DNA from: an uncultured Candidatus Saccharibacteria bacterium
GTDB lineage: Bacteria > Patescibacteriota > Minisyncoccia > Phycocordibacterales > UBA918
DNA: 64,000 bases
Assembly (NCBI GenBank): GCA_964399295.1
Contig: CAYNQD010000001.1
Span: 527,672 to 591,671 of the forward strand
Direction of reading: 5' to 3'
Part shown: piece after piece, positions 1 through 64,000 of the stretch
How the letters are laid out: each line of letters begins with the position of its first letter
How positions within the stretch are numbered: position 1 is the stretch's first letter
Notes under the pieces: generated by a model
What the model saw: the letters and a program-made list of their open reading frames with translations, nothing else
What the model was told of the DNA's origin: nothing
Databases searched by the model: none
Position numbers and translations under genes: made by a program

Positions 1-521
1 AATTTCATTAGAGTATTGAAGCGATTCAAGGCCTGATTTTGAATAGCGGCCACCAAGATATTGCGGTGATTTTCGGTTTGCTTTTGATTTTCCTCCAATT
101 CAATCTCCGCCCAATCAAGGGTGACTTCGCCAATTGGAACAGGGATATATTTACGGGCCTCCACTCTGACACGAGCAGAAATATCTTCCTTTGCCTCAGC
201 CACAAAATCAATCATAGTCACAAAGCTGGAAGCCAGCGGCATAGCAAAAACGACATTATTGGCTTTGACGGCTGATTCGCGTAAGACATCTACCAGGGCT
301 TGTTGCTCTTTTTTTGGTTCGAGGGCTACAGACTGGCCAATCTCCTGATCGGCATAAGGGCCAAGCTGCAATTCTCCGTAGGTGGTCAGATTTAAAACCC
401 CCGCCCTTTCTTGCACTTCCACCACTTTTATGGAAGACGAGCCAATATCAATACCAACCACTCGATCAGAGATTCCGGTTTTAGCAGTAACATCTGAGAA
501 AAAATTCTTTAGGGATTTCAT
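1..521 (-). CDS. pilM: Type IV pilus assembly protein PilM (N-terminal part; the 3' end runs off the window edge)
   Basis: The reverse-complement translation from the ATG at 521 reads MKSLKNFFSDVTAKTGISDRVVGIDIGSSSIKVVEVQERAGVLNLTTYGELQLGPYADQEIG..., with the actin-like ATPase N-terminus (VGIDIGSSSIKV) typical of PilM. The reading frame stays open to position 1. The ORF track does not list it because it is truncated by the window. Confidence 0.6.
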   Translation of the reverse strand, partial: MKSLKNFFSDVTAKTGISDRVVGIDIGSSSIKVVEVQERAGVLNLTTYGELQLGPYADQEIGQSVALEPKKEQQALVDVLRESAVKANNVVFAMPLASSFVTMIDFVAEAKEDISARVRVEARKYIPVPIGEVTLDWAEIELEENQKQTENHRNILVAAIQNQALNRFNTLMK

Positions 522-575
522 AGATCTTGTTATCTCGTATATTCTAACACGATTATATCCTATACTATACAGCAC

Positions 576-1187
576 ATGTTGAATATCTTTTCCAAAATTA
601 TTGAAGCCATTTTGCCAACCCACCACTCAGTCAGAGAAATCAGAGGGGAAACTCCGGCTGAATTTGTCCGTTTTTTCTCTCCGCGTATTTTTATAAATTA
701 TATTACCCTCTCCAGCTACAATATGCCGTTGGTCAAAGCGGCCATTCACGCCAATAAATTTCACAATTCACCACTGGCTTCTAAATTATTATCTGAACTG
801 GTTAAAGCTTGGCTAAAAACTTTGCCGCGGAAGCCGGTGATTTTTGTACCTATCCCCTTAAGTAAAAATCGTAAATTGCAAAGAGGATACAATCAGGTGA
901 CGCAAATCGTAGACCAACTTAAAAATGACGACACGATTTTGGTTAGAAATCTTTTAACCAGAAACCGCGATACCCCGCCTCAGACTAGCCTAAAGCGCAA
1001 ACAGAGACTTCACAATTTGAAAAACGCGTTTGCGTACGAAAAACAAAATATTGATTTTTCTAATTTTCGGGTGGTTATTATAGATGATGTTGTCACCACC
1101 GGTGCCACCATGAAATCAGCTTATTTGACTCTGCGGCCAAACTTACCCAAGGATTGTGAGCTACTTTGCGTGGCGGTGGCCCATTGA
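576..1187 (+). CDS. ComF-family protein / phosphoribosyltransferase-domain protein
   Basis: 203 aa. The C-terminal motif VVIIDDVVTTGATM is the PRPP-binding signature of type I phosphoribosyltransferases and ComFC. The size is typical of ComF. Confidence 0.55.
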   Translation: MLNIFSKIIEAILPTHHSVREIRGETPAEFVRFFSPRIFINYITLSSYNMPLVKAAIHANKFHNSPLASKLLSELVKAWLKTLPRKPVIFVPIPLSKNRKLQRGYNQVTQIVDQLKNDDTILVRNLLTRNRDTPPQTSLKRKQRLHNLKNAFAYEKQNIDFSNFRVVIIDDVVTTGATMKSAYLTLRPNLPKDCELLCVAVAH

Positions 1188-1280
1188 GAATTAGCACAGG
1201 GGACACTCAAAACATTCGCAGATATTAAAAAATATGTTATCTTATTGCCACTATAGTTTATTTTAAGAGACTGTAGGAAT

Positions 1281-1370
1281 GGAGACGTGGCTGAGTGGCC
1301 GAAAGCGCCTCACTGCTAACGAGGTAGGGTTTAAAAGCCCTCGGAGGTTCGAATCCTCTCGTCTCCGCCA
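1281..1370 (+). tRNA. tRNA-Ser (anticodon GCT), with encoded CCA
   Basis: The sequence is GGAGACG...CGTCTCC G CCA, a 7-bp acceptor stem. It has a D-loop GG, a T-loop GGTTCGAATCC and a long variable arm (GGGTTTAAAAGCCCT). The anticodon loop is CT-GCT-AA. It lies immediately 5' of a recombinase-bearing island. Confidence 0.85.
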
Positions 1371-1448
1371 ATAGAACTAAGTATCGGAGTGACCCGCATA
1401 CTTCAAAGACACATGAAATGATCATGTGTTTTTTGTTAGAATTAAAGT

Positions 1449-2183
1449 ATGGAAGATGAGACAAAAAAGGTATATGACAAACTCGTTGAAGTACTATCTG
1501 AGCGTAGTGGTTATTTCGGTCGTGTAAGTACATGGGGTCAGAGACCTAATAAATACGAATATATTGGTTACGAATTAGATTCTGACTTCAGTATAAACTT
1601 GAATAACTTAACTGAGGAAAGAAGGAAATCTTTAACACGAATTATTTCGTATTTTGAAATACACGCCAATCCACTTAAGAAAGTGCTTGATAGTGATAGT
1701 AAAGAAACCCTTTCTGACTTCTATTCAGATTGGGCCTGGTCACACTTTATGACAGTGATTATGTTTGGGATGTTAGAGTTTGCAGTACGAGATAATCCTT
1801 CTTGTATTGTATGGCAAGATAAAAAGAGAGATCGAATTTATAAAGCCTCAAGTATAAAGAAATTTTTGGAAACTTTTTTACCGAAAGATATCAGAGATGA
1901 TGTAACTTCACGCTATAAAACTGAAGATAATAAAACGCTTAATACATTTGAAGAGGTGATAAATCATTTGTGGGAAGAAATTAGATCCGGTTTTATCCAT
2001 GAGGCTGGTGTTCATTACAAAGGAATGGAATGGACCACGCTAAGTGGAATGGGTTCTAAAGAAGATCCAATTAGATTGGGTCAAGATGTACCAATGCAGG
2101 AGTTATTACAAATCACTTGGCTAGCAATTTTAAATTCATATGGCTACACAGGTCGCTTAGAATTACCGAAGTATAAAATTTAG
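1449..2183 (+). CDS. Hypothetical protein (first gene of the island)
   Basis: 244-aa ORF with no recognisable motifs. It sits between the tRNA-Ser and the nuclease and recombinase genes. Confidence 0.4.
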   Translation: MEDETKKVYDKLVEVLSERSGYFGRVSTWGQRPNKYEYIGYELDSDFSINLNNLTEERRKSLTRIISYFEIHANPLKKVLDSDSKETLSDFYSDWAWSHFMTVIMFGMLEFAVRDNPSCIVWQDKKRDRIYKASSIKKFLETFLPKDIRDDVTSRYKTEDNKTLNTFEEVINHLWEEIRSGFIHEAGVHYKGMEWTTLSGMGSKEDPIRLGQDVPMQELLQITWLAILNSYGYTGRLELPKYKI

Positions 2184-2222
2184 TTGATTTAGAAATTGTT
2201 TTAATTCAAAACAACCCCCTTA

Positions 2223-3587
2223 CTATTCCATGTCTCTTTCTGAGATTTGAAGTCTTAATCTGGCACCCTCAATTAACTCAGTGTAGGTTACGATATCGAT
2301 ATTTTTATATGCAGACTTCATTTCTTTATATGCGTCTGACGCATTTTTCTCATAGTCTACTTTTGATACCCCAGACTTAATGCTTGGCGATAGTTCATCG
2401 TAAGGTTTCACTATCCTTTGTATTGTTCCTATGACTATAATTGCTTTTGGTCTACAGATCGAAAGGGTTATTGTTCCACCCAATTCTTGTTCTAGATAGT
2501 CTCTAATTGTTAAATCTCCAATTTTTAAATCAGTGTCGTGTTCTCTATATAATGCTGAAATATACCTTTCGGACTGTGCTGCGGCAATGCCAAGTGATTT
2601 TGATGGATAAAATTTACCTCTACTAGAATCGTAGTCCAGTAAAAATTCATCTGGTCTTTTTAGCTCTACAATTTCAATATCTGAAAGGTAGTTTATTAGT
2701 AAAATATCAAATTGTGATCTTGAATGACCTATAGCAGAAACTACATACTTATTAGTATTAAGTAATGCAGGTACTCCAAATATTATGTGTTGACCGTATT
2801 TAGTAAGTATCTTTTCCATCAAATCCTCAGGGCCGCTTATTGATAGTTTTGAAAAACCAAAAATTTCGCTTCCTAAGGTTTGAGCTTTAGTTCTGGTTAA
2901 ATTATCATCATCAACTATTGTCTGCATTGCATCGAGTAACCATTGGGCTTGCTTGTTAATCTGTTTAGTTATTACAATTTCAATATTTTCTCCAGTTTCA
3001 AGCTGACTAGTCAGTGCAACAATGTCACTTTGAGAAATCTTCCTATTTGCAATAGCCTCTTGGAGTAAAATTGAATAGTCTCTTACAGTAGTGGCTTCGG
3101 TACTGACCAGCGAGTAACTTTCTTCTAAAAATGGAGCGATTCGATTTCTGACACGTGTAGTTCTATCTCTACCTTCCTCGCGATAAATTGTTGTGAGGAT
3201 GAGGTATAAATCTAACTTAATATACAAAATACTACCTTCGATTTTGTTTTCTGGGCCTCCAACAATAATTTTGTTTAGCTTTGGATTAAGATGTCGGACC
3301 ATGTCCAAAACCCTTTTTACACCTCTTGGAGGATTGCTGATGTTTCCAGTTAAAACCCTCTTCAGTGTTTCGTGATTTATCAATATTGTTGCCTCATAAT
3401 CTTCTTGGATAACATCTTCCTTCATTCTAGGAAAATATCTTGTCTTAGAATAGGAAATTTCAGTAGTTGAGTACTTAAACAATATTTTTCGACCAACTTT
3501 AACTTGTTTAGCGGAGATAGTTAATTTACCGTCATCTTGTAGCTTTGAAAGTTTTGTCTGTAATTTTTCTTGAATAGGCTTTTTCAC
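2223..3587 (-). CDS. PD-(D/E)xK-family nuclease, possibly Shedu (DUF4263)-like
   Basis: 454 aa. The C-terminal region FDILLINYLSDIEIVELKRPDEF shows the D...(D/E)-x-K arrangement (D, then E-L-K about 14 residues later) characteristic of PD-(D/E)xK nucleases. It is a single-gene, defence-type protein next to the recombinase. Confidence 0.35.
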   Translation of the reverse strand: MKKPIQEKLQTKLSKLQDDGKLTISAKQVKVGRKILFKYSTTEISYSKTRYFPRMKEDVIQEDYEATILINHETLKRVLTGNISNPPRGVKRVLDMVRHLNPKLNKIIVGGPENKIEGSILYIKLDLYLILTTIYREEGRDRTTRVRNRIAPFLEESYSLVSTEATTVRDYSILLQEAIANRKISQSDIVALTSQLETGENIEIVITKQINKQAQWLLDAMQTIVDDDNLTRTKAQTLGSEIFGFSKLSISGPEDLMEKILTKYGQHIIFGVPALLNTNKYVVSAIGHSRSQFDILLINYLSDIEIVELKRPDEFLLDYDSSRGKFYPSKSLGIAAAQSERYISALYREHDTDLKIGDLTIRDYLEQELGGTITLSICRPKAIIVIGTIQRIVKPYDELSPSIKSGVSKVDYEKNASDAYKEMKSAYKNIDIVTYTELIEGARLRLQISERDME

Positions 3588-3628
3588 AATTTCAGTATAA
3601 CAAAACCATTTTGTAAAGCGAGATATCG

Positions 3629-4951
3629 CTAATTCAGTAATTCTAAAGTTTTATCTTTATATACTATCCTCGATCTCAAATTCGCCAATAACTCTCTCTT
3701 CTCAACAGTCGATCCTTCTTTCAGAATGTATTTTGCGTAGTTCCTGATATCCGTTTCAGGATCAGACTTTATCTTTTCTTTAGCTCCAAGCACTGATCTC
3801 TGGAATATGTTGAATCGTGCAATCTCATCTTCGAGCTTCTTTCGCATGCCTAATTCATTGATATCTACTTTATCTAATATCTTCAGAAGTTCCAGTATTA
3901 AATCTTCTTCTCTTATATACATATTTTTGCAGTTACGGTCTCTGGCTCGTGAGCAGGAGTAGTAGATGTATCTGTTTGCGCCACCAGCTTTAAGTTGTTT
4001 CCATTTCTCTTCAGCAGAGATGCCTGATCCGCAGTATCCGCAAGTAAATAGCTTTGTAAAGGCAAATTCTTTTGTTTCCCTCACTATCTGATCACGCTTG
4101 AGCTGTGCTTTGGCTTTTTCAAATAACTCTTGGGTGATGAGTGGTGCATGTTTTCCTTGATACCAGTTGCCACTATTCTTTGGTCGTTCAAATACCCCAT
4201 AGTAGAAAGGGTTTTCGAGTATACGATAGACACCTGAGAGAGTGAGTGGTTTGTTTCCTCTAGTGTAAAAGTTTAGCTCAAATCTGAGCCAGTTATATAC
4301 CTTTCGACCAGACCATTGCTCGTAGGCGACTTTCTCAAATATCTTTTTTACTGTCGGTGCACGAAGTGTATCTACAATCAGTTGGCACTTCTTATCCATT
4401 AGTCCCTGTGTTAGATAACCTAATGGTGCTATCCCTGACCATAGCCCCATCTCCGCTCTGGTCCGCAGACCCCTCTTCACATTAATACCTCTATTGTCAT
4501 TCTCCAGCTTCGCTTGCGATCCGAGAATCATCAGGAGGAACTTCTCATTTGGATTGTTGCCGAACTTCTGTCCGAACGTTCTTATCTCTTCTAATTTTCC
4601 CGCATCCATCAGGTCTACAATCCTCCCAAGGTCGCCAGCGTTTCTACTGATACGGTCGGGTGCCCATGTCAGAATACCGTTGTATTTACCTTCGCGTATC
4701 TCCTCAACTATTTCATTGAAAACTGGTCGTTGACCTGTCTCTTTGGCAGAGTGAGATTCGCGCTTCATTTCTACTATCTCCAAGCATTCTCGATCTGCGA
4801 GCTGGAGCATTTCCTTGATCTGGCTGTCTATCGAAAGCACTTGGCGTTCCTCAGACTCTGTAGACTTTCTAGCGTATAGGCAATATTTTACTTTTACGGG
4901 TACTACCTCCTGTATTGTCGTGCCGTGTGGCATTGATATCGTTTGATTCAT
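3629..4951 (-). CDS. Large serine recombinase (resolvase/invertase N-terminal domain plus recombinase and zinc-ribbon domains)
   Basis: The N-terminus VKYCLYARKSTESEERQVLSIDSQ carries the catalytic-serine resolvase motif. The C-terminus has a CGYCGS...YYSCSRAR zinc ribbon. The ORF track gives 3629..5056, but that start would overlap the divergent gene at 5022. The internal ATG at 4951 (MNQTISMPHG...) is the likelier start. Confidence 0.8.
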   Translation of the reverse strand: MNQTISMPHGTTIQEVVPVKVKYCLYARKSTESEERQVLSIDSQIKEMLQLADRECLEIVEMKRESHSAKETGQRPVFNEIVEEIREGKYNGILTWAPDRISRNAGDLGRIVDLMDAGKLEEIRTFGQKFGNNPNEKFLLMILGSQAKLENDNRGINVKRGLRTRAEMGLWSGIAPLGYLTQGLMDKKCQLIVDTLRAPTVKKIFEKVAYEQWSGRKVYNWLRFELNFYTRGNKPLTLSGVYRILENPFYYGVFERPKNSGNWYQGKHAPLITQELFEKAKAQLKRDQIVRETKEFAFTKLFTCGYCGSGISAEEKWKQLKAGGANRYIYYSCSRARDRNCKNMYIREEDLILELLKILDKVDINELGMRKKLEDEIARFNIFQRSVLGAKEKIKSDPETDIRNYAKYILKEGSTVEKRELLANLRSRIVYKDKTLELLN

Positions 4952-5021
4952 ATAACCTATCAATGACGCAACGACCCACATAAGTCTAGGCAAAACAGCA
5001 CAAAAGAGTAGAATTCTCTTA

Positions 5022-6074
5022 ATGGCACTACGAAAGCAAAGAATACCTAAATACAAAGGTCATATAATGACTAGTATTGATGCTGCTAAATTGGGAATTG
5101 AAATGTTTAACAGAGTTGAAGGTGTTCACTCAAGACAAGCGGCTTTAATTTTCAATGCTCAAGCTTGGGAATTGTTTGCGAAAGGAGTACTTACTAAAAA
5201 GAAGATAAATATATACAAAGCTGATGGGACCTCACTTAGTGGTGAAGTGGCGGTTCATAAACTTTATAGCAGACTTCATATTTTGAATGAAGTTGAGAGT
5301 CAGACCATTCAACAAGTTTTTTCGCTCAGAAATGAAGCCATGCACCACGTCTTGTCAGATGTGCCTGATGAAATACTGACACATTTAATGTATTTTTCAC
5401 TAAAGATTTACCATAAACTATTAAAGGAACAATTTCCATCGTATTTTAAAGAATTTGATAAGAATTATTTGTCTATTGCTTTCAAGGAAAACACTTTCTA
5501 CTCTCATAGAATCAAAAAACTCTATTCATCCTCTAAAAAAACTAATACCCAGAATAATCATCTTTTATATTTACTTGACCGTGCATGTAAATATGGTGCT
5601 GAATCAGACGAAAACAAGAAAATACTTTCTTATAAAGAGTGGCAAAAAAGAATAAAAGCTAAACCAAAGAAATCAAGAATCTCGAAGCATCTCTCAGTTT
5701 ATGACTATACTCAAAAACAGGATGATGTGCGTTTTGTTCCAGTAGAAACTCCCAAAGGGCATGGGGTAAATATTGATATAAGGAAAGCAAAGAAACAATC
5801 AGAAGCTTTAAGTGTTTTTATTAAAAAAAGTAATCCAGATAATGATTACCCGTTTCTAACTTCAGACATGGCTAGTCATTTGGGCAAGACTGATTATTTT
5901 GTAAGAAAACTAGCAGAAAAACTAAAGTTTGAGGGAAACACTGAATATAAGACTGTTATCAAGACAGGTAAAAAGAGCACAACTAAAAAGTTTTCAAACA
6001 AGGCTTTGGAAAGGATGCGTAGCTGGATTAAAGATAACCCACACTGGAGTCCTTATAAAACAAAGAGTACATAA
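5022..6074 (+). CDS. Hypothetical protein with an Rx4H (HEPN-like) motif and a Lys-rich C-terminal half
   Basis: 350 aa. The motif SLRNEAMHH fits the HEPN Rx4-6H pattern. The C-terminal half is basic and Lys-rich, consistent with nucleic-acid binding. The start may instead be M16 (at 5067). Confidence 0.4.
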   Translation: MALRKQRIPKYKGHIMTSIDAAKLGIEMFNRVEGVHSRQAALIFNAQAWELFAKGVLTKKKINIYKADGTSLSGEVAVHKLYSRLHILNEVESQTIQQVFSLRNEAMHHVLSDVPDEILTHLMYFSLKIYHKLLKEQFPSYFKEFDKNYLSIAFKENTFYSHRIKKLYSSSKKTNTQNNHLLYLLDRACKYGAESDENKKILSYKEWQKRIKAKPKKSRISKHLSVYDYTQKQDDVRFVPVETPKGHGVNIDIRKAKKQSEALSVFIKKSNPDNDYPFLTSDMASHLGKTDYFVRKLAEKLKFEGNTEYKTVIKTGKKSTTKKFSNKALERMRSWIKDNPHWSPYKTKST

Positions 6075-6166
6075 GAAAAAAGATATTTTGCTTCGCAAAA
6101 CCAATAAAGTAAGCTAAGGTACTCAAATGATGATTTCACCTAGATATATAAGCGTATTTAGCCTAT

Positions 6167-9100
6167 TTGTGCTATAAATACTGTATGTACTCAGTAAATG
6201 ACTACCTTTCTGAGATAGCCAAGTACTTTGAAGATGAGAACAGTTCTGAGCACTCGTATCGGACATCATTTCAAAATTACTTAGCTACTATATTCCCCGA
6301 ATCAGAGGGCTATTTTATTCAGCAGGATCAGCGAGCAATAAACGGCAACAAACCAGACTATATTGTCCTCAAGAACAAAGTTCCACTTTTATATATTGAA
6401 GTTAAGAAGGTTGGAGAAGATTTAAATAAAATTGAAAACTCTAATCAAGCCGATCGTTATTTCGGATACACAAACTTAATCATTAGTGATTACGTTGAGT
6501 TTCGTTTTTTCAGGAATGGTCAGCGGTACGACGACTCGATATCACTTGGTGATGTTCATGCTAAAACTCGCACTATCTCCCCTAAGGCAGAGAATGCGGA
6601 GCGTCTTGTGCGTACAACTAAAGACTTCACTAATAGTCAGAAAGAGCCAATCAAGAGTGGTAGGCACTTAGCAAAAATTATGGGAGGTAAGGCTCAGCGC
6701 ATCAGAGATAACGTTATTGCTTTTCTTGAAACTGAAAGTACTGATAAAGATGAGCTAATTCGGATGCGAAGGTTTATTAAGGAGCATTTGATTGAAAACT
6801 TCTCTGATGCAGATTTTGCTGATATGTACGCCCAAACTTTGGTGTATGGACTTTTTGCAGCTCGATACAATGATGATACTCTCGAGAGCTTTAGTCGTCA
6901 GGAGGCACGAGAGTTGGTACCTGCTACCAATCCATTCTTAAAGAGTTTCTTTGATCACATCTCGGGCACTTCTTTCCCTCGCCGTTTAGAACTTATCGTT
7001 AATGAACTTTGTGAGGTATTTACCCATGCAGACGTTAAGGCATTGATGGAGGACTACTTCAAAACAACCGATTTATTTGGTACAGACCATGAGAGTCCAG
7101 ACCCTGTGATCCACTTTTATGAAGACTTCCTTCGAGAATACGACCCTTCTAAAAAGATGGAAATGGGTGTTTTTTACACACCGCTTCCTGTAGTTAGATT
7201 TATTATTCGAGGTATAGACGAGCTTCTTAAGAAGGAGTTTGGTATTGCTAAAGGTTTGGCAGACAACGAAAAGATATCTGTAACAAAAACTCATGTAGAT
7301 GATCGAGGAAAAAATATTAAAGACACTCGAGAGATTCATCGTGTACAAATGCTCGATGTGGCAGTAGGTACTGGTACGTTCCTTAATGAAACGGTGAATC
7401 ATATTCACGAGTCACAGAAATCTAACCAAGGTCGTTGGAATGCGTATGTAGAAGACGATTTATTACCTCGTCTACATGGTTTTGAACTTATGATGGCAAG
7501 TTACACTATTGCTCATCTCAAGCTTGCAATGACCCTCAAGAAGAGTGGCGTGGAAAAGTTTGGAAAACGATTAGGCGTATATCTTAGTAACACGCTCGAT
7601 GATGCTCATAACATACCGTTAACTAGCTCATTATTTGGTGTTGTAGATAGTATTGCTCAGGAAAGCCGACTTGCTTCGGAAGTAAAAAATGACACACCTA
7701 TAATGGTAGTGATGGGTAATCCTCCGTATTCAGTAGTGTCACAGAACCTTCATTATACTGATAATCAAGTTTACAAAGTAGAACCAGGCGGCTTGAAAAA
7801 GCTAAAAGAAGATAAAAATTTCCTTGATGATGATTATGTTAAGTTCATCCGTTTTGCTGAAAGTATGGTTGAGAAAAATGGCGAAGGTATAATTGGGATG
7901 ATTACAAATCATGGCTATATTGATAACCTCTCTTTTAGAGGAATGCGTTGGCATTTAAGGAATACTTTCGATGTGATTTATGTACTGGATCTTCATGGAA
8001 ATAGCACGAAGAAAGAAACTGCACCTGATGGCTCAGAGGATAAAAACGTATTCGACATTAAAACAGGTGTATCAATTATTTTTGGAGTTAAGAAGAAATC
8101 TGAACAAAAAAATAAAGAACTTGCAACTGTGTACACTGCTGACATATATGGGAAGAGGGCTGAAAAATTTGCTGAATTAAGTAGTGCGAATATCGAAGGA
8201 ATTAAATGGAATAAACTACCTGAAGTTTCTGACGTTTGGAGAGTTGAAGGAGAAGGTAAAAGCGATTATATGAAAGGCTTTTCTCTGGCAGATTTATTCC
8301 CAAAAAATACAACCGGTGTCTTTACTCTAGGTGACGGTTTTATCGTTGCTGACAACAAAGATGAACTTGAAAAAAGAATTGAAGTTTTACTCAATGAAGA
8401 TGTGTCAGAGTCACAATTGACCGAGAAATATTCACTTGGAAAAAATTATGCTAGATGGGTCATTGAAAATAAAAAAGCGGGGAAAATAATTGACTTCAGA
8501 AGTACTTTAACTTCACTGAATTACAGACCATTTGATAAACGCTACACCACCCTGACGACTAGTTTGGTTTGGCGTCCGCGTATCTCCGTGATGAAGCATT
8601 TATTGCAATCTGGGAATACGGCGTTGTTATTTAGTAGACAGGGTGGAGCTGCAAATCCCACATCATTTGACACTATTTTTATTTCAGACTCTGCAGTTGA
8701 TCTTAATTTCTTTAGAAGAGGCGGTGAGGTTGTGTGTCCTCTCTACTTGTATGAAGGTGATGACAGAGTTGCTAATCTGGATGATGAGATTGTTAATAAT
8801 ATTGAAAAGATATCGCACAAGACTAATCCAGAGGATATTGTAGATTACATTTACGCGTATCTGCACTCACCTACCTATCGCACAAAGTACAAAGAATTTT
8901 TGAATGGTGACTTTCCTCGAGTTCCTTATCCGAAAAATAAAGATTATTTTTGGAAAATTGTAGAGTCAGGTCGTCACCTAAGAGAACTGCACCTACTTAC
9001 TCATTCTTCAATACAAAATCAAATCACCTCTTTTCCAGAAACTGGAACAGATACGGTAGATAAGCCAGTATTTAAAAATAACCGTGTATATATAAATGAT

Positions 9101-9292
9101 GTTCAGTATTGGGACGGTATACCGAAGGAGGTGTGGGAATTCTATATCGGGGGTTACCAACCATTGCAGAAATATCTAAAAGACCGTAAAGGCAAAAAAC
9201 TAAGCTCAGCAGAGTTTGAGAATTATGAAAAAATGATTGTCTCATTAAATGAAACAATCATGGTTATGAAGGAAATAGATAAAATTATTTAA
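6167..9292 (+). CDS. Type IIG/IIL restriction-modification enzyme (N-terminal PD-ExK nuclease, gamma-class N6-adenine methyltransferase, C-terminal target-recognition region), MmeI/PglX-like
   Basis: 1041 aa. The N-terminus has KPDYIVL...LYIEVKK (PD...E-x-K). The methyltransferase motif IV is VVMGNPPYS, and a motif-I-like LDVAVGTGTF is upstream. The start may be the second Met at 6185. Confidence 0.75.
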   Translation: MCYKYCMYSVNDYLSEIAKYFEDENSSEHSYRTSFQNYLATIFPESEGYFIQQDQRAINGNKPDYIVLKNKVPLLYIEVKKVGEDLNKIENSNQADRYFGYTNLIISDYVEFRFFRNGQRYDDSISLGDVHAKTRTISPKAENAERLVRTTKDFTNSQKEPIKSGRHLAKIMGGKAQRIRDNVIAFLETESTDKDELIRMRRFIKEHLIENFSDADFADMYAQTLVYGLFAARYNDDTLESFSRQEARELVPATNPFLKSFFDHISGTSFPRRLELIVNELCEVFTHADVKALMEDYFKTTDLFGTDHESPDPVIHFYEDFLREYDPSKKMEMGVFYTPLPVVRFIIRGIDELLKKEFGIAKGLADNEKISVTKTHVDDRGKNIKDTREIHRVQMLDVAVGTGTFLNETVNHIHESQKSNQGRWNAYVEDDLLPRLHGFELMMASYTIAHLKLAMTLKKSGVEKFGKRLGVYLSNTLDDAHNIPLTSSLFGVVDSIAQESRLASEVKNDTPIMVVMGNPPYSVVSQNLHYTDNQVYKVEPGGLKKLKEDKNFLDDDYVKFIRFAESMVEKNGEGIIGMITNHGYIDNLSFRGMRWHLRNTFDVIYVLDLHGNSTKKETAPDGSEDKNVFDIKTGVSIIFGVKKKSEQKNKELATVYTADIYGKRAEKFAELSSANIEGIKWNKLPEVSDVWRVEGEGKSDYMKGFSLADLFPKNTTGVFTLGDGFIVADNKDELEKRIEVLLNEDVSESQLTEKYSLGKNYARWVIENKKAGKIIDFRSTLTSLNYRPFDKRYTTLTTSLVWRPRISVMKHLLQSGNTALLFSRQGGAANPTSFDTIFISDSAVDLNFFRRGGEVVCPLYLYEGDDRVANLDDEIVNNIEKISHKTNPEDIVDYIYAYLHSPTYRTKYKEFLNGDFPRVPYPKNKDYFWKIVESGRHLRELHLLTHSSIQNQITSFPETGTDTVDKPVFKNNRVYINDVQYWDGIPKEVWEFYIGGYQPLQKYLKDRKGKKLSSAEFENYEKMIVSLNETIMVMKEIDKII

Positions 9293-9295
9293 TAT

Positions 9296-10006
9296 ATGTC
9301 ACACCAACAAGCCTCAAACTGGATATCTCTCTCAGACATGATGACAGGTCTCATGCTCATCTTTTTACTGATTGCAGTATTGGTCACAATGCAAATTACT
9401 CAAGAACAAAAACAGAGACAACAGTCGGTAGCTGAATATCAAGAAATCAAAGACGATATTTACACAGACCTAAAAGATGCCTTTGGTTCAAAAGAAGATG
9501 CTTGGGGTATTGATATCACACGTGATCTTGTTATTAAGTTTGAAAATCCTGACCTTCTGTTTGGTGTTGATGAAGCTAATTTAACAGAGGGATATAAAAA
9601 CATCTTAAGTGAGTTTATTCCTCTATATATTGGTATTATTAATAAGCAGGAATATAAAGAACGGATTAAGGAGGTCCGAATCGAAGGTCACACAGCTGAT
9701 GTTTCTTCAGCCCACCCTACATACATGAGTACTATTGAACTATCTCAAGATAGATCTAATGCAGTTCTAGAATATATTTTAGAAAATAATTTCTTCAATA
9801 GCCTAGAAGGACCAGACCAAAGAAAATTACGCTTTTGGTTTAGTGCCAACGGTTTGGGTAATGGTAGAACATTAGACCAAAACAGCCAGTATACATACGT
9901 GACAAACGCTCCTATTAGCCCAAATTCGAGAAGAGTTGAATTCCGTATCCTAACGGATAGTGAGAGTTTGATTGACGAAATTTTTAAACAAGATATTAAT
10001 AACTAA
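9296..10006 (+). CDS. MotB/ZorB-like protein (N-terminal TM helix with conserved Asp, C-terminal OmpA-like peptidoglycan-binding domain)
   Basis: 236 aa. NWISLSDMMTGLMLIFLLIAVL matches the MotB TM/plug signature (W..Y/L-A/S-D-L/M-MT.LM.FF). The C-terminus VRIEGHTADVSS...LSQDRSNAVLEYIL...RRVEFRI matches the OmpA-family core. Confidence 0.7.
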   Translation: MSHQQASNWISLSDMMTGLMLIFLLIAVLVTMQITQEQKQRQQSVAEYQEIKDDIYTDLKDAFGSKEDAWGIDITRDLVIKFENPDLLFGVDEANLTEGYKNILSEFIPLYIGIINKQEYKERIKEVRIEGHTADVSSAHPTYMSTIELSQDRSNAVLEYILENNFFNSLEGPDQRKLRFWFSANGLGNGRTLDQNSQYTYVTNAPISPNSRRVEFRILTDSESLIDEIFKQDINN

Positions 10007-10009
10007 ATT

Positions 10010-11158
10010 ATGAGCGATACAACATCTATTATTTTCCTAATTTCAATTGTAGTTTCCGCTATTATTGTGTTTAGTCCTTATGTTCTAAGGTTTTGGAAGA
10101 ATTCAGCCGAAATTCAAACTACTGTTACTACAATGGGTATTGTCGGTACTTTTGTTGGTATCCTCATCAGTCTCTCTAATTTTGACGTAGAGAATATTAG
10201 CACTACCATTCCACAACTTATTGGTGGATTAAAACTTGCTTTCATTACCTCGGTTGCTGGTATTGGTACTGCACTTGTAACCAGTCTTTTTCCTAGACTC
10301 TACCTGATCAAAGCGGAAGTTGTTGATGAAAATCTTTCTGACACTGACCTACTGCGAGCAATACATGGAGAACTACAAAAACTCAATAACAATATTTCAG
10401 GTGATGATGAATCAACTCTTATATACCAGATACAAAAAATGAGGATAAGTATTGTTGATAAGCAAGACGAGCTCAAAAAAGCTTTTGATGAGTTTGCTAG
10501 CCAAATGGCAAAGAATAATATTGAACAGTTAATTGAAGCTATCAATAAAGTGATGGAGGATTTCAATGCCAAAATTAACGATCAGCTTGGTCAAAGCTTT
10601 AAGGAACTTAGTGATTCCGTTCGGTCACTAGTTGAGTGGCAACAAAACTATATAACTACAGTACAAGAAGCCACTGGAGCATTGGGGGCAGCACAAGAGA
10701 GTCTCAAGAATTCGTCAGACAGCCTTACAAATACATCCGATAAGGTTTCTGAGATTGCAGAAAATAATAAGAATATATCTGAGGTAAATCAAGAGCTTAA
10801 GGTCGTTGTCGAAAATTTGAACCAAATGCTTGAGTCAACTGTTGGGTTCTCACAAAATATGAAAGTTCTAGCTGAAAGTCTGAGTGGAAGCGGAGATACA
10901 ATTCGAACTGAAATTAAATCTCTTGTAGAAGAAAGTATACTAAACATGCAGACTCACGCAGAAGATATTTCAAAGAATATAAACGCTATTTCGGATACAG
11001 CGATGAAGAATATGCAAGAGAAAAATACTGAAACCCTACAAAACTTTGAAGAGATTAATCAGAAGACACTTCAAGACTTCGGCGGTCATTTAGCTAGTAT
11101 TGCTGGGAAGATGACTGATGACTTCAGACGTGTTCAGGAGGCCTTGTCTATTAAATAG
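10010..11158 (+). CDS. MotA/TolQ/ExbB-like proton-channel protein with a long C-terminal coiled-coil tail (ZorA-like)
   Basis: 382 aa with three N-terminal TM helices. MGIVGTFVGIL and LKLAFITSVAGIGTALV match the MotA/ExbB TM3-TM4 signatures (LGTVxG ... A.TT..Gl). Residues about 110-382 are heptad-like, Glu/Lys/Gln/Asn/Leu-rich coiled coil. Confidence 0.6.
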   Translation: MSDTTSIIFLISIVVSAIIVFSPYVLRFWKNSAEIQTTVTTMGIVGTFVGILISLSNFDVENISTTIPQLIGGLKLAFITSVAGIGTALVTSLFPRLYLIKAEVVDENLSDTDLLRAIHGELQKLNNNISGDDESTLIYQIQKMRISIVDKQDELKKAFDEFASQMAKNNIEQLIEAINKVMEDFNAKINDQLGQSFKELSDSVRSLVEWQQNYITTVQEATGALGAAQESLKNSSDSLTNTSDKVSEIAENNKNISEVNQELKVVVENLNQMLESTVGFSQNMKVLAESLSGSGDTIRTEIKSLVEESILNMQTHAEDISKNINAISDTAMKNMQEKNTETLQNFEEINQKTLQDFGGHLASIAGKMTDDFRRVQEALSIK

Positions 11159-11166
11159 AATTACAT

Positions 11167-12258
11167 ATGGGAAATAGAGAATTTGAAGAAGCGATAGCAA
11201 ACATCTCAAGTTCTTTTTCTCTGAGTAAAGAAAAAATAGGTGCTCTAAGTGTGAATTGGAAGTTGCTACCAAAAGAGTTGGTTGTAATTGCCGGTAAATT
11301 TGATCGTGGTGAACCAATCTCCGATGCAGAAATTCTTGAGTATAAAAAGGTTTGGAGATCAGACGATCCTCTCATTGATGAAAATGGGAAGCCTTTTGTG
11401 TTTTATATTCATGACTTTGCTAACTCACACTGGGGTAAGCCAAATCGAGTATTTCATGTAGCTTGGTGCACTACGCTTGAGCGGATGGATAATAACGGGC
11501 GTAAAGCAAGGTATGTAAAGAAAGGAGATCTAGATAATAATGATTTTACTGTTGACTATGGTGAAGGGAAAAAAGGTATCGAACACCTACCTGCCTGTAT
11601 AAATTGCCGAACTAAAATGCAGGGCATTGTCGCTCCATCCGATCTTTATTACGAGCGCGATGATATGGATATCAGGAAATTCTTTAATATGTACGGCAGA
11701 CAGGATCTGCTAGACGTAAGCAATCCAATGTACCCAGTTGATTACCCAGCGAACTGGAATCAAATTTCATTGTCTTTACGAGAAAGAGCTAACTGGACAT
11801 GTAGCTCGTGCGGTCTGGATTGTTCTACAAATAAAAATCTACTACACGTACATCACAAAGATGGTAGAAGAGGCGTGGTTCATGCTGGTAATTTAGAAGT
11901 TGTCTGTGTTGATTGTCATAGTAAAAAATTTGGACATTCACACATGCGTACTGGTGTTTCTTCATCTAAGAATAGAATCGTATTTACTCCTAAACAATCT
12001 ACAACTGAGACTGTAAAAGTTCCTGCTTTCACTAATGAAAATACAGTGACTAGAGTTTCAAGTTCTCAACAAAATAAACTAGATAGTTTTATAGCTAATC
12101 CAGATAGGTATGCAACTGGCTCAGAAAAGACAAAACTTAAAGTGAGAGAAGCTCAAGAAACATTTAATCTAATCAAAGAGAGTCTAAGTAAAGCAGAACA
12201 AAACAAGTTTTATGACGCTCTAAAAACTTATCAAAGAACTTTAAAAGACCGATTATGA
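11167..12258 (+). CDS. HNH endonuclease-domain protein (ZorE-like position)
   Basis: 363 aa. CSSCGLDCSTNKNLLHVHHKDGRRGVVHAGNLEVVCVDCHSK is an HNH motif with paired Cys and His-His. Its stop overlaps the next gene's start (ATGA). Confidence 0.7.
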   Translation: MGNREFEEAIANISSSFSLSKEKIGALSVNWKLLPKELVVIAGKFDRGEPISDAEILEYKKVWRSDDPLIDENGKPFVFYIHDFANSHWGKPNRVFHVAWCTTLERMDNNGRKARYVKKGDLDNNDFTVDYGEGKKGIEHLPACINCRTKMQGIVAPSDLYYERDDMDIRKFFNMYGRQDLLDVSNPMYPVDYPANWNQISLSLRERANWTCSSCGLDCSTNKNLLHVHHKDGRRGVVHAGNLEVVCVDCHSKKFGHSHMRTGVSSSKNRIVFTPKQSTTETVKVPAFTNENTVTRVSSSQQNKLDSFIANPDRYATGSEKTKLKVREAQETFNLIKESLSKAEQNKFYDALKTYQRTLKDRL

Positions 12259-13757
12259 TTCTCACAAAAACAGACTTTTTGATTTCTAAAGGATGTAATA
12301 AAAATGCTTGGCTGAAAGTACATAAGCCTGATGTCTATAGAAAAAAAGAACTATCGGCCTTTGAATTGAACATTATCGATACAGGTAATGAAATTGATGA
12401 ACTGGCGAGACAATTGTTCCCGGGTGGTGTTTTAGTTGAAGATCGTCATGATGCCACTCTTACTCAAGAGCTAATTGCTAATCGTACTCCCGTTATATAT
12501 CAGCCTGTATTTATAACTGATAAGTACTCAGCAATCGCTGACATCATTGTCTGGAACAATAATACAGAGGCGTACGACTTATACGAAGTAAAGTCCTCTA
12601 CTGCTACCCATGAAGGAGAAGGCGGCCGTCGAGCTGAAGAGTACAAAAATGACGTCGCGTTCCAGAAGGTTGTAATGGATACGTTATCTATTCCTGTCGG
12701 TAAGTTACATCTAGTTCGTCTAGATAAATCTTATGTTCGCTCTGGAGAGCTTTCAATTCAAAAGCTTTTCATAACTAAAGAAATTACGGAAGATGTAGAG
12801 GAGATTGTGTCTGATATAGAAGGTCAAATGGCAGGCGTTCATGAATATATTAATCGTGAGCAAGAGCCAACTGGTCATTGTGACTGCTGGGTGAAATCTA
12901 AGAGCAATCACTGTACAACTTTCTGGTATTCAAATCCTGATATTCCCGACTACTCTGTCCATCAAATTTCTAGAATTGGTAATAGTCCTACAAAGCTCAC
13001 TGTATTGATTGAGAGTGAAATCATAGATATCCATAAGGTCCCTCACGATTTTGAACTCTCCGATAATCAAAGGCGTCAGGTGGATGTGGCTCAGTCAGGT
13101 AGAACTGTCATCGATTCCGAGGGTGTCGATACTTTTCTTGAACGACTGGAATACCCACTAGCTTTTATTGATTACGAAACATTTCCTTCTGCAGTGCCAA
13201 GATACTCAGGCTATCATCCTTACCAACAAATACCTTTTCAGTTCTCGCTACATATCATTGAAGAAGAAGGTGGTGAAATGACTCATGCTGAATTTCTGCA
13301 TACAGAAAATTCAAATCCAGACGAAAGATTTGTAGAGGCCATAAAAGAACATTTACCACCTACGGGGACTGTTCTTGTTTGGAGTCAAAAGTTTGAGAAA
13401 GGTATCAATAATCAGGTTGCTGAAAGACTGCCTCAGTATCAAGAATTTATCACTAGCGTGCAAGATAGAATCGTTGACCTAATTGAGCCATTTGATGGAA
13501 AAACCGCAGTGTATTGGCATCCAGATTTTCTTGGAAAGTCATCTATCAAATTCGTTTTACCTGCCCTTGTGCCTAAACTTTCATATAAAGAACTAGAGAT
13601 ACAAGAAGGTGGTGCCGCTGCTGATACATGGAACAGAATCGTGTCTGGCGAATATTCAGATGAAGAGGCTCAGCGAAAGATAACTGCACTCCTAAAGTAT
13701 TGTCACTTGGACACTTTGGCGATGGTTGAGATATGGAAGGTGCTCAAGCGGTCATAA
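12255..13757 (+). CDS. Fusion of a Cas4/RecB-like PD-(D/E)xK nuclease (with a Cys cluster) and a DnaQ/DEDD-like 3'-5' exonuclease (DUF2779-like)
   Basis: 500 aa. The N-terminal half has ADIIV...YDLYEVKSS (D...E-V-K) and a GHCDCWVKSKSNHC Cys cluster like the Cas4 Fe-S cluster. The C-terminal half has AFIDYETF, which matches the DnaQ Exo I motif D-x-E-T. The 4-bp start/stop overlap with the HNH gene suggests translational coupling. Confidence 0.5.
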   Translation: MILTKTDFLISKGCNKNAWLKVHKPDVYRKKELSAFELNIIDTGNEIDELARQLFPGGVLVEDRHDATLTQELIANRTPVIYQPVFITDKYSAIADIIVWNNNTEAYDLYEVKSSTATHEGEGGRRAEEYKNDVAFQKVVMDTLSIPVGKLHLVRLDKSYVRSGELSIQKLFITKEITEDVEEIVSDIEGQMAGVHEYINREQEPTGHCDCWVKSKSNHCTTFWYSNPDIPDYSVHQISRIGNSPTKLTVLIESEIIDIHKVPHDFELSDNQRRQVDVAQSGRTVIDSEGVDTFLERLEYPLAFIDYETFPSAVPRYSGYHPYQQIPFQFSLHIIEEEGGEMTHAEFLHTENSNPDERFVEAIKEHLPPTGTVLVWSQKFEKGINNQVAERLPQYQEFITSVQDRIVDLIEPFDGKTAVYWHPDFLGKSSIKFVLPALVPKLSYKELEIQEGGAAADTWNRIVSGEYSDEEAQRKITALLKYCHLDTLAMVEIWKVLKRS

Positions 13758-13779
13758 GTCGTCTGTTATTATATTAAGT

Positions 13780-14442
13780 ATGGAATTTTCTACATCAAAC
13801 ATCATCAAAGGAATACTCTCAGGCATGTGGGAGATGAAAGAGCTATATTTCACGATGATTGGTGTAGCACTGCTCGCACTCGCACTTCGAGTGATGATTG
13901 ACCTCATGAGTCGGCGAAGTAAGATCAAATGGTTTTTAGGAAAGAAGCAAGTGCAAGATCTTCAGAAACTTACCCCTACACAATTTGAAGAATATATCGC
14001 AGTACTTTTTAAATCTCTTGGCTATGAAACTAGAGTTACGGGTGGCAAGGGTGACGGTGGTGTAGATGTTCAAGCTGAAAAAGACGGTCATGTTCACTAC
14101 ATCCAGTGTAAGAAATTCATCACCTCAAAAGTGCCAGTCAGTGCGGTACGTGATTTTTATGGAGCCATTGCAGATCGAGTAGATGGAGGAAAAGGGTATT
14201 TTATTACCACCAACGTTTTCACTCTTGATGCTGAGAAGTTTGCTGAGGATAAACCAATTGAACTCATCGACAAGTTTAAGTTAATGGAGTACATGCAGAT
14301 GGTGGATGCTGATATTCCTGAAGTAAAAGCGTCAGTTTGTCCAAAATGTGGAAGTGAGCTAGTGAGACGTCGAGGCAAGTATGGTGCTTTTCTAGGCTGT
14401 AGCACATATCCAGATTGTGACTATACAGAGAAACTTACCTAA
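13780..14442 (+). CDS. Mrr-family restriction endonuclease with a C-terminal topoisomerase-type C4 zinc ribbon and an N-terminal TM segment
   Basis: FEEYIAVLFKSLGYETRVTGGKGDGGVDVQAEKDGHVHYIQCKKF matches the Mrr_cat core (GxxDxGxD...QxK). The C-terminus is CPKCGSELVRRRGKYGAFLGCSTYPDCDY. The ORF track start at 13726 overlaps the previous gene, so the Met at 13780 is used here. Confidence 0.65.
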   Translation: MEFSTSNIIKGILSGMWEMKELYFTMIGVALLALALRVMIDLMSRRSKIKWFLGKKQVQDLQKLTPTQFEEYIAVLFKSLGYETRVTGGKGDGGVDVQAEKDGHVHYIQCKKFITSKVPVSAVRDFYGAIADRVDGGKGYFITTNVFTLDAEKFAEDKPIELIDKFKLMEYMQMVDADIPEVKASVCPKCGSELVRRRGKYGAFLGCSTYPDCDYTEKLT

Positions 14443-15914
14443 GTTCGTAGTTTACTCAACTCCTCGGTAAATACTTCTAGACCCTCATTCTGTTTTGGAA
14501 TGAGGTTTTGTATTGTAATACTTGGGTCAGGTAGGAATGTTTGTATTGGGTACTTAATATTTCTTTTAGTATAAATAACCTCTTGTATATGGTCATCTGT
14601 GTGCCGCAGGTAAAAATTTAGAGTATTGATGGAGTCTGAAATTTCAGCAAGTTGGTTTAATACTTTCTCACTCAAGTCCTCTCCAACGATTTCTGACATT
14701 CTCTCAGCAATAGCCTTGAAAGCTAGTAGATGACTGTAGCTCTCAAATACTGACGATTCATGGACTAGAAAAGCTGGATAACTGTACATCATTAAGTCAG
14801 TAATTTGATTTTGATAATCATTCACAAACGGTAGTTGTATATTTGATTGCACAAGACTTTCTCCAGTTATAAAAGTCTTGTTGAGACACACTTCAAAAAA
14901 CTTAGTCGGGCATTCTTTAAGTACTAGGTCACCAGTAGAAATATATTGCTGTAGCAGATTAACTGTTTTATCTTTAGCCTTTATCCAGCGTCGCATAATT
15001 TCATCGTGTCTGAGTTCAGTTTCGCCTTCGAAAGTCAGATGCCCCTCGCTGTTACACAGCGGTGTATATTCATCAAAAAATAGACCTTCACGTATGGAGT
15101 CCCGAACAATACCCTCAAGCTTGTATTTCAGATCAGGGAGCTTAGCCAGTTCAGCATGAAGCTCGTCTTCAGTTTTGAATAAAATATTGTTTCGACTAGC
15201 TAATCGTTTCCCGAAGTTAAGTAAAGGATAGCCAGCAAAGTGGGTTTTAAAGATAACCTCTTTAACGCTTATTTTCACCACACTAAAATTAGCCTCTTGC
15301 CCCCAAGGGATTGAGTCGATAACTATCTTAGTAAGAACGTCTACTTCTTTTTCTGAGAGTGACTGCTTACCAGTAAGGATACGAGCTAGTTGCTCTTCAG
15401 CTAAAAAGTATGAGTGGTCTGATGTTACAGAAGGATCGAGTAGTAATATATCTTGCTGAAGTTTCTTAGGTAATGAATAGAATGTATACAGATGCACCAG
15501 TCTGTCGTATTCAAAGCCAGAGTGCTGTAAAAAGAAGTCACGAAACTCTTTAGTGTGATCATCCGGGATCACTCGACTAAGAAAATGCTTACGTTGCTTT
15601 GGGCTATCCCTTTTGTAGTAAAACATTTGGGCGATCTGCTCCAAGCGAGCAATAGATAGCTGCGATACCAAGTATGAGGTCTGCATATCTATTTCTAGTC
15701 GGCCGAACATATTCCAGACCTCTAGATATTTGTTGTACTGCTCAGCCTCTCTATAATCACGAGGTTTCCAACTCGTTGTCAGGGCTACGATATCGGCTTC
15801 AGTAACAAGACCCTTCCCAGTCTTCCGCTCATGAGCTTCATTTCGTATCACTAACAAAACTCGCTCCCGAGGGGTCAGGTTTCCTTTAGCCAGTAGTTTT
15901 GTAATATCTTTCAT
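14439..15914 (-). CDS. Hypothetical protein (last gene of the minus-strand accessory operon)
   Basis: 491-aa ORF with no recognisable motif. It converges on the plus-strand defence operon, and the stops are 4 bp apart. Confidence 0.45.
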   Translation of the reverse strand: MKDITKLLAKGNLTPRERVLLVIRNEAHERKTGKGLVTEADIVALTTSWKPRDYREAEQYNKYLEVWNMFGRLEIDMQTSYLVSQLSIARLEQIAQMFYYKRDSPKQRKHFLSRVIPDDHTKEFRDFFLQHSGFEYDRLVHLYTFYSLPKKLQQDILLLDPSVTSDHSYFLAEEQLARILTGKQSLSEKEVDVLTKIVIDSIPWGQEANFSVVKISVKEVIFKTHFAGYPLLNFGKRLASRNNILFKTEDELHAELAKLPDLKYKLEGIVRDSIREGLFFDEYTPLCNSEGHLTFEGETELRHDEIMRRWIKAKDKTVNLLQQYISTGDLVLKECPTKFFEVCLNKTFITGESLVQSNIQLPFVNDYQNQITDLMMYSYPAFLVHESSVFESYSHLLAFKAIAERMSEIVGEDLSEKVLNQLAEISDSINTLNFYLRHTDDHIQEVIYTKRNIKYPIQTFLPDPSITIQNLIPKQNEGLEVFTEELSKLRT

Positions 15915-15916
15915 AG

Positions 15917-16123
15917 TTACTTTCTTTGAGTAAGCATTTGTTCCAGTACATCGATACGCTGTTTGAGTTCCATGTTAGTAATGTTTTTAGACAAGGCTAA
16001 CGCTATTCGAGATATGACCTGAGCCCGCTTAGGTGAAATCTTTCTAGCGGCTACTTGGAGCAGGGCATCAGAGAGGATTTCATTAACTTCAGCTAAGTTT
16101 AGTGTTTTCTTTATTTCTTTCAT
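15917..16123 (-). CDS. Small hypothetical protein
   Basis: 68 aa. It is tightly packed between flanking genes in the same orientation. Confidence 0.35.
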   Translation of the reverse strand: MKEIKKTLNLAEVNEILSDALLQVAARKISPKRAQVISRIALALSKNITNMELKQRIDVLEQMLTQRK

Positions 16124-16126
16124 AAG

Positions 16127-16513
16127 CTAAAAGTTTTCAATTATTTCAAACCAAGTTTTTACCTCCTTTGATTTACCGTGCTTGGTAGCATTTTTATACA
16201 AGGCCAACACTACGTTTGGTGTCAGTTTTCTGGCCCATGTATAGGTATGTTCAAGCAAGCCCTCGTCTTCAATCCGTTTATTCCAGTCAGTGAGTGTACC
16301 TAGGTCTTTGACGTTGTAGTGTGAAGCAAAGTCTTTTTGAGTTTTTATCTGCAATAGCTCAATGGTGATGTCGTCATCAATACCCATCTTTCTTAGTACA
16401 GCATCAGGCTGACCTCGCAGGAATGTCGGTAGTGATTTCCACGTCACATACGCCGCAAAGTCCTGTTTGCGATATACACCAGTATTTCTTTTTTCATTAT
16501 GATGCTCGCTCAT
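16127..16513 (-). CDS. Hypothetical protein (phage-like small protein)
   Basis: 128 aa. It overlaps the upstream methyltransferase gene by 17 nt. Confidence 0.4.
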   Translation of the reverse strand: MSEHHNEKRNTGVYRKQDFAAYVTWKSLPTFLRGQPDAVLRKMGIDDDITIELLQIKTQKDFASHYNVKDLGTLTDWNKRIEDEGLLEHTYTWARKLTPNVVLALYKNATKHGKSKEVKTWFEIIENF

Positions 16514-17270
16514 GCTTTGTGATTAATACTCGCTTCTGCTTCGTCAGCTCTTCTAGTCGCTTTAGACAGATTTCTACATACTCAGAGTCCTGTTCAATTC
16601 CAATACAAACGCGACCTAACTGAGCACAAGCAACAGCGGTACTTCCGCTTCCTAAGAATCCGTCATACACGACATCGCCAATACTGGTGACGTTTTGAAT
16701 TAGTTTCCGTAGTAGGCCAATCGGTTTTTGCGTAGGGTGGAGCTTTGACTTCTGTGGTCGAGGATGGAATATGGCACTGCTCATTTGAGCTTTTACTCGC
16801 TTGTGCTTTTTATACCAACCATAAGCAATAAGCTCTTGCTGAGGCAGATAGTCCATACGACCCATTACCGATTGGTTTTTGACCCATATCAGCATCTGAC
16901 TGAAATGTAGTCCTGCGGTGTACATGCCAGTTCTAAGAGCCAGAAACATGCTGTCGCAGTTAAAGATATGGAAGGTGTTGTATGGGTTCAGATGTGGCAA
17001 AACGGCCTCGATCCATGACTGAGTAAACCGAGCGTACTCATATTCACTTTGTATATGGTCACCCTTAATCACTTTGGCGTTTTTCTTACCAAGTTCAGCT
17101 ACGCCTACTTTATTCTCCACGTACGCTACTCCATAAGGCGGATCGGTCACAACTGATTGAATCTTTTTGGTACCAATAACCATCGCTACAAAATCTTTGT
17201 TAAGTGAGTCGCCACAGGCAACCACATGTTCGCCAACAGAGTAGATTTCTCCTGTAGTTATAGATTTCAT
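16497..17270 (-). CDS. DNA methyltransferase (beta-class N6-adenine or N4-cytosine)
   Basis: The catalytic motif is SVVTDPPYGVAY (DPPY). The SAM-binding region is HPTQKP...DGFLGSGST. This motif order is typical of beta-class amino-methyltransferases. Confidence 0.8.
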   Translation of the reverse strand: MKSITTGEIYSVGEHVVACGDSLNKDFVAMVIGTKKIQSVVTDPPYGVAYVENKVGVAELGKKNAKVIKGDHIQSEYEYARFTQSWIEAVLPHLNPYNTFHIFNCDSMFLALRTGMYTAGLHFSQMLIWVKNQSVMGRMDYLPQQELIAYGWYKKHKRVKAQMSSAIFHPRPQKSKLHPTQKPIGLLRKLIQNVTSIGDVVYDGFLGSGSTAVACAQLGRVCIGIEQDSEYVEICLKRLEELTKQKRVLITKHERAS

Positions 17271-18550
17271 ATTCGCTTAGCAGTTAGCTTGGTAAATTTC
17301 TCCCAGCGGTCAATGATGATGCTCGCGAATACGGGGTCTTGCTCTACTCCAAACCAGACACGTCGCAATTGCTCGCAAGCAATCAAATCACTACCACTAC
17401 CACCAAAACCAGAGAAGACAACGTGACCTGGAGCAGTACATCGCTTGAGTGGCTTTTCGTTTAGACCAACAGGCTTCTGGGTTGGGTGGAGGTAACTTTG
17501 CACATCATCTCGCTTCACTATCCAAAGATCGATCATGTCTAAGAGCTCGTTGTGGAGCTGGTTGCCAGTGGTGACTTCCTGATTAAGAATTTCATTTACG
17601 TTCTTAAGATTCTGGTTTAGGTAGGCTTTACCTGTCGTGCCATAGATTGCGGGCTCATGTACTCGGTTAAACGCAACCTTCGGCGTCATATTCTGATTAT
17701 TCTTTACCCAGTAACAGATTCGTCTGAAGAGTATCTTGTGTTGTTTATACAGTGCTTGAATTTCTCCCACGTACTTAGCGTCACACCAGTACAGATAGTG
17801 AGAATCGGCATGAGCTATTACTTTAGCTGTACTGATACTTGCTTCAATAAATGCATAGTACTCAGCATCACTCATCGAGTCTTTTTTACTAGAGTACTGA
17901 CCCCCGTATTCCTTAGTGTTACTAATTCCTTTGTTATATGAAAGCCCAATGTTATAGGGCATATCTTGAAAGATGAAGTGGGCTTTTGTTTCGCCCATAA
18001 ACGTTGATACGAGCTCTTTATCAGTAGAGTCTCCAACAAGTAGGCGATGTTCTCCTAATTGCCACACTTCGCCAGCCTTTGCTCGGGGTTCAACCATCTC
18101 TTCAATTGCTTTGTCGACATCGTATTCATCTTCAGCTAATTCAACGTCATCGAAGAAGTCTTGTATTTCGTCATCTTCAAATCCAACATCCAGAAGAACT
18201 GATAGATCGAAGTTCTTCAAAAGCTCTTCGTCCCATGAGCCAGTATTCTTGTTGAGCCTAAGATTCAGCTCACGCTCTTCTTCGAGTGACAGTTCCCGAG
18301 AAGGGATCATGCATTCGACTGTCTTGTACCCTAGGTCAGCGTAGATTTTTATTCTCTGCTCGCCCCCGATGATGACATCAGCCCGTGAATCAATATTGAG
18401 AACTACTGGCACTACTGCACCAAATGTCTCAATCGATTTCTGTAGGTCTTGTTTTTGGTTACCGCTAACTTTACGTGGATTGTATTCGTTAGGTGTAAGG
18501 TCTTGCACCTTACGAGTAGCGGATGACCACGTTATCTTTTTTGTTTTCAT
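17267..18550 (-). CDS. ParB-like nuclease domain fused to a DNA methyltransferase
   Basis: The N-terminus (TPNEYNPRKVSGNQKQDLQKSIETFGAVVPVVLN) is a ParB/Srx-like domain. The C-terminus has FQDMPYN (a DPPY variant) and HPTQKPVGL...SGFGGSGS methyltransferase motifs. There is a 4-bp overlap with the downstream methyltransferase gene. Confidence 0.75.
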   Translation of the reverse strand: MKTKKITWSSATRKVQDLTPNEYNPRKVSGNQKQDLQKSIETFGAVVPVVLNIDSRADVIIGGEQRIKIYADLGYKTVECMIPSRELSLEEERELNLRLNKNTGSWDEELLKNFDLSVLLDVGFEDDEIQDFFDDVELAEDEYDVDKAIEEMVEPRAKAGEVWQLGEHRLLVGDSTDKELVSTFMGETKAHFIFQDMPYNIGLSYNKGISNTKEYGGQYSSKKDSMSDAEYYAFIEASISTAKVIAHADSHYLYWCDAKYVGEIQALYKQHKILFRRICYWVKNNQNMTPKVAFNRVHEPAIYGTTGKAYLNQNLKNVNEILNQEVTTGNQLHNELLDMIDLWIVKRDDVQSYLHPTQKPVGLNEKPLKRCTAPGHVVFSGFGGSGSDLIACEQLRRVWFGVEQDPVFASIIIDRWEKFTKLTAKRI

Positions 18551-18703
18551 AAGACTTATATTTAGGCACGTTGTTATACGTGTTAAGTCTTATGGTGGCA
18601 CCTAAAAATCAACCTCCAAAATGGAGGAAATTGGAGGAAACTTTAGAAAAGGTAGAGTACGTTTAGAGTATTTGAGGCTTATCCACAGCCATTTTCCTCC
18701 ACG

Positions 18704-19849
18704 CTACTCCAGTGAGTATAAATTGTTGAATCTGATACTAGTGCGAGTGATATTAAAGATAGGCTGGCTGTCGTTCGGATGAGAATTTATGATTTTATGC
18801 TTCTTTAAAAGTTTCTCAAAGCTCGTATTACTACCGATAAGTTGGGTACGATATTTTTCAGGATCATTTTCTACTCCGTCTGGTAAGAGTTTGATGAATT
18901 CATTTATATTTAATTCAATGACACGCTCTGGCATATATCGAATAACATTCTTGAAGAGTTGTATGTACTGATAGTCTTCACCCTTGTTTGTTGTTTTGTA
19001 TAAAAGTTTACTGTTTTGAAAATATATATGGTCCTGCTTAATTTCAAACAGCTTTGCTTGTTGTATTTCAGAGAGAGTAAAGACAATGCTGTTATGAAGA
19101 CGACTCAAATCTTGTGATATCCCTGCTTGAGGGTATGCGTTTGTTGCACTAAGGGTGGCCTGTTTAATTTTATTTATATAAGTGACACGAGCTACTGGTT
19201 TCTGCATCATTTCTACAAATTCACTCAATGTGATTTTGGTGTCATCATTAAAATTCAACATTTGATGATACAGCTTCACTCCTCGCATTAATGCACCAGA
19301 TACAGACAAGGCATCCTGATCATGAAATGTTCTGTGAAGTCCTAAAAAGTCAGCTCGTTTTTCAAACGAAATTAAATTATCACTCCTCATATCTTTAGCA
19401 GGATTAAAAGTCTCGTTGAGAAATGACATTGCTTCATCATCATACCCTAGTCTTTGCAATTCTTTTACTGCATCAAGTAACTCAAGTTCATTTGAGCCTA
19501 GCGGATGTTCATTTGAACCATGGTGGTTATGAGTCGCAAATGTCCGAAGACAACTTATCCGATCAGCAAGTAGGGCATTGCTTTCTAGATCATTCTTTTC
19601 AACTATAGCTTCAAGCGTTTCAACTGCCTTACCCGCACTCTGAACAATCTCGTCGTATTTATTTTGAAGTGCTTTGAGGTCATTTTCTCTGGCTACTACT
19701 GCTGGTGCTAAATGTTCAATCAAAGCAAATCCATCAGTAACTAAAAAGCTAAAATAGTCCGCAAAGGCAGTTAGGAAAGTGTTTGTGGAGTGACTATTTT
19801 GCTGTATGGATTCATACAGCTTTTGCTCCTTATCTACCACGCTTTTCAT
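18704..19849 (-). CDS. Hypothetical protein
   Basis: 381-aa ORF and the first gene of the minus-strand accessory operon. No motif was recognised. Confidence 0.45.
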   Translation of the reverse strand: MKSVVDKEQKLYESIQQNSHSTNTFLTAFADYFSFLVTDGFALIEHLAPAVVARENDLKALQNKYDEIVQSAGKAVETLEAIVEKNDLESNALLADRISCLRTFATHNHHGSNEHPLGSNELELLDAVKELQRLGYDDEAMSFLNETFNPAKDMRSDNLISFEKRADFLGLHRTFHDQDALSVSGALMRGVKLYHQMLNFNDDTKITLSEFVEMMQKPVARVTYINKIKQATLSATNAYPQAGISQDLSRLHNSIVFTLSEIQQAKLFEIKQDHIYFQNSKLLYKTTNKGEDYQYIQLFKNVIRYMPERVIELNINEFIKLLPDGVENDPEKYRTQLIGSNTSFEKLLKKHKIINSHPNDSQPIFNITRTSIRFNNLYSLE

Positions 19850-20003
19850 AGCTAAATAGTATCACTTTGAGCGTTTTTATACAGAAAATCAAAACTCCTA
19901 GGAATTGGCATTGTTTGGCATTTGGGTCTTGAGTATCGGAACGGGGTTGATTTTTCCATATTTTATGACATTGTACTAATGGAAATAGAAACTTTGACTC
20001 GAG

Positions 20004-20195
20004 GTGAACAAGATGAACGTCTTTAAACTCTTCTTCAATTGGCTTGGCGAAAAGTTTGGCGCCTGGCTTCAAAAAGTCGGCGAGGAAAATCGCCCTATAG
20101 AGAACGACTACGATGCTCCGTTCGACGATGAACCGATGTTCAGGCGTTCAGATCTTATGCCTGACGAGCGAGGCGATTTTGACAATCGGTTCTGA
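20004..20195 (+). CDS. Small acidic hypothetical protein
   Basis: 63 aa. Its GC content (about 49%) is higher than the surroundings, and it marks the start of a compositionally foreign segment. Confidence 0.3.
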   Translation: MNKMNVFKLFFNWLGEKFGAWLQKVGEENRPIENDYDAPFDDEPMFRRSDLMPDERGDFDNRF

Positions 20196-20307
20196 AATGT
20201 GTTGACAAAGTACATTTTTTTGTGTTGAATACAAGAACTCGCAGGCTTACGAGAAGCTGTGAGCGTTCCTAGGAAACTGAAACCCTTCAACCTCATGAGG
20301 TGAAACA

Positions 20308-20796
20308 ATGCAAGCGAAAAGCAACCTTGCGGTCCTTTCGGTCCGCGCGAAACTCGCCAATGATCCGGCGCTCTTGGATCGGATGATGGCCTACGACCAC
20401 CTGGCGCTCCGTGAGCGCATGCAGGTCAAGTACGGCTGGAGTCCGGAGAAGACCGACGAGCTGTTCGGCGAGATGAAGAAGTTCATGTATCTCTGCGCGA
20501 CCAACGACGGTGCCATGGCACCGCCCGAGGACATCGACGAGATCTGGCACAACTTTATCCTGTTCACCGGCGACTATGCCGACTACTGTCAGGACACTGT
20601 CGGCATGTTCCTTCATCACCAGCCGCTCACGGTCGCCCAGCGCGCCCAAAGCGACGGCTCGATGATCACGAATACGCTGGATGCTGCCCGTCGCGCTTTC
20701 GGCGACGATGTTCCCGAGAAGTACTGGTCCTTCCAGAAGATCCCGGGGAGCTGTGGACCGGGCGTCTGTGGTGCTTCGACCAACTGCCAAAGCTGA
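20308..20796 (+). CDS. Hypothetical protein in a strongly GC-rich (about 60%) segment, possibly DUF1399/GRDP-like
   Basis: 162 aa. The composition is clearly different from the roughly 40% GC background. The DEIWHNFILFTGDYADYC region resembles the W-H-x-H...DC core of DUF1399. A hairpin plus T8 terminator follows it. Confidence 0.5.
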   Translation: MQAKSNLAVLSVRAKLANDPALLDRMMAYDHLALRERMQVKYGWSPEKTDELFGEMKKFMYLCATNDGAMAPPEDIDEIWHNFILFTGDYADYCQDTVGMFLHHQPLTVAQRAQSDGSMITNTLDAARRAFGDDVPEKYWSFQKIPGSCGPGVCGASTNCQS

Positions 20797-20877
20797 CGAT
20801 CGGCCGACGGCAATCATGAATCGCGCGTCATCCTTTCGAGGGTGACGCGCATTTTTTTTACAACCAGAGGAATCATT

Positions 20878-21381
20878 ATGGATAACTGGAGAATTGTTCC
20901 TGCTACCCCAGAAGATGCACTGAGGTTGTCGCGTCTTATGGATAGATTGGAGTTAGAAAGTGACTTCATGATGTATGAAGCTCAAGAAGTTCCAACTGGG
21001 GAGCTGCTTCGCCGACGCCTTGAAGCAGGAGTTAAAACTACGAAAGAGACCTTTCTGCTTGCAATTGCAAACGAAGATATCTATGGATACGCACTAGTAT
21101 TCCGTGGAAATTTTGCTCGCAATTGTGGTGTAGGGACTCTCGCACTGGGTGTTGCAAGGGCTGCACAAGGGTATGGCATCGGATCAGCGCTCATCGCAGA
21201 ATCGATTGCTTGGGCTAAACATCAGGGTCTGTACCGACTCCAACTACAAGTTCAAACTAGCAATACGGGGGCGTTTCGTCTTTACCAGAAGTTTGGTTTC
21301 CAAAACGAAGGCACTCTATACCGTTGCGCACTTGTGAATGGTGAGTATGTCGACAAGTACCAGATGGCCCTTCTGTTGTAA
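20878..21381 (+). CDS. GNAT-family N-acetyltransferase
   Basis: VGTLALGVARAAQGYGIGSALI...FRLYQKFGF matches the acetyl-CoA-binding motif A of GNAT. The start is taken as the internal Met (MDNWRIV). Confidence 0.7.
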   Translation: MDNWRIVPATPEDALRLSRLMDRLELESDFMMYEAQEVPTGELLRRRLEAGVKTTKETFLLAIANEDIYGYALVFRGNFARNCGVGTLALGVARAAQGYGIGSALIAESIAWAKHQGLYRLQLQVQTSNTGAFRLYQKFGFQNEGTLYRCALVNGEYVDKYQMALLL

Positions 21382-21454
21382 CTGGAACCCTGTTTTACGA
21401 ATGTATTCCAGGGTTTCTTTTTTTCTTAAGCTTCTATACAATAACTTTACTATT

Positions 21455-22051
21455 ATGAATGAAAAACAAACCAAATGGGATGAGGGATTTAAAGCTGGTC
21501 GAGACTACAATCCAATGAATGAAATTTTACTGGATCTTATTTTAAATAAAGTCGAGAACGATAAGAAGAATGCTATTGATCTAGGTTGTGGCACTGGTGA
21601 TGCTGTGATGAAGCTCGCTAAACGTGGGATGACTGTTACAGGTACTGATTGGTCGCCGGAAGCGTTACGTAAAGCGCAGGAGCGTGCCGGAGCAGTAGGT
21701 GTAGCAGAAAATATTAACTTACGAGAAGTAGATCTTAATCTTTTAGCAGAAGCTAATTTAGATAAAGATTGGGCAGATGTAATTCTGTGTAAATTAGTTA
21801 TAGCATTTGTATCTGACAAAAAAGCTTTTTGTGAAGAAGTGAAAACACTGATGAATAAGAATGGTGTTTTTGTAATACAGACACCTGTATTACATGAATC
21901 AGTAAAATACACATCAGAAGACAAACCTGGCATTGCCGTTCAATACGTTGAATTCAAAAACATGCTAGAGGAGGTATTTACAGACGTAATAGAATTTAAT
22001 CACTCCTACTATAGTGACCGTGGTGATCTGGTCACATTTTTGGTGAAGTAG
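21455..22051 (+). CDS. Class I SAM-dependent methyltransferase
   Basis: AIDLGCGTGDAVMKLAKRGMTVTGTDWS is motif I. The real start is MNEKQTKW at 21455, and the upstream extension in the ORF track is unlikely. Confidence 0.7.
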   Translation: MNEKQTKWDEGFKAGRDYNPMNEILLDLILNKVENDKKNAIDLGCGTGDAVMKLAKRGMTVTGTDWSPEALRKAQERAGAVGVAENINLREVDLNLLAEANLDKDWADVILCKLVIAFVSDKKAFCEEVKTLMNKNGVFVIQTPVLHESVKYTSEDKPGIAVQYVEFKNMLEEVFTDVIEFNHSYYSDRGDLVTFLVK

Positions 22052-22291
22052 GTCTTCTAACTTACATTTGATTATATTTTGACTCCGACCCACTTACCTA
22101 AATTGACCTAGCCAAAAGCTTCTATAATGCCCTTACAAGGCCTTATCTGTGGGGCACTTAACCCAAATAGCCCGCGAGCACAAAATAGCGCCCATAAGGG
22201 CGCGTATTTTGTTCGTGCATTTGCATTTCCAAACCATACTAAACTATAATTCAACCTAACAGCGCGCAAACCCAAAAACTTCCTTTCCTCT

Positions 22292-22855
22292 ATGCAAATA
22301 ACCTTCATAACCGGCAATCAAAATAAAGCAGACTACCTGGCAAAATACCTGGGCTATCCTGTCGATCACGTAAAACTTGATTTGGATGAGATTCAATCTC
22401 TCGATCTCAAAGAAATTGTTGAGCACAAAGTCCGCCAAGCTTACGAGAAAATAAAGAGGCCGGTCATTGTTGAGGATGTATCTCTTGAGTTTGCAGCCCT
22501 TGGTGACTTGCCCGGGCCTTTCATACGCTTCTTTGTCGAACAAGTTCCCTTTAAAACCATCTGTTCAATGATAGACGGACGAAGTCGCCGCGCAACCGCC
22601 AAATGTGTATTTGGATACTATGACGGCGAAGAGTTGAAACTTTTTGAAGGCAGTCTGGCTGGAACCATCGCCGAAATGCCCGCTGGTGACAGTGGCTACG
22701 GCTGGGACAAAATTTTTATACCCGATGGATATACGGTTACACGAGCGCAACTAAGTGAAGAAGATGACCAAAAAACGTATACGCAAATGAAGCCGTTTGC
22801 AAAGCTAAAAATGTTTTTAGAAAAAATGACCCACAAACCCCAAAAACTCGACTAA
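22292..22855 (+). CDS. Non-canonical purine NTP pyrophosphatase (Ham1/RdgB family)
   Basis: ITFITGNQNKADY...VIVEDVSLEFAALGDLPGPF corresponds to the Ham1 motifs (xTGNxxK ... DDSGLxVxAL.G.PG). Confidence 0.7.
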   Translation: MQITFITGNQNKADYLAKYLGYPVDHVKLDLDEIQSLDLKEIVEHKVRQAYEKIKRPVIVEDVSLEFAALGDLPGPFIRFFVEQVPFKTICSMIDGRSRRATAKCVFGYYDGEELKLFEGSLAGTIAEMPAGDSGYGWDKIFIPDGYTVTRAQLSEEDDQKTYTQMKPFAKLKMFLEKMTHKPQKLD

Positions 22856-22875
22856 AAAATGCTAAAATACCCCCA

Positions 22876-23505
22876 ATGACAAAAAACAAAAATCAAATTT
22901 TTATAATTCATGGCGGGATGACTTTTAAGAATAAGCGGGATTATTTGTCTTTCCTTAAAAATCGTGAAGTATCGGTTGAAAAGAGCGTGTCCTGGAGTGC
23001 ACAATGGCTAGACAAAAAACTGGGCAAGGAATACGAAATCATCCGCCCGCGCATGCCCTTATCGGATGACGCAAAATATGAAGAATGGAAAATTCACTTT
23101 GAGAGATTTATTCCCCTGCTAAGAAATGGAGTTATTCTCATTGGTTCCTCTTTGGGTGGAATTTTCCTAGCCAAATACCTGTCCGAACACAAATTTCCCA
23201 AGAAGATTCAAGGCGTGTTTTTGATCTGCCCCCCTTTCGACAACACTGTCGCCGGAGAAGATTTGGTGGGTGGTTTTAAATTAAAATCCGACCTGTCTTT
23301 ACTGGAGAAAAATACAAAAAACCTGCATCTACTTTTCTCGGAAGATGACGACGTCGTACCCGTATCTCACGCCGAAAAATACCGACAAAAATTAAAGGCC
23401 GCCAACATCGTCATCTACAAAAACAAAAACGGCCATTTCAAGATTGCTGAATTTCCAGAAATTGTGAAAATAATCAAGAGTTTTAAAAAATTAAAAAGAG
23501 CATAG
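22876..23505 (+). CDS. Alpha/beta-fold serine hydrolase (YdeN/RBBP9-like)
   Basis: IFIIHG ... LIGSSLGGIFLAKY (nucleophile elbow GxSxG) ... a catalytic His near the C-terminus (NGHF). Confidence 0.55.
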   Translation: MTKNKNQIFIIHGGMTFKNKRDYLSFLKNREVSVEKSVSWSAQWLDKKLGKEYEIIRPRMPLSDDAKYEEWKIHFERFIPLLRNGVILIGSSLGGIFLAKYLSEHKFPKKIQGVFLICPPFDNTVAGEDLVGGFKLKSDLSLLEKNTKNLHLLFSEDDDVVPVSHAEKYRQKLKAANIVIYKNKNGHFKIAEFPEIVKIIKSFKKLKRA

Positions 23506-23568
23506 TAAAGAGTTGATAAATTATGTTGAGTTGTGAAATTTCGAACGTATATATTATAATGTTGGGAT

Positions 23569-23870
23569 ATGAGTAAAGTAATAGTGGGAATAGGGTTGCC
23601 CGGTTCTGGAAAAACCACAGCCCTAAAGCCGTTTGCAGATAAAAATTCTTATATCTACATATGTCCGGACGATATACGCGCTGAGTTAACAGGCAATCCA
23701 GCCGATCAGTCAAAAAACAATGCAAAGAATGCACGCCATGCTTGAAAACGCTCCGCCGGAAATTACCGACGGGTTTGATAGTTTATTTTTTATTGATGAA
23801 TTTCAGGAATTAAAAAGAGTCAAAATTGGAGGTGAACATACCGCAATCAAAGAGTTTAAAATCACATAAT
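23569..23870 (+). pseudogene. Frameshifted P-loop kinase/ATPase remnant
   Basis: From the ATG at 23569 the frame reads MSKVIVGIGLPGSGKTTALKPFADKNSYIYICPDDIRAELTGNPADQSKNNAKNARHA* (stop at 23745). It has a Walker A motif and is only 58 aa. The +1 frame continues from 23737 as MLENAPPEITDGFDSLFFIDEFQELKRVKIGGEHTAIKEFKIT* to 23870. Confidence 0.35.
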
Positions 23871-23876
23871 TGTACC

Positions 23877-24926
23877 ATGGAAAAACTACCAACAATCCCC
23901 ACAATAGAAAAAACCGACAATTCAGAGTCTTTGCCCGAATCCAACTCTTTGCAAATTGAGCGAGCTTCAACGCATGCTTTGGAGAAAAATTTTTCTAGTC
24001 TCACTTGGAATGAAGAACTTTTGACGCGTTGGCTGCGTCGCTTTTATGCCATCGACATAGACATCAAGGAAAATCCTGATGCCACTTTTACCATTCCCGC
24101 TCCCTCCCTTCCGGAAAATTTACCCCACTTACCCAAAGGCTACGGCATGAAAGGCGGCGCGGCCAGGATTGTGCTTCGCGCGGCGCTAGGCCTGGAAATC
24201 AACGCCCCTCGAGATATTGATCTGACTTATATAGGCGTGGAAGCACCCGACGACGAGCTCTCCGATCACCTGGCACAGACTTACATGCCCGACGACTGGG
24301 CATTTGGTCATGGCATAGAAGCTCTGGAAGAAGACTACTTCGCCACCCGTGATTTTACCTGGAACGAAATATTGTACGCCGACGGCCAAATAACCTGCAG
24401 CAAACAATGTCTTTTGGATACCATTAGAAATATAGTGCGGATTGCAGATTTTGAAAAACGGGAATCCTATTACGGCGAGCCTTTTTATGTTAAGCCAAAA
24501 TTATTGGCCAAAGCGGTGCGTTTTATTGCTGAGGCTCGAGCAAATGGAAATAAAAATACCGCTCTAAGTAAAGAAACTTCTCAAGCTGTTGAAATGGGTA
24601 TCGACGACTGGCATATCGCGCTTCACCTCAATCGCGCTTTTGAGCAAGGAGATGATAAAGCTCAGGCGTACGTGGATGAACTAAATGAACGCAATCTGCT
24701 CCCAAACACCGTAAAAACCGCAGTAGACGCGCTTCACTACTTATCTGAAGCCAGCGATTTTATATTTAGAGCCGAAGCGGCGGAGATTTTGGATCGAGAA
24801 ATTAGGCTCAAAGAAGAACTTGAGGAAGAAGCGCGTCAGGAAGAAGAATTATTTAAATATGAAGAACACGATACCACGGAAGCACACCAGGGAATTATTC
24901 CTTTCTGGCGTTCACCCGGTGGGTAG
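23877..24926 (+). CDS. Hypothetical protein with a possible nucleotidyltransferase-fold motif and an acidic C-terminal tail
   Basis: KGGAARIVLRAALGLEINAPRDIDL resembles the Pol-beta-type NTase motif hG[GS]...Dh[DE]h, although the spacer is longer than usual. The C-terminus is Glu-rich. The start is chosen at MEKLPTIP, and the ORF track start at 23826 overlaps the kinase remnant. Confidence 0.4.
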   Translation: MEKLPTIPTIEKTDNSESLPESNSLQIERASTHALEKNFSSLTWNEELLTRWLRRFYAIDIDIKENPDATFTIPAPSLPENLPHLPKGYGMKGGAARIVLRAALGLEINAPRDIDLTYIGVEAPDDELSDHLAQTYMPDDWAFGHGIEALEEDYFATRDFTWNEILYADGQITCSKQCLLDTIRNIVRIADFEKRESYYGEPFYVKPKLLAKAVRFIAEARANGNKNTALSKETSQAVEMGIDDWHIALHLNRAFEQGDDKAQAYVDELNERNLLPNTVKTAVDALHYLSEASDFIFRAEAAEILDREIRLKEELEEEARQEEELFKYEEHDTTEAHQGIIPFWRSPGG

Positions 24927-25132
24927 AAAGTCGATTTTGAGTGCTCTTAGCTTTTAACGCTATATATTATTAGCGGTAAAGGCAAGAATTCTTAAAAAAT
25001 GAATAATTGAATTAAGTTGAGATTCAGGATTTGCCCTTGACTAAGATCATAAATTTTGGTACTAATTGCCAAGGATTGAGAAGATGTGTAATTTTTGTTT
25101 TTTAATTTTTTAAATTTAAAAAGGAGGACTTA

Positions 25133-25498
25133 ATGTCCCGTTTAAAAACGCGTTTAAAAGAAATTACTTCCATTGAAGAAAATATAATCTGGTCGTTGGA
25201 GGAATTATACGCTAATTTTTCCAGTTCAAGCGAGGATCAGAAGCTAGCCTTCTTTGGCGCAGCCTCTATACTGTTTTCAATAATACACGACAGCCGTTGT
25301 GAAGATATTGATAAACTCTTGGAGGTTATCGAGAGATTTGTGTCACAAGAAATGACACATCAACAAGACCGAGATTTGCAGTATTTCGCCAAAAAAGCGA
25401 AAATAACACTCTTGGAACAAAGAGTTGAGCGAGCCTCTGGGCAAGCCGGAGGCAAAAAGGCTATTAAGCCCCTCTGCAGCTGGAACAACGCGGTATAA
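25133..25498 (+). CDS. Hypothetical protein
   Basis: 121-aa ORF with a strong SD (AAAGGAGGA) 8 nt upstream. It is followed by a perfect bidirectional terminator. Confidence 0.5.
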   Translation: MSRLKTRLKEITSIEENIIWSLEELYANFSSSSEDQKLAFFGAASILFSIIHDSRCEDIDKLLEVIERFVSQEMTHQQDRDLQYFAKKAKITLLEQRVERASGQAGGKKAIKPLCSWNNAV

Positions 25499-25510
25499 AA
25501 AGATAGAAAA

Positions 25511-25541
25511 AAACGAGCTAATCAGTGATTAGCTCGTTTTG
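25511..25541. terminator. Bidirectional rho-independent terminator
   Basis: AAACGAGCTAATC-agt-GATTAGCTCGTTT is a perfect 13-bp stem. It is flanked by an A-run upstream and a T-run downstream, so it serves the convergent genes 25133..25498 (+) and 25601..26185 (-). Confidence 0.7.
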
Positions 25542-25600
25542 TAGTTGTTGGATGAAGTGAAGAAACTGCCAACCAAGACAGTTTCTTTGGGCCAAAGAAT

Positions 25601-26185
25601 TTATTTCTTGGCCTCCATTTCGAGGAGATGGTCCCTCCACCAAGGGGGTAGTTCATTCAATTCGTGCTCCCACTCCGCACAAAACACTTCCTCGAATTTT
25701 TCTTGCAGCCTTGCTGTTAGCGACTTGTCCACCACGGGATGTGCGTGATAACAAGATTTAGCTGCAATCTCTACCCACCTAAATACTGCAGAGGATGCCG
25801 ATATCCTGGCCGCTGACTTATTTTCACGATATCCTACTAGTGAAGAAATAAGTGTCTCCAATTCAGTTTTTGTTATTTTTCCTAACAGGTATTCCCTGTG
25901 AAGAGAGTTTATCTTTTTTGCTATTCCAGTCCTATCAAGACCCTGGCACACCTCAGCACAGAAGAGAGCAAACTCCCTCTTCTGTCTGTTGTTGTTTTTC
26001 ATTTGCTCTAGGACCCACAGGGTGTCCCACCAGCCGCACAGGTTAAATACCGTTTTTATCGGTATAGGTGGGTCCTCACGAAAGACCGGATGGATCGCTC
26101 TTACTATACGATCCTGAGTATCAAACCTACTATGTTGATACATCAGGTCGCTTAAGTATATATACATCTTCCTCTCCACTCCCAC
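25601..26185 (-). CDS. Hypothetical protein
   Basis: 194-aa ORF with no motif recognised. Confidence 0.4.
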   Translation of the reverse strand: MGVERKMYIYLSDLMYQHSRFDTQDRIVRAIHPVFREDPPIPIKTVFNLCGWWDTLWVLEQMKNNNRQKREFALFCAEVCQGLDRTGIAKKINSLHREYLLGKITKTELETLISSLVGYRENKSAARISASSAVFRWVEIAAKSCYHAHPVVDKSLTARLQEKFEEVFCAEWEHELNELPPWWRDHLLEMEAKK

Positions 26186-26440
26186 ACCTCACTCCGCGAT
26201 GCAGGAAACGTTTTTTAAAAGCGCGGGTACGCTTGGTTTTTTTCAAAGAACCAACCTCCACCAACTTTCAAATTTTCTTAAAAGTTGAGTAACAAGGTGG
26301 CGAAGCAAAGCTTCGCCACCCCTTTTGTATATACAAAAGCTTATTTTCTAAGCTTTTGTTCACTTATTATTTTAGCATAGTTTTGGAGGTTTGTCAATTA
26401 TATTGTGTAGTTTTTCAATAATTCTCCCTGAAGTCCTTTA

Positions 26441-27613
26441 TCATTTTCTCACCGCACCAGCCACCGCTTTCACCAAACCTGCGCTCATTACCGGTGGAAT
26501 AATCATGTCGGCGGTTGGTTTTTTTACTAGACTGGCAATCTTTTTGGCGACCGCGATTTTTGTCGCGTCGGTTATTTCCTTTATTCCTTTATCCAAAGTG
26601 CCGCGAAACAAGCCGGGGAAAGCCAGGGAGTTATTTACCTGATTGGAAAAATCAGACCGTCCGGTAGCCACGACCAGCGCTCCAGCACGAAGCGCATCTT
26701 CGGGCATAATCTCCGGAATGGGATTGGCCATCGCGAAAACAATCGCCTTTTCTGCCATCGCCGAAATATGAGCTTGAGCAATCGTCCCCGGGCCGGACAC
26801 GCCAATTATCACATCTGCGCCAGTAGCCGCCGCCATGACATCACCCTGAAGGCGGTCTGGGTTTGTTATTTCAGACAAATGACGTTTGTACCCATCCAAA
26901 TCACTGCGCCCTCTATATATAATCCCTTTGGTGTCGGTGATGATGAGATTATTTATTCCGGCCAGCTTGAGCAAAAGAGCAATCGCTCGGCCGGCAGCAC
27001 CCGCGCCCACGATCACGACTTTTAGATTTTCAAATTTCTTCCCCACCACTTTGGCGGCATTTATCAAACCAGCCAAAACCACAATCGCCGTCCCATGCTG
27101 ATCGTCATGAATGACCGGAATATCAAGCTCCTTTTTCAAGCGTTCTTCAATCACAAAACATTTAGGAGCGGAAATATCTTCCAGATTTATTCCGCCAAAA
27201 GTCGGCGCAATGGCTTTGATGACGGCAATGATTTCTTCAGTTCCTTGCGTATTCAAAACAATCGGAAAAGCATCGATATCGGCCATCTCTTTAAAAATCG
27301 CGCACTTTCCTTCCATCACCGGCAAAGCCGCTAGGGGGCCAATGTTTCCCAAACCCAGCACCGCCGACCCATCAGAAATGACAGCCACCGTATTATTTTT
27401 TATTGTATACAAACGCGCGTCTTTGGGATTTTTGGCCAAGTGAGCAGACACCGCCCCCACCCCTGGAGTATACATCGTGCTCCAGTCGTCTTTGGATTTT
27501 AGCGGACTTTTGCTGTTGACTGTTAGTTTGCCTTTTAATTTTTTATGGAGAGTGAGGGCTAGTTTGTTGTAATCTTTCTTTGGTTCTTTTTTGTCTTTTT
27601 TTGAGGCTGGCAT
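26441..27613 (-). CDS. NAD(P)-dependent malic enzyme (malate dehydrogenase, oxaloacetate-decarboxylating)
   Basis: ALPVMEGKCAIFKEMADIDAFPIVL and the Rossmann motif VVIVGAGAAGRAIALLL are characteristic of the malic-enzyme family. There is a Lys-rich N-terminal extension. Confidence 0.8.
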   Translation of the reverse strand: MPASKKDKKEPKKDYNKLALTLHKKLKGKLTVNSKSPLKSKDDWSTMYTPGVGAVSAHLAKNPKDARLYTIKNNTVAVISDGSAVLGLGNIGPLAALPVMEGKCAIFKEMADIDAFPIVLNTQGTEEIIAVIKAIAPTFGGINLEDISAPKCFVIEERLKKELDIPVIHDDQHGTAIVVLAGLINAAKVVGKKFENLKVVIVGAGAAGRAIALLLKLAGINNLIITDTKGIIYRGRSDLDGYKRHLSEITNPDRLQGDVMAAATGADVIIGVSGPGTIAQAHISAMAEKAIVFAMANPIPEIMPEDALRAGALVVATGRSDFSNQVNNSLAFPGLFRGTLDKGIKEITDATKIAVAKKIASLVKKPTADMIIPPVMSAGLVKAVAGAVRK

Positions 27614-27671
27614 AATTTTTTAAAAGTGATTAGGAACACCTAGTATACACCAAATTAAATTATGAAAATAT

Positions 27672-27718
27672 AGAAAATAAAAAAGAGCCCCATTCCAAAA
27701 ATCTGGAAGGGGGCTCTT
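27672..27718 (-). terminator. Rho-independent terminator downstream of the gene at 27737..28393
   Basis: The stem is AAGAGCCCC ... GGGGCTCTT. On the minus strand it is followed by a U-rich run, the reverse complement of the A-rich 27671-27682. Confidence 0.5.
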
Positions 27719-27736
27719 GAGCTATACCTGAGTGGC

Positions 27737-28393
27737 CTAGGTAGAGCCTGGGTCGATATATTCCGGGTTTAGGCGTTTGGGGCCTACACCCAGAATAAAC
27801 AACCCTAAGGACATAAGTACCAATGTTCCCGGTTCTGGAACGTTGGTGGTGTTTACCTTGCTGATGGTGAACACCCAGTCTGGATCGGCATTACTACTAC
27901 CGTTCCAGTAAAACTGGTTAAGCAGTCCACCATCATCCATGGCGGTGACAAGCCATTCTACCTCTGATATAGGTAGAAAAGGACTTGCCGTAAAAGTATC
28001 GCCCACCATCCACGTGTTGTAAAACACGTTAAAAGTTGACCTGGCCTGGGCCAAGATATCTGTACCGGCATCTATCGCCAGAACAAGACTATCGAGCCCC
28101 CATCCAGGGGAGGAAGTGACGGCGCTATGAACGCCCCACGCCCCAAACAACTGATACTCTCCCTCAGCCAAGCTGAGGAAAGGCCCAGTGCGAGCAGTCG
28201 GGTCGTCATGCAAGCTTTGAAAGTGGTATTCACCACTTTCAACGATTTCCAGGTGTCCGGGATGTCCTGCCCTGACACTCATCCCGTTGCCTGTCTGTTC
28301 CCCTCCTACAAACTCGTAGAAAGGAATCGCCGCCGCGAACGACGACAAAGAAAGAGCGGTAGCAAAAACTAAAGACTTAACCACAGTATTCAT
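27737..28393 (-). CDS. Secreted protein with a PEP-CTERM-like C-terminal sorting signal
   Basis: The N-terminal signal peptide is MNTVVKSLVFATALSLSSFAAA. The C-terminus is NVPEPGTLVLMSLGLFILGVGPKRL, that is VPEP, then a hydrophobic helix, then a basic cluster. Confidence 0.5.
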   Translation of the reverse strand: MNTVVKSLVFATALSLSSFAAAIPFYEFVGGEQTGNGMSVRAGHPGHLEIVESGEYHFQSLHDDPTARTGPFLSLAEGEYQLFGAWGVHSAVTSSPGWGLDSLVLAIDAGTDILAQARSTFNVFYNTWMVGDTFTASPFLPISEVEWLVTAMDDGGLLNQFYWNGSSNADPDWVFTISKVNTTNVPEPGTLVLMSLGLFILGVGPKRLNPEYIDPGST

Positions 28394-28513
28394 TAGAATA
28401 CCTCCTAAAAGTTATTAAAAAAACAAAGATGGCCAAAAAATAACCAGACCGTGTTTACTTATAACATGTTTTATAAAAAATGCAAATTTTTCTAAATCTG
28501 TTAGGATAATACA

Positions 28514-30715
28514 ATGAACCTATTTGACAACCTCACTCTCCATTTCCGCATCAACAGCGACCAACAAAAAGCTCTGAAAAAATTAAATTTAATTACCGTT
28601 GAAGATTTGCTTTATCACCTGCCCGTCCGCTACGAAAATATCAGCGACATCCAATCCATCAGCGGACTGATGAAAGACCAGGAAGCGGTAGTATACGGCC
28701 AGCTCACCAATCTCAAGACCCGCAAGGCTTGGAAAAGCAAAGTCCCCATTGCCGAAGCCTTCATTGAGGACGGTTCGGCGCGCATGAAAGTGCTGTGGTT
28801 CCACCAGCCCTACCTAGCCAAAATGTATCAAGAAGGAGCTTATGTAAAATTAGCGGGCAAGGTAGCCGGTGGTGAAGGTAAGCTCTATCTGTCCAACCCC
28901 GAAATAGAATTATTAAGCCACCTCCCCATCGACCGCCACGATTCGATTTTTAGAAATAGTGAAATCGAGGAAGACACTCTTTTTCCAGTTTACCGCGAGA
29001 CCAAAGGCATCACCAGCAAATGGTTCTACCACACGATTTTGAAATGTTTTGAAAAAGGAATCCTCGAACAAATCGAAGACCCACTGCCGGTAAAAATTAC
29101 AAAAACTTATAATTTACCCGAACTAAAAACCGCTCTCATCTGGATACATTCTCCCAAAAAAGTTTCTCACGCCGAAAGTGCCAGAAAACGTTTTGCCTTT
29201 GAGGAAGTGTTTTACATTCAAGTACAAAAAGCCCGCGAACGAGCCGAAGCCAATATAGCAAACACCTATCAAATCAACACCGACAAAAAACACCTAGCGG
29301 CTTTTACTCAGCGTTTTCCTTTCTCTTTGACAGAAGCGCAAAATAAAGCCATTGAAGCCATTACCAAAAATTTTACCGGCCGGCACGCCATGTCTCGCTT
29401 ACTGGAAGGCGATGTCGGTAGCGGCAAGACAGCGGTAGCAGCGACGACAGCTTACGCGGTGGTAACATCGCGCCCACCCGAAGGGCTTAAGGATAATTCT
29501 GGTAATCCGGCAAAATTATCAGAATTGCAATACGGCAACCTGCAAACAGCCTACATGGCCCCAACCGAGATTTTAGCCAAGCAACATTTCCAGAGTTTTA
29601 TTGAGTATTTCAAACACCTACCAATCCAAATCGGCTTACTCACCGGAAGCGGCTGCCAAAAATTTCCTTCAAAATCCAATCCCGACAAAGCCACGCCCAT
29701 TTCCAAAGCCCAGCTGCTGAAGTGGGTCAAAAATGGCGAAATTCCAATCCTAATCGGCACACATTCACTCATCTATAAAAGCGTGGAATTCAAACACCTC
29801 GCTTACGTCATAATAGACGAACAACACCGCTTCGGCACCAACCAGCGCAAACTACTCGCCAAGAAAAACGACTATCTGCCGCACCTGCTTTCCATGACAG
29901 CCACACCCATTCCCCGCACCCTCGCCCTCACCATTTATGGAGACTTGGATATCACTCTACTCGACCAAATGCCGAGCGGCCGCAAGCCAGTCATCACCAA
30001 AGTCGTCGGCCCGGGACAATCCAAAGACATGTACAAACACGTGCAAGCGGAATTAAAAGCTGGCCGCCAAGCGTACGTAATTTGCCCACGCATAGATGAG
30101 CCAGACCCAGATAAAGCCAATGTTTTGAATTTAAAAAACGTCACCACCGAAGCCGAGCGTCTGAAAAAAAATGAATTTGCCGGCTACAAAATCGGTATCA
30201 TGCACAGCAAAATGACTCCGGCAGAAAAAGATAAAATCATGGCCGCTTTTTCCGCTCACAAGCTTGATATTTTGGTTTCTACTTCCGTGGTAGAAGTGGG
30301 CGTAAATGTCCCCAACGCCACCAACATAATTATTGAAGGCGCGGAACGCTTTGGTTTGTCGCAATTGCACCAATTGCGCGGCCGCGTGATTCGTGGCAAT
30401 CATCAAGCCTATTGTTTTGCCGTGACCGACAGCAAAAGCGAAAAAACCAAAGACCGCCTTAAAGCTCTGACCACCGCTAAAAATGGCTTTGAGCTCTCTG
30501 AATACGATTTGCAATTCCGTGGCACAGGCGACCTCTACGGACAAAAACAATCCGGCTTATCTGACATAGGTATGGAAGCGATAAAAAATCTAAAGTTGGT
30601 TGCAGCCGCTCGTGCTGAAGCCAAAAAAATAATCGCGGCTGATTCCACCTTGCAAGCCAACCCTCTCATTGCCAAAAAAGTTTCTCTGCTTGATAAAAAT
30701 CTGCATTTGGAGTAG
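28514..30715 (+). CDS. recG: ATP-dependent DNA helicase RecG
   Basis: 733 aa. It has a wedge domain followed by a superfamily-2 helicase: Walker A LEGDVGSGKT, DEQHRFG (DEAH-like) and QLHQLRGRVIRG (motif VI). Confidence 0.85.
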   Translation: MNLFDNLTLHFRINSDQQKALKKLNLITVEDLLYHLPVRYENISDIQSISGLMKDQEAVVYGQLTNLKTRKAWKSKVPIAEAFIEDGSARMKVLWFHQPYLAKMYQEGAYVKLAGKVAGGEGKLYLSNPEIELLSHLPIDRHDSIFRNSEIEEDTLFPVYRETKGITSKWFYHTILKCFEKGILEQIEDPLPVKITKTYNLPELKTALIWIHSPKKVSHAESARKRFAFEEVFYIQVQKARERAEANIANTYQINTDKKHLAAFTQRFPFSLTEAQNKAIEAITKNFTGRHAMSRLLEGDVGSGKTAVAATTAYAVVTSRPPEGLKDNSGNPAKLSELQYGNLQTAYMAPTEILAKQHFQSFIEYFKHLPIQIGLLTGSGCQKFPSKSNPDKATPISKAQLLKWVKNGEIPILIGTHSLIYKSVEFKHLAYVIIDEQHRFGTNQRKLLAKKNDYLPHLLSMTATPIPRTLALTIYGDLDITLLDQMPSGRKPVITKVVGPGQSKDMYKHVQAELKAGRQAYVICPRIDEPDPDKANVLNLKNVTTEAERLKKNEFAGYKIGIMHSKMTPAEKDKIMAAFSAHKLDILVSTSVVEVGVNVPNATNIIIEGAERFGLSQLHQLRGRVIRGNHQAYCFAVTDSKSEKTKDRLKALTTAKNGFELSEYDLQFRGTGDLYGQKQSGLSDIGMEAIKNLKLVAAARAEAKKIIAADSTLQANPLIAKKVSLLDKNLHLE

Positions 30716-30924
30716 AGGCAGGTCTAGTATAAATAAATTGAGCAGCTATCCATGGACAGATAGCTGCTCATACAAAGCATCGAGGCTTGACGTCCTGCGA
30801 TTGGTCGGTTGCTAAACAAGCCCCGATGCTAGGTAGATCAATCTCACCCCCTTTACAAGTTGATCTATCAATATTAAATACCAATCCGACAAAAATTACA
30901 AGAAGATGCGCCTGAAAAAGCATG

Positions 30925-30953
30925 TTGAGTTACTGGCAAAATTACGGTATAGT
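30925..30953 (+). promoter_or_regulatory. Candidate sigma70-type promoter for the downstream tRNA
   Basis: TTGAGT (30925-30930), a 17-nt spacer, then TATAGT (30948-30953). The tRNA begins about 25 nt downstream. Confidence 0.3.
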
Positions 30954-30978
30954 TTTGACACTCTTACGTCAAGAGGTT

Positions 30979-31051
30979 CCGCCAATAGCTCAGTTGGTAG
31001 AGCGCAGAGCTTATACCTCTGTGGTCCTTGGTTCGAGTCCAAGTTGGCGGA
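30979..31051 (+). tRNA. tRNA with anticodon TAT (AUA-decoding tRNA-Ile, UAU)
   Basis: The cloverleaf is CCGCCAA/TTGGCGG for the acceptor, U8, GCTC/GAGC for the D-stem, CAGAG-CTTATAC-CTCTG for the anticodon arm (U33, A37), a 5-nt variable loop, CTTGG-TTCGAGT-CCAAG for the T-arm, and an A73 discriminator. CCA is not encoded. Confidence 0.7.
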
Positions 31052-31096
31052 CTTTGTTTTGAATTTCATATCCTTCTAGTGTTATAATCAAAAGTA

Positions 31097-32599
31097 ATGC
31101 GCTTCTTTAAATTCAGCTTTCTAAATCTAGGCTTAGCCTTGCTGGTGATTTTTATTTTGGTTTTTGGGTATAAATTTTTTAATCCCAAAGCGCCAGAGTG
31201 GGTAATGGCCACGGTTGAGCGCGGTGATGTTACCGAACTGGTCTCAGTTTCCGGTTTTGTGGAAGCCAAACAAATCGCAAATATTGCCTTCCCCACCACT
31301 GGCAGAGTTACCGACGTTTTTGTGGAGGAAGGATCGATCGTGCAAGCCGGTGAAGTCTTGGCGACTCTGGCCAGCACCCAGCTAGTCGCGGAAAGAAATG
31401 AAGCTTCAGCGTCGCTCGCTATCGCTCGCGCCGCCTACCAAGAAACAGCCGCCGGCCCGCGTACTGAAACCATTGCTCTGGCTGAAGCTAATATCAGCGG
31501 TGCCGAAGCTAATTTGGAAAGGGTAAAAGCAGAAGAAAGTCGTAAGGTTGAAAACGCACGAGCAGCCCTGTATTCGACAGGACTAACAGCCACCGCCATC
31601 GACCCCAATGAAGCCAGCATTCCGCCAATTGTCAGCGGTAGTTATCGTTGCGAGACCGAAGGAAAATACATGATAGAAGTTTACCGCTCTTCCAGTGACT
31701 CCGGCTATTCCTACCACTACAGCGGACTTGAGACTGGAACGGCCTTGGTAAGTGTCGTTCAGCCGGCAGCTATCGGCAATTGCGGTTTGTATTTGCACTT
31801 TACCGGCGGAAATTCATACACTGATTCAAAGTGGCAAATCGAAATTCCCAATACCCGCAGCAACAACTACAACGCTCTAAACAATGCTTATATCCTAGCT
31901 TCCACCCAAGCCAAAAACACCATCGCCGCCGCTGAAAATTCTCTGAATCTGGCCAGAAAAGAAGCCGGCTTATCGACTGCGCCGGCTCGTAGCGAATCCA
32001 TTCGGCAAGCAGAAGCCAGCATCGCCCAAGCCGAAGCTAGAGTGAGGACGATTGATGCTCGTCTGACTGATCGTTCTGTCGTCGCTCCCTTTGCCGGTAT
32101 TGTCACCAAGGTTTCTATTACTGCCGGAGAAACAGCGCCGGCGACACCGGTAATCTCAGTTTTGGCGGACAACACCTTTACCCTCAAGGCGCGAATTCCG
32201 GAAATTGACATCACGAAAATTTCTGTAAGCCAATCCGTGGAAACAATCTTTGACGCCAAAAGTGACGAAACCCTAACCGGTAAAATTACCAACATCTCAC
32301 CGGTAGCCACCCAGATTGATGGTGTCGCCTACTTTGAAGTAATTATCGCTCTCGACCAAAATCCCAGCTGGTTGCGCGCCGGACTAAATGCTGATGTCGA
32401 TATTATTATTGAAAAAAGAGAGAATGTTTTACGAATTCCCAAGCGTTATCTTATGAAAACTGATCAAAATGAATACCTGGTAGCGCAACCCCGAGGAAAC
32501 AAAACCGCCAGCACCAGTATCGAGGTACTATTTTCCGGCAATGACGGCTTTGTGGAAATCGGCGGTTTGAGTGAGGGTGAGGTTGTAATTATCCCTTAG
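31097..32599 (+). CDS. HlyD/MacA-family periplasmic adaptor (membrane fusion protein)
   Basis: It has an N-terminal TM anchor and a biotinyl/lipoyl-like hairpin (GRVTDVFVEEGSIVQAGEVLATL). There is a coiled-coil region and a C-terminal beta-barrel. It lies upstream of the ABC permease and ATPase. Confidence 0.7.
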   Translation: MRFFKFSFLNLGLALLVIFILVFGYKFFNPKAPEWVMATVERGDVTELVSVSGFVEAKQIANIAFPTTGRVTDVFVEEGSIVQAGEVLATLASTQLVAERNEASASLAIARAAYQETAAGPRTETIALAEANISGAEANLERVKAEESRKVENARAALYSTGLTATAIDPNEASIPPIVSGSYRCETEGKYMIEVYRSSSDSGYSYHYSGLETGTALVSVVQPAAIGNCGLYLHFTGGNSYTDSKWQIEIPNTRSNNYNALNNAYILASTQAKNTIAAAENSLNLARKEAGLSTAPARSESIRQAEASIAQAEARVRTIDARLTDRSVVAPFAGIVTKVSITAGETAPATPVISVLADNTFTLKARIPEIDITKISVSQSVETIFDAKSDETLTGKITNISPVATQIDGVAYFEVIIALDQNPSWLRAGLNADVDIIIEKRENVLRIPKRYLMKTDQNEYLVAQPRGNKTASTSIEVLFSGNDGFVEIGGLSEGEVVIIP

Positions 32600-32603
32600 T
32601 AAT

Positions 32604-33851
32604 ATGCGCAGTCTTCGCATCGGTCTTCTTTTAGGGCTTCGCCAAATTCAAAGGGCCAGCATTTGGACAACTTCCCTCATCATCTTCGTGATGATGTTGA
32701 CGTTTTTAAACCTGATTGCCGTGTCGGGCGTGCTGGTCGGATTGATTGAAGGCGCTGAACGAGCCGTGCGTGAAAGCGCACTTGGCGACATAGTGATTAC
32801 CAAACTCGACGAAGAAGACCGAATTTTGGAGACCGAGGCCTTTGTTCGGGAAATGGCAGCCTATCCCGAAATATCCACCTACTCAGTCCGCTACAAAGCC
32901 GGCGGCACCTTGGAAGCAAACTACAAAGAACGCCGCGACTTAAAAGGCGAACGAGATATAGCGGCCGTTAATGTAACCGGTATCAATCCCGCCCAAGAAC
33001 ACGCCATGACCGGCCTCGGTGATTTGATAGTTGAAGGCGAATATCTGGACCCCAATGAAGAAGGTTATATTTTAATCGGTGTCTATTATATTGAAGAATA
33101 CGCCATTCAGTTTGGTGATTTTTTCCCGTCTCTGGCCAATATCCATCCGGGTGACACTGTGAGGCTGACTCACGGCAATGTTTCCAAAGAATTTATCGTC
33201 AAAGGCATAATCGAATCTAAAGTTGATGAAGTAAATCTTTCTACCTACATTCCCGATCGAGAATTCAGACGTTTATTCAACCGTCTTGATAGAAATGCCG
33301 ATCAGATTGTGATTCGCACCACGAAACCAGGAGACAATCTCTCAGTAGCAGCCTCCATGAAAGCCAGCGGCCTCGACTCCTACGCCAAAATCCTTACCTT
33401 TGAAGAAAACCTGCCAAAATTTTTAATTGATATCAAGAATACTTTTAACGTTCTCGGGACTTTCATTGGCTCCATCGGCATCGTCGTCGCCTCCATTACC
33501 ATCTTCATCATTATCTTCATCAATGCTCTAGCCAGAAGACGACATATCGGTATTCTAAAAGGAATCGGCATAGACCGCAAAGTGATAGAAATTGCCTATG
33601 TTATTCAGGCCGCTTTTTACGCACTTGGCGGTTCTTTGCTTGGTGCTTTGTTGACTTATGGATTTTTGGTTCCCTACTTTGAGAAAAATCCGATTCAGTT
33701 TCCTTTTAGCGACGGCATTCTTTCGGCCGATCCTGAAGCCACTTTTTATAAGTTTGTAGTATTATTTATAATCACCTTAATTGCCGGTTTTGTTCCCGCT
33801 TGGCTTATCGCCAAACAAAACACCTTAAACGCCATTTTGGGCAGAAAATAA
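32604..33851 (+). CDS. ABC transporter permease (FtsX/MacB-like)
   Basis: 415 aa with an N-terminal TM, a large periplasmic domain and a C-terminal four-TM FtsX-like bundle. It is co-oriented with the adaptor and ATPase and separated from them by 4 and 1 bp. Confidence 0.7.
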   Translation: MRSLRIGLLLGLRQIQRASIWTTSLIIFVMMLTFLNLIAVSGVLVGLIEGAERAVRESALGDIVITKLDEEDRILETEAFVREMAAYPEISTYSVRYKAGGTLEANYKERRDLKGERDIAAVNVTGINPAQEHAMTGLGDLIVEGEYLDPNEEGYILIGVYYIEEYAIQFGDFFPSLANIHPGDTVRLTHGNVSKEFIVKGIIESKVDEVNLSTYIPDREFRRLFNRLDRNADQIVIRTTKPGDNLSVAASMKASGLDSYAKILTFEENLPKFLIDIKNTFNVLGTFIGSIGIVVASITIFIIIFINALARRRHIGILKGIGIDRKVIEIAYVIQAAFYALGGSLLGALLTYGFLVPYFEKNPIQFPFSDGILSADPEATFYKFVVLFIITLIAGFVPAWLIAKQNTLNAILGRK

Positions 33852-33852
33852 C

Positions 33853-34554
33853 ATGTCAATTATTAAAGCAAAAAATATTACACGCTCTTTCGGCAAAGAC
33901 AATTTAGTAACGCATGTTTTGCGCGGGATTGATATTGATATTTCTGAAGGTGAATTTGTCGCCATTATGGGTAAATCCGGTGCTGGAAAATCCACTCTCA
34001 TGTATCAGCTTTCCGTATTGGACACCCCGTCCTCCGGCCAGATTATGGTTGATGAAACCGACATTATAAACCTCACTGAAAAAGAAAAAACAGAATTTCG
34101 CTTAAACACATTGGGATATGTTTTCCAAGATTATGCGCTGGTTCCCGATTTATCGGCTCGCGAAAATATAATGATGCCGCTTTTGATGCGTGGTGAAGAT
34201 TGGACTAAATCCAGCCAAAAGGCTGACCACGCTCTTGACAGTGTAGGTCTTGAAGGAAAATATCTAAATCTCCCAGCTGAGCTTTCCGGCGGCGAACAGC
34301 AAAGAGTAGCCATTGCCCGAGCCATTGCCAGCAATCCGAAAATTATTTTTGCCGACGAACCAACCGCCAATCTCGATAGTATCTCCGGCAGTCAAGTCAT
34401 AGCCCTGCTCACCAAGCTCAATCGTGAACAACACCAGACCGTGGTCATGGTAACTCACGAACGCGAATACGCCCTAAACGTGCACCGCATAATTCACATG
34501 GAAGACGGCGTTATTGTGGGTGAGGAAAAATTACGAGAATTAAAAAGCGATTAA
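33853..34554 (+). CDS. ABC transporter ATP-binding protein (MacB/LolD-type)
   Basis: Walker [13 protein letters not shown] signature [14 protein letters not shown], Walker B IIFADEP and H-loop VTHE. Confidence 0.85.
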
Positions 34555-36684
34555 ACCTGGATTGGTGGGATCGGCTACTTTTTCATCTTCTTCCCGTTGC
34601 TTCTTATAAACATCTTGGATTTCCACTCCTTCCCGCTTAAGCAGCGCTTCATATTCTTCACGCTCCAAAGTCTCCACCTCCGCCAAGCGTTTAGAAATAA
34701 CATCAAGCGCGCTTCTGTACTTGGTCAAAATTTCCCGCGCGCGATTTTTTCCATCATCAATAATTTTTTGTACCTCATCGTCAATCGCCTTGGCTACCTG
34801 CGGTGAAAATCCACGGTCTTCACTCAGTCCGCCGCCGATCATTCTGCCGCCGGTGCCTTCAAAAGCAATCGGGCCAAGCGAACTCATGCCGTATTTAGTC
34901 ACCATATCACGAGCTAGATTGGCTACCACCTGAAGGTCGTTGCTAGGGCCGGTCGTCAAATCACCAAATACCATTTCCTCGGTCACATATCCTCCAAGCG
35001 TCATCGCAATATCATCAAGAAATTCTTTCCGGCTGTGCATGCGACGATCTTCATCCGGAAGCTTGAGCGTGTATCCAGCCGCTCGTCCGCGCGAAATAAT
35101 AGAAATCTTTTGCACCGGATCAGCGTACGGCAAAGCCGAAGCGACCAAAGCATGCCCGACCTCATGATAGGCGGTAAGTAGTTTTTCACGCGCTGACAAA
35201 ACATGACTCTTGCGCTCCGGACCGAGCATTACTTTCTCAATCGAACGAATAACATCAAATTGTCCCACTTTCTTGCGTTTTTCGCGCGCCGCCAAAATGG
35301 CCGCCTCGTTCATAAGTGAATACAAATCCGCTCCGGAAAAACCAGGCGTGCGCTGAGCCACAATTTCCAGATTGACATCCTCTTGCAAAGGCTTTTTGCG
35401 GGCATGAATTTTTAGAATTTCCTCACGGTCTTTTCGATCCGGCAAATCAATTGTCACTCGCCGATCAAAACGTCCCGGGCGAAGCAGAGCCGGATCAAGC
35501 ACGTCAGGGCGATTAGTGGCCGCCATCACGATCACCTTGGCGTTTGGCTCAAAACCATCCATCTCCACCAATATTTGATTGAGGGTTTGTTCACGCTCAT
35601 CATTTCCGCCGCCAACTCCGGTCCCGCGCACTCGTCCCACCGCGTCGATTTCATCAACAAAAATAATCGCCGGCGCTGCTTTCTTAGCCAAACCAAACAA
35701 ATCACGAACCCGAGAAGCACCCACCCCCACAAACATCTCCACAAATTCCGAACCGGAAATCGAGAAAAACGGCACCCCAGCTTCCCCGGCCACAGCCCTA
35801 GCCAAGAGCGTTTTACCGGTACCGGGCGCGCCCATCATCATTACTCCCTTGGGAATTTCAGCGCCGATATCAAGAAACTTCTTTGGATTTTTAAGAAAGT
35901 CTACAATTTCTTCCAGCTCCTGCTTAGCTTCCTTGGCTCCGGCCACGTCTTTGAAAGTAACTTTCTGAGCGGTGTCATTAGGATCAATCATGCGCGCCTT
36001 ACTAGAGCCAAAATTAAGCGCCTGCATTCCCGCCCCCTTAACCGAACGCATAAAAAACCAGATAATTATACCTAAAAACAGAAGCGGAAATATGAATGGC
36101 GCAAACTGCCCCAACCAGAAAGCAAAACCAGTCTCGCGTTGCACATCAATTTTGATAGTATTTAATTGCTCAGCAGTGACTCCGAGATTGGTTAGAGATT
36201 CGGTTACCGACGCATCCACTTCTCTTTTGGTTTCGGCAGAATTACGAGTTTCATCGTTGTAGCTGATTTCCAGCTGACTGCCACGAACGATAATTTCTTT
36301 AACCTCACCCGACCTTATCTGCTCCACCACTTCAGACAAGGAAAGCTGTTCTGGTTTTGGTTTGGTGTCAGTCAAATGACTGAAAACTAAAGTTATCAGG
36401 ATTAGTAAAAAAATCGTTGACAGCATGTTGTTCCAGAAGTTACCCGGCCCGATTGGCATTTGCTGGCCAACACCACGCAACTTGGTCATAGCTGAGTCTT
36501 TTTCTTCTTCAACTTTTTTTGGCTCCTGAACCTCAGGTTTGGTGTTTGAATCTTCGGCTTCATTTTTATCCACGTAAATAATAGTATCAGCAGACTTTTC
36601 CGTGTTTTCTTTTTCTGATTTTGACATATTACCCTGCATTATACATAAAAAAGCGAGTATTGCGAGAGTTTTAGTAAAGAACAT
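34540..36684 (-). CDS. ftsH: ATP-dependent zinc metalloprotease FtsH
   Basis: AAA+ Walker A GAPGTGKT, Walker B IIFVDEID, second region of homology, and the zinc-binding HEVGHAL. There is a Lys/Glu-rich N-terminal cytoplasmic extension. The true start may be the internal Met (MSKSEK, about 36627), because 36684 is 8 bp from divergent smpB. Confidence 0.85.
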
Positions 36685-36728
36685 AAGGATATTTGCCGAA
36701 ATCCGATATAAACCCTATAGTTAGGATC

Positions 36729-37175
36729 ATGACCGATTTTATACGCAACAAAAAAGCTACCTTTGATTTTGAAATTCTGGAAACTTTTGAAGCCGGAGTG
36801 GTTTTGACTGGCAGTGAAGTCAAGGCCCTTCGGGTTGGCAAAGCCAGTTTAAACGGCGCTTATGTGGTGATTCGTGGTGGTGAAGCTTGGCTACTTGGAG
36901 CTTCCATCAGCCCCTTTCAAGTCGCCAACACGCCCAAAAATTACGATCCGGAGCGCACACGCAAACTCCTTTTGACCAAAAAGCAGCTAGCCGAGCTTGG
37001 ACGTTATGGAGAACAGCCTGGTTTGACAATTGTGGCAATGAAGTGGTATAATGAAAAAAGACATATCAAGCTCCAAATCGCCCTGGCGCGCGGCAAGAAA
37101 AAAGCCGACAAACGCGAGAAGCTCAAAGAGCGAGACACCAAGCGCGATATTGAACGTATTTTGAAAAATCAGTAA
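36729..37175 (+). CDS. smpB: SsrA-binding protein SmpB
   Basis: KKATFDFEILETFEAGVVLTGSEVKALR ... KKQLAELG matches SmpB throughout. The start is placed at MTDFIRN, and the ORF track start at 36693 is 8 bp from divergent ftsH. Confidence 0.85.
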   Translation: MTDFIRNKKATFDFEILETFEAGVVLTGSEVKALRVGKASLNGAYVVIRGGEAWLLGASISPFQVANTPKNYDPERTRKLLLTKKQLAELGRYGEQPGLTIVAMKWYNEKRHIKLQIALARGKKKADKREKLKERDTKRDIERILKNQ

Positions 37176-37398
37176 CTACTCTCATCAGGGGAAAATAATG
37201 GATGATTTACACGTTTTAGGGATTACAAAAATAATTTTATTGTTATTGATTATATTTTAATGGTACAATGTGAGGAGTAGATAATTGACATATTTTATAC
37301 AATACACCATTCCCTGAAAGCGTCTGGGTCTGTAGGCTAGGGTTTCCCTTCCCTGCAATTCCCTCTTTCTCCACCGAAAATGTCTCCGGACATTTTCA

Positions 37399-37794
37399 GG
37401 GGATGCTAGGCATCGACGGTGAGTCGTGCTTTTTGTGTGCAGTGTGAGAGCTGCTCGAGACTCTCCAAAAACTCGAGTACTTTGTATGTGCAAAGAAAAG
37501 CATACCAAGTCCTTACGCTAACGCGTTTGGATTCGCTCCCGCTTTTGCGTAATCTTTTACGCAGGCCGTAGCGATGCTCTGCTTTCCGAGGTCTCATAAG
37601 GAAGTTGGAGTAGAATAGCCATGAGGCTTTGGCGACGAGGGCTGTTTCCCCTCGTTGCCGAGATTCTTGAAACTCGATTACTTTGCGTTTGGTCTCCCTT
37701 CTAGCTTAGTAATTTAAACCCAAAGCGAGACTACACACTGTAGATTCACAAAGACACCCTCATTCGGACGCGGGTTCAATTCTCGCCATCTCCA
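37399..37794 (+). ncRNA. ssrA: tmRNA (ssrA)
   Basis: The 5' end GGGGATGCTAGGCATCGACGG matches the conserved tmRNA start (GGGGnTG...TTCGACGG). The 3' tRNA-like domain is GGACGCGGGTTCAATTCTCGCCATCTCC-A, and its acceptor strand CATCTCC pairs with the 5' GGGGATG. A tag-like reading frame GCA AAG AAA AGC ATA CCA AGT CCT TAC GCT AAC GCG TTT GGA TTC GCT CCC GCT TTT GCG TAA encodes AKKSIPSPYANAFGFAPAFA*. It lies immediately downstream of smpB. Confidence 0.75.
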
Positions 37795-37896
37795 CAACAG
37801 TAACCACCTAAGGCCCAAGCATTGCTTTGGGCCTTAGGTGTATGGCTTTGAGCGGGTTCTAATATTTTTAGATCTCGGCAGAGATCCCGAGACTAC

Positions 37897-38304
37897 TTAT
37901 TGTGCATCCAGATAGTCTCTGAATCTGATCTTCAAAGCATCAATAACATCAGAGCGCTGGAAAAAATCTTCTACTGATATCAAGTCCCATTTATGGCCCT
38001 CGGTAAGAACAACAGAGTCCACGTCTTGTTTCACGATGCGAGCTACCATAAACAACGCTCTTTGAGTCGGATCTTTTTGAGCAGGATACTCCTTCTCCCA
38101 AATAAAAGATTGCTCCGTAAGGATAATTCCTAATTCTTCTTGAACTTCACGTATCGCGCATTCGTACGGAGTCTCTTCCCCCTCTCTGCCTCCTCCCGGG
38201 AAATCCCACATGTTCGCATTGAAAAGACCGGGCTTATTATCTCTCAAATGCATGAGAAGTTTGTCTTCATGTAAAAGTGCTACTTTGACACCGTGAAAAT
38301 TCAT
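37897..38304 (-). CDS. NUDIX hydrolase
   Basis: The Nudix box is GGGREGEETPYECAIREVQEELGI (GX5EX7REUXEEXGU). Confidence 0.75.
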   Translation of the reverse strand: MNFHGVKVALLHEDKLLMHLRDNKPGLFNANMWDFPGGGREGEETPYECAIREVQEELGIILTEQSFIWEKEYPAQKDPTQRALFMVARIVKQDVDSVVLTEGHKWDLISVEDFFQRSDVIDALKIRFRDYLDAQ

Positions 38305-38790
38305 ACACTAATTCTAGCATGTTCTAATATTTTACTCTCGTATGAAACTTTTTGTATTCGTAGCTAAATCATGTATTAAGCACAAATATGCCCATACTTT
38401 TTTTGGGGGAAATTTTCTTTAAATCCCCTTTGGGCTATCCTGTCAAATCTATTGCTTTTACAGGAAAAAAGAGTAAAGTGTATGTATCTCATCTGCCTAG
38501 GTAGAAGGAGTCCGAGAACTTGCCCCTTACGGGGCTGTTTTTGATTTAGACTTTTGGCTTCGCACCGTATTTCTTATATTCTCTATTATCTAGCACGGCG
38601 TCTAGTGAATCCTTGAGATTTAGATTCTTGGTATTTGGCAACTGAGGCACAGTGACTTCATACCCTCGTTGTTCTAGATTATATTTAATATAAGGAATCC
38701 AGTATGACTCTGATTACTACCTGTTCCGTGAAAAATGATTGCTCTCATGTGTTTGATTATAACTTTTCTGATTGAAATAAAAAATCCAAA

Positions 38791-40296
38791 CTACCACCGA
38801 CTCACGCCGCTGAATTCCGCCAAACGATAGGAAAAATTACGCCACCAGCTGGTATCCTCGTACTTTTGGTAATCGGTAGAATAGTAGCGATTTTGTTCCG
38901 GTTCATTTTGCCAGTTGGCATTGAAAAAATAATCCAGGTCGGCAAAAATAGCGGCTTCGGGGTGGCCAGTGATGGCGAGGTTGGTTTCTAGGTTGAAGTT
39001 ATCAAGATTGCGCTTGGTGAGATTGGCAGAACCTTGTATCGCCACCGTGCGGTCGGCGGTTTTTATCAGCACCAGCTTGCTGTGACACTGTTCACCATGA
39101 GTGTCGCACCAGCGAACGGTAGTGTTGCCGGAGGTATTTGTCAGCAACTCATGCGCGACCGAGCGATTGGGCTTGCCATCTTTCTCGCGACCAAAGGCAT
39201 CTTTATTGGGATCGAGCAGTAGGCGGATTTTCGCGCCGCGGTCGTCGGCTCTTTTCAAAGCTTCAATTACCGTGCGGTCGGATAGGTAAAACATAGCCAA
39301 GTCAATTTGCGCGCCGGTGGTGGCGGCATCTATCTCAGCGACAATTCGTCTTTCAATGGCGTTTTCGGTTAGGAGCTGGACTTGCAGGGTGGTGGTGGCC
39401 GAATTTTCCGGCGGCAGAGCGGCCGCCCACGCGGCCTGCGATTGCGTAGCCGCGGCTAACAAATCCTCTGCTGGCCACAAAAACTCGCCGCCAGAAAATT
39501 CGGCCACTTTCGATTCGGTCTCCAAAACATCCCGCCATAAGCCAAGGTCCTCACGAATGGCGATATTGCTGTGCGCGCTGGAACCATCGTGCGGATTGGC
39601 GGAAGTCACCAGAGTTGAAAAACCAATCTGTTCCCCGCTCTGATAATCAGCCAAAATAATTTTACGATGATTGGCTTTATAATTAAGCGTGGCCAGATAA
39701 GTCCGTAAGCCAAGTTTTTGTTTGCGCGAATCCAGGATATTTGGCAAGTAACCCTCATCAGAACTATTACCAAAAGCTGAGAAAAAAGTACGCCAAACCG
39801 AACTATAAATCGGATTGCTGTCACGCAAAGCCGATAAATCGGTAATAAAGACAGGAATCCCCGCCACGCGCAAACGAGACAAATGCTCCGGCTCATAACC
39901 ACCATAGACAGTATTGATAGGATCGGTAATGACTTGGATAACAATATTAGGCGAGTCAATCTTTTTCTGTACCAAGGCCGTGGTCAGCTCATCAGACAAT
40001 TGCCGATAAGAAGAAGTCGCCGCGCCTAAAAAGTCGCTATAGAAAAACATATCAACCAAAATATACCGCTCAGCGTCCGCTATCATTCGCATGATCTCGT
40101 CAAAAATCTGCTGGTCAAAGTGACGTTCGCCGGTCGAGTCGGTGTAGGTCAAGTCGCGAAAAAAATGTATGGATTCGGCCGGCACGACATAATCAGCGCT
40201 TTGATAATCAAGACCAGCCGGCAGTTTTTTATGCGCGTGAAAGACGCCATTGATGGCAACAATCAGAAATAAAATTATAAATAATCTTCTAAACAT
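38791..40296 (-). CDS. Secreted phospholipase D-family protein (two HKD motifs; cardiolipin synthase/PLD-like)
   Basis: There is a signal peptide. The HKD motifs are HRKIILADYQSGE...S and HSKLVLIKTADRTVAIQGSANLTKRN (HxKx4Dx6GSxN). Confidence 0.65.
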   Translation of the reverse strand: MFRRLFIILFLIVAINGVFHAHKKLPAGLDYQSADYVVPAESIHFFRDLTYTDSTGERHFDQQIFDEIMRMIADAERYILVDMFFYSDFLGAATSSYRQLSDELTTALVQKKIDSPNIVIQVITDPINTVYGGYEPEHLSRLRVAGIPVFITDLSALRDSNPIYSSVWRTFFSAFGNSSDEGYLPNILDSRKQKLGLRTYLATLNYKANHRKIILADYQSGEQIGFSTLVTSANPHDGSSAHSNIAIREDLGLWRDVLETESKVAEFSGGEFLWPAEDLLAAATQSQAAWAAALPPENSATTTLQVQLLTENAIERRIVAEIDAATTGAQIDLAMFYLSDRTVIEALKRADDRGAKIRLLLDPNKDAFGREKDGKPNRSVAHELLTNTSGNTTVRWCDTHGEQCHSKLVLIKTADRTVAIQGSANLTKRNLDNFNLETNLAITGHPEAAIFADLDYFFNANWQNEPEQNRYYSTDYQKYEDTSWWRNFSYRLAEFSGVSRW

Positions 40297-40301
40297 ATTT
40301 A

Positions 40302-41381
40302 CTAACTTTTGGATAATTGCTTGTGATATTTTTCTTCAAACATCGCCCACAACGATAAAAAGAAAGCGGCAATAATCGGACCGACCACCAGCCCAGAGAT
40401 ACCAAACGAAGTAATACCGCCGATAGTAGCCAAAAGAATAATCGGGTCCGGTATCTGAGCATTGCGACCAACTAAAATCGGCCTTAAAAATTCATCCACC
40501 AAACTCACGAGCAGCGCGCCCGTAGCCAAAATCATCACCCCCTGCCAAATAGAGCCGGTAGCAATCAAAATAACCCCGACCGGCCCCCACACCAAAAACG
40601 GCCCGACAGCGGGAATGATGGACAAAATACCCATCACCACTCCCCACAAAACCGGCGCCGACACTCCAGCGATAAAAAAGACCAGCCCGCCAATCGCTCC
40701 CTGTATGACCGCGATGGTAAAAGTACCCTTGACCACCGCCCGCGTCGTACCAGCAAAACGTGCAAACAAACGATCTTCCTTTTCTTCACCCAAGGGTAGG
40801 TAGCGCTTAAGCTTATTCTTTATCAACACACCGTCACGCAGCAGAAAAAATAATAAGTAAAGTGTTATGACGGTATAGACAATAAGCGAAAAAGTTATTT
40901 GTCCAAAAGTAATGAAAGAAGAAGCCAGTGCCTGCGACACATTCACTACGCCCGAGCGCAATCGTTCTTCTATCGCGTCTGGCGAAACCCCAAATATTTC
41001 CAAACCAGACAAGAGCTCACTGGCTTGATTGACTAAATTTTGACTGTTTTCCAGATGATTGCCATTGGTTAGACTTTTGTAAACACCAACGGATTCTTGC
41101 ACCACCAAACTACCCACCAAAACTGTCGGCACCACCACAATCAAAACAATGGCGAGAATGGTAGTAAGCGAAGCCAAGCTACTACGCCCGCGAAAAAGCT
41201 TAGCAAAACGCTGATAGAGCGGGAAAAAAATAATCGCAAACACAATCGCCCAGAAAAGCGGAAGCAGGTACTTGCCAATCATCACCAGAAATATAAAAGT
41301 AGTGGCAATCAGCAGTCCTAAAAATACAGATTGTTGAATAATACTAAACCTCATGGAATTTAGTATAGCAGACAAATCCAA
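40302..41381 (-). CDS. AI-2E family transporter (PerM/YhhT-like permease)
   Basis: 359 aa and polytopic. The N-terminal LLIATTFIFLVMIGKYLLPLFWAIVFAIIFFPLYQRF and the C-terminal GGITSFGISGLVVGPIIAAFFLSLW fit the family. Confidence 0.65.
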   Translation of the reverse strand: MDLSAILNSMRFSIIQQSVFLGLLIATTFIFLVMIGKYLLPLFWAIVFAIIFFPLYQRFAKLFRGRSSLASLTTILAIVLIVVVPTVLVGSLVVQESVGVYKSLTNGNHLENSQNLVNQASELLSGLEIFGVSPDAIEERLRSGVVNVSQALASSFITFGQITFSLIVYTVITLYLLFFLLRDGVLIKNKLKRYLPLGEEKEDRLFARFAGTTRAVVKGTFTIAVIQGAIGGLVFFIAGVSAPVLWGVVMGILSIIPAVGPFLVWGPVGVILIATGSIWQGVMILATGALLVSLVDEFLRPILVGRNAQIPDPIILLATIGGITSFGISGLVVGPIIAAFFLSLWAMFEEKYHKQLSKS

Positions 41382-41386
41382 TCAAT

Positions 41387-42019
41387 TTAATCAAATAAAA
41401 CAGATTTCATCACCTCCTTGAAAGCCACGTTCAGCAAATCCCCTTCTGCTAGGTACTGCCCAACAAACAAGTACATTAAGTCACCATATTTTACGACGTA
41501 AACATCCTGAAGATAAAGCCCGTCGGCACTATAGCTGATAGCCTGAATACCATCAACCAAGGTATCCACCACCGGAGTACGCGCCAAAGCCAAACTGGTT
41601 AGAGGATTATTTTCTGCCCATTGTTTTATTTTTTCGATTTCAAGCGTAGAGTCTTCCGTCGCTTCGTCGCCAGCCACCCGCTCAAAAACCAAAACCGTAA
41701 TCGCGGGTGGGGTTTCACTTTCTTCTGAAGTAACGTAGTAGTCATTAAGGGCTTTTGTTTCCATCAGCACGTACATCCGCAATAATCCCTGATCGTTTGT
41801 TTCTTCCAAGGGCGACTCAATCGAACTCAAAGCGCTCTCTCCGCTTTTGTAGGCAAAAGAAAACTTTAAGTCGCTGTTGTAAATACGCTCAACCACATCC
41901 GTCACCACCATGCGATCTTTGGCTTGCGGGCCAAACAGATAATAACCAGCTCCCACTAACCCCGCCACCACTAAGGCCAAGGCCGCTAGTGTTATTTTTT
42001 TAAAATTACTCATGCTCAT
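41387..42019 (-). CDS. Membrane-anchored hypothetical protein
   Basis: 210 aa with a single N-terminal TM helix. Confidence 0.4.
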   Translation of the reverse strand: MSMSNFKKITLAALALVVAGLVGAGYYLFGPQAKDRMVVTDVVERIYNSDLKFSFAYKSGESALSSIESPLEETNDQGLLRMYVLMETKALNDYYVTSEESETPPAITVLVFERVAGDEATEDSTLEIEKIKQWAENNPLTSLALARTPVVDTLVDGIQAISYSADGLYLQDVYVVKYGDLMYLFVGQYLAEGDLLNVAFKEVMKSVLFD

Positions 42020-42113
42020 ATTTTACCCTGATTTTAGAAATAATGAAAACAAATTAAGATTTTAGAAATTTTGAGGTACACATCATTGCGTAAATGAGAT
42101 ATAATTAAGGGAT

Positions 42114-42494
42114 ATGCAAAAGACTATTCTCATAATAGAAGACTCGGTTGATTTGGCTGAGTCACTGGAAGACATGCTGAGACTTAAAGGCTACCAGACC
42201 CTAAAGGCAGTTGATGGAAAAACCGGACTGGAGCTGGCTCTAACCACCCACCCGGATTTGATTTTACTAGACCTCAGATTGCCTGATATTGACGGACTGA
42301 AGATTTTGGAAGAAATTAGAAAAGACTCTTGGGGCAAAGCGGTTAAAATACTGATTTTGACCGCCTCCGACTTCACGGAAAAAACCGCCCCCGAACTAAA
42401 CATTACCGCTAAGGATATTATCTATAAATCTCACTGGGGAATAGAGGAATTGGCCAACCGCGTTGCCAGCGAAGTTTCTCCACGCGTGAGCTAA
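42114..42494 (+). CDS. Response regulator, receiver domain only (CheY-like)
   Basis: IEDS...DLILLDLRLPDIDGL...KILILTA has the phospho-acceptor Asp context. Confidence 0.75.
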   Translation: MQKTILIIEDSVDLAESLEDMLRLKGYQTLKAVDGKTGLELALTTHPDLILLDLRLPDIDGLKILEEIRKDSWGKAVKILILTASDFTEKTAPELNITAKDIIYKSHWGIEELANRVASEVSPRVS

Positions 42495-42496
42495 AC

Positions 42497-43798
42497 CTAA
42501 ATCACAATCGGAATCACAATCGTGAAAGTGGTGCCCACATCTTCCGTGGAAACAAAAGTGACACGACCTTTCAAAACCTGCACCGCTTTCTTAACAATAT
42601 AAAGACCAAGACCGGTACCATCGGGCACTTCTTTGGCGGCATTGCTGGCTCTGAAAATTTTGGTAAAAATTCTTGACTGCTCGACAATCGGAATCCCCAT
42701 ACCCGTATCTCTGATATCAAATATCAAATCATCACCTTCCCGACGATAGGATATTTCAACTTCCCCATCCAGGCGAGAATACTTGAGAGCGTTGGAATAA
42801 ATATTGGTAATAATCATTCGGAGGAGATTTTGGTCGGACACGATTTCTTTCAAACTGTCGTCAAATTTCTTGTGGATTTTTAACTTCTTACTATTGGAAA
42901 CAATCACCTGTTCGCCAACAATGTCTTCTATCAGAGTTTGCAGATTTACGACTTCCGGTTGGATGGTTCTGGTTCCGAGGTCAAATCTGGACACCTGCAA
43001 AAAGTCGTCTATCAGATTACCCATGCGCTGAATGTTTGAGAGCAAGCGGCTGATGTAGCGTCTTTGCTGTTTGGTAAGCGAATCTGCGCCGTCCATCAAT
43101 AATAACTCCGCACTCCAACGCATGCCAGCAATCGGCGTGCGAAGCTGGTGCGAGGCCAAAGACACAAATTCTGATTTCGCGACATCGACTTCTTTTTGTT
43201 TAGTGATATCAAGCAGAGTCACCAAGCTAACCTTTTCTCCCTTATCTCCCCTGAATTGAAAAATTGACATAGTAGCCCACACAATGCTGTTTGCGTGATT
43301 GATTTCAATTTCTTCATTGGCGATTGTCACTCCGTTGCGAAACTTTTCCTTCAGCAAAACTAGGTGCTCGGTTTTGTTTGTATCAATGCACGAAAAAAAT
43401 GAATTGCCGTTTAGTCTTATGGCCGATCGCCCCAAAAGTCTGGCGGCGGAAGTGTTTGAAGAAATAATAAAACCGTCTTTGTCCAAAATCAGGTAAGCGA
43501 CCAAGCTATTGCTATAAACTTCTGAAAATAACTTTTGTGAAGAGTCAGACAAAATACTCAAAGACCTTTTTTCGCTGCGACTTTGGCTTTGCCCGTCTTC
43601 ATTAGCCACGTGGTAAATGGTTTTTGCTACCAGCACTATCGCCGTCAAGGCTAAAATAAAAGATAATATGCCTAAATTTGTTTTTGAAAAATCATAAAAC
43701 AAAACCAAAGCCGCCAGCATGGCCACCAAAACCAAAAACACAAACACGGACTGTGTCATGGCCAGAAATGAATCTTTACTGTCGTTTAGCTGAGACAT
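42497..43798 (-). CDS. Sensor histidine kinase (TM, PAS-like and HisKA-HATPase_c domains)
   Basis: The H-box is ASHQLRTPIAGM. G-boxes are DTGMGIP and GTGLGLYIVKKAV. It is convergent and adjacent to the receiver gene. Confidence 0.8.
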   Translation of the reverse strand: MSQLNDSKDSFLAMTQSVFVFLVLVAMLAALVLFYDFSKTNLGILSFILALTAIVLVAKTIYHVANEDGQSQSRSEKRSLSILSDSSQKLFSEVYSNSLVAYLILDKDGFIISSNTSAARLLGRSAIRLNGNSFFSCIDTNKTEHLVLLKEKFRNGVTIANEEIEINHANSIVWATMSIFQFRGDKGEKVSLVTLLDITKQKEVDVAKSEFVSLASHQLRTPIAGMRWSAELLLMDGADSLTKQQRRYISRLLSNIQRMGNLIDDFLQVSRFDLGTRTIQPEVVNLQTLIEDIVGEQVIVSNSKKLKIHKKFDDSLKEIVSDQNLLRMIITNIYSNALKYSRLDGEVEISYRREGDDLIFDIRDTGMGIPIVEQSRIFTKIFRASNAAKEVPDGTGLGLYIVKKAVQVLKGRVTFVSTEDVGTTFTIVIPIVI

Positions 43799-43827
43799 AA
43801 TTAAAACTTTTGTATCATCATAGTATA

Positions 43828-45009
43828 TTACACAACTTGGCTTATTTTTAATATTTCACCCGCTTCATCAGCCTTAATCACAGCCACTTTCACCTCAGCC
43901 CCAGACAAACTTATCATTCCGTCCTTACTAACGCACAAGTCATTTTTTTCGGAATCAATTTTTATGCCCAGACCATTTAATTCATCGGTGATTAAGGAGC
44001 GTAGGACAGGGCTTCTCTCCGCGGCAGTGGCGGTAAAAACCAACAAGTCCAAACCACCCATGATTGCCATATACCCGCCAATCTTTTTTTGGATTTGGTA
44101 AACAAAACTACTGATAGCTTTTTTTGCTTTGGCGTCACCGCCCATTTGCCTTTCCAGCAAGATACGTAAATCAATTTCTCCAGTCAGCCCAAACAGGCCG
44201 CCTTGGGTTTGGATATAGGTATTGGCGTCAATTGGCTTGAGGTTTTTAATTTGCATCAGCCTCAGCAAAGCGCCGGTGTCCACATCTCCGGCTCGACTGC
44301 CCATAATCAGTCCGCTGCTAGGACCATAGCCCATGGAAGTATCAAAACATTTACCATCTTTGATAGCTGTTACGCTAACTCCGCTGCCAATATGACAAAC
44401 AACCACCCGAGCTGGCTCCTGCCCCGTCACGGCATGAATTCGCCTTATCACCGAAGCCGTAGCCAAGCCATGATAGCCAAACCTCAGAATTTCATGTTTG
44501 GAAACATCTTCCTTAGGCAATGAATATTCTCTGATGTAATCCGGCATCGTAATATGAAAAGCACTGTCTGAAGCACCGATCAGCCGCGCTTGCGGTAAAA
44601 TTTCCTTCACAAAAATAATCTCTTTCAGCAAATGAGGTATTCTAAGAGGAGCAGCGGCTTCTGCTTGTTGCAATTTTTTTATGTATTCATCCGTAATCTC
44701 GCTATGAGCTTGAAAAAACGTGCCCGGGGCCACCACCCTAAAAGCTACAGTCCCAATCTCCGCCAATCCATTTATAATACCCAACCCCTCAGCATACTCT
44801 AAAAAATCACGCAGACTTTCTTGAAAGCGATGGCGATTTATGGATTGTCTGGATTGCTGTATTCCTTTTAAAAAAATACAGAGATTAAATCCCTCACCGT
44901 CACTGCCCACGTAAGCGCTAATCAATAGCACATCATCTTTATATAAAAAGAATTTTTTTGAAGAACTGCCAGGATTTATTATTAGGGTGATGCCCATGTC
45001 TGGATTCAT
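43828..45009 (-). CDS. ackA: Acetate kinase
   Basis: VVCHIGSGVSVTAIKDGKCFDTSMGYGPSSGLIMGSRAGDVD matches the acetokinase signature-2 region. There is an N-terminal ASKHG-fold glycine loop. Confidence 0.8.
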   Translation of the reverse strand: MNPDMGITLIINPGSSSKKFFLYKDDVLLISAYVGSDGEGFNLCIFLKGIQQSRQSINRHRFQESLRDFLEYAEGLGIINGLAEIGTVAFRVVAPGTFFQAHSEITDEYIKKLQQAEAAAPLRIPHLLKEIIFVKEILPQARLIGASDSAFHITMPDYIREYSLPKEDVSKHEILRFGYHGLATASVIRRIHAVTGQEPARVVVCHIGSGVSVTAIKDGKCFDTSMGYGPSSGLIMGSRAGDVDTGALLRLMQIKNLKPIDANTYIQTQGGLFGLTGEIDLRILLERQMGGDAKAKKAISSFVYQIQKKIGGYMAIMGGLDLLVFTATAAERSPVLRSLITDELNGLGIKIDSEKNDLCVSKDGMISLSGAEVKVAVIKADEAGEILKISQVV

Positions 45010-45126
45010 GTTATATAAGTTATGATAACAAATAATTGGGCTGATAAAACTATTTTTTATACACGACTTAAAAATCTGGTCGTTCTCTACTTTATGATAG
45101 AATTACTTTCTTGTTATTTACGAAAT

Positions 45127-45528
45127 ATGAAAAACGAAAAGGTTAAGACTAAGAAAAGTAAAAGCGGATTTGGTTTATTCGCCAATCATGATTTTAAAAA
45201 AGGAGAATTGATTATCGAATACACTGGCGAAAAAATTACTGAAGCGGAAGCCAATCGTCGCGGTGGGAAATATTTGTTTGAATTAAATGATGAGTGGACG
45301 ATAGACGGAAAAGGAAGAGACAATCTAGCCAGATACATCAACCACGCCTGCAAACCAAATTGTTATCCGGAATTGGATAAAAAAGAAGAGCATATTTATA
45401 TTTATGCGAAAAGAAATATCAAAGCCGAAGAAGAACTCACTTACGATTACGGCAAAGTGTACTTTGACGACTTGATCGGTAAGGATAATTGTCGCTGTTC
45501 TAGCTGCGAAAAGCAAAGGGACGAGTAG
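45127..45528 (+). CDS. SET-domain protein (putative protein-lysine methyltransferase)
   Basis: GFGLFA...IIEYTGE...RYINHACKPNC...EELTYDYG shows the SET motifs (GxG, NHxCxPN, ELxxDY). The C-terminal CRCSSCEK resembles a post-SET Cys cluster. The start is placed at MKNEKVK. Confidence 0.7.
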   Translation: MKNEKVKTKKSKSGFGLFANHDFKKGELIIEYTGEKITEAEANRRGGKYLFELNDEWTIDGKGRDNLARYINHACKPNCYPELDKKEEHIYIYAKRNIKAEEELTYDYGKVYFDDLIGKDNCRCSSCEKQRDE

Positions 45529-45682
45529 ACGATATCGAGGTAGAAGTAGTTGCTTATTAGTATTTATATGGTAAATTTTTGTTACCAATAAATAATTACC
45601 TGAAGTTGGTGTTGTCCGCGCAAAGCAGTTTGCCAGCACAACTCACAAAAAGACCGTTTATTATTAAATAAGTCAAAATTTC

Positions 45683-46348
45683 TTGTCAAAACAATATACA
45701 ATCCAGAAGCAAATAAAGACTCGTATCAACCACGCCATTAGGGCTGAAGCCTTGCGAGTAATCGGGCCGGAGGGGGAAAATTTGGGTTTGCTCAGCGTGC
45801 CGGAAGCTTTAAAAATAGCCGAAGCCAACAACCTGGATTTAATCGAAATCTCACCCAACGCCAATCCGCCGGTAGCCAAGATCATGGACTACGGCAAGTA
45901 CCGCTACCAGACCGGCCGCAAAGCGCGGGAAGTAAAAGCTAAGTCCCATGTCACCGAAACCAAGAGTGTGCAGGTAAAAATCGGCACCGGCGAACACGAC
46001 CAACAGCTAAAAGCCAGCCGAGCGGCTGATTGGCTAGAAGAGGGTCATCGCGTCAAAATCGACCTCTTTCTCTGGGGACGATACAAATATATGGACGAAA
46101 CCTTCCTCAAAGAGCGTTTAGACCGCTTTATGAAGATTATTCCCACTGAATACAAAGTAGCCGACGACATCAAGCGCAGCCCAAAAGGGTTTACTATCAC
46201 GATAGAAAGGGTATCCGCGCAAAAAGCCAGTGTTCCCAAAGTCATAGTCAAAACCGAAGAAAAGAAACCAGCCGTAAAAGAAAAACAGACCGGTATAAAA
46301 TCCAAGAAAAAGAGTCTGGACGACTTACTGGACTCAGGCATGATTTAA
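45683..46348 (+). CDS. infC: Translation initiation factor IF-3, with a Lys-rich C-terminal extension
   Basis: RVIGPEGENLGLLSVPEALKIAEANNLDLIEISPNANPPVAKIMDYGKYRYQ matches IF-3. The ORF track start is a TTG, and IF-3 commonly uses a non-AUG start, so the exact start is uncertain. Confidence 0.8.
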   Translation: MSKQYTIQKQIKTRINHAIRAEALRVIGPEGENLGLLSVPEALKIAEANNLDLIEISPNANPPVAKIMDYGKYRYQTGRKAREVKAKSHVTETKSVQVKIGTGEHDQQLKASRAADWLEEGHRVKIDLFLWGRYKYMDETFLKERLDRFMKIIPTEYKVADDIKRSPKGFTITIERVSAQKASVPKVIVKTEEKKPAVKEKQTGIKSKKKSLDDLLDSGMI

Positions 46349-46423
46349 TGGCCAAAATCTTTGACAGCCAAGCTCGTTTACGCTATAGTTGCGGGACTTC
46401 AGCTCCAGAGCAAGTAAATAATT

Positions 46424-46615
46424 ATGAAGACAAATAAATCATTCACGAAAAGAATAAAGGTCACTAAGAACGGTAAGCTCGTGGCTCGCAAGCCTGGCCA
46501 GAACCACTTCAACGCTCGCCAGACCGGTCAACAAAGACTACGTCGCAAGCGAACCCAGACCCTTACCCTTAGCAAGCGCATTACTCGTCGTTTTCTACCT
46601 GGAACAGGCGCGTAA
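46424..46615 (+). CDS. rpmI: 50S ribosomal protein L35
   Basis: MKTNKSFTKRIKVTKNGKLVARKPGQNHF... is the classic L35. Confidence 0.9.
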   Translation: MKTNKSFTKRIKVTKNGKLVARKPGQNHFNARQTGQQRLRRKRTQTLTLSKRITRRFLPGTGA

Positions 46616-46645
46616 TTCTTTTTTAATAGTAATTAAGCAAACAAT

Positions 46646-46990
46646 ATGGCAAGAGTAAAAGGTGGCCTAATGGCCCAAAAAAGACGACGTAATATCCTTG
46701 ATGAAGTTAAGGGTTATCGTCTGCAAAGATCAAAGAAGAAGCGCGTGGCTCGCGAGGCTATCTATCATGCCCAGTTGCACGCTTTTGCTCACCGCAAGGA
46801 CAAGAAAAATGATTTTCGACGCTTGTGGACAGTTCGTATCAACGCCGCTTTGATGGCTTTTGGTCTTAAGTACAGCCGTTTCATCAAAACCCTGAAAGAC
46901 AAAAACATCGAAGTTGACCGCAAGATTTTAGCTACTTTAGCTAAAGATCGACCGGAAGCTTTCACCCGCTTGGTGGAAAGCGTGAAGTAA
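46646..46990 (+). CDS. rplT: 50S ribosomal protein L20
   Basis: MARVKGG...RRRNILDEVKGYRLQRSK...FRRLWTVRINAA matches L20. Confidence 0.9.
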   Translation: MARVKGGLMAQKRRRNILDEVKGYRLQRSKKKRVAREAIYHAQLHAFAHRKDKKNDFRRLWTVRINAALMAFGLKYSRFIKTLKDKNIEVDRKILATLAKDRPEAFTRLVESVK

Positions 46991-47003
46991 AAGTTTACAA
47001 AGC

Positions 47004-47044
47004 AAAAAAAAGCTGCGTGACCTTCGGTTGTGTAGCTTTTTTCG
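47004..47044 (+). terminator. Rho-independent terminator of the infC-rpmI-rplT operon
   Basis: AAAAGCTGCGTGACC-ttcg-GGTTGTGTAGCTTTT forms a stem with G-U pairs, a GNRA-like loop and a T-run. Confidence 0.6.
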
Positions 47045-47103
47045 TAACCGGCGGTTGATAACCAAGTTCTTAACAAGCCAAAGCTTCTAACACACATCAA
47101 TCC

Positions 47104-48465
47104 CTAAAACTCAATTATCACCTCCTGATTTAACTCCGGTACCAAAGCATCAAGTCCGAGGTAATCGTGTAGTCGCTGGGTGAGAAACAAGGAAGACCTT
47201 TCTTCTCCCATGGCGACAAACACTTGTTTGGCCTTGTCGCCACCATACGCCACCAGTTCCAAAAGCTGATCGCGATCAGCGTGGCCGGAATAACCTTGAA
47301 TCTGCGCGATTTTTGCTTTCACTTTCACTTTTTCTCCGTTTAGATTTAGGCTCTTGGCTCCATCTTGCAATAATCTGCCCACACTGCCAACTGACTGATA
47401 ACCAACCAAAAGCAGAGTGGTGGTCGGATCGTCAAGATACTCTCTTTCGTGTTTTAAAATCCGGCCGCCGTGACTCATTCCCGAGCCGGCGATAATTATT
47501 TTTGCCCCTTTAACTTTAGAAATGGCATCTGAATCGCGATTGGTTTCGGTAAACTTCAAGCCGGGAAAATCAAAAATATCATCTCCAGCCTTAATTTGAT
47601 TTTGAATTTCCGGCCGCAGATAGGAATTAAACTGGCGATAAATTTCCGTGACGGCGATGGCTAATGGTGAATCAAGAAAGACCGGCAACGGCTTGATTTC
47701 TCCCGCCTCGACCAAATTGTTAATTTCAAACAACATCGACTGTGTTCGCTCCAAGGAAAATGCCGGAATGATAAGCGTGCCGGCTTTGGCTGCCGTGTCT
47801 TCTATATAATACTTCAGTAGAGCGGTGCGTTCGGATACTTGCTCGTGCAACCTGTCACCATAGACACTCTCCATCACCAAATAATCATAATCTTTGGGTA
47901 TAATCGGTGCGCGCAAAAGCGGCTGCGGAACATTGCCCACATCGCCCGTGAAGACGATTTTTTTATCCCCGCGACGCAAATGCACCATACCCGAACCAAG
48001 GATATGTCCGGCATCGGTAAACCAAGCCTGAATATTGTCTTCCAAGCTTATTTCAACTTCATAATCAACTGTCTGCCACAAGGCCAAGCTTTTGTTTATA
48101 TCTTCTTCTTTGTATAAAACCTCGTGTCCGTAGCGCTTGGCTTCATATTGCATTACTTTCAAAGCATCTCTCATCATCACATTGGCCAATTCTTTGGTGG
48201 GCGTGGTGCTGTATATTTTGCCAGCAAAACCATCTCGGACTAATTTTGGAATCCTGCCGATATGATCGGCGTGAGCGTGAGTTACCAAAAGCACATCCAC
48301 TTCCGCCGGATTATAAACAAAAGGGGCGGCGTTTTTGCTCATGGCAAACTTATCTCCTTGCTCCAAGCCACAATCCACCAAAATCGCCACCTTCCCCGTA
48401 TCAAGCATAAAATTGGCTCCCGTCACCGAACCAACACCACCATAAAATCCTAGAGTTGAAGACAT
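47104..48465 (-). CDS. MBL-fold beta-CASP ribonuclease (RNase J / CPSF-like)
   Basis: VDVLLVTHAHADHIG is the HxHxDH motif. The length and later conserved D/H positions are consistent with the beta-CASP family. Confidence 0.65.
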   Translation of the reverse strand: MSSTLGFYGGVGSVTGANFMLDTGKVAILVDCGLEQGDKFAMSKNAAPFVYNPAEVDVLLVTHAHADHIGRIPKLVRDGFAGKIYSTTPTKELANVMMRDALKVMQYEAKRYGHEVLYKEEDINKSLALWQTVDYEVEISLEDNIQAWFTDAGHILGSGMVHLRRGDKKIVFTGDVGNVPQPLLRAPIIPKDYDYLVMESVYGDRLHEQVSERTALLKYYIEDTAAKAGTLIIPAFSLERTQSMLFEINNLVEAGEIKPLPVFLDSPLAIAVTEIYRQFNSYLRPEIQNQIKAGDDIFDFPGLKFTETNRDSDAISKVKGAKIIIAGSGMSHGGRILKHEREYLDDPTTTLLLVGYQSVGSVGRLLQDGAKSLNLNGEKVKVKAKIAQIQGYSGHADRDQLLELVAYGGDKAKQVFVAMGEERSSLFLTQRLHDYLGLDALVPELNQEVIIEF

Positions 48466-48761
48466 GAAATTTAAATTTTATCTACTCATTGTACGTGATT
48501 AAAACTACAAAAAAACCACTATCCACTGGTATGAAAAAACACCTCATTTAGAGGCGTGCTTTCAAGGGAACCACCACGTATGCTCCTAGAATCCCTAGGT
48601 GGGCACCATTTCTAGATAAGGTCTGAAATCTCTTGCGAGTTCTCATATTCATCTACGACTGCTGGCAACCCTGCATTTGTGTTTAATCGGAACATACGTT
48701 TTTTGTGGTTCCTCCCTAATTGTACTACCAAATGTTGATTCGGACAAATTCCGATTTGAGG

Positions 48762-48818
48762 GAAAAAAGAAAAAGAAAAGGCGGGCGCGAAGCGCCCGCC
48801 TTTTCTTTTTCTTTTTCT
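48762..48818. terminator. Bidirectional rho-independent terminator (downstream of ndk)
   Basis: The palindrome is GAAAAAGAAAAGGCGGGCGC-gaa-GCGCCCGCCTTTTCTTTTTC. The GC-rich stem is flanked by A-runs and T-runs on both sides. Confidence 0.7.
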
Positions 48819-48827
48819 TCCAAAAAC

Positions 48828-49433
48828 CTACTCCTGCGTCCCGTCCAAATTCACATCGTACATGATGCGTTCCTGTGCGGTCTTGTATTTCATGATTTCA
48901 TTCTCCTTAAACCAGATGGCGATTTCGCGCTCAGCCTCAGCTGGAGCATCAGAACAATGAATAAGATTTCGTACTGATCGATTTTCAAAAGAAGCGTGTC
49001 CGTATGAGTCGATAGTGTAATCTCCGCGAATAGTACCGACATCTGAGGTGGCTGGCTCCGTAGTACCCACAATCTTCATCACCACCTGCACTGCCTGATT
49101 ACCCTCCCAAACCATAGCCACCACCGGCCCAGCCGTCATGTATTTTACAATCATACGAATAATGTCACGACCATATTCAACCGGCTCCTTGTCAATCGGC
49201 AAACCCTGCGCCATCAAATCGCTCACGACATTAGTGCCTTTTTTTAAAAACCATTCTTCGGTTTTGTTGTAGTGCTGCACCAATCTTTCTTCATCCGGTG
49301 TAAACATTTTCATAGCCGTACACTTAAGGCCGGTTTGCTCAATGCGCTTTGTAACCTCCCCAACCAAACCTCTCTGCACGGTATCTGGCTTTAAGATAAT
49401 AAAAGTTCGTTCCTGATGTGGATATTTTTTCAT
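48828..49433 (-). CDS. ndk: Nucleoside diphosphate kinase
   Basis: ERTFIILKPDTVQRGLVGEV..., the catalytic-His context NLIHCSDA and RGDY. Confidence 0.85.
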   Translation of the reverse strand: MKKYPHQERTFIILKPDTVQRGLVGEVTKRIEQTGLKCTAMKMFTPDEERLVQHYNKTEEWFLKKGTNVVSDLMAQGLPIDKEPVEYGRDIIRMIVKYMTAGPVVAMVWEGNQAVQVVMKIVGTTEPATSDVGTIRGDYTIDSYGHASFENRSVRNLIHCSDAPAEAEREIAIWFKENEIMKYKTAQERIMYDVNLDGTQE

Positions 49434-49503
49434 AATAATTATATTGATTTAAAATAGTTTAGGCAGTATAGCGGTTTAAGGCTTAATATTCAAGCTCTAT
49501 CCT

Positions 49504-50109
49504 CTACTCATCCCACTTCTTCTTGAAAGTTATTACCCGATAAAAATAAGTAGCAAAAATAAGTGCCACTATCGCGTTTGATATTGGGTCTAGGTAATTA
49601 CCAATTTTGTCATGCTGGCTCTGCAAAAAATAACCCGTCAAAGCCAGCAAGGTAGACCAGAGAAGACTACCGATAAAAGAATATAGCAAAAATGACCACA
49701 CCGGCATCTTGGCAATACCGGCCGGTACTGAAATGAGGGTGCGAATGGTAGGAATCATCCGCCCAAACAACACCGCCTTGCGGCCATAACGATGAAACCA
49801 CACCTCGGCCGCGTCGATATCTTCCGGTGTCAGGGTCAAAGCACGGCCATAACGCAACGACAACCGCTTCAACCTCTTAATCCCAAACATCCTCCCCAAA
49901 ATATACCAAGGCAAAACTCCCGCCACCGTACCCAAAGACACCACCAATATCACCAAAAAAATATTCATCTCTCCCGCCGCGGCCGCGTATCCAGCTAGAG
50001 GAATAATCACCTCCGACGGTATCGGCGGAAAAATATTTTCCAAAACCATCAAAAAGAAAATACCGGCGTATCCGCCAGTTTCAATAATGTGAAGCGTCCA
50101 ATCAAACAT
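49504..50109 (-). CDS. DedA/SNARE-associated family membrane protein
   Basis: Polytopic, with the DedA signature region FGRMIPTIRTLISVPAG. Confidence 0.75.
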   Translation of the reverse strand: MFDWTLHIIETGGYAGIFFLMVLENIFPPIPSEVIIPLAGYAAAAGEMNIFLVILVVSLGTVAGVLPWYILGRMFGIKRLKRLSLRYGRALTLTPEDIDAAEVWFHRYGRKAVLFGRMIPTIRTLISVPAGIAKMPVWSFLLYSFIGSLLWSTLLALTGYFLQSQHDKIGNYLDPISNAIVALIFATYFYRVITFKKKWDE

Positions 50110-50129
50110 AATGGCTACATTCTAGCAGA
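50074..50129. repeat. Direct repeat copy 1 (56 bp; covers the dedA start codon, 12 codons and about 20 bp upstream)
   Basis: GCCAGTTTCAATAATGTGAAGCGTCCAATCAAACATAATGGCTACATTCTAGCAGA is identical to 51006..51061. Confidence 0.9.
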
Positions 50130-50338
50130 TAGCGGACAAAAGACCTCATGGTTTGGGTTTGATAATTGGAAGCGCACATGGAGAAACTGACTAAAGAAAA
50201 AAGACTAACGCGACAAAAGACCGTATTTATAGCCTCTTCAAAAGAATTTATATGTCAGTTGGATCAATCATATGTACTTATTGTATCAATATATATAAAT
50301 ATTATCAATCATTTAGGTATTGAAACGACCTTGACTCC

Positions 50339-50374
50339 ATCTACAAAAATAGAAATTGAATATATTGATTAAAC
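50339..50374 (-). repeat. Solitary CRISPR-type repeat, a near-identical copy of the 53.2-kb array repeat (1 mismatch)
   Basis: ATCTACAAAAATAGAAATTGAATATATTGATTAAAC differs from the array repeat ATCTACAAAAGTAGAAATTGAATATATTGATTAAAC by one G-to-A change (a G-U wobble in the hairpin). No second repeat lies within 2.7 kb. Confidence 0.7.
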
Positions 50375-50471
50375 CTGTGTGCCATCATCTTTAACAAGTA
50401 CAATTTGTAGATGACCCCGATTGAGTGCAGTAAGATTTCCTGCAAGACGAAGCTCAGCCATTCTAATCTCC

Positions 50472-50954
50472 TTATAATCTTGTTTTTATTATTCTAAGAT
50501 CGTGAATAATAATTCGTTCAATCTCAGTATATAAAATTTCAATACTTACGCTATGTACAAGTATTTTTGATTCTAGGTTAAGAAGCCAGCCATGCGCAAA
50601 AATGATGCCTTGTTTTTCAGTATTCCAGTATGCTGCAACAGAAAACGCAGGATTATTTATACCGTATATTCTCGTTGAATTTTCGCTTAATAAAGCTGAC
50701 TTTACTTCTAAACCTTGTGCAATCAACCAGGCTTCAGCTTCTTCCCAGCTGTCAAAATTAGAAGAGAGAAAATCTTTAAGTTGAGCCTTTGCTTCTTCTT
50801 CTGAAATACTATTCGACCATGCGACAAAATCAAAATCAGCATCAGTAGATAGTGTTTCTTTCTTTTGCATAAGTTGTTCTGCTGCAGTAATAGTACCCAA
50901 AAGAATTACTAAAGTTGATATTGTTATTAGTGTGATTTTAAAAGCATTTTTCAT
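50472..50954 (-). CDS. Secreted hypothetical protein (paralog of 51997..52500)
   Basis: It has a signal peptide. The first 80 residues are about 80% identical to the N-terminus of the 52015 gene (TITAAEQLMQKKETLS..FDFVAWSNSISEEEAKAQLKDFLSS). The duplicated dedA promoter lies directly upstream. Confidence 0.5.
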   Translation of the reverse strand: MKNAFKITLITISTLVILLGTITAAEQLMQKKETLSTDADFDFVAWSNSISEEEAKAQLKDFLSSNFDSWEEAEAWLIAQGLEVKSALLSENSTRIYGINNPAFSVAAYWNTEKQGIIFAHGWLLNLESKILVHSVSIEILYTEIERIIIHDLRIIKTRL

Positions 50955-51005
50955 ATCTTAATTAACTGCTTTGCTGTCATCATTTAAAAGCCAAGACAGC
51001 TTTAT

Positions 51006-51061
51006 GCCAGTTTCAATAATGTGAAGCGTCCAATCAAACATAATGGCTACATTCTAGCAGA
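51006..51061. repeat. Direct repeat copy 2 (56 bp)
   Basis: Identical to 50074..50129. On the minus strand it fuses the first 12 dedA codons to a 27-aa ORF that ends immediately upstream of the 50954 gene. Confidence 0.9.
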
Positions 51062-51202
51062 ATGCCGGCAAAAACACGATTTGGTTGTGTGGTGGAGGTG
51101 GCAAAAGAAAGATTAAACATAGCTAGGCAAGTTTGGAGTACAAAGAAGAACGCCGAGATTAGAGCTGGATATTTTATTTCGTTTTATTGGAAAATAATAA
51201 AA

Positions 51203-51826
51203 TTAGAACTCTCCAAACCGTTGATCAAGATTTATCACATAGTCTCTGAGGCGCAAAGTTCTTTCAGACGCAAGAGTTAAAGAACATCGCGTACTTTCCG
51301 TATTTCCTATAACCCTGTTGTGCAGCCAATAGGTGCTTGTTAACGAACATTCGGCATCAAAATACTGTTCCCATAAATTTTGAGAGGATTTAAGCGGTTC
51401 TGATAATTCATCAATACCATAAAGCGTGTCTAGGTATTTTTTCATTAAATCAAACCAAGCCTCTACTTCATAATTACCACAATTAACTTCTGTACATTCA
51501 AAAGCATAGGTTCCCACGCACTTTTCTGAAGAAATTCCAGTTTTCTTTTGATCCAAACAAGATTCGATGATTGAGACCGCCTTAGCAATTTCTACCTCGT
51601 TACGATCTGATAAGGCAATTTTTTGTCCACGGGGCGTATCTTCCTGAAATGATTCAGAGATTTCTTGGTTTTGGTAGTATTGAGATAAAGTTTTTTCTTC
51701 TCTTGAAATGCCAGAGTCATTATCAACACTTAACTGTTTACCACTTTCAACTATTTCTAAAAAATAAAAAGTTAGTCCGAAACCAACCAACATAACTAGG
51801 GCAATGATTTTCATTGATTTATTCAT
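51203..51826 (-). CDS. Membrane-anchored or secreted Cys-containing hypothetical protein (possibly DUF1311/LprI-like)
   Basis: 207 aa with an N-terminal TM/signal helix. The C-terminus carries conserved Cys and Tyr (EQYFDAECSL...RCSLTLASERTLRLRDYV). Confidence 0.35.
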   Translation of the reverse strand: MNKSMKIIALVMLVGFGLTFYFLEIVESGKQLSVDNDSGISREEKTLSQYYQNQEISESFQEDTPRGQKIALSDRNEVEIAKAVSIIESCLDQKKTGISSEKCVGTYAFECTEVNCGNYEVEAWFDLMKKYLDTLYGIDELSEPLKSSQNLWEQYFDAECSLTSTYWLHNRVIGNTESTRCSLTLASERTLRLRDYVINLDQRFGEF

Positions 51827-52014
51827 AATATGAAATAGAATATCATATAATTTAAGAGGTATGAATAAATTGCTTGAAAAAAATTGTACATAAGCACAAT
51901 TGATTCCGGTTAAATTTTCCTTGTGTTTTTGTCAGCGCAAGTGTTATTGCAAAAGAATTGTTGTGAAGAGTCAGGAAGTTTACATAAGTATCGAGTGTGG
52001 TATTATTCATTAAT

Positions 52015-52500
52015 ATGAAAAGTGTTTTAAAAAGTACGCTTATAACAATATCGGCCCTAGTCATTCTTTTGGCCACCATTACTGTAGCAGAACAACTTAT
52101 GCAAAAGAAGGAAACGCTCTCTGTTGAGGCTAATTTTGATTTTGTTGCTTGGTCAAATAGTATTTCAGAAGAAGAAGCAAAAGCTCAGCTTAAGGATTTC
52201 CTATCTTCTTTTAATAATTGGGAAGAGGTTGAAAGCTGGCTGGGTGCACAGGGTTTCCGGGTAGAGAAACCTTTATTAACTCCTGAGAATACAGCAGAAA
52301 TTTACGGTATTGATAATAAACCTATATTATTTACTGCGGTAGCAGGCTGGTCTCCAAAAAGGCAAGGCATTATTTTTGCAAATAATTTGATTATTAAAAT
52401 TGAATCAAAGTTGTTTGTATATGGTGTAAATATTGGATTTTTATATTCTGAGGATCCTTTCTTAATTCAGCGAATTAATATAACAAAAACACGACAATAA
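52015..52500 (+). CDS. Secreted hypothetical protein (paralog of 50472..50954)
   Basis: See the paralog entry. It is the first gene of a three-gene plus-strand cassette that ends in the CRISPR mini-array. Confidence 0.5.
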   Translation: MKSVLKSTLITISALVILLATITVAEQLMQKKETLSVEANFDFVAWSNSISEEEAKAQLKDFLSSFNNWEEVESWLGAQGFRVEKPLLTPENTAEIYGIDNKPILFTAVAGWSPKRQGIIFANNLIIKIESKLFVYGVNIGFLYSEDPFLIQRINITKTRQ

Positions 52501-52505
52501 GGAGA

Positions 52506-52802
52506 GTGGGTATGGCAGAACTTCGTTTGGCATCTAGTTACGCCAGCATAGACACGTTCCAAGCTTGGTTAGAGTTTCAGGGTTTTGAAGTCACTGCTCG
52601 TTTTGAACACCAGAATGCAGATCCCATGGGGGCATGGATTGGTCTCAGTGGTAGCCGTAATCATGCTGAGAATAATGGTCGCTTGTTTAGCGTAAGCGTG
52701 TTTCAGAAATTTTTAGGTCAGGATCATAGTATGTCGGTTTTTGCGCAGTTCGATCATACCGATAACGTAATCGGCATACAAACTGCATTTAACACTAAAT
52801 AG
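52506..52802 (+). CDS. Small hypothetical protein
   Basis: 98 aa (MGMAELRLASSY...). Its N-terminus is echoed in the 30-aa remnant on the minus strand at 50368..50460. Confidence 0.45.
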   Translation: MGMAELRLASSYASIDTFQAWLEFQGFEVTARFEHQNADPMGAWIGLSGSRNHAENNGRLFSVSVFQKFLGQDHSMSVFAQFDHTDNVIGIQTAFNTK

Positions 52803-52813
52803 GGGGAAATGAA

Positions 52814-53164
52814 GTGGCGACAGTAAATTTGGCAGGTAATTTGATTACTGGAATTAGTGTACTGGGTGTTGGTCACCTACAGCTCGTTCGGATTGATGGA
52901 ACAAATCAATTGGAAATTGAAGTTCAGGCGCCCACTGATTTTGGGATGTTTGGAGGTGAATGGGTATATCATCAAAGGGATCATACAGATCCCAATCACA
53001 CGAGCGCATTCATACCTAATGCCAACGGCGTGTCCCCCAATCCAAACGAATATGCGATTACAGAAATAGACGTTGGGAATCGTAATCCAGACGAAGTATG
53101 GCAAGTATTAACTAGGATATATGATGAATTTCGTTTGAAAGGAGACTTTGAATATATTGATTAA
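52814..53164 (+). CDS. Small hypothetical protein whose last 6 codons lie inside the terminal CRISPR repeat
   Basis: 116 aa (MATVNLAGNLITG...GHLQLVRIDGTNQ...). The C-terminus ...GDFEYID* is encoded by TTTGAATATATTGATTAA, which is the 3' 18 nt of the repeat. Its homologous N-terminus is found in the 50.4-kb remnant. Confidence 0.45.
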   Translation: MATVNLAGNLITGISVLGVGHLQLVRIDGTNQLEIEVQAPTDFGMFGGEWVYHQRDHTDPNHTSAFIPNANGVSPNPNEYAITEIDVGNRNPDEVWQVLTRIYDEFRLKGDFEYID

Positions 53165-53352
53165 ACCTCCTTGCGGATAAGCAGGTGCTCGTATCTACAA
53201 AAGTAGAAATTGAATATATTGATTAAACACACGCGTCAACGAATCTTTGGCGGTATCTACAAAAGTAGAAATTGAATATATTGATTAAACTCAACACTAA
53301 AGGACGAATACGCCTGATCTACAAAAGTAGAAATTGAATATATTGCAGCCAA
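53148..53352 (-). CRISPR. Orphan CRISPR mini-array: 3 spacers (26 nt each) and 36-nt repeats of Cas12a/type V-A-like sequence
   Basis: Identical 36-nt repeats at 53193-53228 and 53255-53290 (ATCTACAAAAGTAGAAATTGAATATATTGATTAAAC on the plus strand). A third copy at 53317-53352 matches for 29 nt and then diverges. A truncated 19-nt copy lies at 53148-53166. Unique spacers sit at 53167-53192 (CTCCTTGCGGATAAGCAGGTGCTCGT), 53229-53254 (ACACGCGTCAACGAATCTTTGGCGGT) and 53291-53316 (TCAACACTAAAGGACGAATACGCCTG). The minus-strand repeat is GTTTAATCAATATATTCAATTTCTACTTTTGTAGAT, which ends in the Cas12a crRNA handle AAUUUCUACU-UUU-GUAGAU. Confidence 0.7.
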
Positions 53353-53446
53353 TTTCCAAATAAGATTTATACACAATAATGGTACTATGTGGTTCTTGTG
53401 GTGTTAATAATTTTTTATAATAGAGAAGACACAAAAAACGAAACTT

Positions 53447-54379
53447 ATGATAAAAAATAATACACATGTCGTACTGGGAGCTTCGGGTGCTATTGGCCAA
53501 GGAGTAGTCAAGGCCTTGCAGGAAAAAGGTCTGGTGATAAGAGCTGTTGAGAGATCAAAACAAGTTGCGGGCATAGAGACGGTTTTGGCTGATCTCAGCG
53601 ATGAAAAGCAAGCGCGGGAGGCGATAGTGGGCGCGAGCCATGTTTATCTTTGCGTCGGCCTACCGTACAACACTAAAATTTGGCAAAGCGGATGGCCGCG
53701 GCTTATGCGCTCCGTCATCAATGCCTGTGCAGAGGCAAACGCCAAGTTGATTTTCTTTGATAATGTATATATGTACGGACCTTCTCTGTCGGTGCCATTT
53801 ACTGAAAATCACCCACAAAACCCAACAACAAAGAAAGGGATGGTGAGGAAACAGGTAGCGGATTTGTTACTGCAAGCGCACAATTCCAGCCAGGTGCAAG
53901 CGGTTATCGGGCGGTCGGCTGATTTTTACGGCCCTAAAGCCGTCAACAGCCAGCTTTACATAAAATTTATCGAACGCATCAAACAAGGGAAAAATCCACA
54001 ATGGCTCGGCCAGCCAGACCAGCCACACACCTACTCCTACACACTAGACAATGGGCGAGCGCTAGTAGAGCTGGCGCTTGACGACACCGCTTACGGACAA
54101 GTCTGGCATTTGCCAGTTGGTAAGCCCATTGCGATTGGAGAAATCCTTGGCCTCATCAATAAGAAGCTCGGGACTTCATACAAAGTTTCTTATTTACCCC
54201 GACCTTTACTCGGTCTAATGTCACTCTTTATTCCACCAATTAAAGAGGTCAAAGAAATGCTGTATCAATTTGACAATCCATACATCATGTCTGACCAAAA
54301 ATTTCGAGATCGCTTTCCGGATTTTAAAACGACCAGCTATGAGGAGGGTTTGGCTGCCATGATTGAGAGTTTTGAGTAA
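53447..54379 (+). CDS. NAD-dependent epimerase/dehydratase-family (SDR) protein
   Basis: The N-terminal Rossmann motif is VLGASGAIGQGVVKAL. It is 310 aa. Confidence 0.7.
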   Translation: MIKNNTHVVLGASGAIGQGVVKALQEKGLVIRAVERSKQVAGIETVLADLSDEKQAREAIVGASHVYLCVGLPYNTKIWQSGWPRLMRSVINACAEANAKLIFFDNVYMYGPSLSVPFTENHPQNPTTKKGMVRKQVADLLLQAHNSSQVQAVIGRSADFYGPKAVNSQLYIKFIERIKQGKNPQWLGQPDQPHTYSYTLDNGRALVELALDDTAYGQVWHLPVGKPIAIGEILGLINKKLGTSYKVSYLPRPLLGLMSLFIPPIKEVKEMLYQFDNPYIMSDQKFRDRFPDFKTTSYEEGLAAMIESFE

Positions 54380-54533
54380 GGAGATGAGCTTTATTTAGCT
54401 GAAGTATTAAAGCAGCCAGATACGCGTGCGTTTCTTTTTCGTTTGACTTTTGCGATGAAAATTGTAGGATAATCGAGCAATGATGTTGCTTTGGCAACAC
54501 TGGTTATTGAGTTATTTTACAAAGGAGAAAAAG

Positions 54534-55001
54534 ATGAGTTCCACCACAGAAGTAGAAGAAGATACTTTTTTCAATGCGACTTTCAGCAACTCCATTACGG
54601 AAGCGGTTGCTTTCGTGTCGTGTCTGGTAAATGGAAAACTGCCATTTGACATAAAGACCCTTCTGGAAACGCATGAAGAGTATATGGAAAATCACCCGAC
54701 AACCTATGATGAATATTGGCTGTTTGGGAAAGCTTTTATCAAAAAAACATCCCAGATAAGGAGAGTCCTGAAACACAAACGTATATCCGAAATAAAGGGT
54801 GGTCGGGTTATCGCAAAATTGGACAAAAGATCAAAAGATGGTCAAATCTTGACGCGTACTATCTATATTACTTTCACAGACGGTACTCACGTCCAGCTTG
54901 ATTATGCTTTCAATATTTTCGACAATGATAAGTGGAGTGTTTCACAACTCACTTACAAAGATGTCGAAAATAAAAAATCGCTTGTCCTAATAATGTATTA
55001 A
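54534..55001 (+). CDS. Hypothetical protein
   Basis: The start is taken at MSSTTEVEED, with SD AAAGGAG 6 nt upstream. No motif was recognised. Confidence 0.4.
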   Translation: MSSTTEVEEDTFFNATFSNSITEAVAFVSCLVNGKLPFDIKTLLETHEEYMENHPTTYDEYWLFGKAFIKKTSQIRRVLKHKRISEIKGGRVIAKLDKRSKDGQILTRTIYITFTDGTHVQLDYAFNIFDNDKWSVSQLTYKDVENKKSLVLIMY

Positions 55002-55261
55002 TATCTATTAGGGACAAAAAAACAGCACGTCATTATCGACATGCTGTTTTATTTTTTAGAACTACAGAAACCAAGTGGGTTCATCGCACAAAAATGCGTT
55101 CTACCCTAGCAAATTTTGCAGAGTCACCACCAAAGCCGCCTGCGCCAACAGCATTCCCGCCACCCACTTAATCATATCAACCCGTTGATTTTTCATCTCC
55201 AATTTTAGTTCTTGGATATTTTCTTGGAGTATGCTTTTCATAGGATTTTAATATTCCAGCT

Positions 55262-56032
55262 CTACTTAGTCAAAATCACTGGCCCCTTTTCGGTAATCGC
55301 TACGGTGTGCTCAAAGTGCGCCGAGATGGAGCCGTCTTTGGTGTAGACACTGTAGCCATCGCCTTCGTCATCGAAATAGACATCTTTCTTTCCCAAATTT
55401 ACAATCGGCTCAATAGCATACACGTGCCCCACTTCAATCTTTGGCCCAGTGCCGGCTTTGCCAAAATTTGGAATTGTTGGTTCTTCATGCACGGCATAGC
55501 CCACCCCATGCCCACACAAAACTTCCACTACCGAAAATCCACGTGCTTCCACAAATTCCTGAATGGCAGCGCTAATATCACCAATCCTGTTGCCCGCTTT
55601 GGCCATTTTTATGCCGTGAGCTAGGGCTTCTTGCGTAGTGCTGAGTAGCTTCTTAGCTTCCGCGGAAATTTTTCCCACGCCCACTGTGATTCCCGAATCA
55701 ACAATCATTCCCTTGTAGCCAATCGACATGTCGATATTGACGACGTCACCTTCTTTCAAAACCACCCCCTCACTGGGAATGCCATGCTGCACACAATCAT
55801 TGACCGACACACACACGGCCGCCGGATAAGGATAATCGGCAAAAGTCGGATGATAACCTAGCAGTACCGGCTCAGCGCCGTATTTTTCAACCAGTTCCAT
55901 CGCCTTATCATCAATATCAAGAGTGGTGTTGCCCACCACCGCTTCCTTGGCTAATTCTTTCAAGCACTTAGCCAGAATAGCACCAGCCTCTTTTAAAATT
56001 TCAATTTCCTCAGGAGTTTTTTTTGTTATCAT
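55262..56032 (-). CDS. map: Type I methionine aminopeptidase
   Basis: The pita-bread fold metal ligands sit in ...DVVNIDMS..., HGVGYAVHEEP, and EPIVN/EHT. Confidence 0.85.
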   Translation of the reverse strand: MITKKTPEEIEILKEAGAILAKCLKELAKEAVVGNTTLDIDDKAMELVEKYGAEPVLLGYHPTFADYPYPAAVCVSVNDCVQHGIPSEGVVLKEGDVVNIDMSIGYKGMIVDSGITVGVGKISAEAKKLLSTTQEALAHGIKMAKAGNRIGDISAAIQEFVEARGFSVVEVLCGHGVGYAVHEEPTIPNFGKAGTGPKIEVGHVYAIEPIVNLGKKDVYFDDEGDGYSVYTKDGSISAHFEHTVAITEKGPVILTK

Positions 56033-56034
56033 AG

Positions 56035-56631
56035 TTATTTTAATTTAAGCGCGGAAATGATTTGCTCATGCACACCATCAATCGTGTCGTCGCCTTTTAT
56101 ATCATGTACGGTTACATTGGCGATATTTTTATAATATGCAATTACCGGCAAGGTGTCTTCACGATACCATCGTAAGCGATTCTCGATTGATTCTAAAGTA
56201 TCATCGTCTCTGGCTCTTTCCAACATCCGCGCTTTTACCACCTCTTCCGGAGTATCGAGATTGATAACGTGAATATTTTTCCTTTCAAAAAAATCGAAAG
56301 CGCCGGCTAGAGTTTCGGCTTGGGCTACGGTCCGGGGGAAACCATCAATCAACAAATGACTTCCCGGATCAAGCTCACTGAGCATTTGTTGACCCCACAG
56401 AGCATAAGTAAGGAAATCAGGCTGCAAAACACCCGCTTGCAAGGAGTCGGCGATTTTGTTTTGCGCGAAAGTTTGGCGGGGGGCGGTCAAGCTTCTAAAT
56501 AAGCTGCCAGTCTGTACATCCACCAGCTTTCTATCACCATCAAGCGCGGTGATGATATTTTTAATCTTGCTAATCTGAGTGCCTTTGCCGCTGCCTTGCG
56601 GCCCGACAAAAATTAAAGTTAGTGGTTGCAT
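56035..56631 (-). CDS. adk: Adenylate kinase
   Basis: The P-loop is FVGPQGSGKGTQ, and LIDGFPRTVAQAE is the NMP-binding motif. Confidence 0.85.
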   Translation of the reverse strand: MQPLTLIFVGPQGSGKGTQISKIKNIITALDGDRKLVDVQTGSLFRSLTAPRQTFAQNKIADSLQAGVLQPDFLTYALWGQQMLSELDPGSHLLIDGFPRTVAQAETLAGAFDFFERKNIHVINLDTPEEVVKARMLERARDDDTLESIENRLRWYREDTLPVIAYYKNIANVTVHDIKGDDTIDGVHEQIISALKLK

Positions 56632-56646
56632 ATTTTTACTGGAAAG

Positions 56647-57243
56647 TTATGATGAATAAACTCGATTTTTTAGCGATTCAATCAACCGGCAAAATTCTTC
56701 TTTTGCTGGGGTGAAATCATTGGTGGAATTATCAATAATAATATCAGCAATGTCTTTTGAGGCTACTTCCACCAAATAGCGTTCATAGCGGGAATTGAGC
56801 TCATCTTCACTCATCGGCGCGCGCCCAAGGGCGCGCGCCTTTAACACCTCCCAACCACCGGCATCTATAAAAACAGTCGTGATGTGCTCCGCAAGAATAA
56901 GCTGGTGAAGCTGCTCCACTCCCTGCACGTCTATTTCCGCAATAACAATCTGGCCATTTTCCAAGCGCTGGACAATTTCGCTTTTCAGAGTCCCGTATTT
57001 ATTGGCTCCAAATACCGCCCACTCCAAAAAATCTCCAGCCGCAACTTTTTGTTCAAATTCAGCTGGTGTTAGAAAATAATAATCCTTACCCTCAATCTCA
57101 CCTGGGCGCATGGCTCTAGTGGTACAAGAAACCGTCACGTACAAATCGGGAATCGTAGCCAAAGCCTCTTTTATTAAAGTGCCTTTGCCGCTACCCATTG
57201 GAGCCATTACCACCAAGACATGTCCTTTTATATTGCCTATCAT
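56647..57243 (-). CDS. gmk: Guanylate kinase
   Basis: VVMAPMGSGKGTL...VSCTTRAMRPGEIEGKDYYFL...EWAVFGANKYGT matches the Gmk family. The start is placed at the internal Met (MIGNIKG). Its position between secY and adk is unusual. Confidence 0.75.
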   Translation of the reverse strand: MIGNIKGHVLVVMAPMGSGKGTLIKEALATIPDLYVTVSCTTRAMRPGEIEGKDYYFLTPAEFEQKVAAGDFLEWAVFGANKYGTLKSEIVQRLENGQIVIAEIDVQGVEQLHQLILAEHITTVFIDAGGWEVLKARALGRAPMSEDELNSRYERYLVEVASKDIADIIIDNSTNDFTPAKEEFCRLIESLKNRVYSS

Positions 57244-57304
57244 GCCATCCGAGAGTAGCAGTTTTTTGTCTATTTCGCAACACAATTTATGTTATGCTTG
57301 GGCC

Positions 57305-57363
57305 GGAGGGAGAAAATTAAAGAGGCGTGCCCAAAGGGCACGCCTCTTTAATTTTCTCCCTCC
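57305..57363. repeat. Perfect 28-bp-stem inverted repeat (hairpin) between secY and gmk
   Basis: GGAGGGAGAAAATTAAAGAGGCGTGCCC-aaa-GGGCACGCCTCTTTAATTTTCTCCCTCC has arms that are exactly reverse-complementary. No U-run follows on the secY transcript strand. Confidence 0.85.
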
Positions 57364-57371
57364 TTTACCTT

Positions 57372-58643
57372 CTAATACTCCCGCATCGACACCTGCGCGT
57401 CCAAACGACGAATCAAGTCTAGTACCACCTGTACCACGATCAAGACCGCTGTTCCGCCCATGGCTAAAGCCGCGATACCGGTAACCGCCTGCATACCAAT
57501 CGGAATCACCGCCACTATACCCAAGAAAGTAGCGCCAACCAGAGTAAGTCTGGTAATCAAACCACCTAAATATTCAGAAGTCTGTGTTCCCGGACGAATA
57601 CCCGGAATATACGAACCATTACGCTGCAGATTTTTGGCGACGGAATCCGGATCGAAAGTAATTGCTGTATAAAAGAAAGTAAACAGAAATACCAAGACAA
57701 AATACACTCCTCCGTATACCCATTGATTCGCCAGAATGGCGGTCACGGTTTCGTTTGCTCCAGCTACCCAAGGCAGATTGAAAGCCGATAGAATATTCAA
57801 CACCATCTGTGGCAACAATAGAATCGACAGCGCAAAGATGATCGGAATTACACCAGCCTGATTGATGCGCAGCGGCAGGTATGAAGAGCTGCCACCGTAA
57901 GTCATTCCGCCTCGACTTTGCTTGGCTGAGGTTATTGGCACCGGACGTTCAGCTTCAGTCATCAGCACCACCGCGTAAATAATGAGCAAGGCCACAATCA
58001 CAAATCCAACATAAAGCGGGAGTTGTGATGGGTCAAATGAAAACGCCAATTGACTCACGGTTGAAGGTAGCGTTGCCACGATACCGGCAAAGATGATGAT
58101 TGACACACCGTTTCCAATACCATATTCAGTTATGAGTTCACCAATCCACATCAAAAGCACCGAACCAGCTACAATCAAAACGACGTTAACAGCAAAGTCA
58201 AAAGTGGATAGCCCTACAATCACGCCTTGGCTTTGCAAAAGAGTCAAAAAACCAAACCCTTGCAAAATCGCCAAAGGCAAAGTCAAAAGCCGACTGTATT
58301 GAGTAAATTTAGCCCTTCCAGCCTCACCTTCTTCAGTGTACAAGCTCTTGACCTTCGGTGACATCACCGTCATAAGCTGCATGATAATGGAAGCGGTAAT
58401 GAAAGGCCCAACACCCAACATCACGATTGAGAGATTGGCCAAGCCGCCTCCGGAAAAGATATTCAAGAGACCGAGAAATTGATTGTCTGAGAAGAACTGT
58501 TGTAGCACAGCCTGATCAACTCCAGGAATTGGAATTGAAGCCAAGAGTCTAAAAACTACCAAAGCCCCCAAGATAATCAAAACTCGATTACGGATGGACG
58601 GTTCGGTAAAAATTAGAGTGAGCTTACGAAAAAATGTTTGCAT
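57372..58643 (-). CDS. secY: Preprotein translocase subunit SecY
   Basis: 423 aa with 10 TM helices and a conserved SecY N-terminus and plug region. Confidence 0.9.
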   Translation of the reverse strand: MQTFFRKLTLIFTEPSIRNRVLIILGALVVFRLLASIPIPGVDQAVLQQFFSDNQFLGLLNIFSGGGLANLSIVMLGVGPFITASIIMQLMTVMSPKVKSLYTEEGEAGRAKFTQYSRLLTLPLAILQGFGFLTLLQSQGVIVGLSTFDFAVNVVLIVAGSVLLMWIGELITEYGIGNGVSIIIFAGIVATLPSTVSQLAFSFDPSQLPLYVGFVIVALLIIYAVVLMTEAERPVPITSAKQSRGGMTYGGSSSYLPLRINQAGVIPIIFALSILLLPQMVLNILSAFNLPWVAGANETVTAILANQWVYGGVYFVLVFLFTFFYTAITFDPDSVAKNLQRNGSYIPGIRPGTQTSEYLGGLITRLTLVGATFLGIVAVIPIGMQAVTGIAALAMGGTAVLIVVQVVLDLIRRLDAQVSMREY

Positions 58644-58655
58644 ACCCTATATTAC

Positions 58656-59108
58656 CTATTTTGTAACAACTCCACCAGCTTTTTCAAGCTTTTCCTGGGC
58701 CGACTTTGATACCTGACAATTCTCAATCGTTAATTTCTTGGTTATTTCTCCATTTCCTAAAACCTTCACACTTGGAGCCTTTTTGCCCACGGCAGAAATT
58801 ACTTTTTTGGCTACCAAAGTCTTTGGTGAAACCACCTCTCCGGCTGAGAAGATGGTTTCGAGTTTGGACAGATTTACCACTACCACTACCTCTTTCTCGC
58901 TATTTACGGTACGAGCGCGATTCTTTCCGTGTCCGCGCAATTTAGGAAGTTTCTTAATCTGATCGCGCATTTCCGGACGCATACTGTTTCCAGCTCTGGC
59001 AGTCTGTCCTTTACCGCCACGACCTGAGGTCTTGCCTCGTTTTCCGCCGCGACCAATGCGCTTGGTTTCTTTGCGCGGTGAAGTTGGTTTTAATTCATGT
59101 AGCTGCAT
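58656..59108 (-). CDS. rplO: 50S ribosomal protein L15
   Basis: The Gly/Arg-rich N-terminus RIGRGGKRGKTSGRGGKGQ is typical of L15. Confidence 0.85.
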   Translation of the reverse strand: MQLHELKPTSPRKETKRIGRGGKRGKTSGRGGKGQTARAGNSMRPEMRDQIKKLPKLRGHGKNRARTVNSEKEVVVVVNLSKLETIFSAGEVVSPKTLVAKKVISAVGKKAPSVKVLGNGEITKKLTIENCQVSKSAQEKLEKAGGVVTK

Positions 59109-59109
59109 A

Positions 59110-59760
59110 CTAATTTTTTCTTAGAAGTTTAAGTGCTTCGACAGCGGCACGGGCGTTGTTAAGCTTGTTCTTGCTGCGTGAAAATATCTTCGCGGTTACG
59201 TCTTTTACACCAGCGTGTTCTAGCACGGTACGGACTGAAGACCCCGCCACGAGTCCCCGACCAGGAGCCGGCATAATCATGACTTCACTGGAAGCATATT
59301 TGGTATGAACATCGTGAGGAATATGACTGTCTTTGTTTATAGTGACAATAATCATATTCTTCTTAGCGTCACGCACAGCCTTTTCAATGGCCATTTGCGT
59401 GTCGCCAGCCTTACCGATACCAACTCCCACTCGACCTTTCTTGTCACCAATAACTATCGCCACCGAAAAACTGAAACGACGACCTCCAGCCATCACGCGA
59501 GTCACGCGACGAATGCTGATAATTTTTTGATCAAATTCCGGACGAACCCGCTCTGGGCGGCCACCGCGTCGTGGTCGTCGTTGATTTCTTCGATCTCCTC
59601 CCCCCTGACCTCTGCGACTATGCCCGCCGCGTTCACTGGAAACGGCTTCAGTTTTTGTCTCTGATTCTGGCACAGCTGGTGCATCGGTTGAAGCCACTAT
59701 GGCTTCAGTTTCTGATGTTACGTCATCAGTTGTAGCTTCCGGCTGTTTTGTTTCTGACAT
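59110..59760 (-). CDS. rpsE: 30S ribosomal protein S5, with an acidic/Arg-rich N-terminal extension
   Basis: RRVTRVMAGGRRFSFSVAIVIGDKKGRVGVGIGKAGD...VMIMPAPGRGLVAG matches S5. Its stop is 1 bp from the rplO start, so no L30 gene lies between them. Confidence 0.85.
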   Translation of the reverse strand: MSETKQPEATTDDVTSETEAIVASTDAPAVPESETKTEAVSSERGGHSRRGQGGGDRRNQRRPRRGGRPERVRPEFDQKIISIRRVTRVMAGGRRFSFSVAIVIGDKKGRVGVGIGKAGDTQMAIEKAVRDAKKNMIIVTINKDSHIPHDVHTKYASSEVMIMPAPGRGLVAGSSVRTVLEHAGVKDVTAKIFSRSKNKLNNARAAVEALKLLRKN

Positions 59761-59793
59761 TGTTATTTTCTTACACTTCTTATAAACCTCTCC

Positions 59794-60144
59794 TTAAAAT
59801 ACCAATCCCCCGCCACGTGCGCTTTCAGCAAGCGACGCGACAGTTCCTTGATAACGAAAACCTCCGCGGTCAAAGACCACTTTCTCTACTCCCAGCGCCT
59901 TAGCCTTCTTGGCGATATCAACACCAACCGTGCCGGCGCGTTCAGTCAAAGTCTTGCCCTCGGCCTTTCTGGAATCAGCAGCGGCTAAAGTCTTGCCCGC
60001 CACGTCGTCTATCAATTGCGCGTAGATGAATTGATTGCTTCTAAAGACCGCCAAACGCGGACGCTCAGCCGTTCCAGACACCTTAGCTCGAATTCGATTG
60101 TGACGAGAAACTCGCTTCTTATTTTTATACTGTGTTTTTTCCAT
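59794..60144 (-). CDS. rplR: 50S ribosomal protein L18
   Basis: [34 protein letters not shown] matches L18. Confidence 0.85.
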
Positions 60145-60165
60145 AGCTCAAATAGAATTACGGGC

Positions 60166-60696
60166 TTACGCAGCCTTTTTACCTTGTTTGCGAATAATAA
60201 ACTCTCCTCGATATCGAATTCCCTTACCTTTGTACGGTTCCGGTTTTCGGACTTTGCGCACATTAGCCGCAAACTGTCCGAGCAAATCCTTGTCCGCTCC
60301 AGTCAAGGTAATCGCGCTCTTTTCCACCACCGCTGAAATTCCTTCCGGAATATCAAGTGGCACCGGATGCGAATAACCCATGTTGAGCACCAGCGCATTG
60401 CCTTTTACCTCAGCCTTATAACCAACTCCTTCAATATCAAGAATCTTGGTAAAGCCTTCGGTTACGCCTTTTATCATGTTGCGCACATGTGAGGCGTAGG
60501 TTCCCCACAAAGCCGGGGCGTTTGGAGTTTTTTCTGGAGACAGAGTCAAAATATTACCTTCAATTTTGAAAGTCACGTCTGATCTTACTTCTCTTTTAAG
60601 AATACCTTTTGTTCCGGTTACCGTTAGTAATCCATCATCACAGGTTACTGTGACACCGGCAGGGATGGTTACTGGTTGTTTTCCTAATCGACTCAT
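60166..60696 (-). CDS. rplF: 50S ribosomal protein L6
   Basis: MSRLGKQPVTIPAGVTVT... has the two-domain L6 fold. Confidence 0.9.
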   Translation of the reverse strand: MSRLGKQPVTIPAGVTVTCDDGLLTVTGTKGILKREVRSDVTFKIEGNILTLSPEKTPNAPALWGTYASHVRNMIKGVTEGFTKILDIEGVGYKAEVKGNALVLNMGYSHPVPLDIPEGISAVVEKSAITLTGADKDLLGQFAANVRKVRKPEPYKGKGIRYRGEFIIRKQGKKAA

Positions 60697-60699
60697 ATC

Positions 60700-61092
60700 T
60701 TACCAAATAATAAAGAGCTGTTCTCCGCCCACGTTTTGCGCTCGGGCTTCCTCGTTGGTGAGAATACCGGCTGGCGTAGAAAGAAGCATATGCCCTTTAC
60801 CAAATTTTACTTTGTGAATATTTGCGACCTTTGTGTACAAGCGGCGACCTGGCTTTGAGATACGCTTGACACCATCAATGCGGTGCCGTCCGTCCTCATA
60901 CTTTAGAGTTACCACTAGTGACTTCTGTATTTTTTTTCCTTGCGGTTCGGCTTTTTCTATATAGCCAGACGCGACCAACTTATCTGCAATAGCATGACGA
61001 AGCTTGGAATAAGGCATTTCTACCTCTTTCTTTCCCACGGCTCCGGCATTTTTCAAGCGGATAATCATGTCGCCAATAATGTCTCCTACCAT
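60700..61092 (-). CDS. rpsH: 30S ribosomal protein S8
   Basis: [16 protein letters not shown]...LSTPAGILT matches S8. Confidence 0.9.
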
Positions 61093-61271
61093 GATGATTT
61101 CTTTATTCCTGGTATATGTCCCTCATGTGCCATCTCGCGAAAACAGATTCGGCAGGCATCGAAGTCCCGCATGTATCCGTGTTTGCGACCGCACAGCTTG
61201 CAGCGTCTCACGACTCTGGAAGCAAATTTTGGTTCGCGCGAAGCGCGAACCTTCACTGAAATTTTCGCCAC
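61086..61271 (-). CDS. rpsZ: 30S ribosomal protein S14 type Z (zinc-binding)
   Basis: 61 aa with a [23 protein letters not shown] zinc-ribbon. It overlaps rpsH by 7 nt. Confidence 0.85.
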
Positions 61272-61607
61272 TTTATTATTGCTGTTTATGGGATAGTATC
61301 ACGTAGTCTTTCGTGACTTACCCCCTGATAATCGCCCAAGCTCAGCTCCCGGACAGAATTGACAAAAGCGAACTTTGCGCCAAATCTGTACCAAAAGTGA
61401 GCCTAAGCAGCGCGGAATTGGATTTTCCAAAGAGATTACCCAAAACCCCCGCCTTGCCCGCAAGAGTACAGAAATTTTAAGATAAAGTCAATGTTTTGTC
61501 CCTGCCAGCTCTTGACATAGAGTTATATATATACTAGTCTTAAAAGAGGTTCGGGGATTGAAAATCAATTTCACTCCCCTATTTTTGTGTTTTTTGGAGA
61601 AATAAAA

Positions 61608-62018
61608 ATGAAAAAAGTTATTTTTATAGCAATCACGGTTATTATTTTTCACTCACCAGCAACCTATGCTGCTGAGTGGAGCAATACTCGAGAAGAAGGT
61701 GTGTCTATACACACCCATAAATACGAAAACTCTGCCGGCTGGTGCAGAGTTAGACACAATCTAAAAGAACACACGATAGAGATCTTGGTTCGAGATAACA
61801 ATCTCAACCTGAATCAACATATAGTCATACAAAAAAACACATGGGTTCAGAGAAAACACATGTGGATTACAAAAACCTCCAAAACATGGAGAGGTGACCG
61901 TTTAGACAGTAGAACAGAGGGCCCGGTAGACTTGTTCTACCTGGCCTGTAGAGAGCCAGCAAAAAACCTCCCCAAAGAGGTCAGATCCCTTTTTGGAGGG
62001 CACTGGGGCATCAAATGA
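61608..62018 (+). CDS. Secreted hypothetical protein
   Basis: A GGAG SD is followed by MKKVIFIAITVIIFHSPATYA (signal peptide). It is 136 aa. Confidence 0.45.
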   Translation: MKKVIFIAITVIIFHSPATYAAEWSNTREEGVSIHTHKYENSAGWCRVRHNLKEHTIEILVRDNNLNLNQHIVIQKNTWVQRKHMWITKTSKTWRGDRLDSRTEGPVDLFYLACREPAKNLPKEVRSLFGGHWGIK

Positions 62019-62067
62019 AAAAGGTGTGGGATTTATCAAAATCCCACACCTTTATTTTTTTATTCAG
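62019..62067. terminator. Bidirectional rho-independent terminator
   Basis: AAAGGTGTGGGAT-ttatcaaa-ATCCCACACCTTT is followed by TATTTTTTTATT. It lies between the convergent genes 61608..62018 (+) and 62074..62622 (-). Confidence 0.7.
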
Positions 62068-62073
62068 GTTCTT

Positions 62074-62622
62074 TTACCGATAAAAATCAGGTTCCTCGTA
62101 ATAGTATGACTGCTCAATTCCTTTCATAAATACGTTGCGGTCGTCTACATTTTTCGTGAGGGCGTGGCGTAAAAGTTCTCGAATTTCGAGCGCGTTTACC
62201 GGACTGCGCTCCATGGCATTCATATAATCCATTTTATCTATCTTCTCCCAGTCAATACACTGTTGTAAGTTCTTCTTTAGAATTAAATCCAGCCAAATAC
62301 GCATACTACGACCATTACCCTCCATAAAGGGGTGGGCGACATTCATTTCTACATATTTTGCCACAATGTCTTCAAACGTGTATTCCGGAAGGGTGTCAAT
62401 TGCCGCCAAACTTTCAACGAGATACAGATGCGACGCAAAACGGAACCCACCCTTGCTGATATCTTTTGAACGGATACTGCCGGCAAAATCATACAGCTCT
62501 TCAAACAAGTATTGGTGTATTTGTTGCAAACCACGCGTAGTACCCACTTCAAACGTAGCGAGTTCGTGGCTATCGAAAAGCTTAAGAGCACGCTCCTTGC
62601 TCTGTTCATCAAGATTTTTCAC
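62074..62622 (-). CDS. Fic/Doc-family protein (putative AMPylase/toxin)
   Basis: [15 protein letters not shown] is the Fic motif HPFx(D/E)GNGR. Confidence 0.75.
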
Positions 62623-62734
62623 CCTCTGATTATAACACGATTTCCGTCATATTTTGGACTCAATTCACCCACCCAAACAAACAGTCCCAAATCTAAATGG
62701 GGCTGTTTGCTGATATTTTTGTGTTCTTAATTAC

Positions 62735-64000
62735 CTACTCCGTCGCCATCAAACCATGCGCCTTAGCCCTTGAGTAACCGGCAAAGATACCGGTGCCTTG
62801 CTGTGCATTTATCGGTACGAGGATGTCTGTGGAATATTGCTCTTGGAAGCGGATGACTGAGGTACGGGTACGGTCGACGAAGTAGCTGGTTTCTTCACCA
62901 GGCGCTCCTGGGCCACTGGTTGCTAGTTGGAAGCCGGCGCAGTTGAGGAAGCGTTGGAGAGCGCGGACGTCTTCGCCTTGGTCGCCGAAGCGGAGATCGT
63001 GGGTGAAGGTGTATCTTGGGCAGAGACCGGGAGTGGTTGAAGTACCAGCGGTAGTACCGGTGCCGGTTCCGATCAAGGCCTTCATTTCAGCGGTTGGGGT
63101 TCCTCCCATAGAAATAAACTGTGTGATAAGAGTCTTGAGCTGAGATAATAAGGTGGTGGTATCGGTACTGATTGTTGGGGTAGTAGCTTCGGTACGAGGT
63201 GAACAGAAGGTGGTGACGGTGTCGGTGCAGTATGTGCGACCACTACCACCAGAAGATGAACTCCCACTACCACCCGAACTAGTGCCTCCACCACCACTGC
63301 CGGCGGTGGTAAAGTTCCAGAAGGATTTGTTTCCCAAGGTATCTGAGGTAGATTCATCATCAGCATAGGCAAAGGCTTCATCTAATTCGATGTAGTATCT
63401 GGTACTTGGCTTCAGAAGTTCTGAAGGAAGGTGGAGAGTGACGGTAAGTCCTCCGTTTGAGATGGTAATACTTTCGTCCTCATCACCTGCCCAGAATTCA
63501 TACACTTCTTCTTCCTCGTTATATAACTTTAGGTAAGCGGTAGCTGATTCGTGGAGGGATACGGCTTTGTTGAAGGTAAGGGTGAAGTTGGTGGTGTTTG
63601 CTGGTACGTTGGTGGAACCGGCGGTTGGGGTGAGGGTGGTTATTTCTAGGGGGTCGCCGTTAGTATAAGGAAGGAGTTCAAAGACGTGTTCGCCGTTTGG
63701 ATATTCATCAAAGAGCCAGTTGGTAACAAAACCTTCCGCCCATTCTTCGAGCGTGGTGGCGTTGTAGTCTCCAAAGACGATGTCGATATCTTGTATTGGC
63801 GTAATCGTGTAATAACCACTTGCGCTAAAGTGAATGCCAAAGAAGCTCTCTCCGTCATCAGCACAGCCCCTGGTTTCGAGGCTGGCAAGGAAATCTGCGA
63901 AGCTAAGGGTAAATACTCCGTTTGAGTCAGTGGTGGCGACTATAGTGCCGTGATTAACGTTGTCACAGGACACATCCATAATAACTTCAGCGCCAGCGAT
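62735..64000 (-). CDS. Cell-surface protein with Ig-like/SbsA-type repeats, a Gly/Ser/Thr linker and a C-terminal peptidoglycan-binding domain (the N-terminus extends beyond the window)
   Basis: The C-terminus GDQGEDVRALQRFLNCAGF...VDRTRTSVIRFQEQY matches PG_binding_1. A low-complexity GSGGGGTSSGGSGSSSSGG linker is present. The frame is open to the window end. Confidence 0.6.
   Translation of the reverse strand: MAGAEVIMDVSCDNVNHGTIVATTDSNGVFTLSFADFLASLETRGCADDGESFFGIHFSASGYYTITPIQDIDIVFGDYNATTLEEWAEGFVTNWLFDEYPNGEHVFELLPYTNGDPLEITTLTPTAGSTNVPANTTNFTLTFNKAVSLHESATAYLKLYNEEEEVYEFWAGDEDESITISNGGLTVTLHLPSELLKPSTRYYIELDEAFAYADDESTSDTLGNKSFWNFTTAGSGGGGTSSGGSGSSSSGGSGRTYCTDTVTTFCSPRTEATTPTISTDTTTLLSQLKTLITQFISMGGTPTAEMKALIGTGTGTTAGTSTTPGLCPRYTFTHDLRFGDQGEDVRALQRFLNCAGFQLATSGPGAPGEETSYFVDRTRTSVIRFQEQYSTDILVPINAQQGTGIFAGYSRAKAHGLMATE

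Follow-up and report, generated by a model that had tools for sequence, protein, structure and literature searches.

A tRNA-Ile(UAU) gene conserved across a clade of Paceibacteria is a likely lysidine-independent reader of AUA

How a cell reads AUA as isoleucine without also misreading AUG is a classic decoding problem, which bacteria nearly always solve with lysidine, made by the essential enzyme TilS, and archaea with agmatidine. To our knowledge, a plain UAU anticodon occurs in a handful of bacterial lineages, of which Mycoplasma mobile alone has been studied biochemically. A preliminary description of the 64-kb stretch of DNA analysed here (the window) had pointed to a tRNA gene with just this anticodon, and the locus raises the question of whether the gene is a working tRNA, which amino acid AUA stands for in its host, and whether the gene replaces the lysidine system or accompanies it. 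Our analysis suggests a functional chromosomal tRNA-Ile(UAU), inherited within its clade, that decodes the frequent codon AUA as isoleucine through U34-A pairing without lysidine and is likely the principal decoder; we place the probability of this reading at roughly 0.85.

The host is a member of the Patescibacteria (CPR), in the Paceibacteria group. Its relatives, represented by MAGs, carry the labels Candidatus Kaiserbacteria, Nomurabacteria, Parcubacteria and Paceibacterota, and the related contigs measure 0.5–1.1 Mb, including the complete 1,087,875-bp chromosome CP060227.1. In the window, the gene for S5 (59110–59760) abuts that for L15 (58656–59108) with no L30 gene between them, and a missing L30 at this place is a CPR trait. 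The only other RNA genes detected in the window by ARAGORN and Rfam are a tRNA-Ser(GCU) gene (1281–1370) and a tmRNA gene (37399–37795). A mobile/defence island lies beside the tRNA-Ser gene on the window's left side, about 10 kb from tRNA-Ile(UAU), and two relatives (L220 and L221) keep a tRNA-Ser(ACU) next to their tRNA-Ser(GCU).

The gene and its fold

Run on the 64-kb window, ARAGORN called a tRNA-Ile with the anticodon tat at position 34 at 30979–31052 on the forward strand, and Rfam matched RF00005 over its full model (1–71) at 30979–31051, with 70.6 bits (E = 2.1e-13) against a gathering score of 29. The features discussed below are as follows.

28514–30715, forward strand: recG, the upstream neighbour (Pfam RecG_wedge, DEAD and Helicase_C; synteny in L064, L101, L117, L219, L220 and L221)
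30925–30953, forward strand: promoter-like site (TTGAGT-17 nt-TATAGT) that stops 25 nt before the tRNA and agrees with the consensus at 9 of 12 positions
30979–31051, forward strand: tRNA-Ile(UAU) gene, whose 73 nt extend from C1 to the discriminator A73 at 31051 (ARAGORN, Rfam, covariation in eight homologues)
30979–30985, forward strand: 5' half of the acceptor stem, CCGCCAA, whose opening C1 (pair C1-G72) is unusual; it pairs with 31044–31050 (sequence)
31010–31016, forward strand: anticodon loop CTTATAC, that is C32 U33 U34 A35 U36 A37 C38 (sequence, invariant columns)
31012–31014, forward strand: TAT anticodon, UAU in the RNA, the complement of AUA (sequence, ARAGORN, foldings)
31097–32599, forward strand: hlyD-like periplasmic adaptor gene, the downstream neighbour (NCBIfam TIGR01730 RND_mfp, 116 bits; synteny)

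Read directly from the letters, the gene runs CCGCCAA-TA-GCTC-AGTTGGTA-GAGC-G-CAGAG-CTTATAC-CTCTG-TGGTC-CTTGG-TTCGAGT-CCAAG-TTGGCGG-A, and its stems are CCGCCAA/TTGGCGG (acceptor), GCTC/GAGC (D), CAGAG/CTCTG (anticodon) and CTTGG/CCAAG (T); the terminal CCA is not encoded. RNAalifold, applied to eight homologues with no tRNA model, returned a cloverleaf of four helices with an identical 7-nt anticodon loop, and the anticodon hairpin is retained in the single-sequence minimum-free-energy and centroid folds (z = −2.7). The ARAGORN call, the Rfam score and the RNAalifold consensus thus all bear out the UAU anticodon in a canonical cloverleaf that had been proposed for this gene. A different register of the loop, named in the preliminary description as one way in which this assignment might fail, does not hold, since the model-free consensus and both single-sequence folds give the same loop. 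Upstream of the gene, the promoter consensus scan found two sites where 1.0 would be expected, which makes the promoter-like site weak evidence. The local GC content at the gene is 0.47, the same as in its surroundings, and that of the window is 42%.

Conservation across the clade and the meaning of AUA

We scanned 185,579 reference genomes, one per GTDB species, with the first 25 nt of the tRNA, leaving the anticodon free, and six of them (L003, L005, L062, L064, L101 and L117) proved to carry this TAT tRNA, each scoring 69–70 bits in Rfam. Four more genomes, L215 (a 993-kb JGI contig), L219 (CP060227.1), L220 and L221, came from examining the surroundings of FtsH and RecG homologues. The tRNA lies between recG and the hlyD-like gene, which opens an adaptor-FtsX-ABC transporter operon, in 10 other genomes, the complete chromosome among them. 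The arrangement recG-tRNA-hlyD-like(-ftsX-ABC-ftsH-smpB) is common to L064, L062, L117, L005, L101, L215, L219, L220 and L221. The proteins flanking the tRNA are only 45–90% identical between clade genomes, and extra genes have been inserted near the locus in some of them. At the recG locus of the more distant L119 and L103, whose recG is about 49% identical, no tRNA was found.

Across eight distinct homologous sequences, all 168 of 168 stem cells are paired, and compensatory double changes occur at 7 of the 21 pairs, both partners having changed in 22 cells, a result reached by none of 500 shuffles. The covariation score is 0.374 compared with 0.118 in shuffles (again 0 of 500 reach it), and the signal is lost when the pairing partners are slid against each other. 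Invariant in these eight sequences are the loop CUUAUAC, the pairs C27-G43, A30-U40, G31-C39, C1-G72, C2-G71 and G3-C70, and A73; identity within the family is 81% over the 40 nt outside the search pattern. The combination C32/C38 is uncommon, being present in 12 of 253 tRNAs of Patescibacterial loci, and six of these 12 belong to the UAU family. By this record, the gene is maintained as a tRNA by purifying selection and is a working gene, not a pseudogene; the comparison of loci marks it as a core gene, passed on vertically within a Paceibacterial clade. The UAU tRNAs form an old, distinct paralogue family. Partial duplications of the gene were seen in L064.

The codon-usage analysis suggested in the preliminary description gave 300 ATA among 17,281 codons in the window's ORFs of at least 150 amino acids, which is 17.4 per 1000 and 23% of isoleucine codons. 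This value falls in the 'high' band as set in PMC12514573. Across the clade, AUA use ranges from 8 to 21 per 1000 codons, and it lies below that of other Patescibacterial loci at equal GC (mean residual −6.6 per 1000, p = 0.002), in a comparison of small, phylogenetically non-independent samples whose reference genomes may themselves include UAU carriers. We rejected the idea that high AUA usage is made possible by the UAU tRNA, as the clade is not enriched relative to other Patescibacteria.

We aligned the window's proteins to their orthologues in the relatives' loci, excluding ATA codons of the orthologues, and tallied the residues opposite 57 window ATA sites. The 133 cells contained 50 I, 27 L, 25 V, 6 M, 2 R and no K, and the combined share of I, L, V, M and F was 86% at ATA sites, 88% at ATT and 87% at ATC. 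Control sites of other kinds differ from this profile, with methionine in 128 of 219 cells at ATG and lysine in 326 of 638 at AAA. As the residues at ATA sites match those at the ATT and ATC controls, the alignments identify AUA as isoleucine, neither lysine nor methionine. Since AUA is frequent and means isoleucine, the tRNA-Ile(UAU) would be a working AUA decoder. The meaning of a codon does not name its reader, so a tRNAIle2(CAU) and TilS encoded elsewhere could share the decoding or do all of it.

Origin of the tRNA and its likeness to tRNA-Lys

The acceptor-plus-D-arm pattern used in the scan matched 116 tRNAs, 107 of them Patescibacterial tRNA-Lys (57 CUU, 50 UUU), as against the six genomes with UAU. 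This tally includes four ARAGORN calls of 'tRNA-Stop (tta)' on a tRNA-Lys body, which are register slips on the loop CTTTTAA. The highest identity outside the UAU family, up to 80%, is likewise to tRNA-Lys, and the two kinds of tRNA have in common the CCGCC/GGCGG acceptor, C1-G72, A73 and an identical D-arm. This resemblance is largely a selection bias, because the tRNA-Lys loci were retrieved by matching those same 25 nt. Over the 40 nt unconstrained by the searches, tRNAs for Lys, Ile(GAU), CAU, Asn and Val are all about 52–54% identical to the UAU family. We therefore withdrew a derivation from tRNA-Lys, the similarity being confined to the 25-nt pattern and its complementary strand and the unconstrained 40 nt not favouring Lys.

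Metagenomes scanned for the UAU-family body combined with a CAT, GAT or AAT anticodon yielded 73 tRNA-Ile(GAU) genes with C1 'CCGC' acceptors, many of them with the rare C38 loop CTGATAC, and seven CAT tRNAs. The GAU-bearing contigs carry the tRNA near 16S genes and have no proteins in common with the window, and no taxon could be assigned to them. The two CAT tRNAs nearest to the UAU family (L154 and L181) sit on phage-like contigs and are uninformative on cellular tRNAIle2. Ile-GAU through G34U, Ile2-CAU through C34U and Lys through U35A are each candidate parents of the UAU tRNA. A suppressor of a Bacillus subtilis tilS deletion carries G34U in tRNAIle1, a single anticodon change that makes TilS dispensable (PMC3919564; PMC3575796). 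The same route is a plausible origin here, the UAU family sharing C38 with the C1-type tRNA-Ile(GAU) genes, although the B. subtilis case is a laboratory mutant, unlike the natural, clade-wide gene of this study.

Three readings would deny that the gene is a working isoleucine tRNA of its host or would give it a different history. It might be a pseudo-tRNA or an import on a phage or mobile element, with no working cellular gene behind it. The mobile/defence island in the window adjoins a tRNA gene, phage-like contigs and tRNA arrays do carry TAT and C1-type CAT tRNAs, and L064 has its partial copies; yet some 10 kb separate the UAU gene from the island, and the gene stands between the core gene recG and the transporter/ftsH block and occupies the same site in the 10 other genomes. 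A perfect cloverleaf with compensatory evolution contradicts a pseudo-tRNA, and a local GC content in agreement with the surroundings argues against import, which leaves this account highly improbable. Less probable still, to the point of being negligible, is a code change in which a methionine-charged UAU tRNA reads AUA as methionine, as in many mitochondria: MetRS requires C34, and methionine fills only 6 of the 133 cells at ATA sites against its 128 of 219 at ATG. What speaks for it is that a U34 tRNA is able in principle to read both AUA and AUG (PMC3575796). An unlikely but weightier account is a tRNA-Lys(UUU) recruited by a change of U35 to A, either retaining its lysine charge, with AUA recoded or mistranslated as lysine, or captured by IleRS in an alloacceptor recruitment. 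UUU becomes UAU by one substitution, and the pattern scan returned almost nothing other than Patescibacterial tRNA-Lys, with the closest outside identity. However, lysine occurs in none of the 133 orthologue cells at ATA sites, which excludes lysine charging; the unconstrained 40 nt place Lys no closer than the other tRNAs compared; and the C1 'CCGC' acceptors are found on metagenomic tRNA-Ile(GAU) as well, many with CTGATAC. The anticodon arm, with C27-G43, A35, C38 and, in most members, G26, is consistently unlike the Lys arm throughout. With A35 in the anticodon and AUA never lysine, the UAU tRNA is not a tRNA-Lys, and we retain its reading as a tRNA-Ile.

Lysidine, charging and decoding

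In the gene, position 34 is T (31012), not C, so the tRNA-Ile(UAU) would not be a TilS substrate and would need no lysidine. Support for the direct, lysidine-independent reading of AUA that the preliminary description envisaged comes from the conservation and synteny of the gene across the clade, together with AUA codons that behave as isoleucine. The statement there that UAU-type tRNA-Ile is rare in bacteria agrees with published surveys, which list nine species lacking tilS, distributed over three clades, a small number with both systems and, in tRNADB-CE, 19 species (PMC3575796, PMC4013482). In Lactobacillus casei, L. plantarum, Cyanothece PCC 7424 and Ferrimonas balearica, tRNAIle(UAU) occurs alongside tilS (PMC3575796). 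The gene alone hence does not imply the loss of tilS that had been raised as a possibility.

We looked for the lysidine system in the window, in the 5.5-kb left flank, which carries type IV pilus genes, and in neighbourhoods of about 20 kb in six relatives; tilS, ileS and a CAU tRNA are absent from all of these, the inspected sequence of the host itself amounting to about 12%, or an eighth, of its 594-kb genome. No PP-loop ORF is present anywhere in the 64-kb window, ARAGORN found no CAT tRNA there, and a Pfam scan of 50 window proteins gave no match to PF01171, IleRS or tRNA-modification families, the other window ORFs having precomputed Pfam annotations or being ribosomal or translation genes. 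A common bacterial arrangement is tilS-hpt-ftsH. In every clade member examined smpB lies upstream of ftsH, with smpB and the tmRNA gene flanking ftsH, and no PF01171 neighbour was found at ftsH in six clade genomes, which does not show tilS loss. A phosphoribosyltransferase gene at 576–1187, considered as the hpt remnant of a tilS-hpt pair, was rejected as it is ComF-like and not Hpt. A scan of the relatives' loci, a non-random sample, for the PP-loop (SGGxDS) found no CPR TilS, none of these loci carries ileS, and no cellular locus examined contained a CAT tRNA on the UAU-family body. The literature searched yielded no publication linking CPR with tilS or lysidine.

Most likely, these reduced genomes decode AUA mainly with the UAU tRNA. 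That it is the sole decoder, with tilS and tRNAIle2(CAU) lost, we hold to be slightly better than an even bet. The broader proposition, that a whole family-level clade of Paceibacteria has swapped TilS and lysidine for tRNAIle(UAU) with its own solution to AUA/AUG discrimination, falls just short of even odds. A tentative alternative, somewhat less probable again and still a serious one, is that TilS and tRNAIle2(CAU) are kept and the UAU tRNA is an extra, redundant accessory decoder, possibly a minor reader of AUA. The coexistence documented in the four species above provides a precedent, TilS has been described as conserved across bacteria (PMC12514573), and tilS-negative data that cover an eighth of the genome leave room for such a decoder; AUA use that is not raised relative to other Patescibacteria would fit it too, and the clade retains other seemingly redundant tRNAs, such as the tRNA-Ser(ACU) of L220 and L221. 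These coexistence cases are scattered species or strains, whereas the UAU gene here is fixed and syntenic across a clade of reduced genomes. Genomes of 0.5–1.1 Mb would usually be expected to hold minimal tRNA sets, and not two AUA systems over the long term. Also, the gene is single-copy, strictly conserved in its loop and held in place over deep divergence, and looks essential, not dispensable; neither tilS nor a CAT tRNA on the same body appeared in any cellular locus examined.

Among known systems, the closest likeness is to the tRNAIle2(UAU) of M. mobile, with a genomic UAU, A37, A73, AUA read as isoleucine without lysidine and a small, reduced genome (PMC3575796). The UAU family described here differs in its phylum, its C1-G72 acceptor and its invariant C32/C38 loop. 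Other tilS-less bacteria are M. haemofelis, M. suis, Bifidobacterium and Neorickettsia (PMC3575796); as the phylum here differs from those of the known tilS-less clades, the origin would be independent if tilS is indeed absent. If tilS is kept, the case would instead resemble L. casei, L. plantarum, Cyanothece PCC 7424 and F. balearica as bacteria with a TAT tRNA-Ile. With the canonical tRNAIle2(CAU), the UAU tRNA shares the decoding of AUA to isoleucine, A35-U36-A37, A73 and, in most members, C4-G69 and C5-G68, and it departs from it at position 34, where the gene has T and lysidine is not needed. The eukaryotic cytosolic tRNAIle(UAU) is similar in having a UAU anticodon dedicated to AUA; its gene has an intron and its anticodon is pseudouridylated, whereas the gene described here is bacterial and intron-less.

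A pathway for the tRNA can be proposed from these features. It would be transcribed from its own promoter, for which the promoter-like site is a weak candidate, and would receive its CCA post-transcriptionally. t6A37 is generally present in ANN-reading tRNAs, and a conversion of A37 to t6A is expected here. Nureki et al., in 1994, are said to have defined the identity set of Escherichia coli IleRS as A73, C4-G69, U12-A23, C29-G41, A37 (as t6A), A38, A35 and U36. Set against this E. coli-derived list, which may not suit a CPR IleRS, the UAU family has A73, C4-G69 (seven of eight members), U12-A23, A35, U36 and A37, and is without A38, C38 being invariant, and without C29-G41, the pair 29-41 being G-C, A-U or U-A. 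Charging by IleRS would presumably proceed through A35, U36, A37, A73, C4-G69 and U12-A23 and would need an enzyme tolerant of U34, by analogy with Arg865 of the M. mobile IleRS. In that enzyme, acceptance of U34 needs Arg865 in place of Trp905 of E. coli, and the tilS-less Bifidobacterium and Neorickettsia carry an IleRS of eukaryote type (PMC3575796). On the ribosome, U34 would pair with the final base of AUA. M. mobile tRNAIle2(UAU) has an unmodified U34 and t6A37, with IleRS and ribosome adapted to it, and on E. coli ribosomes its U34 can read both AUA and AUG (PMC3575796). Misreading of AUG in the present clade would have to be limited, by competition from tRNA-Met, as in M. mobile together with some property of the tRNA or the ribosome, by a modification of U34 or, speculatively, by the C32/C38 loop; likewise speculative candidates for the discrimination itself are the invariant C32/C38 loop, the G31-C39/A30-U40 stem or an unknown modification of U34.

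As far as the literature searched shows, this is apparently the first tRNAIle(UAU) documented for Patescibacteria, and its presence throughout the clade adds this phylum to those with UAU decoders. The kind of system is already known whichever way the question of tilS is settled, and the result is incremental and overturns nothing. Should tilS be present, these bacteria would exhibit long-term redundancy within a minimal genome. Should it be gone, the clade would offer an independent natural experiment on the co-adaptation of IleRS, tRNA and ribosome, with a bearing on annotation pipelines and on TilS as an antibacterial target, and, if this is true across the clade, an essential enzyme that nearly all bacteria possess would have been lost independently once more.

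Host traits, relatives' labels and AUA usage

The ribosomal protein genes for S5 and L15 follow one another in the window (58656–59760) with a 1-nt gap, the L30 gene being absent between them, and a missing L30 gene is a trait reported for CPR bacteria. We also considered a relative whose record (L117, CAZQIF010000016.1) is labelled 'uncultured Candidatus Saccharibacteria'; its RecG (65–70% identity), malic enzyme (70%) and tRNA(UAU) synteny assign it to the window's Paceibacteria clade, and the label appears to be wrong.

AUA occurs at 25–48 per 1000 codons in many of the Patescibacterial loci retrieved with the first 25 nt of the tRNA (L003–L122) and at 8–21 per 1000 in the clade carrying tRNA-Ile(UAU), where it lies below the GC expectation (residual −6.6 per 1000, p = 0.002), in a comparison whose samples are small and non-independent.

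Unusual and mislabelled tRNA genes

One genome of the UAU clade (L064, JBEDID010000009.1) carries additional pieces of the tRNA gene:

4350–4591, − strand: intact tRNA(UAU) with duplicated fragments

A second copy of the 5' half (tRNA positions 1–35) is located ~95 nt upstream of the intact gene, and a second copy of positions 34–53 lies 18 nt downstream, looking as if one copy lay within another whose anticodon loop is interrupted. This layout may be a scar left by rearrangement, the product of an insertion, or an artefact of assembly.

Among the genome loci L003–L122, both tRNA-Lys isoacceptors (UUU and CUU) begin with C1-G72 (acceptor CCGCC/GGCGG) in Paceibacteria and Saccharibacteria, a pair that is unusual among bacterial elongator tRNAs. 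Previous work has already described CPR tRNATyr with C1-G72, with no mention of Lys and Ile tRNAs (PMC5370408).

Four genes reported by ARAGORN as 'tRNA-Stop (tta)' (L061, L105, L109, L113) are ordinary tRNA-Lys(UUU) genes whose loop, CTTTTAA, was read one base out of register, which is a trap when CPR genomes are screened for suppressor tRNAs. Additionally, five metagenome loci (L133, L175, L178, L190, L192) each contain a big array of 7–24 tRNA genes, and in some of the arrays there are tRNAs with a TAT anticodon and an unusual, long variable arm; the arrays probably belong to phages or mobile elements, and they have no relation to the window's tRNA.

A low-GC island in the window

Directly after tRNA-Ser(GCU), an island of ~19 kb with a lower GC content of 0.37–0.39 was observed (region 1281–20000); genes of the region are:

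1281–1370: tRNA-Ser(GCU), after which the island begins
2223–3587: Shedu SduA
3629–5056: large serine recombinase
Also present: DUF3644
6167–9292: Type ISP restriction-modification enzyme, 1041 aa
9296–11158: OmpA/MotA-like pair, possibly Zorya-like
Also present: DUF2779
13726–14442: Mrr nuclease with Zn ribbon
Two DNA methylases of the N6/N4 type, of which one has a ParB domain (16497–18550)

A search for direct repeats flanking the island found none, and the relative L221 has no island at the corresponding site.

A tRNA-Ser(ACT) in two relatives

Two genomes of the UAU clade encode a tRNA-Ser with anticodon ACT, which was not found within the 64-kb window:

L220 (JBKBVZ010000001.1), 5474–5561, + strand: tRNA-Ser(ACT), loop TTACTAA, U33 in place
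L221 (JAWVHH010000004.1), 8152–8239, + strand: tRNA-Ser(ACT), loop TTACTAA, U33 in place

In both it adjoins tRNA-Ser(GCT), and its D-arm differs in a compensatory manner, because of which it looks, as judged from sequence, like a real gene. Bacterial tRNAs with A34 are very rare, Arg(ACG) excepted; should A34 be deaminated to inosine, this tRNA-Ser would read AGA (Arg) as well.

Follow-up and report, generated by a model that had tools for sequence, protein, structure and literature searches.

We report that the 5′ end of dedA, together with a predicted compact promoter, is present twice as an exact direct repeat of 56 nt in the window (the whole 64-kb stretch of DNA that was analysed), and that the second copy stands in front of a gene for a small surface-protein paralog. 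The duplicated 56-mer is most likely an ordinary local rearrangement and not the footprint of a mobile element. More specifically, we propose a recent local copy of the dedA module, made by template switching or illegitimate recombination, that would have re-promoted the paralog, a reading to which we give an even chance of being right.

The two copies of the repeat (R56), at 50074–50129 (copy 1) and 51006–51061 (copy 2), lie on the same strand without a single mismatch, and such a pair is not expected by chance (0 matches across 100 shuffles). The repeat lengthens to 68 nt at 94% identity (50074–50141 and 51006–51073), and 876 nt of unique spacer (50130–51005) separate the two 56-mers. Both positions, as well as the composition of the 56-mer (the first 12 codons of dedA, 36 nt, preceded by 20 nt of its 5′ flank), are as the earlier note had given them. 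The same note had raised the doubt that the repeat might be an assembly artefact. Independent assemblies, namely Logan contigs built at k=31 from at least 8 sequencing runs, show 100% identity to the window, and they break off or begin k−1 = 30 nt into the repeat: contigs L020 and L021 end at 50103, the 936-nt contig L016, present in 5 samples, spans 50100–51035 and thus ends 30 nt into copy 2, and contig L018 spans 51006–53220. The first base of L018 is base 1 of copy 2, not base 27 as a simple repeat node predicts, which might point to different connectivities in some of the samples. Because these four contigs match the window at 100% identity, all four junctions exist in independent read sets, and because the k=31 assemblies break exactly at the borders of the 56-mer, the repeat is real and was not created by the deposited assembly.

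Copy 1 (minus strand) is the native promoter-start module of dedA and overlaps the dedA start at 50109. The gene (49504–50109, minus strand) encodes a 201-aa membrane protein of the VTT/DedA family (Pfam VTT_dom, E=1.1e-23) whose homologues are Patescibacteria DedA proteins, and its first 12 codons, inside copy 1, encode MFDWTLHIIETG. A generic −35/−10 scan called no promoter within the 56-mer; the resulting idea of a promoterless 56-mer was dropped once ortholog comparison exposed an extended −10 box, TGCTAGAAT (50119–50127, minus strand), 9 nt upstream of the ATG, in a leaderless or near-leaderless design. The box recurs in copy 2 (51051–51059, minus strand), 9 nt upstream of the ATG of a chimeric 27-codon open reading frame (ORF), and in both copies TGCTAGAAT carries TGn directly 5′ of a TAnnnT −10 hexamer. 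Among dedA orthologs of 65–74% amino acid identity, whose upstream DNA is unalignable outside the box, TGnTA(G/C)AAT lies 6–9 nt before the dedA ATG in all 5 of the sequence-distinct upstream regions compared, which come from four relatives and strain V (the box is listed in the window's strain, W, and in V, L011, L012, L107 and L111). Seven of the 14 TGNTANAAT motifs in the window likewise stand 6–9 nt before a start codon.

An extended −10 promoter works without a −35 element, as is known for sigma-70 in general; such TGn promoters drive leaderless mRNAs, with leaderless genes a common feature of Actinobacteria and Deinococcus. The dedA box resembles these promoters in that TGnTAnAAT stands 6–9 nt before the start with no recognisable −35, in a conserved position, and recurs in the genome. 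Unlike in a strictly leaderless mRNA, the 9-nt box-to-ATG spacing in W and L012, seen from sequence alone, implies a leader of 2–3 nt. Transcription would then begin at the dedA ATG or no more than about 3 nt from it and yield a leaderless-type mRNA. We read the 56-mer as a putative complete, compact dedA expression module consisting of an extended −10 promoter, a start and 12 codons; it is motif position, together with general sigma-70 knowledge applied to a candidate-phyla-radiation (CPR) bacterium, that suggests promoter activity, a leaderless start and translational coupling. At its left border (between 50073 and 50074), the repeat ends within the 5′ arm of a GC-rich hairpin, ACTGGCG-GATA-CGCCGGT followed by a T-run (50062–50079, minus strand), a terminator-like site in dedA codons 10–16 with z = −2.9. 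On the other side lies the dedA upstream flank F1 (50130–50338, minus strand), in which both a 21-bp tandem repeat and a site of the form TTGATA-17-TGnTACAAT occur.

Copy 2 (minus strand) is the ectopic one, 100% identical to copy 1, and its coding part opens the chimeric ORF (50958–51041, minus strand), in which MFDWTLHIIETG is followed by 15 unrelated codons. The TAA stop of this ORF lies 3 nt before the next ATG (50954), that of the left paralog, so that the fusion which the earlier note had described directly upstream of the paralog stands. The left paralog (50472–50954, minus strand) encodes a protein of 160 aa, whose N terminus forms a TM/signal helix and whose MBG-like domain is a distant one; its structure prediction, at pLDDT 40, was unusable. 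Upstream of it there is only a unique linker of 49 nt (X, 50957–51005, minus strand), which has no similarity to dedA codons 13 onward and meets copy 2 at a sharp breakpoint between 51005 and 51006. The right paralog (161 aa, 52015–52500, plus strand) is inverted and has its own extended −10 box, TGgTATTAT (51998–52006), 8 nt upstream of its ATG. The two paralog cassettes are 73% identical over 526 nt, and since this homology breaks off 2 nt short of the ATG, the left paralog is without an equivalent of the box that the right one keeps. Over the 66 N-terminal amino acids identity is 85%, and 17 of the 56 conserved codons carry synonymous changes; both paralogs are real genes. Their divergence (27% of nucleotides, 33% at third positions) against 0 differences in 56 nt between the 56-mers marks the paralog duplication as old and the copying of the 56-mer as recent, and makes the two duplications separate events. 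Gene conversion between the paralogs was considered as a source of local identity and rejected, as third-position divergence is uniform at about 0.33.

Because the 56-mer has a promoter box and the left paralog has none of its own, promoter capture is a reasonable reading. The earlier note had spoken of promoter capture by a mobile cassette; the capture is supported, as far as sequence goes, by the conserved box and the boxless left paralog, whereas the cassette shows no hallmarks of mobility. Upstream of copy 2, the flank F2 (51062–51202, minus strand), which over its first 12 nt shares 8 positions with F1 (TTTTGyCsGC), reaches the stop of an LprI-like gene (207 aa, 51203–51826, minus strand; the Pfam LprI match, at E=8.6e-4, falls short of the curated cut-off). 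Downstream of the left paralog, a 30-codon N-terminal fragment of a 116-aa-like gene (50369–50461, minus strand) is joined exactly to the first base of a solitary CRISPR repeat. An Rfam search of 48–55 kb gave no relevant match.

The only close relative available for comparison is strain V (contig L015), which is 99.3–99.6% identical to the window and runs unbroken from dedA through a single 56-mer into 50130–50368, that is, through the first 239 nt of the supposed insert, solitary repeat included. The 56-mer of strain V carries G40T, a polymorphism that splits the repeat, and the V contig directly confirms the linear order dedA–56-mer–F1. No second copy sharing at least 31 nt occurs in the V contig, which such a copy would have broken, and on this comparison the second copy is a strain-specific event; the difference between W and V could be either a gain in W or a loss in V, whose path was followed up to the solitary repeat. 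An empty site with one 56-mer had been expected in related genomes: strain V does have the single copy, but joined to the proximal flank F1 and not to F2, so that it is not a clean empty site, and dedA–56-mer–51062 onward was not found in any contig. The complete W-type DedA protein is encoded in no Logan contig, and none places a full-length W-type DedA beside F2; variants of the island proteins were absent from a collection of 15 billion proteins. Because no dedA relative among GTDB species representatives exceeds 43% identity and the orthologs at 65–74% have different neighbour genes, a DNA-level empty-site comparison is possible only with same-species Logan contigs. A 56–62-aa TM protein found upstream of dedA in relatives, a possible marker of the ancestral flank, has no homologue in the window.

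What the earlier note had called a solo repeat is a type V-A (Cas12a) CRISPR repeat. Type V-A repeats are 36 nt long, end in AAUUUCUACU-N3-5-GUAGAU and are separated by unique spacers of about 26 nt. The repeat found here is GTTTAATCAATATATTCAATTTCTACTTTTGTAGAT, with a handle that matches the Cas12a consensus, with 26-nt unique spacers and with an array period of 62 bp. The solitary copy (50339–50374, minus strand) has 1 mismatch, is perfect in strain V and is followed by a unique unit of 26 nt (50313–50338). An orphan mini-array (53131–53352, minus strand) holds 3 repeat-spacer units and a degenerate terminal repeat, and the two bracket the island 50375–53130. There are no cas genes in the window, whose longest ORF (1041 aa) is a Type ISP restriction-modification enzyme, and the 594,086-nt source contig is absent among the top 120 Cas12a homologues. 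The four spacers had no protospacer match in IMG/VR, and neither self-targets nor seed matches with a TTTV PAM were found in the window.

We suggest that, in W, a recent copying event set a second dedA module 932 nt upstream of the first, with orientation unchanged, between the LprI-like gene and an old, inverted MBG-like paralog that was already without its own promoter box. The event would have been a local, non-transposon one, template switching or illegitimate recombination in replication or repair, in the setting of a low-GC, hypervariable island beside a CRISPR array. Copying may have entered at the short homeology TTTTGyCsGC (8/12 nt) and halted at the GC-rich hairpin in dedA codons 10–16; these two breakpoint features, of modest significance (p ~0.03–0.04 each), are the ground on which a template switch is suggested. 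The right border decays through the 8/12 matches between F1 and F2, an anchored similarity (p ~0.04) confined to the right flank, and local alignment detects no homology beyond the repeat better than shuffles. Because the 56-mer and CRISPR-repeat pairs are interleaved, a single short patch event is insufficient alone as an explanation.

In the re-promoted arrangement, copy 2 would start a leaderless transcript whose first ORF is the 27-codon dedA′ chimera, the position of its stop would allow termination–reinitiation at the paralog ATG, and copy 1 would continue to serve dedA. No terminator-like site was found downstream of copy 2 on the minus strand, so the transcript could continue via the truncated gene, the solitary Cas12a repeat-spacer and F1 into dedA. 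The two 56-mers also form a 932-bp unit that can be deleted or amplified by homologous recombination. A comparable case is the rnk–citT duplication, to which work from 2012 by Blount and co-workers reportedly traces Cit+ in the long-term evolution experiment with E. coli. As there, a new junction sets an existing promoter before a gene without suitable expression signals, and the event is recent and strain-specific and leaves the original gene intact. Unlike the multi-kb head-to-tail unit of rnk–citT, the module here measures 56–68 nt, with 876 nt of unique DNA between the copies, and the copy adds a start codon and 12 codons that make a chimeric upstream ORF, with a function that is predicted.

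The interleaving could also come from a co-integrate of the Campbell type, which we regard as unlikely. A single homologous crossover at the CRISPR repeat or at the 56-mer, between a chromosome with a short dedA-to-array interval (as in strain V) and circular or foreign DNA with the long version (LprI and paralogs), gives two interleaved pairs of direct repeats, arranged R56–F1–CRISPR repeat–b–R56–F2…–CRISPR repeat, and the observed order is indeed 50074 < 50339 < 51006 < 53131–53352. CRISPR repeats of the same sense bracket the island, with a junction exact at the first base of the repeat; in strain V, apparently devoid of the island proteins, the solitary repeat is perfect; and a viral contig carries one solitary repeat of the same family, which indicates that such repeats travel on mobile DNA. 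However, the incoming DNA must already have held a perfect 56-nt copy of host sequence 265 nt from the crossover, which needs an earlier, unobserved event, the island proteins are without homologues in viral or plasmid-type families, and no replication or recombination gene is present.

The mobile cassette of the earlier note, an element of about 876 bp (paralog plus solitary repeat) that entered dedA at its 5′ end and duplicated 56 bp, was not borne out and is decidedly unlikely. The 56 bp would then be either a very long target-site duplication or the attL and attR of an integrase-less, trans-mobilised element, and the duplication would have restored dedA and left a promoter copy before the cargo. 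As in attL and attR of integrative elements or their integrase-less, cis-mobilisable derivatives, the repeats are exact, tens of bp long, overlap a gene end of the host and flank low-GC DNA (33% GC against 42.5% in the window); the cargo gene points away from copy 2, which promoter capture predicts, and the map-to-ndk region is variable among relatives. Unlike at such sites, there is no integrase nearby, the repeat is the 5′ end of a gene with its promoter, the cargo amounts to 876 nt, part of the element (the 239 nt) stays attached to a single repeat in a close strain, and the low-GC tract runs 2.4 kb past copy 2, so that the 56-mers do not delimit it. The empty site dedA–R56–F2 was not found among Logan contigs either. 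Transposon target-site duplications are typically 2–15 bp. The direct repeats here do, like these, flank a segment at least partly absent from a related strain, but 56 nt (68 nt at 94%) is far above known lengths, and neither terminal inverted repeats nor a transposase accompany them: comparison of the first 80 nt of 50130–51005 with the reverse complement of the last 80 nt gave a score of 6, which 993 of 1000 shuffles equalled or bettered, and the island and its flanks hold no transposase or integrase. The ORFs between the repeats (the 160-aa MBG-like protein, the 30-aa fragment and the 27-codon chimera) had no Pfam, PHROG or PADLOC transposase match; the island proteins had no PHROG or PADLOC matches and no homologues in 82 CRISPR-bearing loci; and no recombinase domain was found in 47–55 kb.

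Very unlikely, in our view, is an old and longer duplication of the DNA upstream of dedA, from terminator tail through promoter to start, in which only the 56-nt core was kept identical by selection on both promoters or by repeated gene conversion. Both flanks open with a weak hairpin and TTTTG, like the terminator–promoter junction upstream of dedA in relatives, and the right flanks are similar in register (20/40); that similarity is marginal, with a local alignment not above shuffles and an anchored p ~0.04, and the left flank has none. The 12 codons of copy 2 show 0 changes despite no known constraint on synonymous sites, and strain V is without the second copy. An artefact of assembly or connectivity (a separate circle, tandem amplification of the 932-bp unit or two haplotypes threaded at a shared 56-mer) is extremely unlikely: although the four junctions cannot be put in order from a k=31 graph and the start of L018 misfits a simple 2-in/2-out node, the junctions recur at 100% identity in several samples, dedA–R56–F1 is contiguous in strain V, ordinary short reads easily span 56 nt, and the deposited contig measures 594 kb.

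If the dedA module works as predicted, the full expression signal of a gene in a genome with leaderless promoters would fit into about 25–56 nt, and one tiny copy event would re-wire a neighbour. The locus offers a concrete, strain-polymorphic example in a CPR bacterium, a group for which experimental promoter data hardly exist, and it cautions annotators that long direct repeats at gene starts are not automatically insertion scars. It also flags a deletion-prone unit of 932 bp and an orphan Cas12a mini-array with a solitary repeat that may be of interest in their own right.

Solitary CRISPR repeat units, RNA anti-CRISPRs and crRNA-like regulators are known systems (PMC10651486; PMC11656645; bioRxiv 10.1101/2024.10.29.618823). 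Here, too, a single Cas12a-type repeat with an intact stem-loop stands outside an array, beside small genes of unknown function; unlike in those systems, it is chromosomal in a CPR bacterium, no cas gene occurs in 64 kb, and a mini-array of the same repeat lies 2.8 kb away. No target or partial target of its unit was found in the window or in IMG/VR. We treat it as background to the duplication. It is conceivable, as a long shot, that a composite transcript from copy 2 (27-codon upstream ORF, paralog and solitary repeat-spacer) is processed by Cas12a into a crRNA-like regulator or decoy, with the interleaved pairs forming a module switchable by recombination. Cas12a would then come from a gene elsewhere in the genome or from an invader, the processed RNA would be expected to begin AAUUUCUAUUUUUGUAGAU-GGAGUCAAGG, and loop-out of 932 bp or 2.8 kb would vary the expression of surface protein and crRNA among sister cells of a CPR episymbiont.

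The 82 CRISPR-bearing loci, all from metagenomes, carry the same repeat in arrays with a period of about 62. In L028 and L038, Cas4 and Cas1 accompany proteins that have Cas12a Pfam domains, and in L075 the identical 36-mer lies next to a Cas12a with 99% identity to a Kaiserbacteria protein.

The 56-mer GCCAGTTTCAATAATGTGAAGCGTCCAATCAAACATAATGGCTACATTCTAGCAGA was present in two exact copies on the same strand, at 50074–50129 and 51006–51061, and had 0 matches in 100 shuffles. By repeat finding and BLAST, the two copies align over 68 nt (94% identity), all 4 mismatches falling within the final 12 nt. Copy 1 (minus strand) comprises 36 nt of the 5′ end of dedA (49504–50109, minus strand; Pfam VTT_dom, E = 1e-23) and 20 nt upstream. 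A 27-codon ORF (50958–51041, minus strand) begins in copy 2 with MFDWTLHIIETG, continues for 15 unrelated codons and ends in a TAA stop 3 nt ahead of the ATG (50954) of a 160-aa ORF. The elements described in the earlier note (two 56-mers, dedA start, fused 27-aa ORF and downstream paralog) are all in the sequence.

The repeat is not an assembly artefact. Same-species Logan assemblies (runs SRR16797977 to SRR16798008) were located through the protein collection, and their contigs L016, L018, L020, L021 and L022 were 100% identical to the window. They broke at the exact points where a 56-nt repeat forces a break in a de Bruijn graph of k = 31, a value that we take from the 30-nt overlaps and general knowledge of Logan: L020 and L021 run from dedA and end at 50103, 30 nt into copy 1; L016, present in 5 samples, covers 50100–51035 (936 nt = 30 + 876 + 30); and L018 (SRR16797999) and L022 cover 51006–53220 and 53261–58379, respectively. 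Because all four junctions were present at 100% identity in independent read sets, the 56-nt repeat is genuine. By the graph logic L018 should open at base 27 of copy 2, but it opens at base 1, which may reflect low coverage or different connectivity in that sample.

A generic −35/−10 scan found no promoter in the 56-mer, and 20 nt is normally too short for one. When the immediate upstream DNA of five distinct dedA orthologues (65–74% amino acid identity) was compared, each had a TGnTA(G/C)AAT box 6–9 nt ahead of the ATG, the rest of this DNA being unalignable. The box is TGCTAGAAT in the window's strain and a close strain, V (9 nt to the ATG), and in L011 (6 nt), TGTTAGAAT in L107 (6 nt), TGGTAGAAT in L111 (7 nt) and TGATACAAT in L012 (9 nt). 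As read from sequence, it corresponds to the extended −10 promoter consensus; sigma-70 promoters of this type need no −35 element. At this spacing transcription is predicted to start at the ATG or within approximately 3 nt of it, which would yield a leaderless-type mRNA. The motif TGNTANAAT occurs 14 times in the window, on both strands; six of these sites precede a long-ORF start by 6–9 nt, and copy 2 supplies a seventh (sites before start codons include 1434, 22860, 31080, 38319(−) and 62637(−)). With 7 of 14 motifs so placed, the box-near-start architecture is typical of this genome, suggesting that leaderless-type transcription may be widespread in this CPR bacterium. The 56-mer thus represents a self-contained predicted promoter with a start codon and 12 codons, and the earlier note's reading, a duplicated dedA promoter and start, is supported by comparative sequence evidence that the note could not draw on, the extended −10 box kept across five orthologues.

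The 160-aa ORF behind copy 2 (50472–50954, minus strand) and a 161-aa ORF (52015–52500, plus strand) are inverted paralogs with 62% protein identity and 73% nucleotide identity over 526 nt. Protein identity is 85% in the N-terminal 66 residues, with many synonymous changes, and 46% in the C-terminal part, while divergence at third positions is about 0.33 throughout; the synonymous changes and this uniformity indicate that both are real genes and that their duplication is old. At equal synonymous divergence, the C-terminal halves have changed far more rapidly than the N-terminal ones. A word-based search of 5.8 billion proteins found only the two paralogs, and an exhaustive profile search of 1.84 billion representatives found 20 relatives, including giant surface proteins built of MBG_2 (YGX-type) repeats. 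These relatives and the N-terminal hydrophobic (TM/signal) helix of the paralogs fit a small secreted or anchored MBG-like protein; the AlphaFold model of the 160-aa protein was unusable (pLDDT 40). The paralogs and a 96-aa ORF (52512–52802) form a cluster of very rare small proteins with TM/signal N-termini, distant MBG (YGX) domains and a common AWLxxQGxEV stretch.

Homology between the two paralog cassettes ends 2 nt ahead of the ATG. Scan and direct reading show that the right paralog has retained an extended −10 box (TGgTATTAT), 8 nt from its ATG at 52015. The left paralog is preceded only by an unrelated 49-nt linker, beyond which lies copy 2, placing the gene, which has no promoter of its own, 87 nt behind the dedA promoter copy. 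Promoter capture, as the earlier note put it, is therefore a fair description of this predicted arrangement, and the 27-codon ORF would allow translational coupling. The event appears to be promoter capture by a small duplication, a kind already known of which this instance is new; the very compact leaderless promoters predicted for this genome would make capture by so tiny a duplication possible.

The ‘solo repeat’ (50339–50374) and a 62-bp tandem repeat (53131–53352) proved to be type V-A CRISPR repeats in minus-strand sense. The latter is a Cas12a mini-array (crRNA sense minus) of three units of a 36-nt repeat, GTTTAATCAATATATTCAATTTCTACTTTTGTAGAT, and 26-nt spacers, all unique, plus a degenerate terminal repeat, with its leader at 53353–53446. 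The solitary repeat and a unique 26-nt spacer-like unit (50313–50374) have the same sense as the array, 2.8 kb away; the repeat has a single mismatch, which preserves the stem through a G·U pair, and is perfect in strain V. As the 160-aa gene is encoded upstream of it on the same strand, the two would be co-transcribed. The 25-nt repeat core was found at 82 metagenome loci, in arrays of period about 62 adjoining cas12a–cas4–cas1, and in Kaiserbacteria-like metagenome contigs an identical 36-mer neighbours a Cas12a that matches a Candidatus Kaiserbacteria protein at 99% identity. The 64-kb window has no cas genes, none of the best 120 Cas12a homologues lies on the 594,086-nt source contig, and no protospacers or self-targets of the spacers were found. 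In a viral contig (IMG/VR UViG_3300037067_013626, 11671–11695) a repeat of this Cas12a family occurs singly, without an array, resembling the published RNA anti-CRISPR loci (PMC10651486), a likeness that is only a lead. The orphan mini-array and solitary repeat are more unusual features than the 56-mer duplication.

A 116-aa ORF (52814–53164) ends inside the degenerate terminal repeat (53131–53166) on the opposite strand, so that its last ~12 codons and stop are CRISPR repeat sequence, and a similar gene is represented by an N-terminal fragment of 30 codons (50369–50461) that joins the solitary repeat precisely at its first base. The dedA upstream flank contains a 21-bp tandem repeat (50259–50312, 2.6 copies) that includes ATCAAT(A/C)ATAT, which in opposite orientation resembles the CRISPR repeat's 5′ portion, and is overlapped by a minus-strand TTGATA-17-TGnTACAAT site.

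Homologues of dedA place the source among the Patescibacteria (CPR, Parcubacteria-like). No dedA relative exceeded 43% in the species-representative genome collection, and the closest homologue after the source contig's own was only 74% identical. Strain V is seen as contig L015 (SRR16797981, 23.8 kb), 99.3–99.6% identical to the window, which runs unbroken from dedA through a single 56-mer (one SNP, G40T, 3 nt ahead of the ATG) and 50130–50338 to end 30 nt into the solitary repeat. A second copy sharing at least 31 nt would have broken this contig, so strain V is single-copy. The empty site expected in the earlier note, which requires one 56-mer joined to the flank beyond copy 2 (from 51062), is not what strain V shows: the single 56-mer adjoins the dedA upstream flank, itself part of the supposed 876-bp insert. 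The island bracketed by the same-sense CRISPR repeats (50375–53130) has no sequence variants of its proteins in a 15-billion-protein collection; as strain V differs by ~0.5% per nucleotide, this suggests that V is without the whole island.

A GC-rich hairpin (ACTGGCG-GATA-CGCCGGT, 50079–50062, z = −2.9), with a T-run after it, has the repeat's left border (50073|50074) within its 5′ arm, and the right border decays through an 8/12-nt match (TTTTGyCsGC; anchored similarity test, p about 0.04). These features favour template switching or illegitimate recombination, a short copy-paste event in which copying would have entered at the TTTTGyCsGC homeology and aborted at the hairpin. Three alternatives remain. 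One is a Campbell-type co-integrate, in which two versions of the dedA-to-array interval would have been joined; it would account for the interleaved order of 56-mer, CRISPR repeat, 56-mer and CRISPR array. Another is a longer, ancient duplication whose core was conserved, and the third is insertion of a mobile cassette, as the earlier note had it. On the age of the event, the two 56-mers have 0 differences whereas 27% of paralog nucleotides differ, making the 56-mer copy much younger than the paralog duplication (56 identical positions at 25% divergence have, by our own arithmetic, a probability of about 1e-7), and the second copy is polymorphic between strains at about 99.4% identity. The mobile-cassette reading is not supported: the 876-nt segment has no terminal inverted repeats, the island region has no transposase, integrase, phage or defence domains, 56 nt far exceeds known target-site duplications, the low-GC tract (50130–53446; 35.5% versus 42.5% GC in the window) extends 2.4 kb beyond copy 2, and strain V keeps the upstream flank and solitary repeat beside a single 56-mer.

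In the intergenic segment where the beta-CASP and L20 genes end, strain V has an unrelated 124 nt (L015 3268–3391) in place of 111 nt (46991–47101), the second small structural difference seen between the two strains. The map (M24 peptidase) and ndk genes, adjacent in the relative L011 (1–1028, versus window 53447–56032), are separated in the window by ~5.8 kb holding a 173-aa ORF, an epimerase, the CRISPR array, the island and dedA, and this interval is a variable genome region. The largest ORF of the window (6167–9292) encodes a Type ISP restriction-modification enzyme (Type_ISP_C, N6_Mtase). Perfect palindromes of 25 nt (48764–48816) and 28 nt (57305–57363) with 3-nt loops occupy the gaps between convergent or tandem genes; as hairpins they are strong, terminator-like and bidirectional.

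Follow-up and report, generated by a model that had tools for sequence, protein, structure and literature searches.

The window, by which we mean the whole 64-kb stretch of DNA that was analyzed, contains a low-GC island at 50.1–53.4 kb (GC 0.34–0.39 versus ~0.45) that lies between a dedA/VTT-family gene (49504–50109, minus strand) and an epimerase gene (53447–54379). Two copies of a gene cassette, a three-spacer CRISPR mini-array adjoining one of them, and a solitary Cas12a-type repeat within the other are located in this island, and their coordinates are collected in Table 1. The genes in the neighborhood of the solitary repeat are housekeeping genes and ORFans, some of the proteins having hydrophobic N termini. 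No match to the island was found in phage and plasmid collections. The Rfam matches in the window are limited to one tmRNA and two tRNAs, the tmRNA gene (RF00023, 90.5 bits) being at 37399–37797. Two perfect hairpins with 3-nt loops are also present in the window, one at 57305–57363 near the start of secY (57372–58643) and the other at 48764–48816, downstream of a 201-aa gene (48828–49433); their arms are 28 nt and 25 nt long, respectively.

Table 1. Positions of the solitary repeat, the cassette genes, the mini-array, and the direct repeats in the window
Feature	Position	Strand	Remarks
Left direct-repeat copy	50074–50141	.	56 nt perfect, 68 nt at 94%; dedA/VTT codons 1–12 plus 20–32 nt upstream
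AT-rich stretch between left direct repeat and pseudo-spacer	50142–50312	.	No homology found
Pseudo-spacer, GGAGTCAAGGTCGTTTCAATACCTAA	50313–50338	-	26 nt by analogy with the array; no repeat after it, no target found
Solitary full-length type V-A (Cas12a) CRISPR repeat	50339–50374	-	35/36 identity to array repeat
ORF30, 30-aa ORF	50369–50461	-	N-terminal stub of a g3 paralogue (g3'); good Shine-Dalgarno
g1', 160 aa	50472–50954	-	Intact paralogue of g1; N-terminal hydrophobic segment (by eye)
Right direct-repeat copy	51006–51073	.	Non-functional duplicate of dedA 5' end
207-aa protein	51203–51826	-	Hydrophobic N terminus (by eye), weak LprI-like match; between the cassette copies, in the low-GC island
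g1, 161 aa	52015–52500	+	Sole relative in word-indexed search is g1'
g2, 96 aa	52512–52802	+	No family match; no counterpart in the solitary-repeat unit
g3, 116 aa	52814–53164	+	Predicted stand-alone copy of the N-terminal domain of large RTX proteins
Degenerate terminal (trailer-end) repeat	53131–53166	-	First 19 nt exact, 3' half decayed
Mini-array	53167–53345	-	Spacers 53291–53316, 53229–53254, and 53167–53192, each 26 nt
Two full array repeats	53255–53290 and 53193–53228	-	In the three-spacer array, 2.8 kb from the solitary repeat
Leader-proximal array repeat	53317–53345	-	First 7 nt of crRNA-sense repeat missing

The solitary repeat reads ATCTACAAAAATAGAAATTGAATATATTGATTAAAC on the plus strand and, in the crRNA sense on the minus strand, GTTTAATCAATATATTCAATTTCTAtTTTTGTAGAT (36 nt). 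Its 3' end is the handle AAUUUCUAUUUUUGUAGAU (50357–50339, minus strand), which has the textbook type V-A form, AAUUUCUA(C>U)UUUUGUAGAU. The copy has the features by which type V-A repeats are recognized, namely a length of ~36 nt, a handle of the pattern AAUUUCUAC-N4-GUAGAU, and a 5-bp stem, the loop-closing pair being G-U in this copy. It differs at a single position from the two full array repeats and from the 5'-truncated, leader-proximal one. When the 19-nt handle pattern was searched for with three or fewer mismatches, exactly four sites were found in the 64 kb, as compared with 0.03 expected by chance. The C-to-U change in the solitary repeat affects the loop-closing pair, converting G-C to G-U with retention of the 5-bp stem, and the predicted hairpin persists but is weaker than that of the array repeat (−2.8 versus −4.8 kcal/mol). 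Retention of the stem carries little weight because, as we count them, the stem stays pairable after 83 of the 108 single substitutions that could occur (~77%). When the repeat is folded in its native 121-nt context, the minimum-energy structure pairs its 5' part with AT-rich sequence downstream and does not contain the handle hairpin, a weak effect (z = −0.36); the first array repeat retains the handle hairpin in its native-context fold, and the z-scores are near zero. No second repeat follows the solitary copy in the 197 nt downstream, where the best ungapped match is 20/36, a score that is reached by 20% of shuffled sequences. A degenerate second repeat downstream and an inverted copy at 50285–50305 were both considered and rejected, the similarity in each case being at the level of chance. 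The initial annotation had described the element as a genuine solitary Cas12a-type repeat, with a mismatch that preserves the stem as a G-U pair and with no second repeat after it, and each of these points is upheld, by the 35/36 identity to the repeats of a related array 2.8 kb away, by the predicted hairpin, and by the chance-level match downstream. The pseudo-spacer that it had proposed is present as well, but starts with GGAGTC; the AT that had been prefixed to it forms the last two nucleotides of the repeat.

The neighboring array has a leader-proximal repeat that is short by 7 nt and a terminal repeat in which the 3' half is degenerate, and a canonical leader is absent, the 100 nt upstream of the array having no similarity to the leader of the cognate loci described below. 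Because of these three features, the array at 53131–53345 looks, from its sequence, like a leaderless trailer-end stump. Repeats without cas genes, truncated or degenerate repeats at the ends, and a missing leader are the attributes of remnant or orphan arrays, and all of them are found here.

The main cassette, g1-g2-g3 (52015–53164, plus strand), enters the array from the trailer side, and the degenerate terminal repeat, read in antisense, encodes the last ~12 codons of g3 and its stop codon. The cassette occurs a second time in inverted orientation, and the solitary repeat is in this copy, downstream of g1'. Nucleotide homology between the two copies extends from 52006 to ~52531 in the first and from 50965 to ~50442 in the second; beyond this, the protein sequence of ORF30 matches the N terminus of g3 (local search, E = 3e-5). 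The stop codon of ORF30 is formed by nucleotides 4–6 of the solitary repeat, the 29-codon g3' stub being joined directly to the repeat. The products of g1 and g1' have 60% identity, with pS 0.46, dS 0.71, and dN/dS 0.33, and g1' is a diverged paralogue under purifying selection and not debris. No Pfam family was matched by g1, g1', or g2, and in the word-indexed search neither g1 nor g1' had a relative other than its paralogue. A full HMMER scan with g3 and P0002, a distant homologue, gave 174 relatives at E ≤ 0.001. Many of these are proteins of 800–3664 aa with a ~125-aa domain, itself without a Pfam match, that starts at residue 1, and RTX/HemolysinCabind calcium-binding repeats are present in 6/6 of the large relatives that were checked. 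Because many large relatives carry the domain at residue 1 and those checked have RTX repeats, g3 is assigned by homology to the N-terminal domain of RTX-type proteins, present here on its own and possibly truncated. The sole distant stand-alone homologue of g3 (P0002/P0003, 47% identity) starts with MSEIRLAGNL, and P0002 extends ~35 residues beyond the point where g3 meets the degenerate terminal repeat. No functional tie between the cassette and CRISPR was seen.

These comparisons modify the earlier description of the region, in which the solitary repeat was embedded in a degraded duplicate of the cassette together with a 30-aa minus-strand ORF that fuses the N termini of g2 and g3. A second copy of the cassette is indeed present, in inverted orientation and with g3' reduced to a stub, but g1' is intact and under purifying selection. 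The ORF also exists on the minus strand, with its coordinates corrected to those in Table 1. A g2/g3 fusion is not required to explain it: the sequence MAELRLAGNL of ORF30 may be the native N terminus of the family, because the stand-alone homologue of g3 begins with MSEIRLAGNL. Loss of g2 by deletion between two TTGGCA microhomologies is a possible, and equal, alternative for the origin of the ORF.

The second cassette copy and the solitary repeat are contained in an 876-bp unit (50130–51005) that is bracketed by the two dedA direct-repeat copies. These copies are identical at 56/56 positions and then at 8/12, with no detectable homology past 68 nt. The insert leaves a truncated extra dedA start and displaces the native upstream region of dedA; at 56 nt, the direct repeat exceeds the size of an ordinary target-site duplication. 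None of the sequences compared (g2, g3, the native upstream region of dedA, and the loci retrieved) matches the 197 nt that separate the left direct repeat from the solitary repeat; the AT-rich part of this segment contains a minus-strand promoter-like site (50308–50280) that points towards dedA. Three further proposals concerning the unit and the island were examined and rejected. (i) An origin of the 197 nt as the inverted C-terminal half of g3' was discarded when tblastn and Smith-Waterman comparisons against shuffled sequences revealed no homology to g2 or g3. (ii) A relationship of the same 197 nt to the native dedA upstream region was discarded, nothing being shared outside the 68-nt repeat. 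(iii) The island might have carried the dedA direct repeat a third time, at its right end (53346–53446), which would have implied tandem site-specific integrations, but the alignment score there equals that of shuffles.

Look-ups of exact proteins, made for sister genomes with or without the insert, gave only short contigs from one sample series, which end at the repeats. Two such short-read contigs, L008 (corresponding to 50100–51035) and L007 (51006–53220), end exactly at the 56-nt repeat, and this raises the question of whether the tandem structure is the sole or true one; the 876-bp unit plus one direct repeat might be a 932-bp circle or a strain variant that was placed in tandem by the assembler. 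A de Bruijn graph containing the 56-nt repeat fits an insert-free chromosome plus a circle equally well, and L007 passes through the repeat into the native upstream region with no branch on that side. However, both junctions between the unit and the repeat are found at 100% identity in independent samples, L008 itself occurring in five samples, and the 56-nt repeat is shorter than typical reads so that the 594-kb assembly could resolve it. We consider a circle or variant to be very unlikely and, even if it were the true structure, the solitary repeat and its junction with the g3' stub would stay real.

No cas gene or remnant of one was identified in the 64-kb window by tblastn with Cas12a, Cas4, and Cas1, and nothing related to CRISPR was identified there apart from the repeats and spacers described above. 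The longest ORF in the window (6167–9292) encodes 1041 aa, as compared with 1316–1324 aa for the cognate Cas12a. This ORF has an NPPY methyltransferase motif and reads like a type IIG fused restriction-methylase; it is the sole obvious defense gene within the window. Complete systems with the same repeat are found elsewhere. The exact 36-mer is present in five JGI metagenome contigs (L002–L006), at 1–26 copies each with spacers of 25–27 nt, and all of the repeats read in these contigs (49/49) are identical. Beside the arrays are genes for a protein of 1316–1324 aa and for proteins of 178 aa and 322 aa; the large protein is Cas12a, as indicated by its Pfam REC1, Cpf1_PI-like, and RuvC_1 domains, and cas12a, cas4, cas1, and cas2 accompany the 36-mer in these loci (Pfam REC1, RuvC_1, Cas_Cas1, and CRISPR_Cas2). 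The order in the cognate Kaiserbacteria locus is cas12a, ParE/ParD on the opposite strand, cas4, cas1, cas2, leader, and array, and the leader carries, in our own reading of the sequence, a TTGACA/TATAAA promoter. The cognate Cas12a is in a 90% identity cluster that is named Candidatus Kaiserbacteria bacterium CG_4_8_14_3 (GCA_002782375.1). Among 5.8 billion proteins, and within the best 120 of 467 relatives listed, no other Cas12a is closer than 56% identity. The toxin-antitoxin pair, ParE/ParD, that is located between cas12a and cas4 of the Kaiserbacteria V-A locus is at 14020–14569 in contig L021 and at 5260–5809 in contig L022. In the window, the gene for ribosomal protein S5 directly adjoins that for L15 with no L30 gene between them (58656–59760), an arrangement that is a hallmark of the CPR/Patescibacteria and that fits the Kaiserbacteria origin of the cognate system; the chromosome accordingly looks like that of a CPR/Patescibacteria bacterium.

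The source contig is apparently without a cognate Cas12a, as judged indirectly among the best 120 of the 467 Cas12a relatives listed: the cassette proteins are on record on a contig of 594,086 bp, a length shared by none of the contigs of these 120, and the longest contig in the cognate cluster has 17,635 bp. A scan of GTDB representatives for this protein returned nothing. Counterparts of the genes that flank the cognate loci (LepA, MurJ, and glutaredoxin) were not found in the window, and the 1.15 kb past the array in L006 has no similarity to it; the other cognate contigs terminate inside the array. CRISPR-Cas systems are reported to be rare in CPR bacteria (PMC6509639).

Cas12a is not known to require a downstream repeat for a usable guide, the 5' handle being enough. 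The solitary repeat followed by GGAGTCAAGG... might on this basis be a single-guide unit, or an RNA of the CreR or crlRNA type, for a Cas12a encoded elsewhere in the genome, with a target that is matched in full or in part. Stand-alone repeats are a common feature of V-A loci (PMC10120712), and RNAs of the CreR type are reported for such systems (10.1101/2023.03.10.532045). As in CreA/CreR and crlRNA mini-arrays, a spacer-like sequence comes after a repeat-like element that is not part of the main array. The known crRNA-like regulatory RNAs, however, are inside cas loci and have spacers that partly match the promoters of cas or toxin genes (PMC10120712), whereas the solitary repeat is neither within nor beside a cas locus and its pseudo-spacer has no match to a cas or toxin promoter above chance. 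More generally, no PAM-flanked target of the pseudo-spacer (GGAGTCAAGGTCG...) above chance was identified in the window, in L002–L006, or in the phage contig L001 that is described below. For the first 16 nt, the best TTTV-flanked match in the window is 12/16, and at least 12 matches were reached by 16/100 shuffles; the best such match in the cas loci of L002–L006 is 10/16, and the phage contig gave none better. IMG/VR contains no exact 20-nt match to the pseudo-spacer, and upstream of cas12a in the cognate loci there is nothing repeat-like to which the solitary repeat could correspond. A role as guide or regulator is, in our judgment, unlikely. The spacers of the mini-array were compared in the same way. 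Neither the pseudo-spacer nor the three spacers have a self-target in the window, and the spacers of the cognate arrays do not target it. Spacers 1 and 3 have no match in IMG/VR, and spacer 2 (53229–53254) matches two related IMG/VR contigs at 21–22 of 26 nt (L014, 1940–1960; L015, 9220–9240). The sequence on the PAM side of these viral matches is ...CCA and not TTTV, and, by a rough estimate, an exact match of 20 nt is near chance for a database of this size; they could be due to chance or represent an escaped or old target.

The initial annotation had offered an array remnant as one of its options, and this is the option that the evidence favors, cas genes being absent and a leaderless trailer stump lying close by. 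The solitary repeat is probably a remnant of a lost CRISPR-Cas locus, left by rearrangement of an array, the cognate cas genes no longer being nearby; because they are not, the repeat is most likely a relic and not a working RNA. The route of duplication followed by deletion that had been suggested for it is disfavored by two observations. First, the orientation differs: the repeats beside the main cassette run antisense to g3 and converge with it, and that of the solitary-repeat unit has the same direction (sense) as the g3' stub, which calls for an inversion or an independent illegitimate junction. Second, the repeat is far better conserved than its flanks, with differences at 46% of synonymous sites between g1 and g1', at 1/36 positions in the repeat, and at 0/56 in the flanking direct repeats. 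The 876-bp segment, with g1', the g3' stub, the repeat, and the 197 nt, would have arrived recently because the flanking duplications are still identical. Its source was probably a diverged form of the island, where a working Cas12a system preserved the repeat; this would explain the 97% identity of the repeat beside an adjacent gene with dS 0.71. In the present genome the repeat is most likely inert. Read-through from g1'-ORF30 would be the route of any transcription of it, there being no terminator-like site between these genes and the repeat. Such a read-through RNA would retain a handle that Cas12a could bind and process, and it could be loaded by a cognate Cas12a provided in trans.

Some of the same observations can be turned against a remnant. 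An identity of 35/36 beside DNA with pS 0.46 could instead mean that the repeat is under selection where it is, and gene conversion from the nearby array is an alternative source that could account for the identity. The position of the repeat directly after a translatable ORF, in an apparent operon, is also similar to that in acr-racr operons (PMC10651486). The repeat might be selected in a cas-less host, either as a chromosomal decoy against the Cas12a of foreign elements or, together with the array stump, as a homologous landing pad for recapture of CRISPR-cas. The basis of this proposal is the conservation of the repeat beside a gene with dS 0.71 and its location at the 3' end of the g1'-ORF30 transcript, and recapture of a locus in this way has been the subject of speculation for Francisella. 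We assign selection of either kind a low probability.

A repeat left by rearrangement also has to be distinguished from an RNA anti-CRISPR (Racr), a function that the initial annotation had suggested. According to this proposal, a handle RNA co-transcribed with g1'-ORF30 would titrate the Cas12a of an incoming element or of a co-resident replicon. Racrs are solitary repeats on viruses and plasmids, often just downstream of a promoter and often beside acr genes, and their hosts carry the matching CRISPR system (PMC10651486). Like the known Racrs, among them RacrVA1–3 (Camara-Wilpert et al. 2023, PMC10651486), the window copy is a single handle-mimicking repeat, and it comes immediately after an ORF, the order seen in acr-racr operons. 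Its handle is full-length and structurally intact, and the repeat is much better conserved than its flanks. It is truly solitary, no repeat being found at the spacing of an array, though the related array is 2.8 kb away. A solitary copy of the same 25-nt handle region is intergenic in a phage contig (L001, IMGVR_UViG_3300037067_013626; 11671–11695, minus strand). This copy, ATATTCAATTTCTACTTTTGTAGAT, matches the 3'-terminal 25 nt of the window repeat exactly and has no second repeat after it; because it is carried by a phage contig, handle mimics do exist for this repeat family. The contig encodes a DNA polymerase, a terminase-like protein, and the QueD/QueE/GTP-cyclohydrolase genes of DNA modification.

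Unlike the Racrs, however, the window copy is chromosomal, with housekeeping neighbors, no recognizable mobile element, no similarity to phages or plasmids, and no acr-like genes beside it, and the N terminus of g1' is apparently hydrophobic (by eye). No minus-strand promoter-like site was found by a consensus scan of the interval between ORF and repeat (50375–50505), and promoter-like sites in the region as a whole are not above chance. In the native-context fold described above the handle hairpin is lost, although the effect is weak. The host contig gave no sign of a cognate Cas system, and inhibition of a Cas12a that is absent from the host would bring no obvious gain. The suggestion is thus not sustained for this copy, which lacks phage or plasmid character, a promoter-like site directly upstream, and a cognate Cas12a in the window, and a functional Racr or decoy appears improbable; the phage copy is a far better candidate for a Racr against this family of Cas12a. 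A lone repeat that matches a known handle is insufficient evidence for an RNA anti-CRISPR. If it were true that the window repeat is expressed and bound by Cas12a, solitary-repeat RNA mimics would extend from phages to host chromosomes.

Interpretation of the solitary repeat as a remnant places the locus among known products of CRISPR-Cas decay. It is similar to orphan arrays in having a short, leaderless, cas-less array in a horizontally acquired low-GC island, but differs from them in the additional solitary repeat, which is joined to the same gene family at a junction of its own, with the opposite arrangement. The closest precedent, by analogy, appears to be the cas-less locus of Francisella hispaniensis, in which a solitary repeat and the last, divergent repeat are the remnant of a lost V-A locus (Shmakov et al., PMC10120712). 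Both are cas-less chromosomal sites with Cas12a-type repeats identical to those of complete loci elsewhere, and in both a degenerate terminal repeat and a stand-alone repeat have been kept. The window differs in that three spacers are retained and the solitary repeat is 2.8 kb away, inside a rearranged paralogous cassette that is flanked by a 56-nt duplication. It differs also in that the cognate loci have nothing repeat-like ahead of cas12a that the repeat could represent, and no synteny was found between the window and the cognate cas-positive loci. The window would thus be a case of the same kind as F. hispaniensis with an extra rearrangement. As read here, the solitary repeat is a further example of decay of a CRISPR-Cas system that leaves repeat debris, in this instance in a small-genome CPR bacterium, and it indicates that lone repeats can become fused to unrelated gene fragments.

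What the first reader, a model, noticed from the sequence alone, without database searches (positions are those of the whole stretch)
53148..53352. Orphan CRISPR mini-array with a Cas12a (type V-A) style repeat and no cas genes in 64 kb
The array has two identical repeats plus one that is degenerate at its leader-proximal end. The 36-nt repeats read on the minus strand as GTTTAATCAATATATTCAATTTCTACTTTTGTAGAT. The 3' 19 nt, AAUUUCUACUUUUGUAGAU, form the UCUAC/GUAGA pseudoknot-hairpin handle that Cas12a recognises and processes. The repeats are separated by three unique 26-nt spacers of roughly 50% GC, higher than the host genome. On the minus strand the arrangement is an AT-rich leader at 53353-53446, then a repeat with an intact handle and a spacer, three times, then a truncated terminal repeat lacking the handle. 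That is exactly what a functional Cas12a array looks like. Yet there is no cas12a, cas1, cas2 or cas4 anywhere in the window, and the flanks are housekeeping genes. Either the effector is encoded elsewhere, or this is a mobile-element-derived mini-array or a decoy. Cas12a-type systems would also be noteworthy in a CPR-like genome.
Basis: seen in the sequence. Interest (0 to 1): 0.9.

Follow-up and report, generated by a model that had tools for sequence, protein, structure and literature searches.

The report
Eroded orphan Cas12a-type CRISPR array remnant
This is a real but broken three-spacer leftover of a Cas12a-type CRISPR array, plus one detached repeat, in a variable gene island of a small-genome (CPR) bacterium with no cas genes within 64 kb; this kind of decaying or orphan array is already known, so it is only moderately interesting.

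Summary
On the minus strand at 53352-53148 lie three repeat units with intact Cas12a handles, three unique 26-nt spacers and a 19-nt repeat stump. The 36-nt repeat is 100% identical to repeats of complete cas12a-cas4-cas1-cas2-array loci in Candidatus Kaiserbacteria metagenome contigs. Its 3' 25 nt recur in many CPR Cas12a arrays.

No cas gene or cas fragment is in the window.
- A full solitary repeat lies 2.8 kb away (50374-50339).
- The flanks are a 5.8-kb lineage-specific island between map and ndk, not housekeeping genes.
- The canonical leader is absent, and both array ends are breakpoints, one of which truncates a gene.
- The closest relative (Ca. Nomurabacteria CP060227.1) keeps one broken copy of the repeat at the same hotspot and in the same orientation.

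Best reading: a decaying remnant of a type V-A array long resident at this site. It could still yield crRNAs if a Cas12a acts in trans, but it cannot acquire spacers. Whether the rest of the genome encodes Cas12a could not be tested. No spacer has a convincing target. Type V-A systems in CPR bacteria, and their degradation, are already published. Interest about 0.3.

The parts
53317..53352 (-). R1', the first repeat unit. The 5' 8 nt are replaced (TTGGCTGC instead of GTTTAATC). The 3' 28 nt, including the Cas12a handle, are intact.
53291..53316 (-). Spacer S1, CAGGCGTATTCGTCCTTTAGTGTTGA
   Evidence: No 20-nt match in IMG/VR.
53255..53290 (-). R2, a perfect 36-nt repeat
53229..53254 (-). Spacer S2, ACCGCCAAAGATTCGTTGACGCGTGT
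   Evidence: A 21-nt contiguous match to a small conserved ORF in two IMG/VR phage contigs, with no T-rich PAM. An unrelated 21-nt match at E=2 in a Rhizobium plasmid shows that a match of this length can arise by chance.
53193..53228 (-). R3, a perfect 36-nt repeat
53167..53192 (-). Spacer S3, ACGAGCACCTGCTTATCCGCAAGGAG
   Evidence: No match in IMG/VR.
53148..53166 (-). R4, a repeat stump of nt 1-19 only, with no hairpin. This is a rearrangement junction.
   Evidence: Homology to the C-family gene resumes immediately beyond it.
53353..53446 (-). AT-rich (GC 0.26) upstream gap standing in for a leader. It is not homologous to the cognate leader.
53379..53407 (-). Weak sigma-70-like match TTAACA-17-TACCAT (9 of 12), about 27 nt upstream of R1'
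   Evidence: This is a consensus match only.
50339..50374 (-). Solitary full-length repeat with one mismatch. The stem is kept through a G-U pair.
   Evidence: Confirmed in an independent assembly.
50313..50338 (-). Spacer-like sequence after the solitary repeat, GGAGTCAAGGTCGTTTCAATACCTAA
   Evidence: No match in the window, in IMG/VR or in the cognate cas loci.
52814..53164 (+). Gene C (116 aa), truncated. Homology to the 143-aa homolog P0318 ends at residue 110. The last codons and the stop come from the reverse complement of R4.
50375..50461 (-). C' fragment: 29 N-terminal codons of a C-family paralog, cut off by the 5' end of the solitary repeat
50441..50956 (.). Left arm of an inverted duplication. 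The partner is 52013-52532, 73% nt identity. The genes are A' and A.
51006..51073 (.). 68-bp direct repeat, 94% identical to 50074-50141, which covers the start of the DedA-like gene. The two copies bracket the block that holds the solitary repeat.
49434..55261 (.). Lineage-specific accessory island between ndk (48828-49433) and map (55262-56032). It holds a DedA-like gene, A', D, A, B, C, the array, an epimerase, a 173-aa ORF and the remnant of a 92-aa gene.

Best explanation
This is a genuine type V-A (Cas12a-class) CRISPR array reduced to a fragment. It has three spacer units whose repeats keep the complete crRNA handle, a 19-nt repeat stump, and one detached full repeat 2.8 kb away.

It lies in a rearranged, lineage-specific island between map and ndk of a Paceibacteria/Parcubacteria (CPR) bacterium. 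A V-A array seems to have occupied this hotspot since before this organism split from Ca. Nomurabacteria CP060227.1, because that relative keeps one broken copy of the same repeat at the same place and in the same orientation.

The adjacent cas operon and the canonical leader are gone. Both ends of the fragment are breakpoints inside repeats.

Inferred mechanism: if the fragment is transcribed from the AT-rich gap, and if a compatible Cas12a is present, Cas12a would cut upstream of each AAUUUCUACUUUUGUAGAU handle. That would release three crRNAs, and possibly a fourth from the solitary repeat. Without a leader-repeat junction and cas1-cas2 it cannot acquire spacers. It is most likely a decaying orphan relic.
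For: Shown:
- Repeat anatomy and hairpin.
- 36/36 identity to the repeats of cas12a-(ParDE)-cas4-cas1-cas2-array loci with 17-26 repeats and 25-30-nt spacers, mostly 25-27 nt. Their Cas12a is 99% identical to PIW96672.1 of Ca. Kaiserbacteria.
- The 3' 25 nt are shared by many arrays in genomes mostly labelled CPR. Four of these arrays lie beside ORFs with the Cas12a Pfam domains.
- No cas gene or fragment in 64 kb.
- The cognate leader is absent and R1' is broken at its 5' end.
- R4 is joined to a truncated gene.
- The map-ndk interval differs in three relatives, and none of them has cas genes there.
- The relative L052 has GTTTAATCAATGTATTCAATTTCTACTTTTTGTTAT at the same site and in the same orientation. 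It matches 29 of the first 30 nt, while flanking homologous DNA is only about 76% identical.
- The Cas1, Cas2 and Cas4 clusters (90% identity) of the cognate system were read in full. None has a member on the 594,086-bp contig that carries the window's proteins.

Precedent: degrading V-A systems with small arrays and lost cas genes are reported in Patescibacteria (PMC13059738). 12% of CRISPRs are orphan and 23% are distant from cas genes (PMC7145637).

Inferred, not shown: ancestry in situ, loss of the cas operon from this site, and any transcription or processing.
Against: - Two repeats are perfect, all three handles are intact, and the solitary repeat's only change preserves pairing. The relative's remnant is also better conserved than neutral flanks. 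A relic drifting for a long time should look worse, so the array may still be used or was used until recently.
- In L052 the remnant starts only 45 nt after the gene that follows map. That leaves no trace of a former cas operon at this site.
- Only 64 kb of a contig of at least 594 kb could be read, so a Cas12a elsewhere in the genome is not excluded.
- Handle-sharing Cas12a proteins are as little as 30% identical to the cognate one. A divergent effector would therefore have escaped the checks based on 90% clusters.
Confidence: 0.58

Rival explanations
1. It is a functional 'distant' array. A cas12a operon elsewhere in the genome, outside the 64-kb window, transcribes and processes it in trans, so the three spacers (and perhaps the solitary unit) still give immunity.
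For: - Perfect R2 and R3, intact handles in R1', R2 and R3, and a pairing-preserving change in the solitary repeat.
- The repeat is conserved beyond neutral expectation compared with the relative.
- Distant arrays whose repeats are compatible with cas genes in trans are common: 23% of CRISPRs (PMC7145637).
- Cas12a processes its own pre-crRNA (established knowledge), so nothing else is needed.
- A weak promoter-like site lies upstream.
Against: - No canonical leader, and the first repeat is broken.
- Both ends of the array are rearrangement junctions.
- No member of the cognate Cas1, Cas2 or Cas4 clusters lies on the 594-kb contig.
- None of the 120 closest Cas12a relatives lies on a contig of that size. 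This is weak evidence, because compatible Cas12a proteins can be much more divergent.
- No spacer has a convincing target.
Confidence: 0.3
2. It is a mini-array or solitary repeat derived from a mobile element and acts against CRISPR. It would work either as an RNA anti-CRISPR decoy that soaks up Cas12a (Racr-like), or as a crRNA-like regulator that redirects Cas12a (Cracr or CreR-like). It would have arrived with the island.
For: - Solitary V-A repeat units on mobile elements are known inhibitors: RacrVA1-3 (PMC10651486) and viral V-A Cracr RNAs (bioRxiv 10.1101/2024.10.29.618823).
- An IMG/VR phage contig (L025) carries a solitary unit with the same 25-nt handle.
- The array lies in an accessory island, part of which has low GC (0.32-0.36), close to that of the cognate Kaiserbacteria contigs.
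Against: - The island has no integrase, phage, plasmid or acr-like genes. Its proteins are rare orphans with at most marginal PHROG hits (one at E=0.0015) and no informative Pfam hit.
- No spacer, including the pseudo-spacer, matches the cognate cas12a locus or its promoter region.
- No promoter-like site lies directly upstream of the solitary repeat on its strand.
- The relative keeps a remnant at the same chromosomal site, which favours vertical residence.
Confidence: 0.08
3. It is not CRISPR at all, but a chance or gene-internal tandem repeat.
For: Only that the reverse complement of the stump R4 supplies the last codons of an ORF.
Against: - 36/36 identity to repeats next to cas12a operons.
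- Exact 62-nt period with unique spacers.
- No match in 100 shuffles.
- The ORF overlap is a truncation junction, not native coding sequence.
Confidence: 0.01

Closest known systems
Type V-A CRISPR-Cas12a loci of Candidatus Kaiserbacteria (Cas12a PIW96672.1 of the CG_4_8_14_3_um_filter_38_9 genome; the same system on JGI contigs Ga0210057_1009704 and Ga0210028_1005160)
   Same: - Identical 36-nt repeat.
- Similar spacer length (25-30 nt there, mostly 25-27; 26 nt here).
- The same 3' hairpin handle.
   Different: - Those loci have cas12a, cas4, cas1, cas2, a conserved leader and 17-26 repeats. The window has none of the genes, an unrelated upstream region and broken end repeats.
- The host differs: its LepA, MurJ, DivIC and glutaredoxin clusters at 90% identity show no member on the window's contig (15 of 28 LepA members listed).
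- GC is 0.33-0.35 there against 0.42 here.
- No spacer is shared.
Orphan and distant CRISPR arrays (Bernheim et al. 2020, PMC7145637)
   Same: A short array more than 20 kb from any cas gene whose repeat can be typed to a known subtype. Such arrays are interpreted as either used in trans or decaying.
   Different: Whether it is 'distant' or 'orphan' in their sense cannot be decided from 64 kb. Here the decay is directly visible: broken end repeats, a lost leader and a truncated neighbouring gene.
Degrading Cas12a system of the patescibacterium Strigamonas methylophilicida (PMC13059738)
   Same: A patescibacterial V-A system with a small array of 4-6 spacers, a lost adaptation module and, in one genome, lost cas12a. 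It is read as an ancestral system under degradation.
   Different: A different lineage (Absconditicoccaceae against Paceibacteria) and a different repeat. Here there is also a detached solitary repeat, and an orthologous remnant in a sister species.
Solitary repeat units / RNA anti-CRISPRs (Racr; Camara-Wilpert et al. 2023, PMC10651486) and viral crRNA-like regulators (Cracr; bioRxiv 10.1101/2024.10.29.618823)
   Same: The unit at 50374-50339 is a solitary V-A repeat with a competent hairpin and no partner within 100 bp.
   Different: It is not on a recognisable mobile element. It has no adjacent promoter or acr gene and no complementarity to a cas promoter. It is more simply read as a detached piece of the same array.

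Membership tests
Type V-A (Cas12a) CRISPR array | A repeat of about 36 nt ending in the AAUUUCUAC-loop-GUAGAU handle (5-bp stem, 4-5-nt loop, one 3' nucleotide) | tested here: met
   Sequence. Fold of -4.8 kcal/mol with the stem at nt 22-26 and 31-35. Alignment with Cas12a-associated repeats.
Type V-A (Cas12a) CRISPR array | Regularly spaced repeats separated by unique spacers of about 23-30 nt | tested here: met
   Period of 62 nt with three unique 26-nt spacers.
Type V-A (Cas12a) CRISPR array | The same repeat is found next to cas12a in other genomes | tested here: met
   The exact 36-mer lies beside cas12a-cas4-cas1-cas2, identified by Pfam domains RuvC_1, REC1, Cpf1_PI, Cas1 and Cas2. The 25-nt handle also lies beside Cas12a in L004, L013, L018 and L024.
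Type V-A (Cas12a) CRISPR array | cas12a (with or without cas4, cas1, cas2) adjacent to the array | tested here: not met
   No hit better than E=0.1 with tblastn, HMM or phmmer on the six-frame translation of all 64 kb. Pfam scans of the large ORFs show no Cas effector.
Type V-A (Cas12a) CRISPR array | A conserved leader abutting a perfect first repeat (competence for adaptation) | tested here: not met
   The cognate leader ...GGCTTGGTTGAGCCATAGGGAGA is absent, and R1' has lost its first 8 nt.
Type V-A (Cas12a) CRISPR array | Spacers match mobile elements next to a 5' T-rich PAM | tested here: inconclusive
   Only S2 has a match. It is 21 nt contiguous (22 of 26 overall) in two related IMG/VR contigs, with a 5' flank of TCCA or CCCA. 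An unrelated 21-nt match at E=2 in a plasmid shows this can be chance. S1, S3 and the pseudo-spacer have no match.
Type V-A (Cas12a) CRISPR array | Transcription, and processing by Cas12a into crRNAs | not testable with these tools
   Only a weak promoter-like match. No RNA data.
Orphan CRISPR array (no cas in the whole genome) | No cognate cas cluster anywhere in the genome | not testable with these tools
   Only 64 kb of a contig of at least 594,086 bp is readable. Indirect evidence: the cognate Cas1, Cas2 and Cas4 clusters have no member on that contig.
Mini-array borne on a mobile element | Located on a virus, plasmid or integrated element, with spacers aimed at competing elements | tested here: not met
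   No integrase, phage or plasmid genes in the 5.8-kb island. A chromosomal remnant sits at the same site in a relative. No targets were identified.
RNA anti-CRISPR (Racr) / solitary repeat unit | A solitary repeat on a mobile element, directly downstream of a promoter and often next to acr genes | tested here: inconclusive
   Solitary status is met. A mobile-element context and a promoter were not found. Inhibition cannot be tested.
crRNA-like regulators (CreR / CreA / Cracr) | A spacer partially complementary to a cas or toxin promoter of the cognate locus | tested here: not met
   No seed of 10 nt or more and no match of 18 of 26 or better for any of the four spacers in ten cognate cas loci. 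The window genome's own cas locus, if it has one, is unknown.

The most novel reading that the evidence does not exclude
The three-spacer fragment and the solitary repeat could be kept by selection in a bacterium that has no Cas12a of its own. Their conservation (two perfect repeats, a pairing-preserving change, and an orthologous remnant more conserved than its flanks) would then reflect one of two uses. One is use with a Cas12a supplied from outside the chromosome, for example by a co-resident element or a partner cell of this episymbiont. The other is a role as an RNA decoy that blunts Cas12a of related CPR bacteria or their phages. In addition, the layout of a 19-nt stump, then 2.77 kb, then a full repeat could record an insertion into a CRISPR repeat by an unknown mechanism.
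Probability: 0.07. Interest if true: 0.75.

Novelty: new member of a known kind. Interest (0 to 1): 0.3.

Why it matters
It adds one well-resolved example of how a Cas12a CRISPR locus decays in a reduced CPR genome. The leader and cas genes are gone. The end repeats are broken at rearrangement junctions. One repeat has become detached. A sister species keeps a single dead repeat at the same hotspot.

It also shows that the crRNA handle of this group of CPR-associated V-A systems is identical across Cas12a proteins that are only 30-45% identical to each other. Such remnants could therefore be read by many effectors.

It does not reveal a new system, and it does not change what is known about Cas12a.

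Tried and rejected
- Self-targeting. None of the four spacers matches elsewhere in the window, even with up to 7 mismatches or as a seed only.
- Regulatory (Cracr/CreR-type) targeting of the cognate cas12a loci. No match.
- Spacer targets. Six IMG/VR scans using 5' and 3' 20-mers gave only the weak S2 hit. GenBank phages gave nothing, and plasmids gave one chance-level 21-mer.
- Finding the source genome's cas genes. The 594-kb NCBI contig could not be retrieved; only short Logan contigs were returned. Cluster look-ups gave only indirect negative evidence. Cognate Cas proteins that were traced came from other samples: JGI 3300025288 and 3300025826, ENA ERZ27293370 and ERZ27293392, and SRR29054608.
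- Spacer GC as a clue to the donor. Cognate arrays have a mean spacer GC of 0.40 (sd 0.11). The window's 0.46-0.58 is not decisively different.
- Reading R4 as a full-length degenerate terminal repeat. Rejected, because the sequence beyond nt 19 is homologous to the C-family gene.
- A transposon-like insertion. There are no terminal inverted repeats and no transposase in the 2.77-kb block.
- Rfam. No CRISPR-DR or other family was found at the array.
- Island proteins. No informative Pfam or PHROG family. Protein A has only 16 representative relatives among 1.84 billion proteins. Protein C has a single homolog.
Full report
**Observation**

Read on the minus strand, window 53352-53148 holds four units at an exact 62-nt period:
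- R1' (53352-53317): first 8 nt replaced, last 28 nt intact.
- R2 (53290-53255) and R3 (53228-53193): perfect copies of GTTTAATCAATATATTCAATTTCTACTTTTGTAGAT.
- R4 (53166-53148): the first 19 nt only.

They are separated by three unique 26-nt spacers with GC 0.46, 0.54 and 0.58, against 0.42 for the window. None of 100 dinucleotide-preserving shuffles contained the repeat. The repeat folds into a 5-bp stem with a 4-nt loop one nucleotide from its 3' end, at -4.8 kcal/mol. This is the geometry of the Cas12a crRNA handle (established knowledge of type V-A).

A fifth copy lies alone at 50374-50339 on the same strand, 2.8 kb 'downstream'. It is full length with one mismatch. The change (C to T) keeps the stem paired through G-U.

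Independent Logan assemblies from several sequencing runs reproduce three stretches at 100% identity: 53261-64000, 51006-53220 and 51035-50100. The R1'/upstream junction, the R4/gene junction and the solitary-repeat junction are therefore not artefacts of one assembly.

**Is it a Cas12a-type repeat?**

Yes, by direct association.
- The 3' 25 nt occur in 24 stretches of species-representative genomes, mostly labelled CPR/Patescibacteria, in arrays of up to 74 copies.
- Four adjacent ORFs of 1309-1441 aa carry the Cas12a domains RuvC_1, REC1 and Cpf1_PI, with or without NUC.
- The exact 36-mer occurs on five JGI metagenome contigs.
- There it forms arrays of up to 26 repeats with 25-30-nt spacers (mostly 25-27), directly downstream of cas12a (1316-1324 aa), a ParDE pair on the other strand, cas4, cas1 and cas2.
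- That Cas12a is 99% identical to PIW96672.1 of Candidatus Kaiserbacteria bacterium CG_4_8_14_3_um_filter_38_9.

**cas genes in the window**

There are none.
- tblastn with eight diverse Cas12a proteins and with Cas1, Cas2, Cas4, ParE and ParD found nothing better than E=0.1.
- A profile built from 60 Cas12a sequences, and phmmer with Cas1, Cas2 and Cas4, all run against the six-frame translation, also found nothing better than E=0.1.
- The largest ORF (6167-9292, 1041 aa) is a Type ISP restriction enzyme.
- The other long ORFs are housekeeping or defence genes unrelated to CRISPR.

**Who is the host?**

SecY places the organism among Paceibacterota/Parcubacteria. The nearest named relatives are Ca. 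Nomurabacteria CP060227.1 (90% identity), 'Pacebacteria' and Parcubacteria OLB19. It is not the Kaiserbacteria lineage with the identical repeat.
- The 90%-identity clusters of that organism's LepA, MurJ, DivIC and glutaredoxin show no member on the 594,086-bp contig that carries the window's proteins (15 of 28 LepA members were listed).
- The same holds for its Cas1, Cas2 and Cas4 clusters, which were read in full.
- GC differs as well: 0.33-0.35 against 0.42.
- Identity of the repeat does not prove recent transfer. The 25-nt handle is invariant among Cas12a proteins that are only 30-45% identical to the cognate one.

**Context**

The conserved backbone is secY-gmk-adk-map ... ndk-RNase J. 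In three relatives (L052, L053 and L057) the map-ndk interval holds 1.0-2.9 kb of unrelated genes, different in each, and no cas genes.

In the window this interval is 5.8 kb (49434-55261). In order of falling coordinate from map to ndk, with each gene's strand in brackets, it holds:
- a 5'-truncated remnant of the 92-aa gene that follows map (-);
- a 173-aa ORF (+);
- an NAD-dependent epimerase (+);
- the array (-);
- genes C, B and A (+);
- gene D (-);
- gene A' (-);
- a 29-codon C' fragment (-);
- the solitary repeat (-);
- a DedA-like gene (-).

A to D are rare orphan proteins. A and A' belong to a 73%-identical inverted duplication. A 68-bp direct repeat brackets the block that holds the solitary repeat.

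**The array's ends are breakpoints**

Upstream, the conserved leader of the cognate loci is absent and R1' has lost its first 8 nt.

Downstream, gene C aligns with its only homolog (P0318, 143 aa) up to residue 110. After that it reads FEYID-stop from the reverse complement of the 19-nt stump. Both the repeat and the gene are therefore cut at one junction.

The solitary repeat likewise cuts a C-family paralog after codon 29.

The layout is stump (nt 1-19), then 2,773 bp, then a full repeat. This is what an insertion into a repeat with a 19-nt duplication would leave. However, the block has no terminal inverted repeats and no recombinase, so I leave this unexplained.

**Evidence for long residence at this site**

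L052 (CP060227.1) has GTTTAATCAATGTATTCAATTTCTACTTTTTGTTAT at 14677-14712.
- It lies in the same map-ndk interval and in the same orientation relative to secY.
- It starts 45 nt after the 92-aa gene and runs straight into a terminator hairpin.
- The 3' arm of its stem is destroyed.
- Its first 30 nt match the window repeat at 29 positions.
- The neighbouring homologous DNA is only 76-78% identical. My binomial estimate of so few changes under that divergence is about 0.003.

The simplest reading is that a V-A array sat here in the common ancestor and stayed under constraint in both lineages for much of the time since. It then decayed to a single dead repeat in one lineage and to the present fragment in the other. 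Repeated acquisition at the same hotspot is the alternative.

**Function**

Shown: three units keep everything that Cas12a retains in a mature crRNA.

Inferred: with transcription from the AT-rich gap and a compatible Cas12a in trans, three guides would be produced, and perhaps a fourth from the solitary repeat. The only support for transcription is a 9-of-12 promoter-like match at 53407-53379. The stump contributes no handle. Adaptation is impossible without the leader junction and cas1-cas2.

Targets:
- S2 matches 21 contiguous nt (22 of 26) in a conserved 71-aa ORF of two related IMG/VR contigs with GC 0.44-0.48.
- Its 5' flank is TCCA or CCCA rather than T-rich.
- A 21-nt match to an unrelated Rhizobium plasmid at E=2 shows that such a hit can be chance.
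- Nothing else matched.

**Rival readings**

(a) A functional distant array served by a cas12a elsewhere in the genome. This is plausible given the conservation and cannot be tested here. I give it 0.3.

(b) A decoy or regulator derived from a mobile element.
- V-A Racrs and Cracrs exist.
- A phage contig (L025) carries a solitary unit with this handle.
- But the island has no mobile-element genes.
- No spacer is complementary to the cognate cas loci.
- The orthologous remnant argues for chromosomal residence.
I give it about 0.08.

(c) Not CRISPR. This is refuted.

**Comparison with what is known, and verdict**

- Arrays more than 20 kb from cas genes make up 23% of all CRISPRs, and orphan arrays make up 12%. 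Both kinds are short on average (PMC7145637).
- Cas12a in CPR bacteria is established (PMC6509639). From my own knowledge, two of the original Cpf1 orthologs came from Parcubacteria and Peregrinibacteria.
- A degrading patescibacterial V-A system with 4-6 spacers and lost cas genes has been described (PMC13059738).

This finding is a further, well-resolved case of that kind, in another lineage. Novelty is 'new member of a known kind' and interest is about 0.3.

Noticed in passing
window 1281-18550: An apparent integrated defence island next to tRNA-Ser(GCT) at 1281-1370. It holds Shedu (SduA_C, 2223-3587, minus strand), a large serine recombinase (3629-5056, minus strand), DUF3644 (5022-6074), a Type ISP restriction-modification enzyme (6167-9292), DUF2779 (12255-13757) and a ParB_N plus N6_N4 methylase (17267-18550).
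   Followed up: partly
L025 11671-11706 (minus strand), IMGVR_UViG_3300037067_013626: A phage contig (DNA polymerase, QueD/QueE/GTP cyclohydrolase, head closure; GC 0.34) carries a solitary unit ending in the same 25-nt Cas12a handle. It lies in an AT-rich intergenic region after a TATAAT-like box. This is a candidate type V-A RNA anti-CRISPR, possibly of a phage infecting CPR bacteria.
   Followed up: partly
L052 14677-14712 (CP060227.1, Ca. Nomurabacteria): A single decayed copy of the window's repeat sits at the orthologous map-ndk site and runs straight into a terminator hairpin.
   Followed up: yes
window 50074-50141 and 51006-51073; 50441-50956 and 52013-52532: A 68-bp direct repeat (94% identity) that duplicates the start of the DedA-like gene, and a 73%-identical inverted duplication of the A/A' genes. 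Together they point to repeated rearrangement of the island.
   Followed up: partly
window 30979-31052: A tRNA-Ile with anticodon TAT, an uncommon way for bacteria to decode AUA.
   Followed up: no
L001, L018, L021, L024 (CAZPBK010000002.1, CAZFUL010000004.1, CAYUTM010000009.1): Contigs labelled 'uncultured Gammaproteobacteria' (GC 0.33-0.37) carry long arrays with the same repeat seen in the CPR-labelled genomes, plus Cas12a. The bins may be mislabelled, or the system may have been transferred between phyla.
   Followed up: no
L010 2353-2515, L011 5202-5237, L014 5940-5975: Other CPR genomes hold one or two isolated copies of the same handle with no long ORF next to them. Detached V-A repeats may be recurrent in this group.
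   Followed up: no
L042 3726-4275, L046 5863-6412: A ParD/ParE toxin-antitoxin pair is embedded on the opposite strand between cas12a and cas4 in every copy of the cognate locus.
   Followed up: no
window 55107-55247: The 92-aa gene that follows map in the relative survives here only as residues 41-87, a 46-aa ORF. This is another deletion scar at the hotspot.
   Followed up: yes
window 61089-62622; L052, L053, L057 between rplE and rpsN: The ribosomal-protein operon is interrupted by different accessory genes between L5 and S14 in each relative. In the window, which ends before L5, a Fic gene (62074-62622) and a 136-aa ORF lie upstream of S14. This looks like a second variable hotspot.
   Followed up: no
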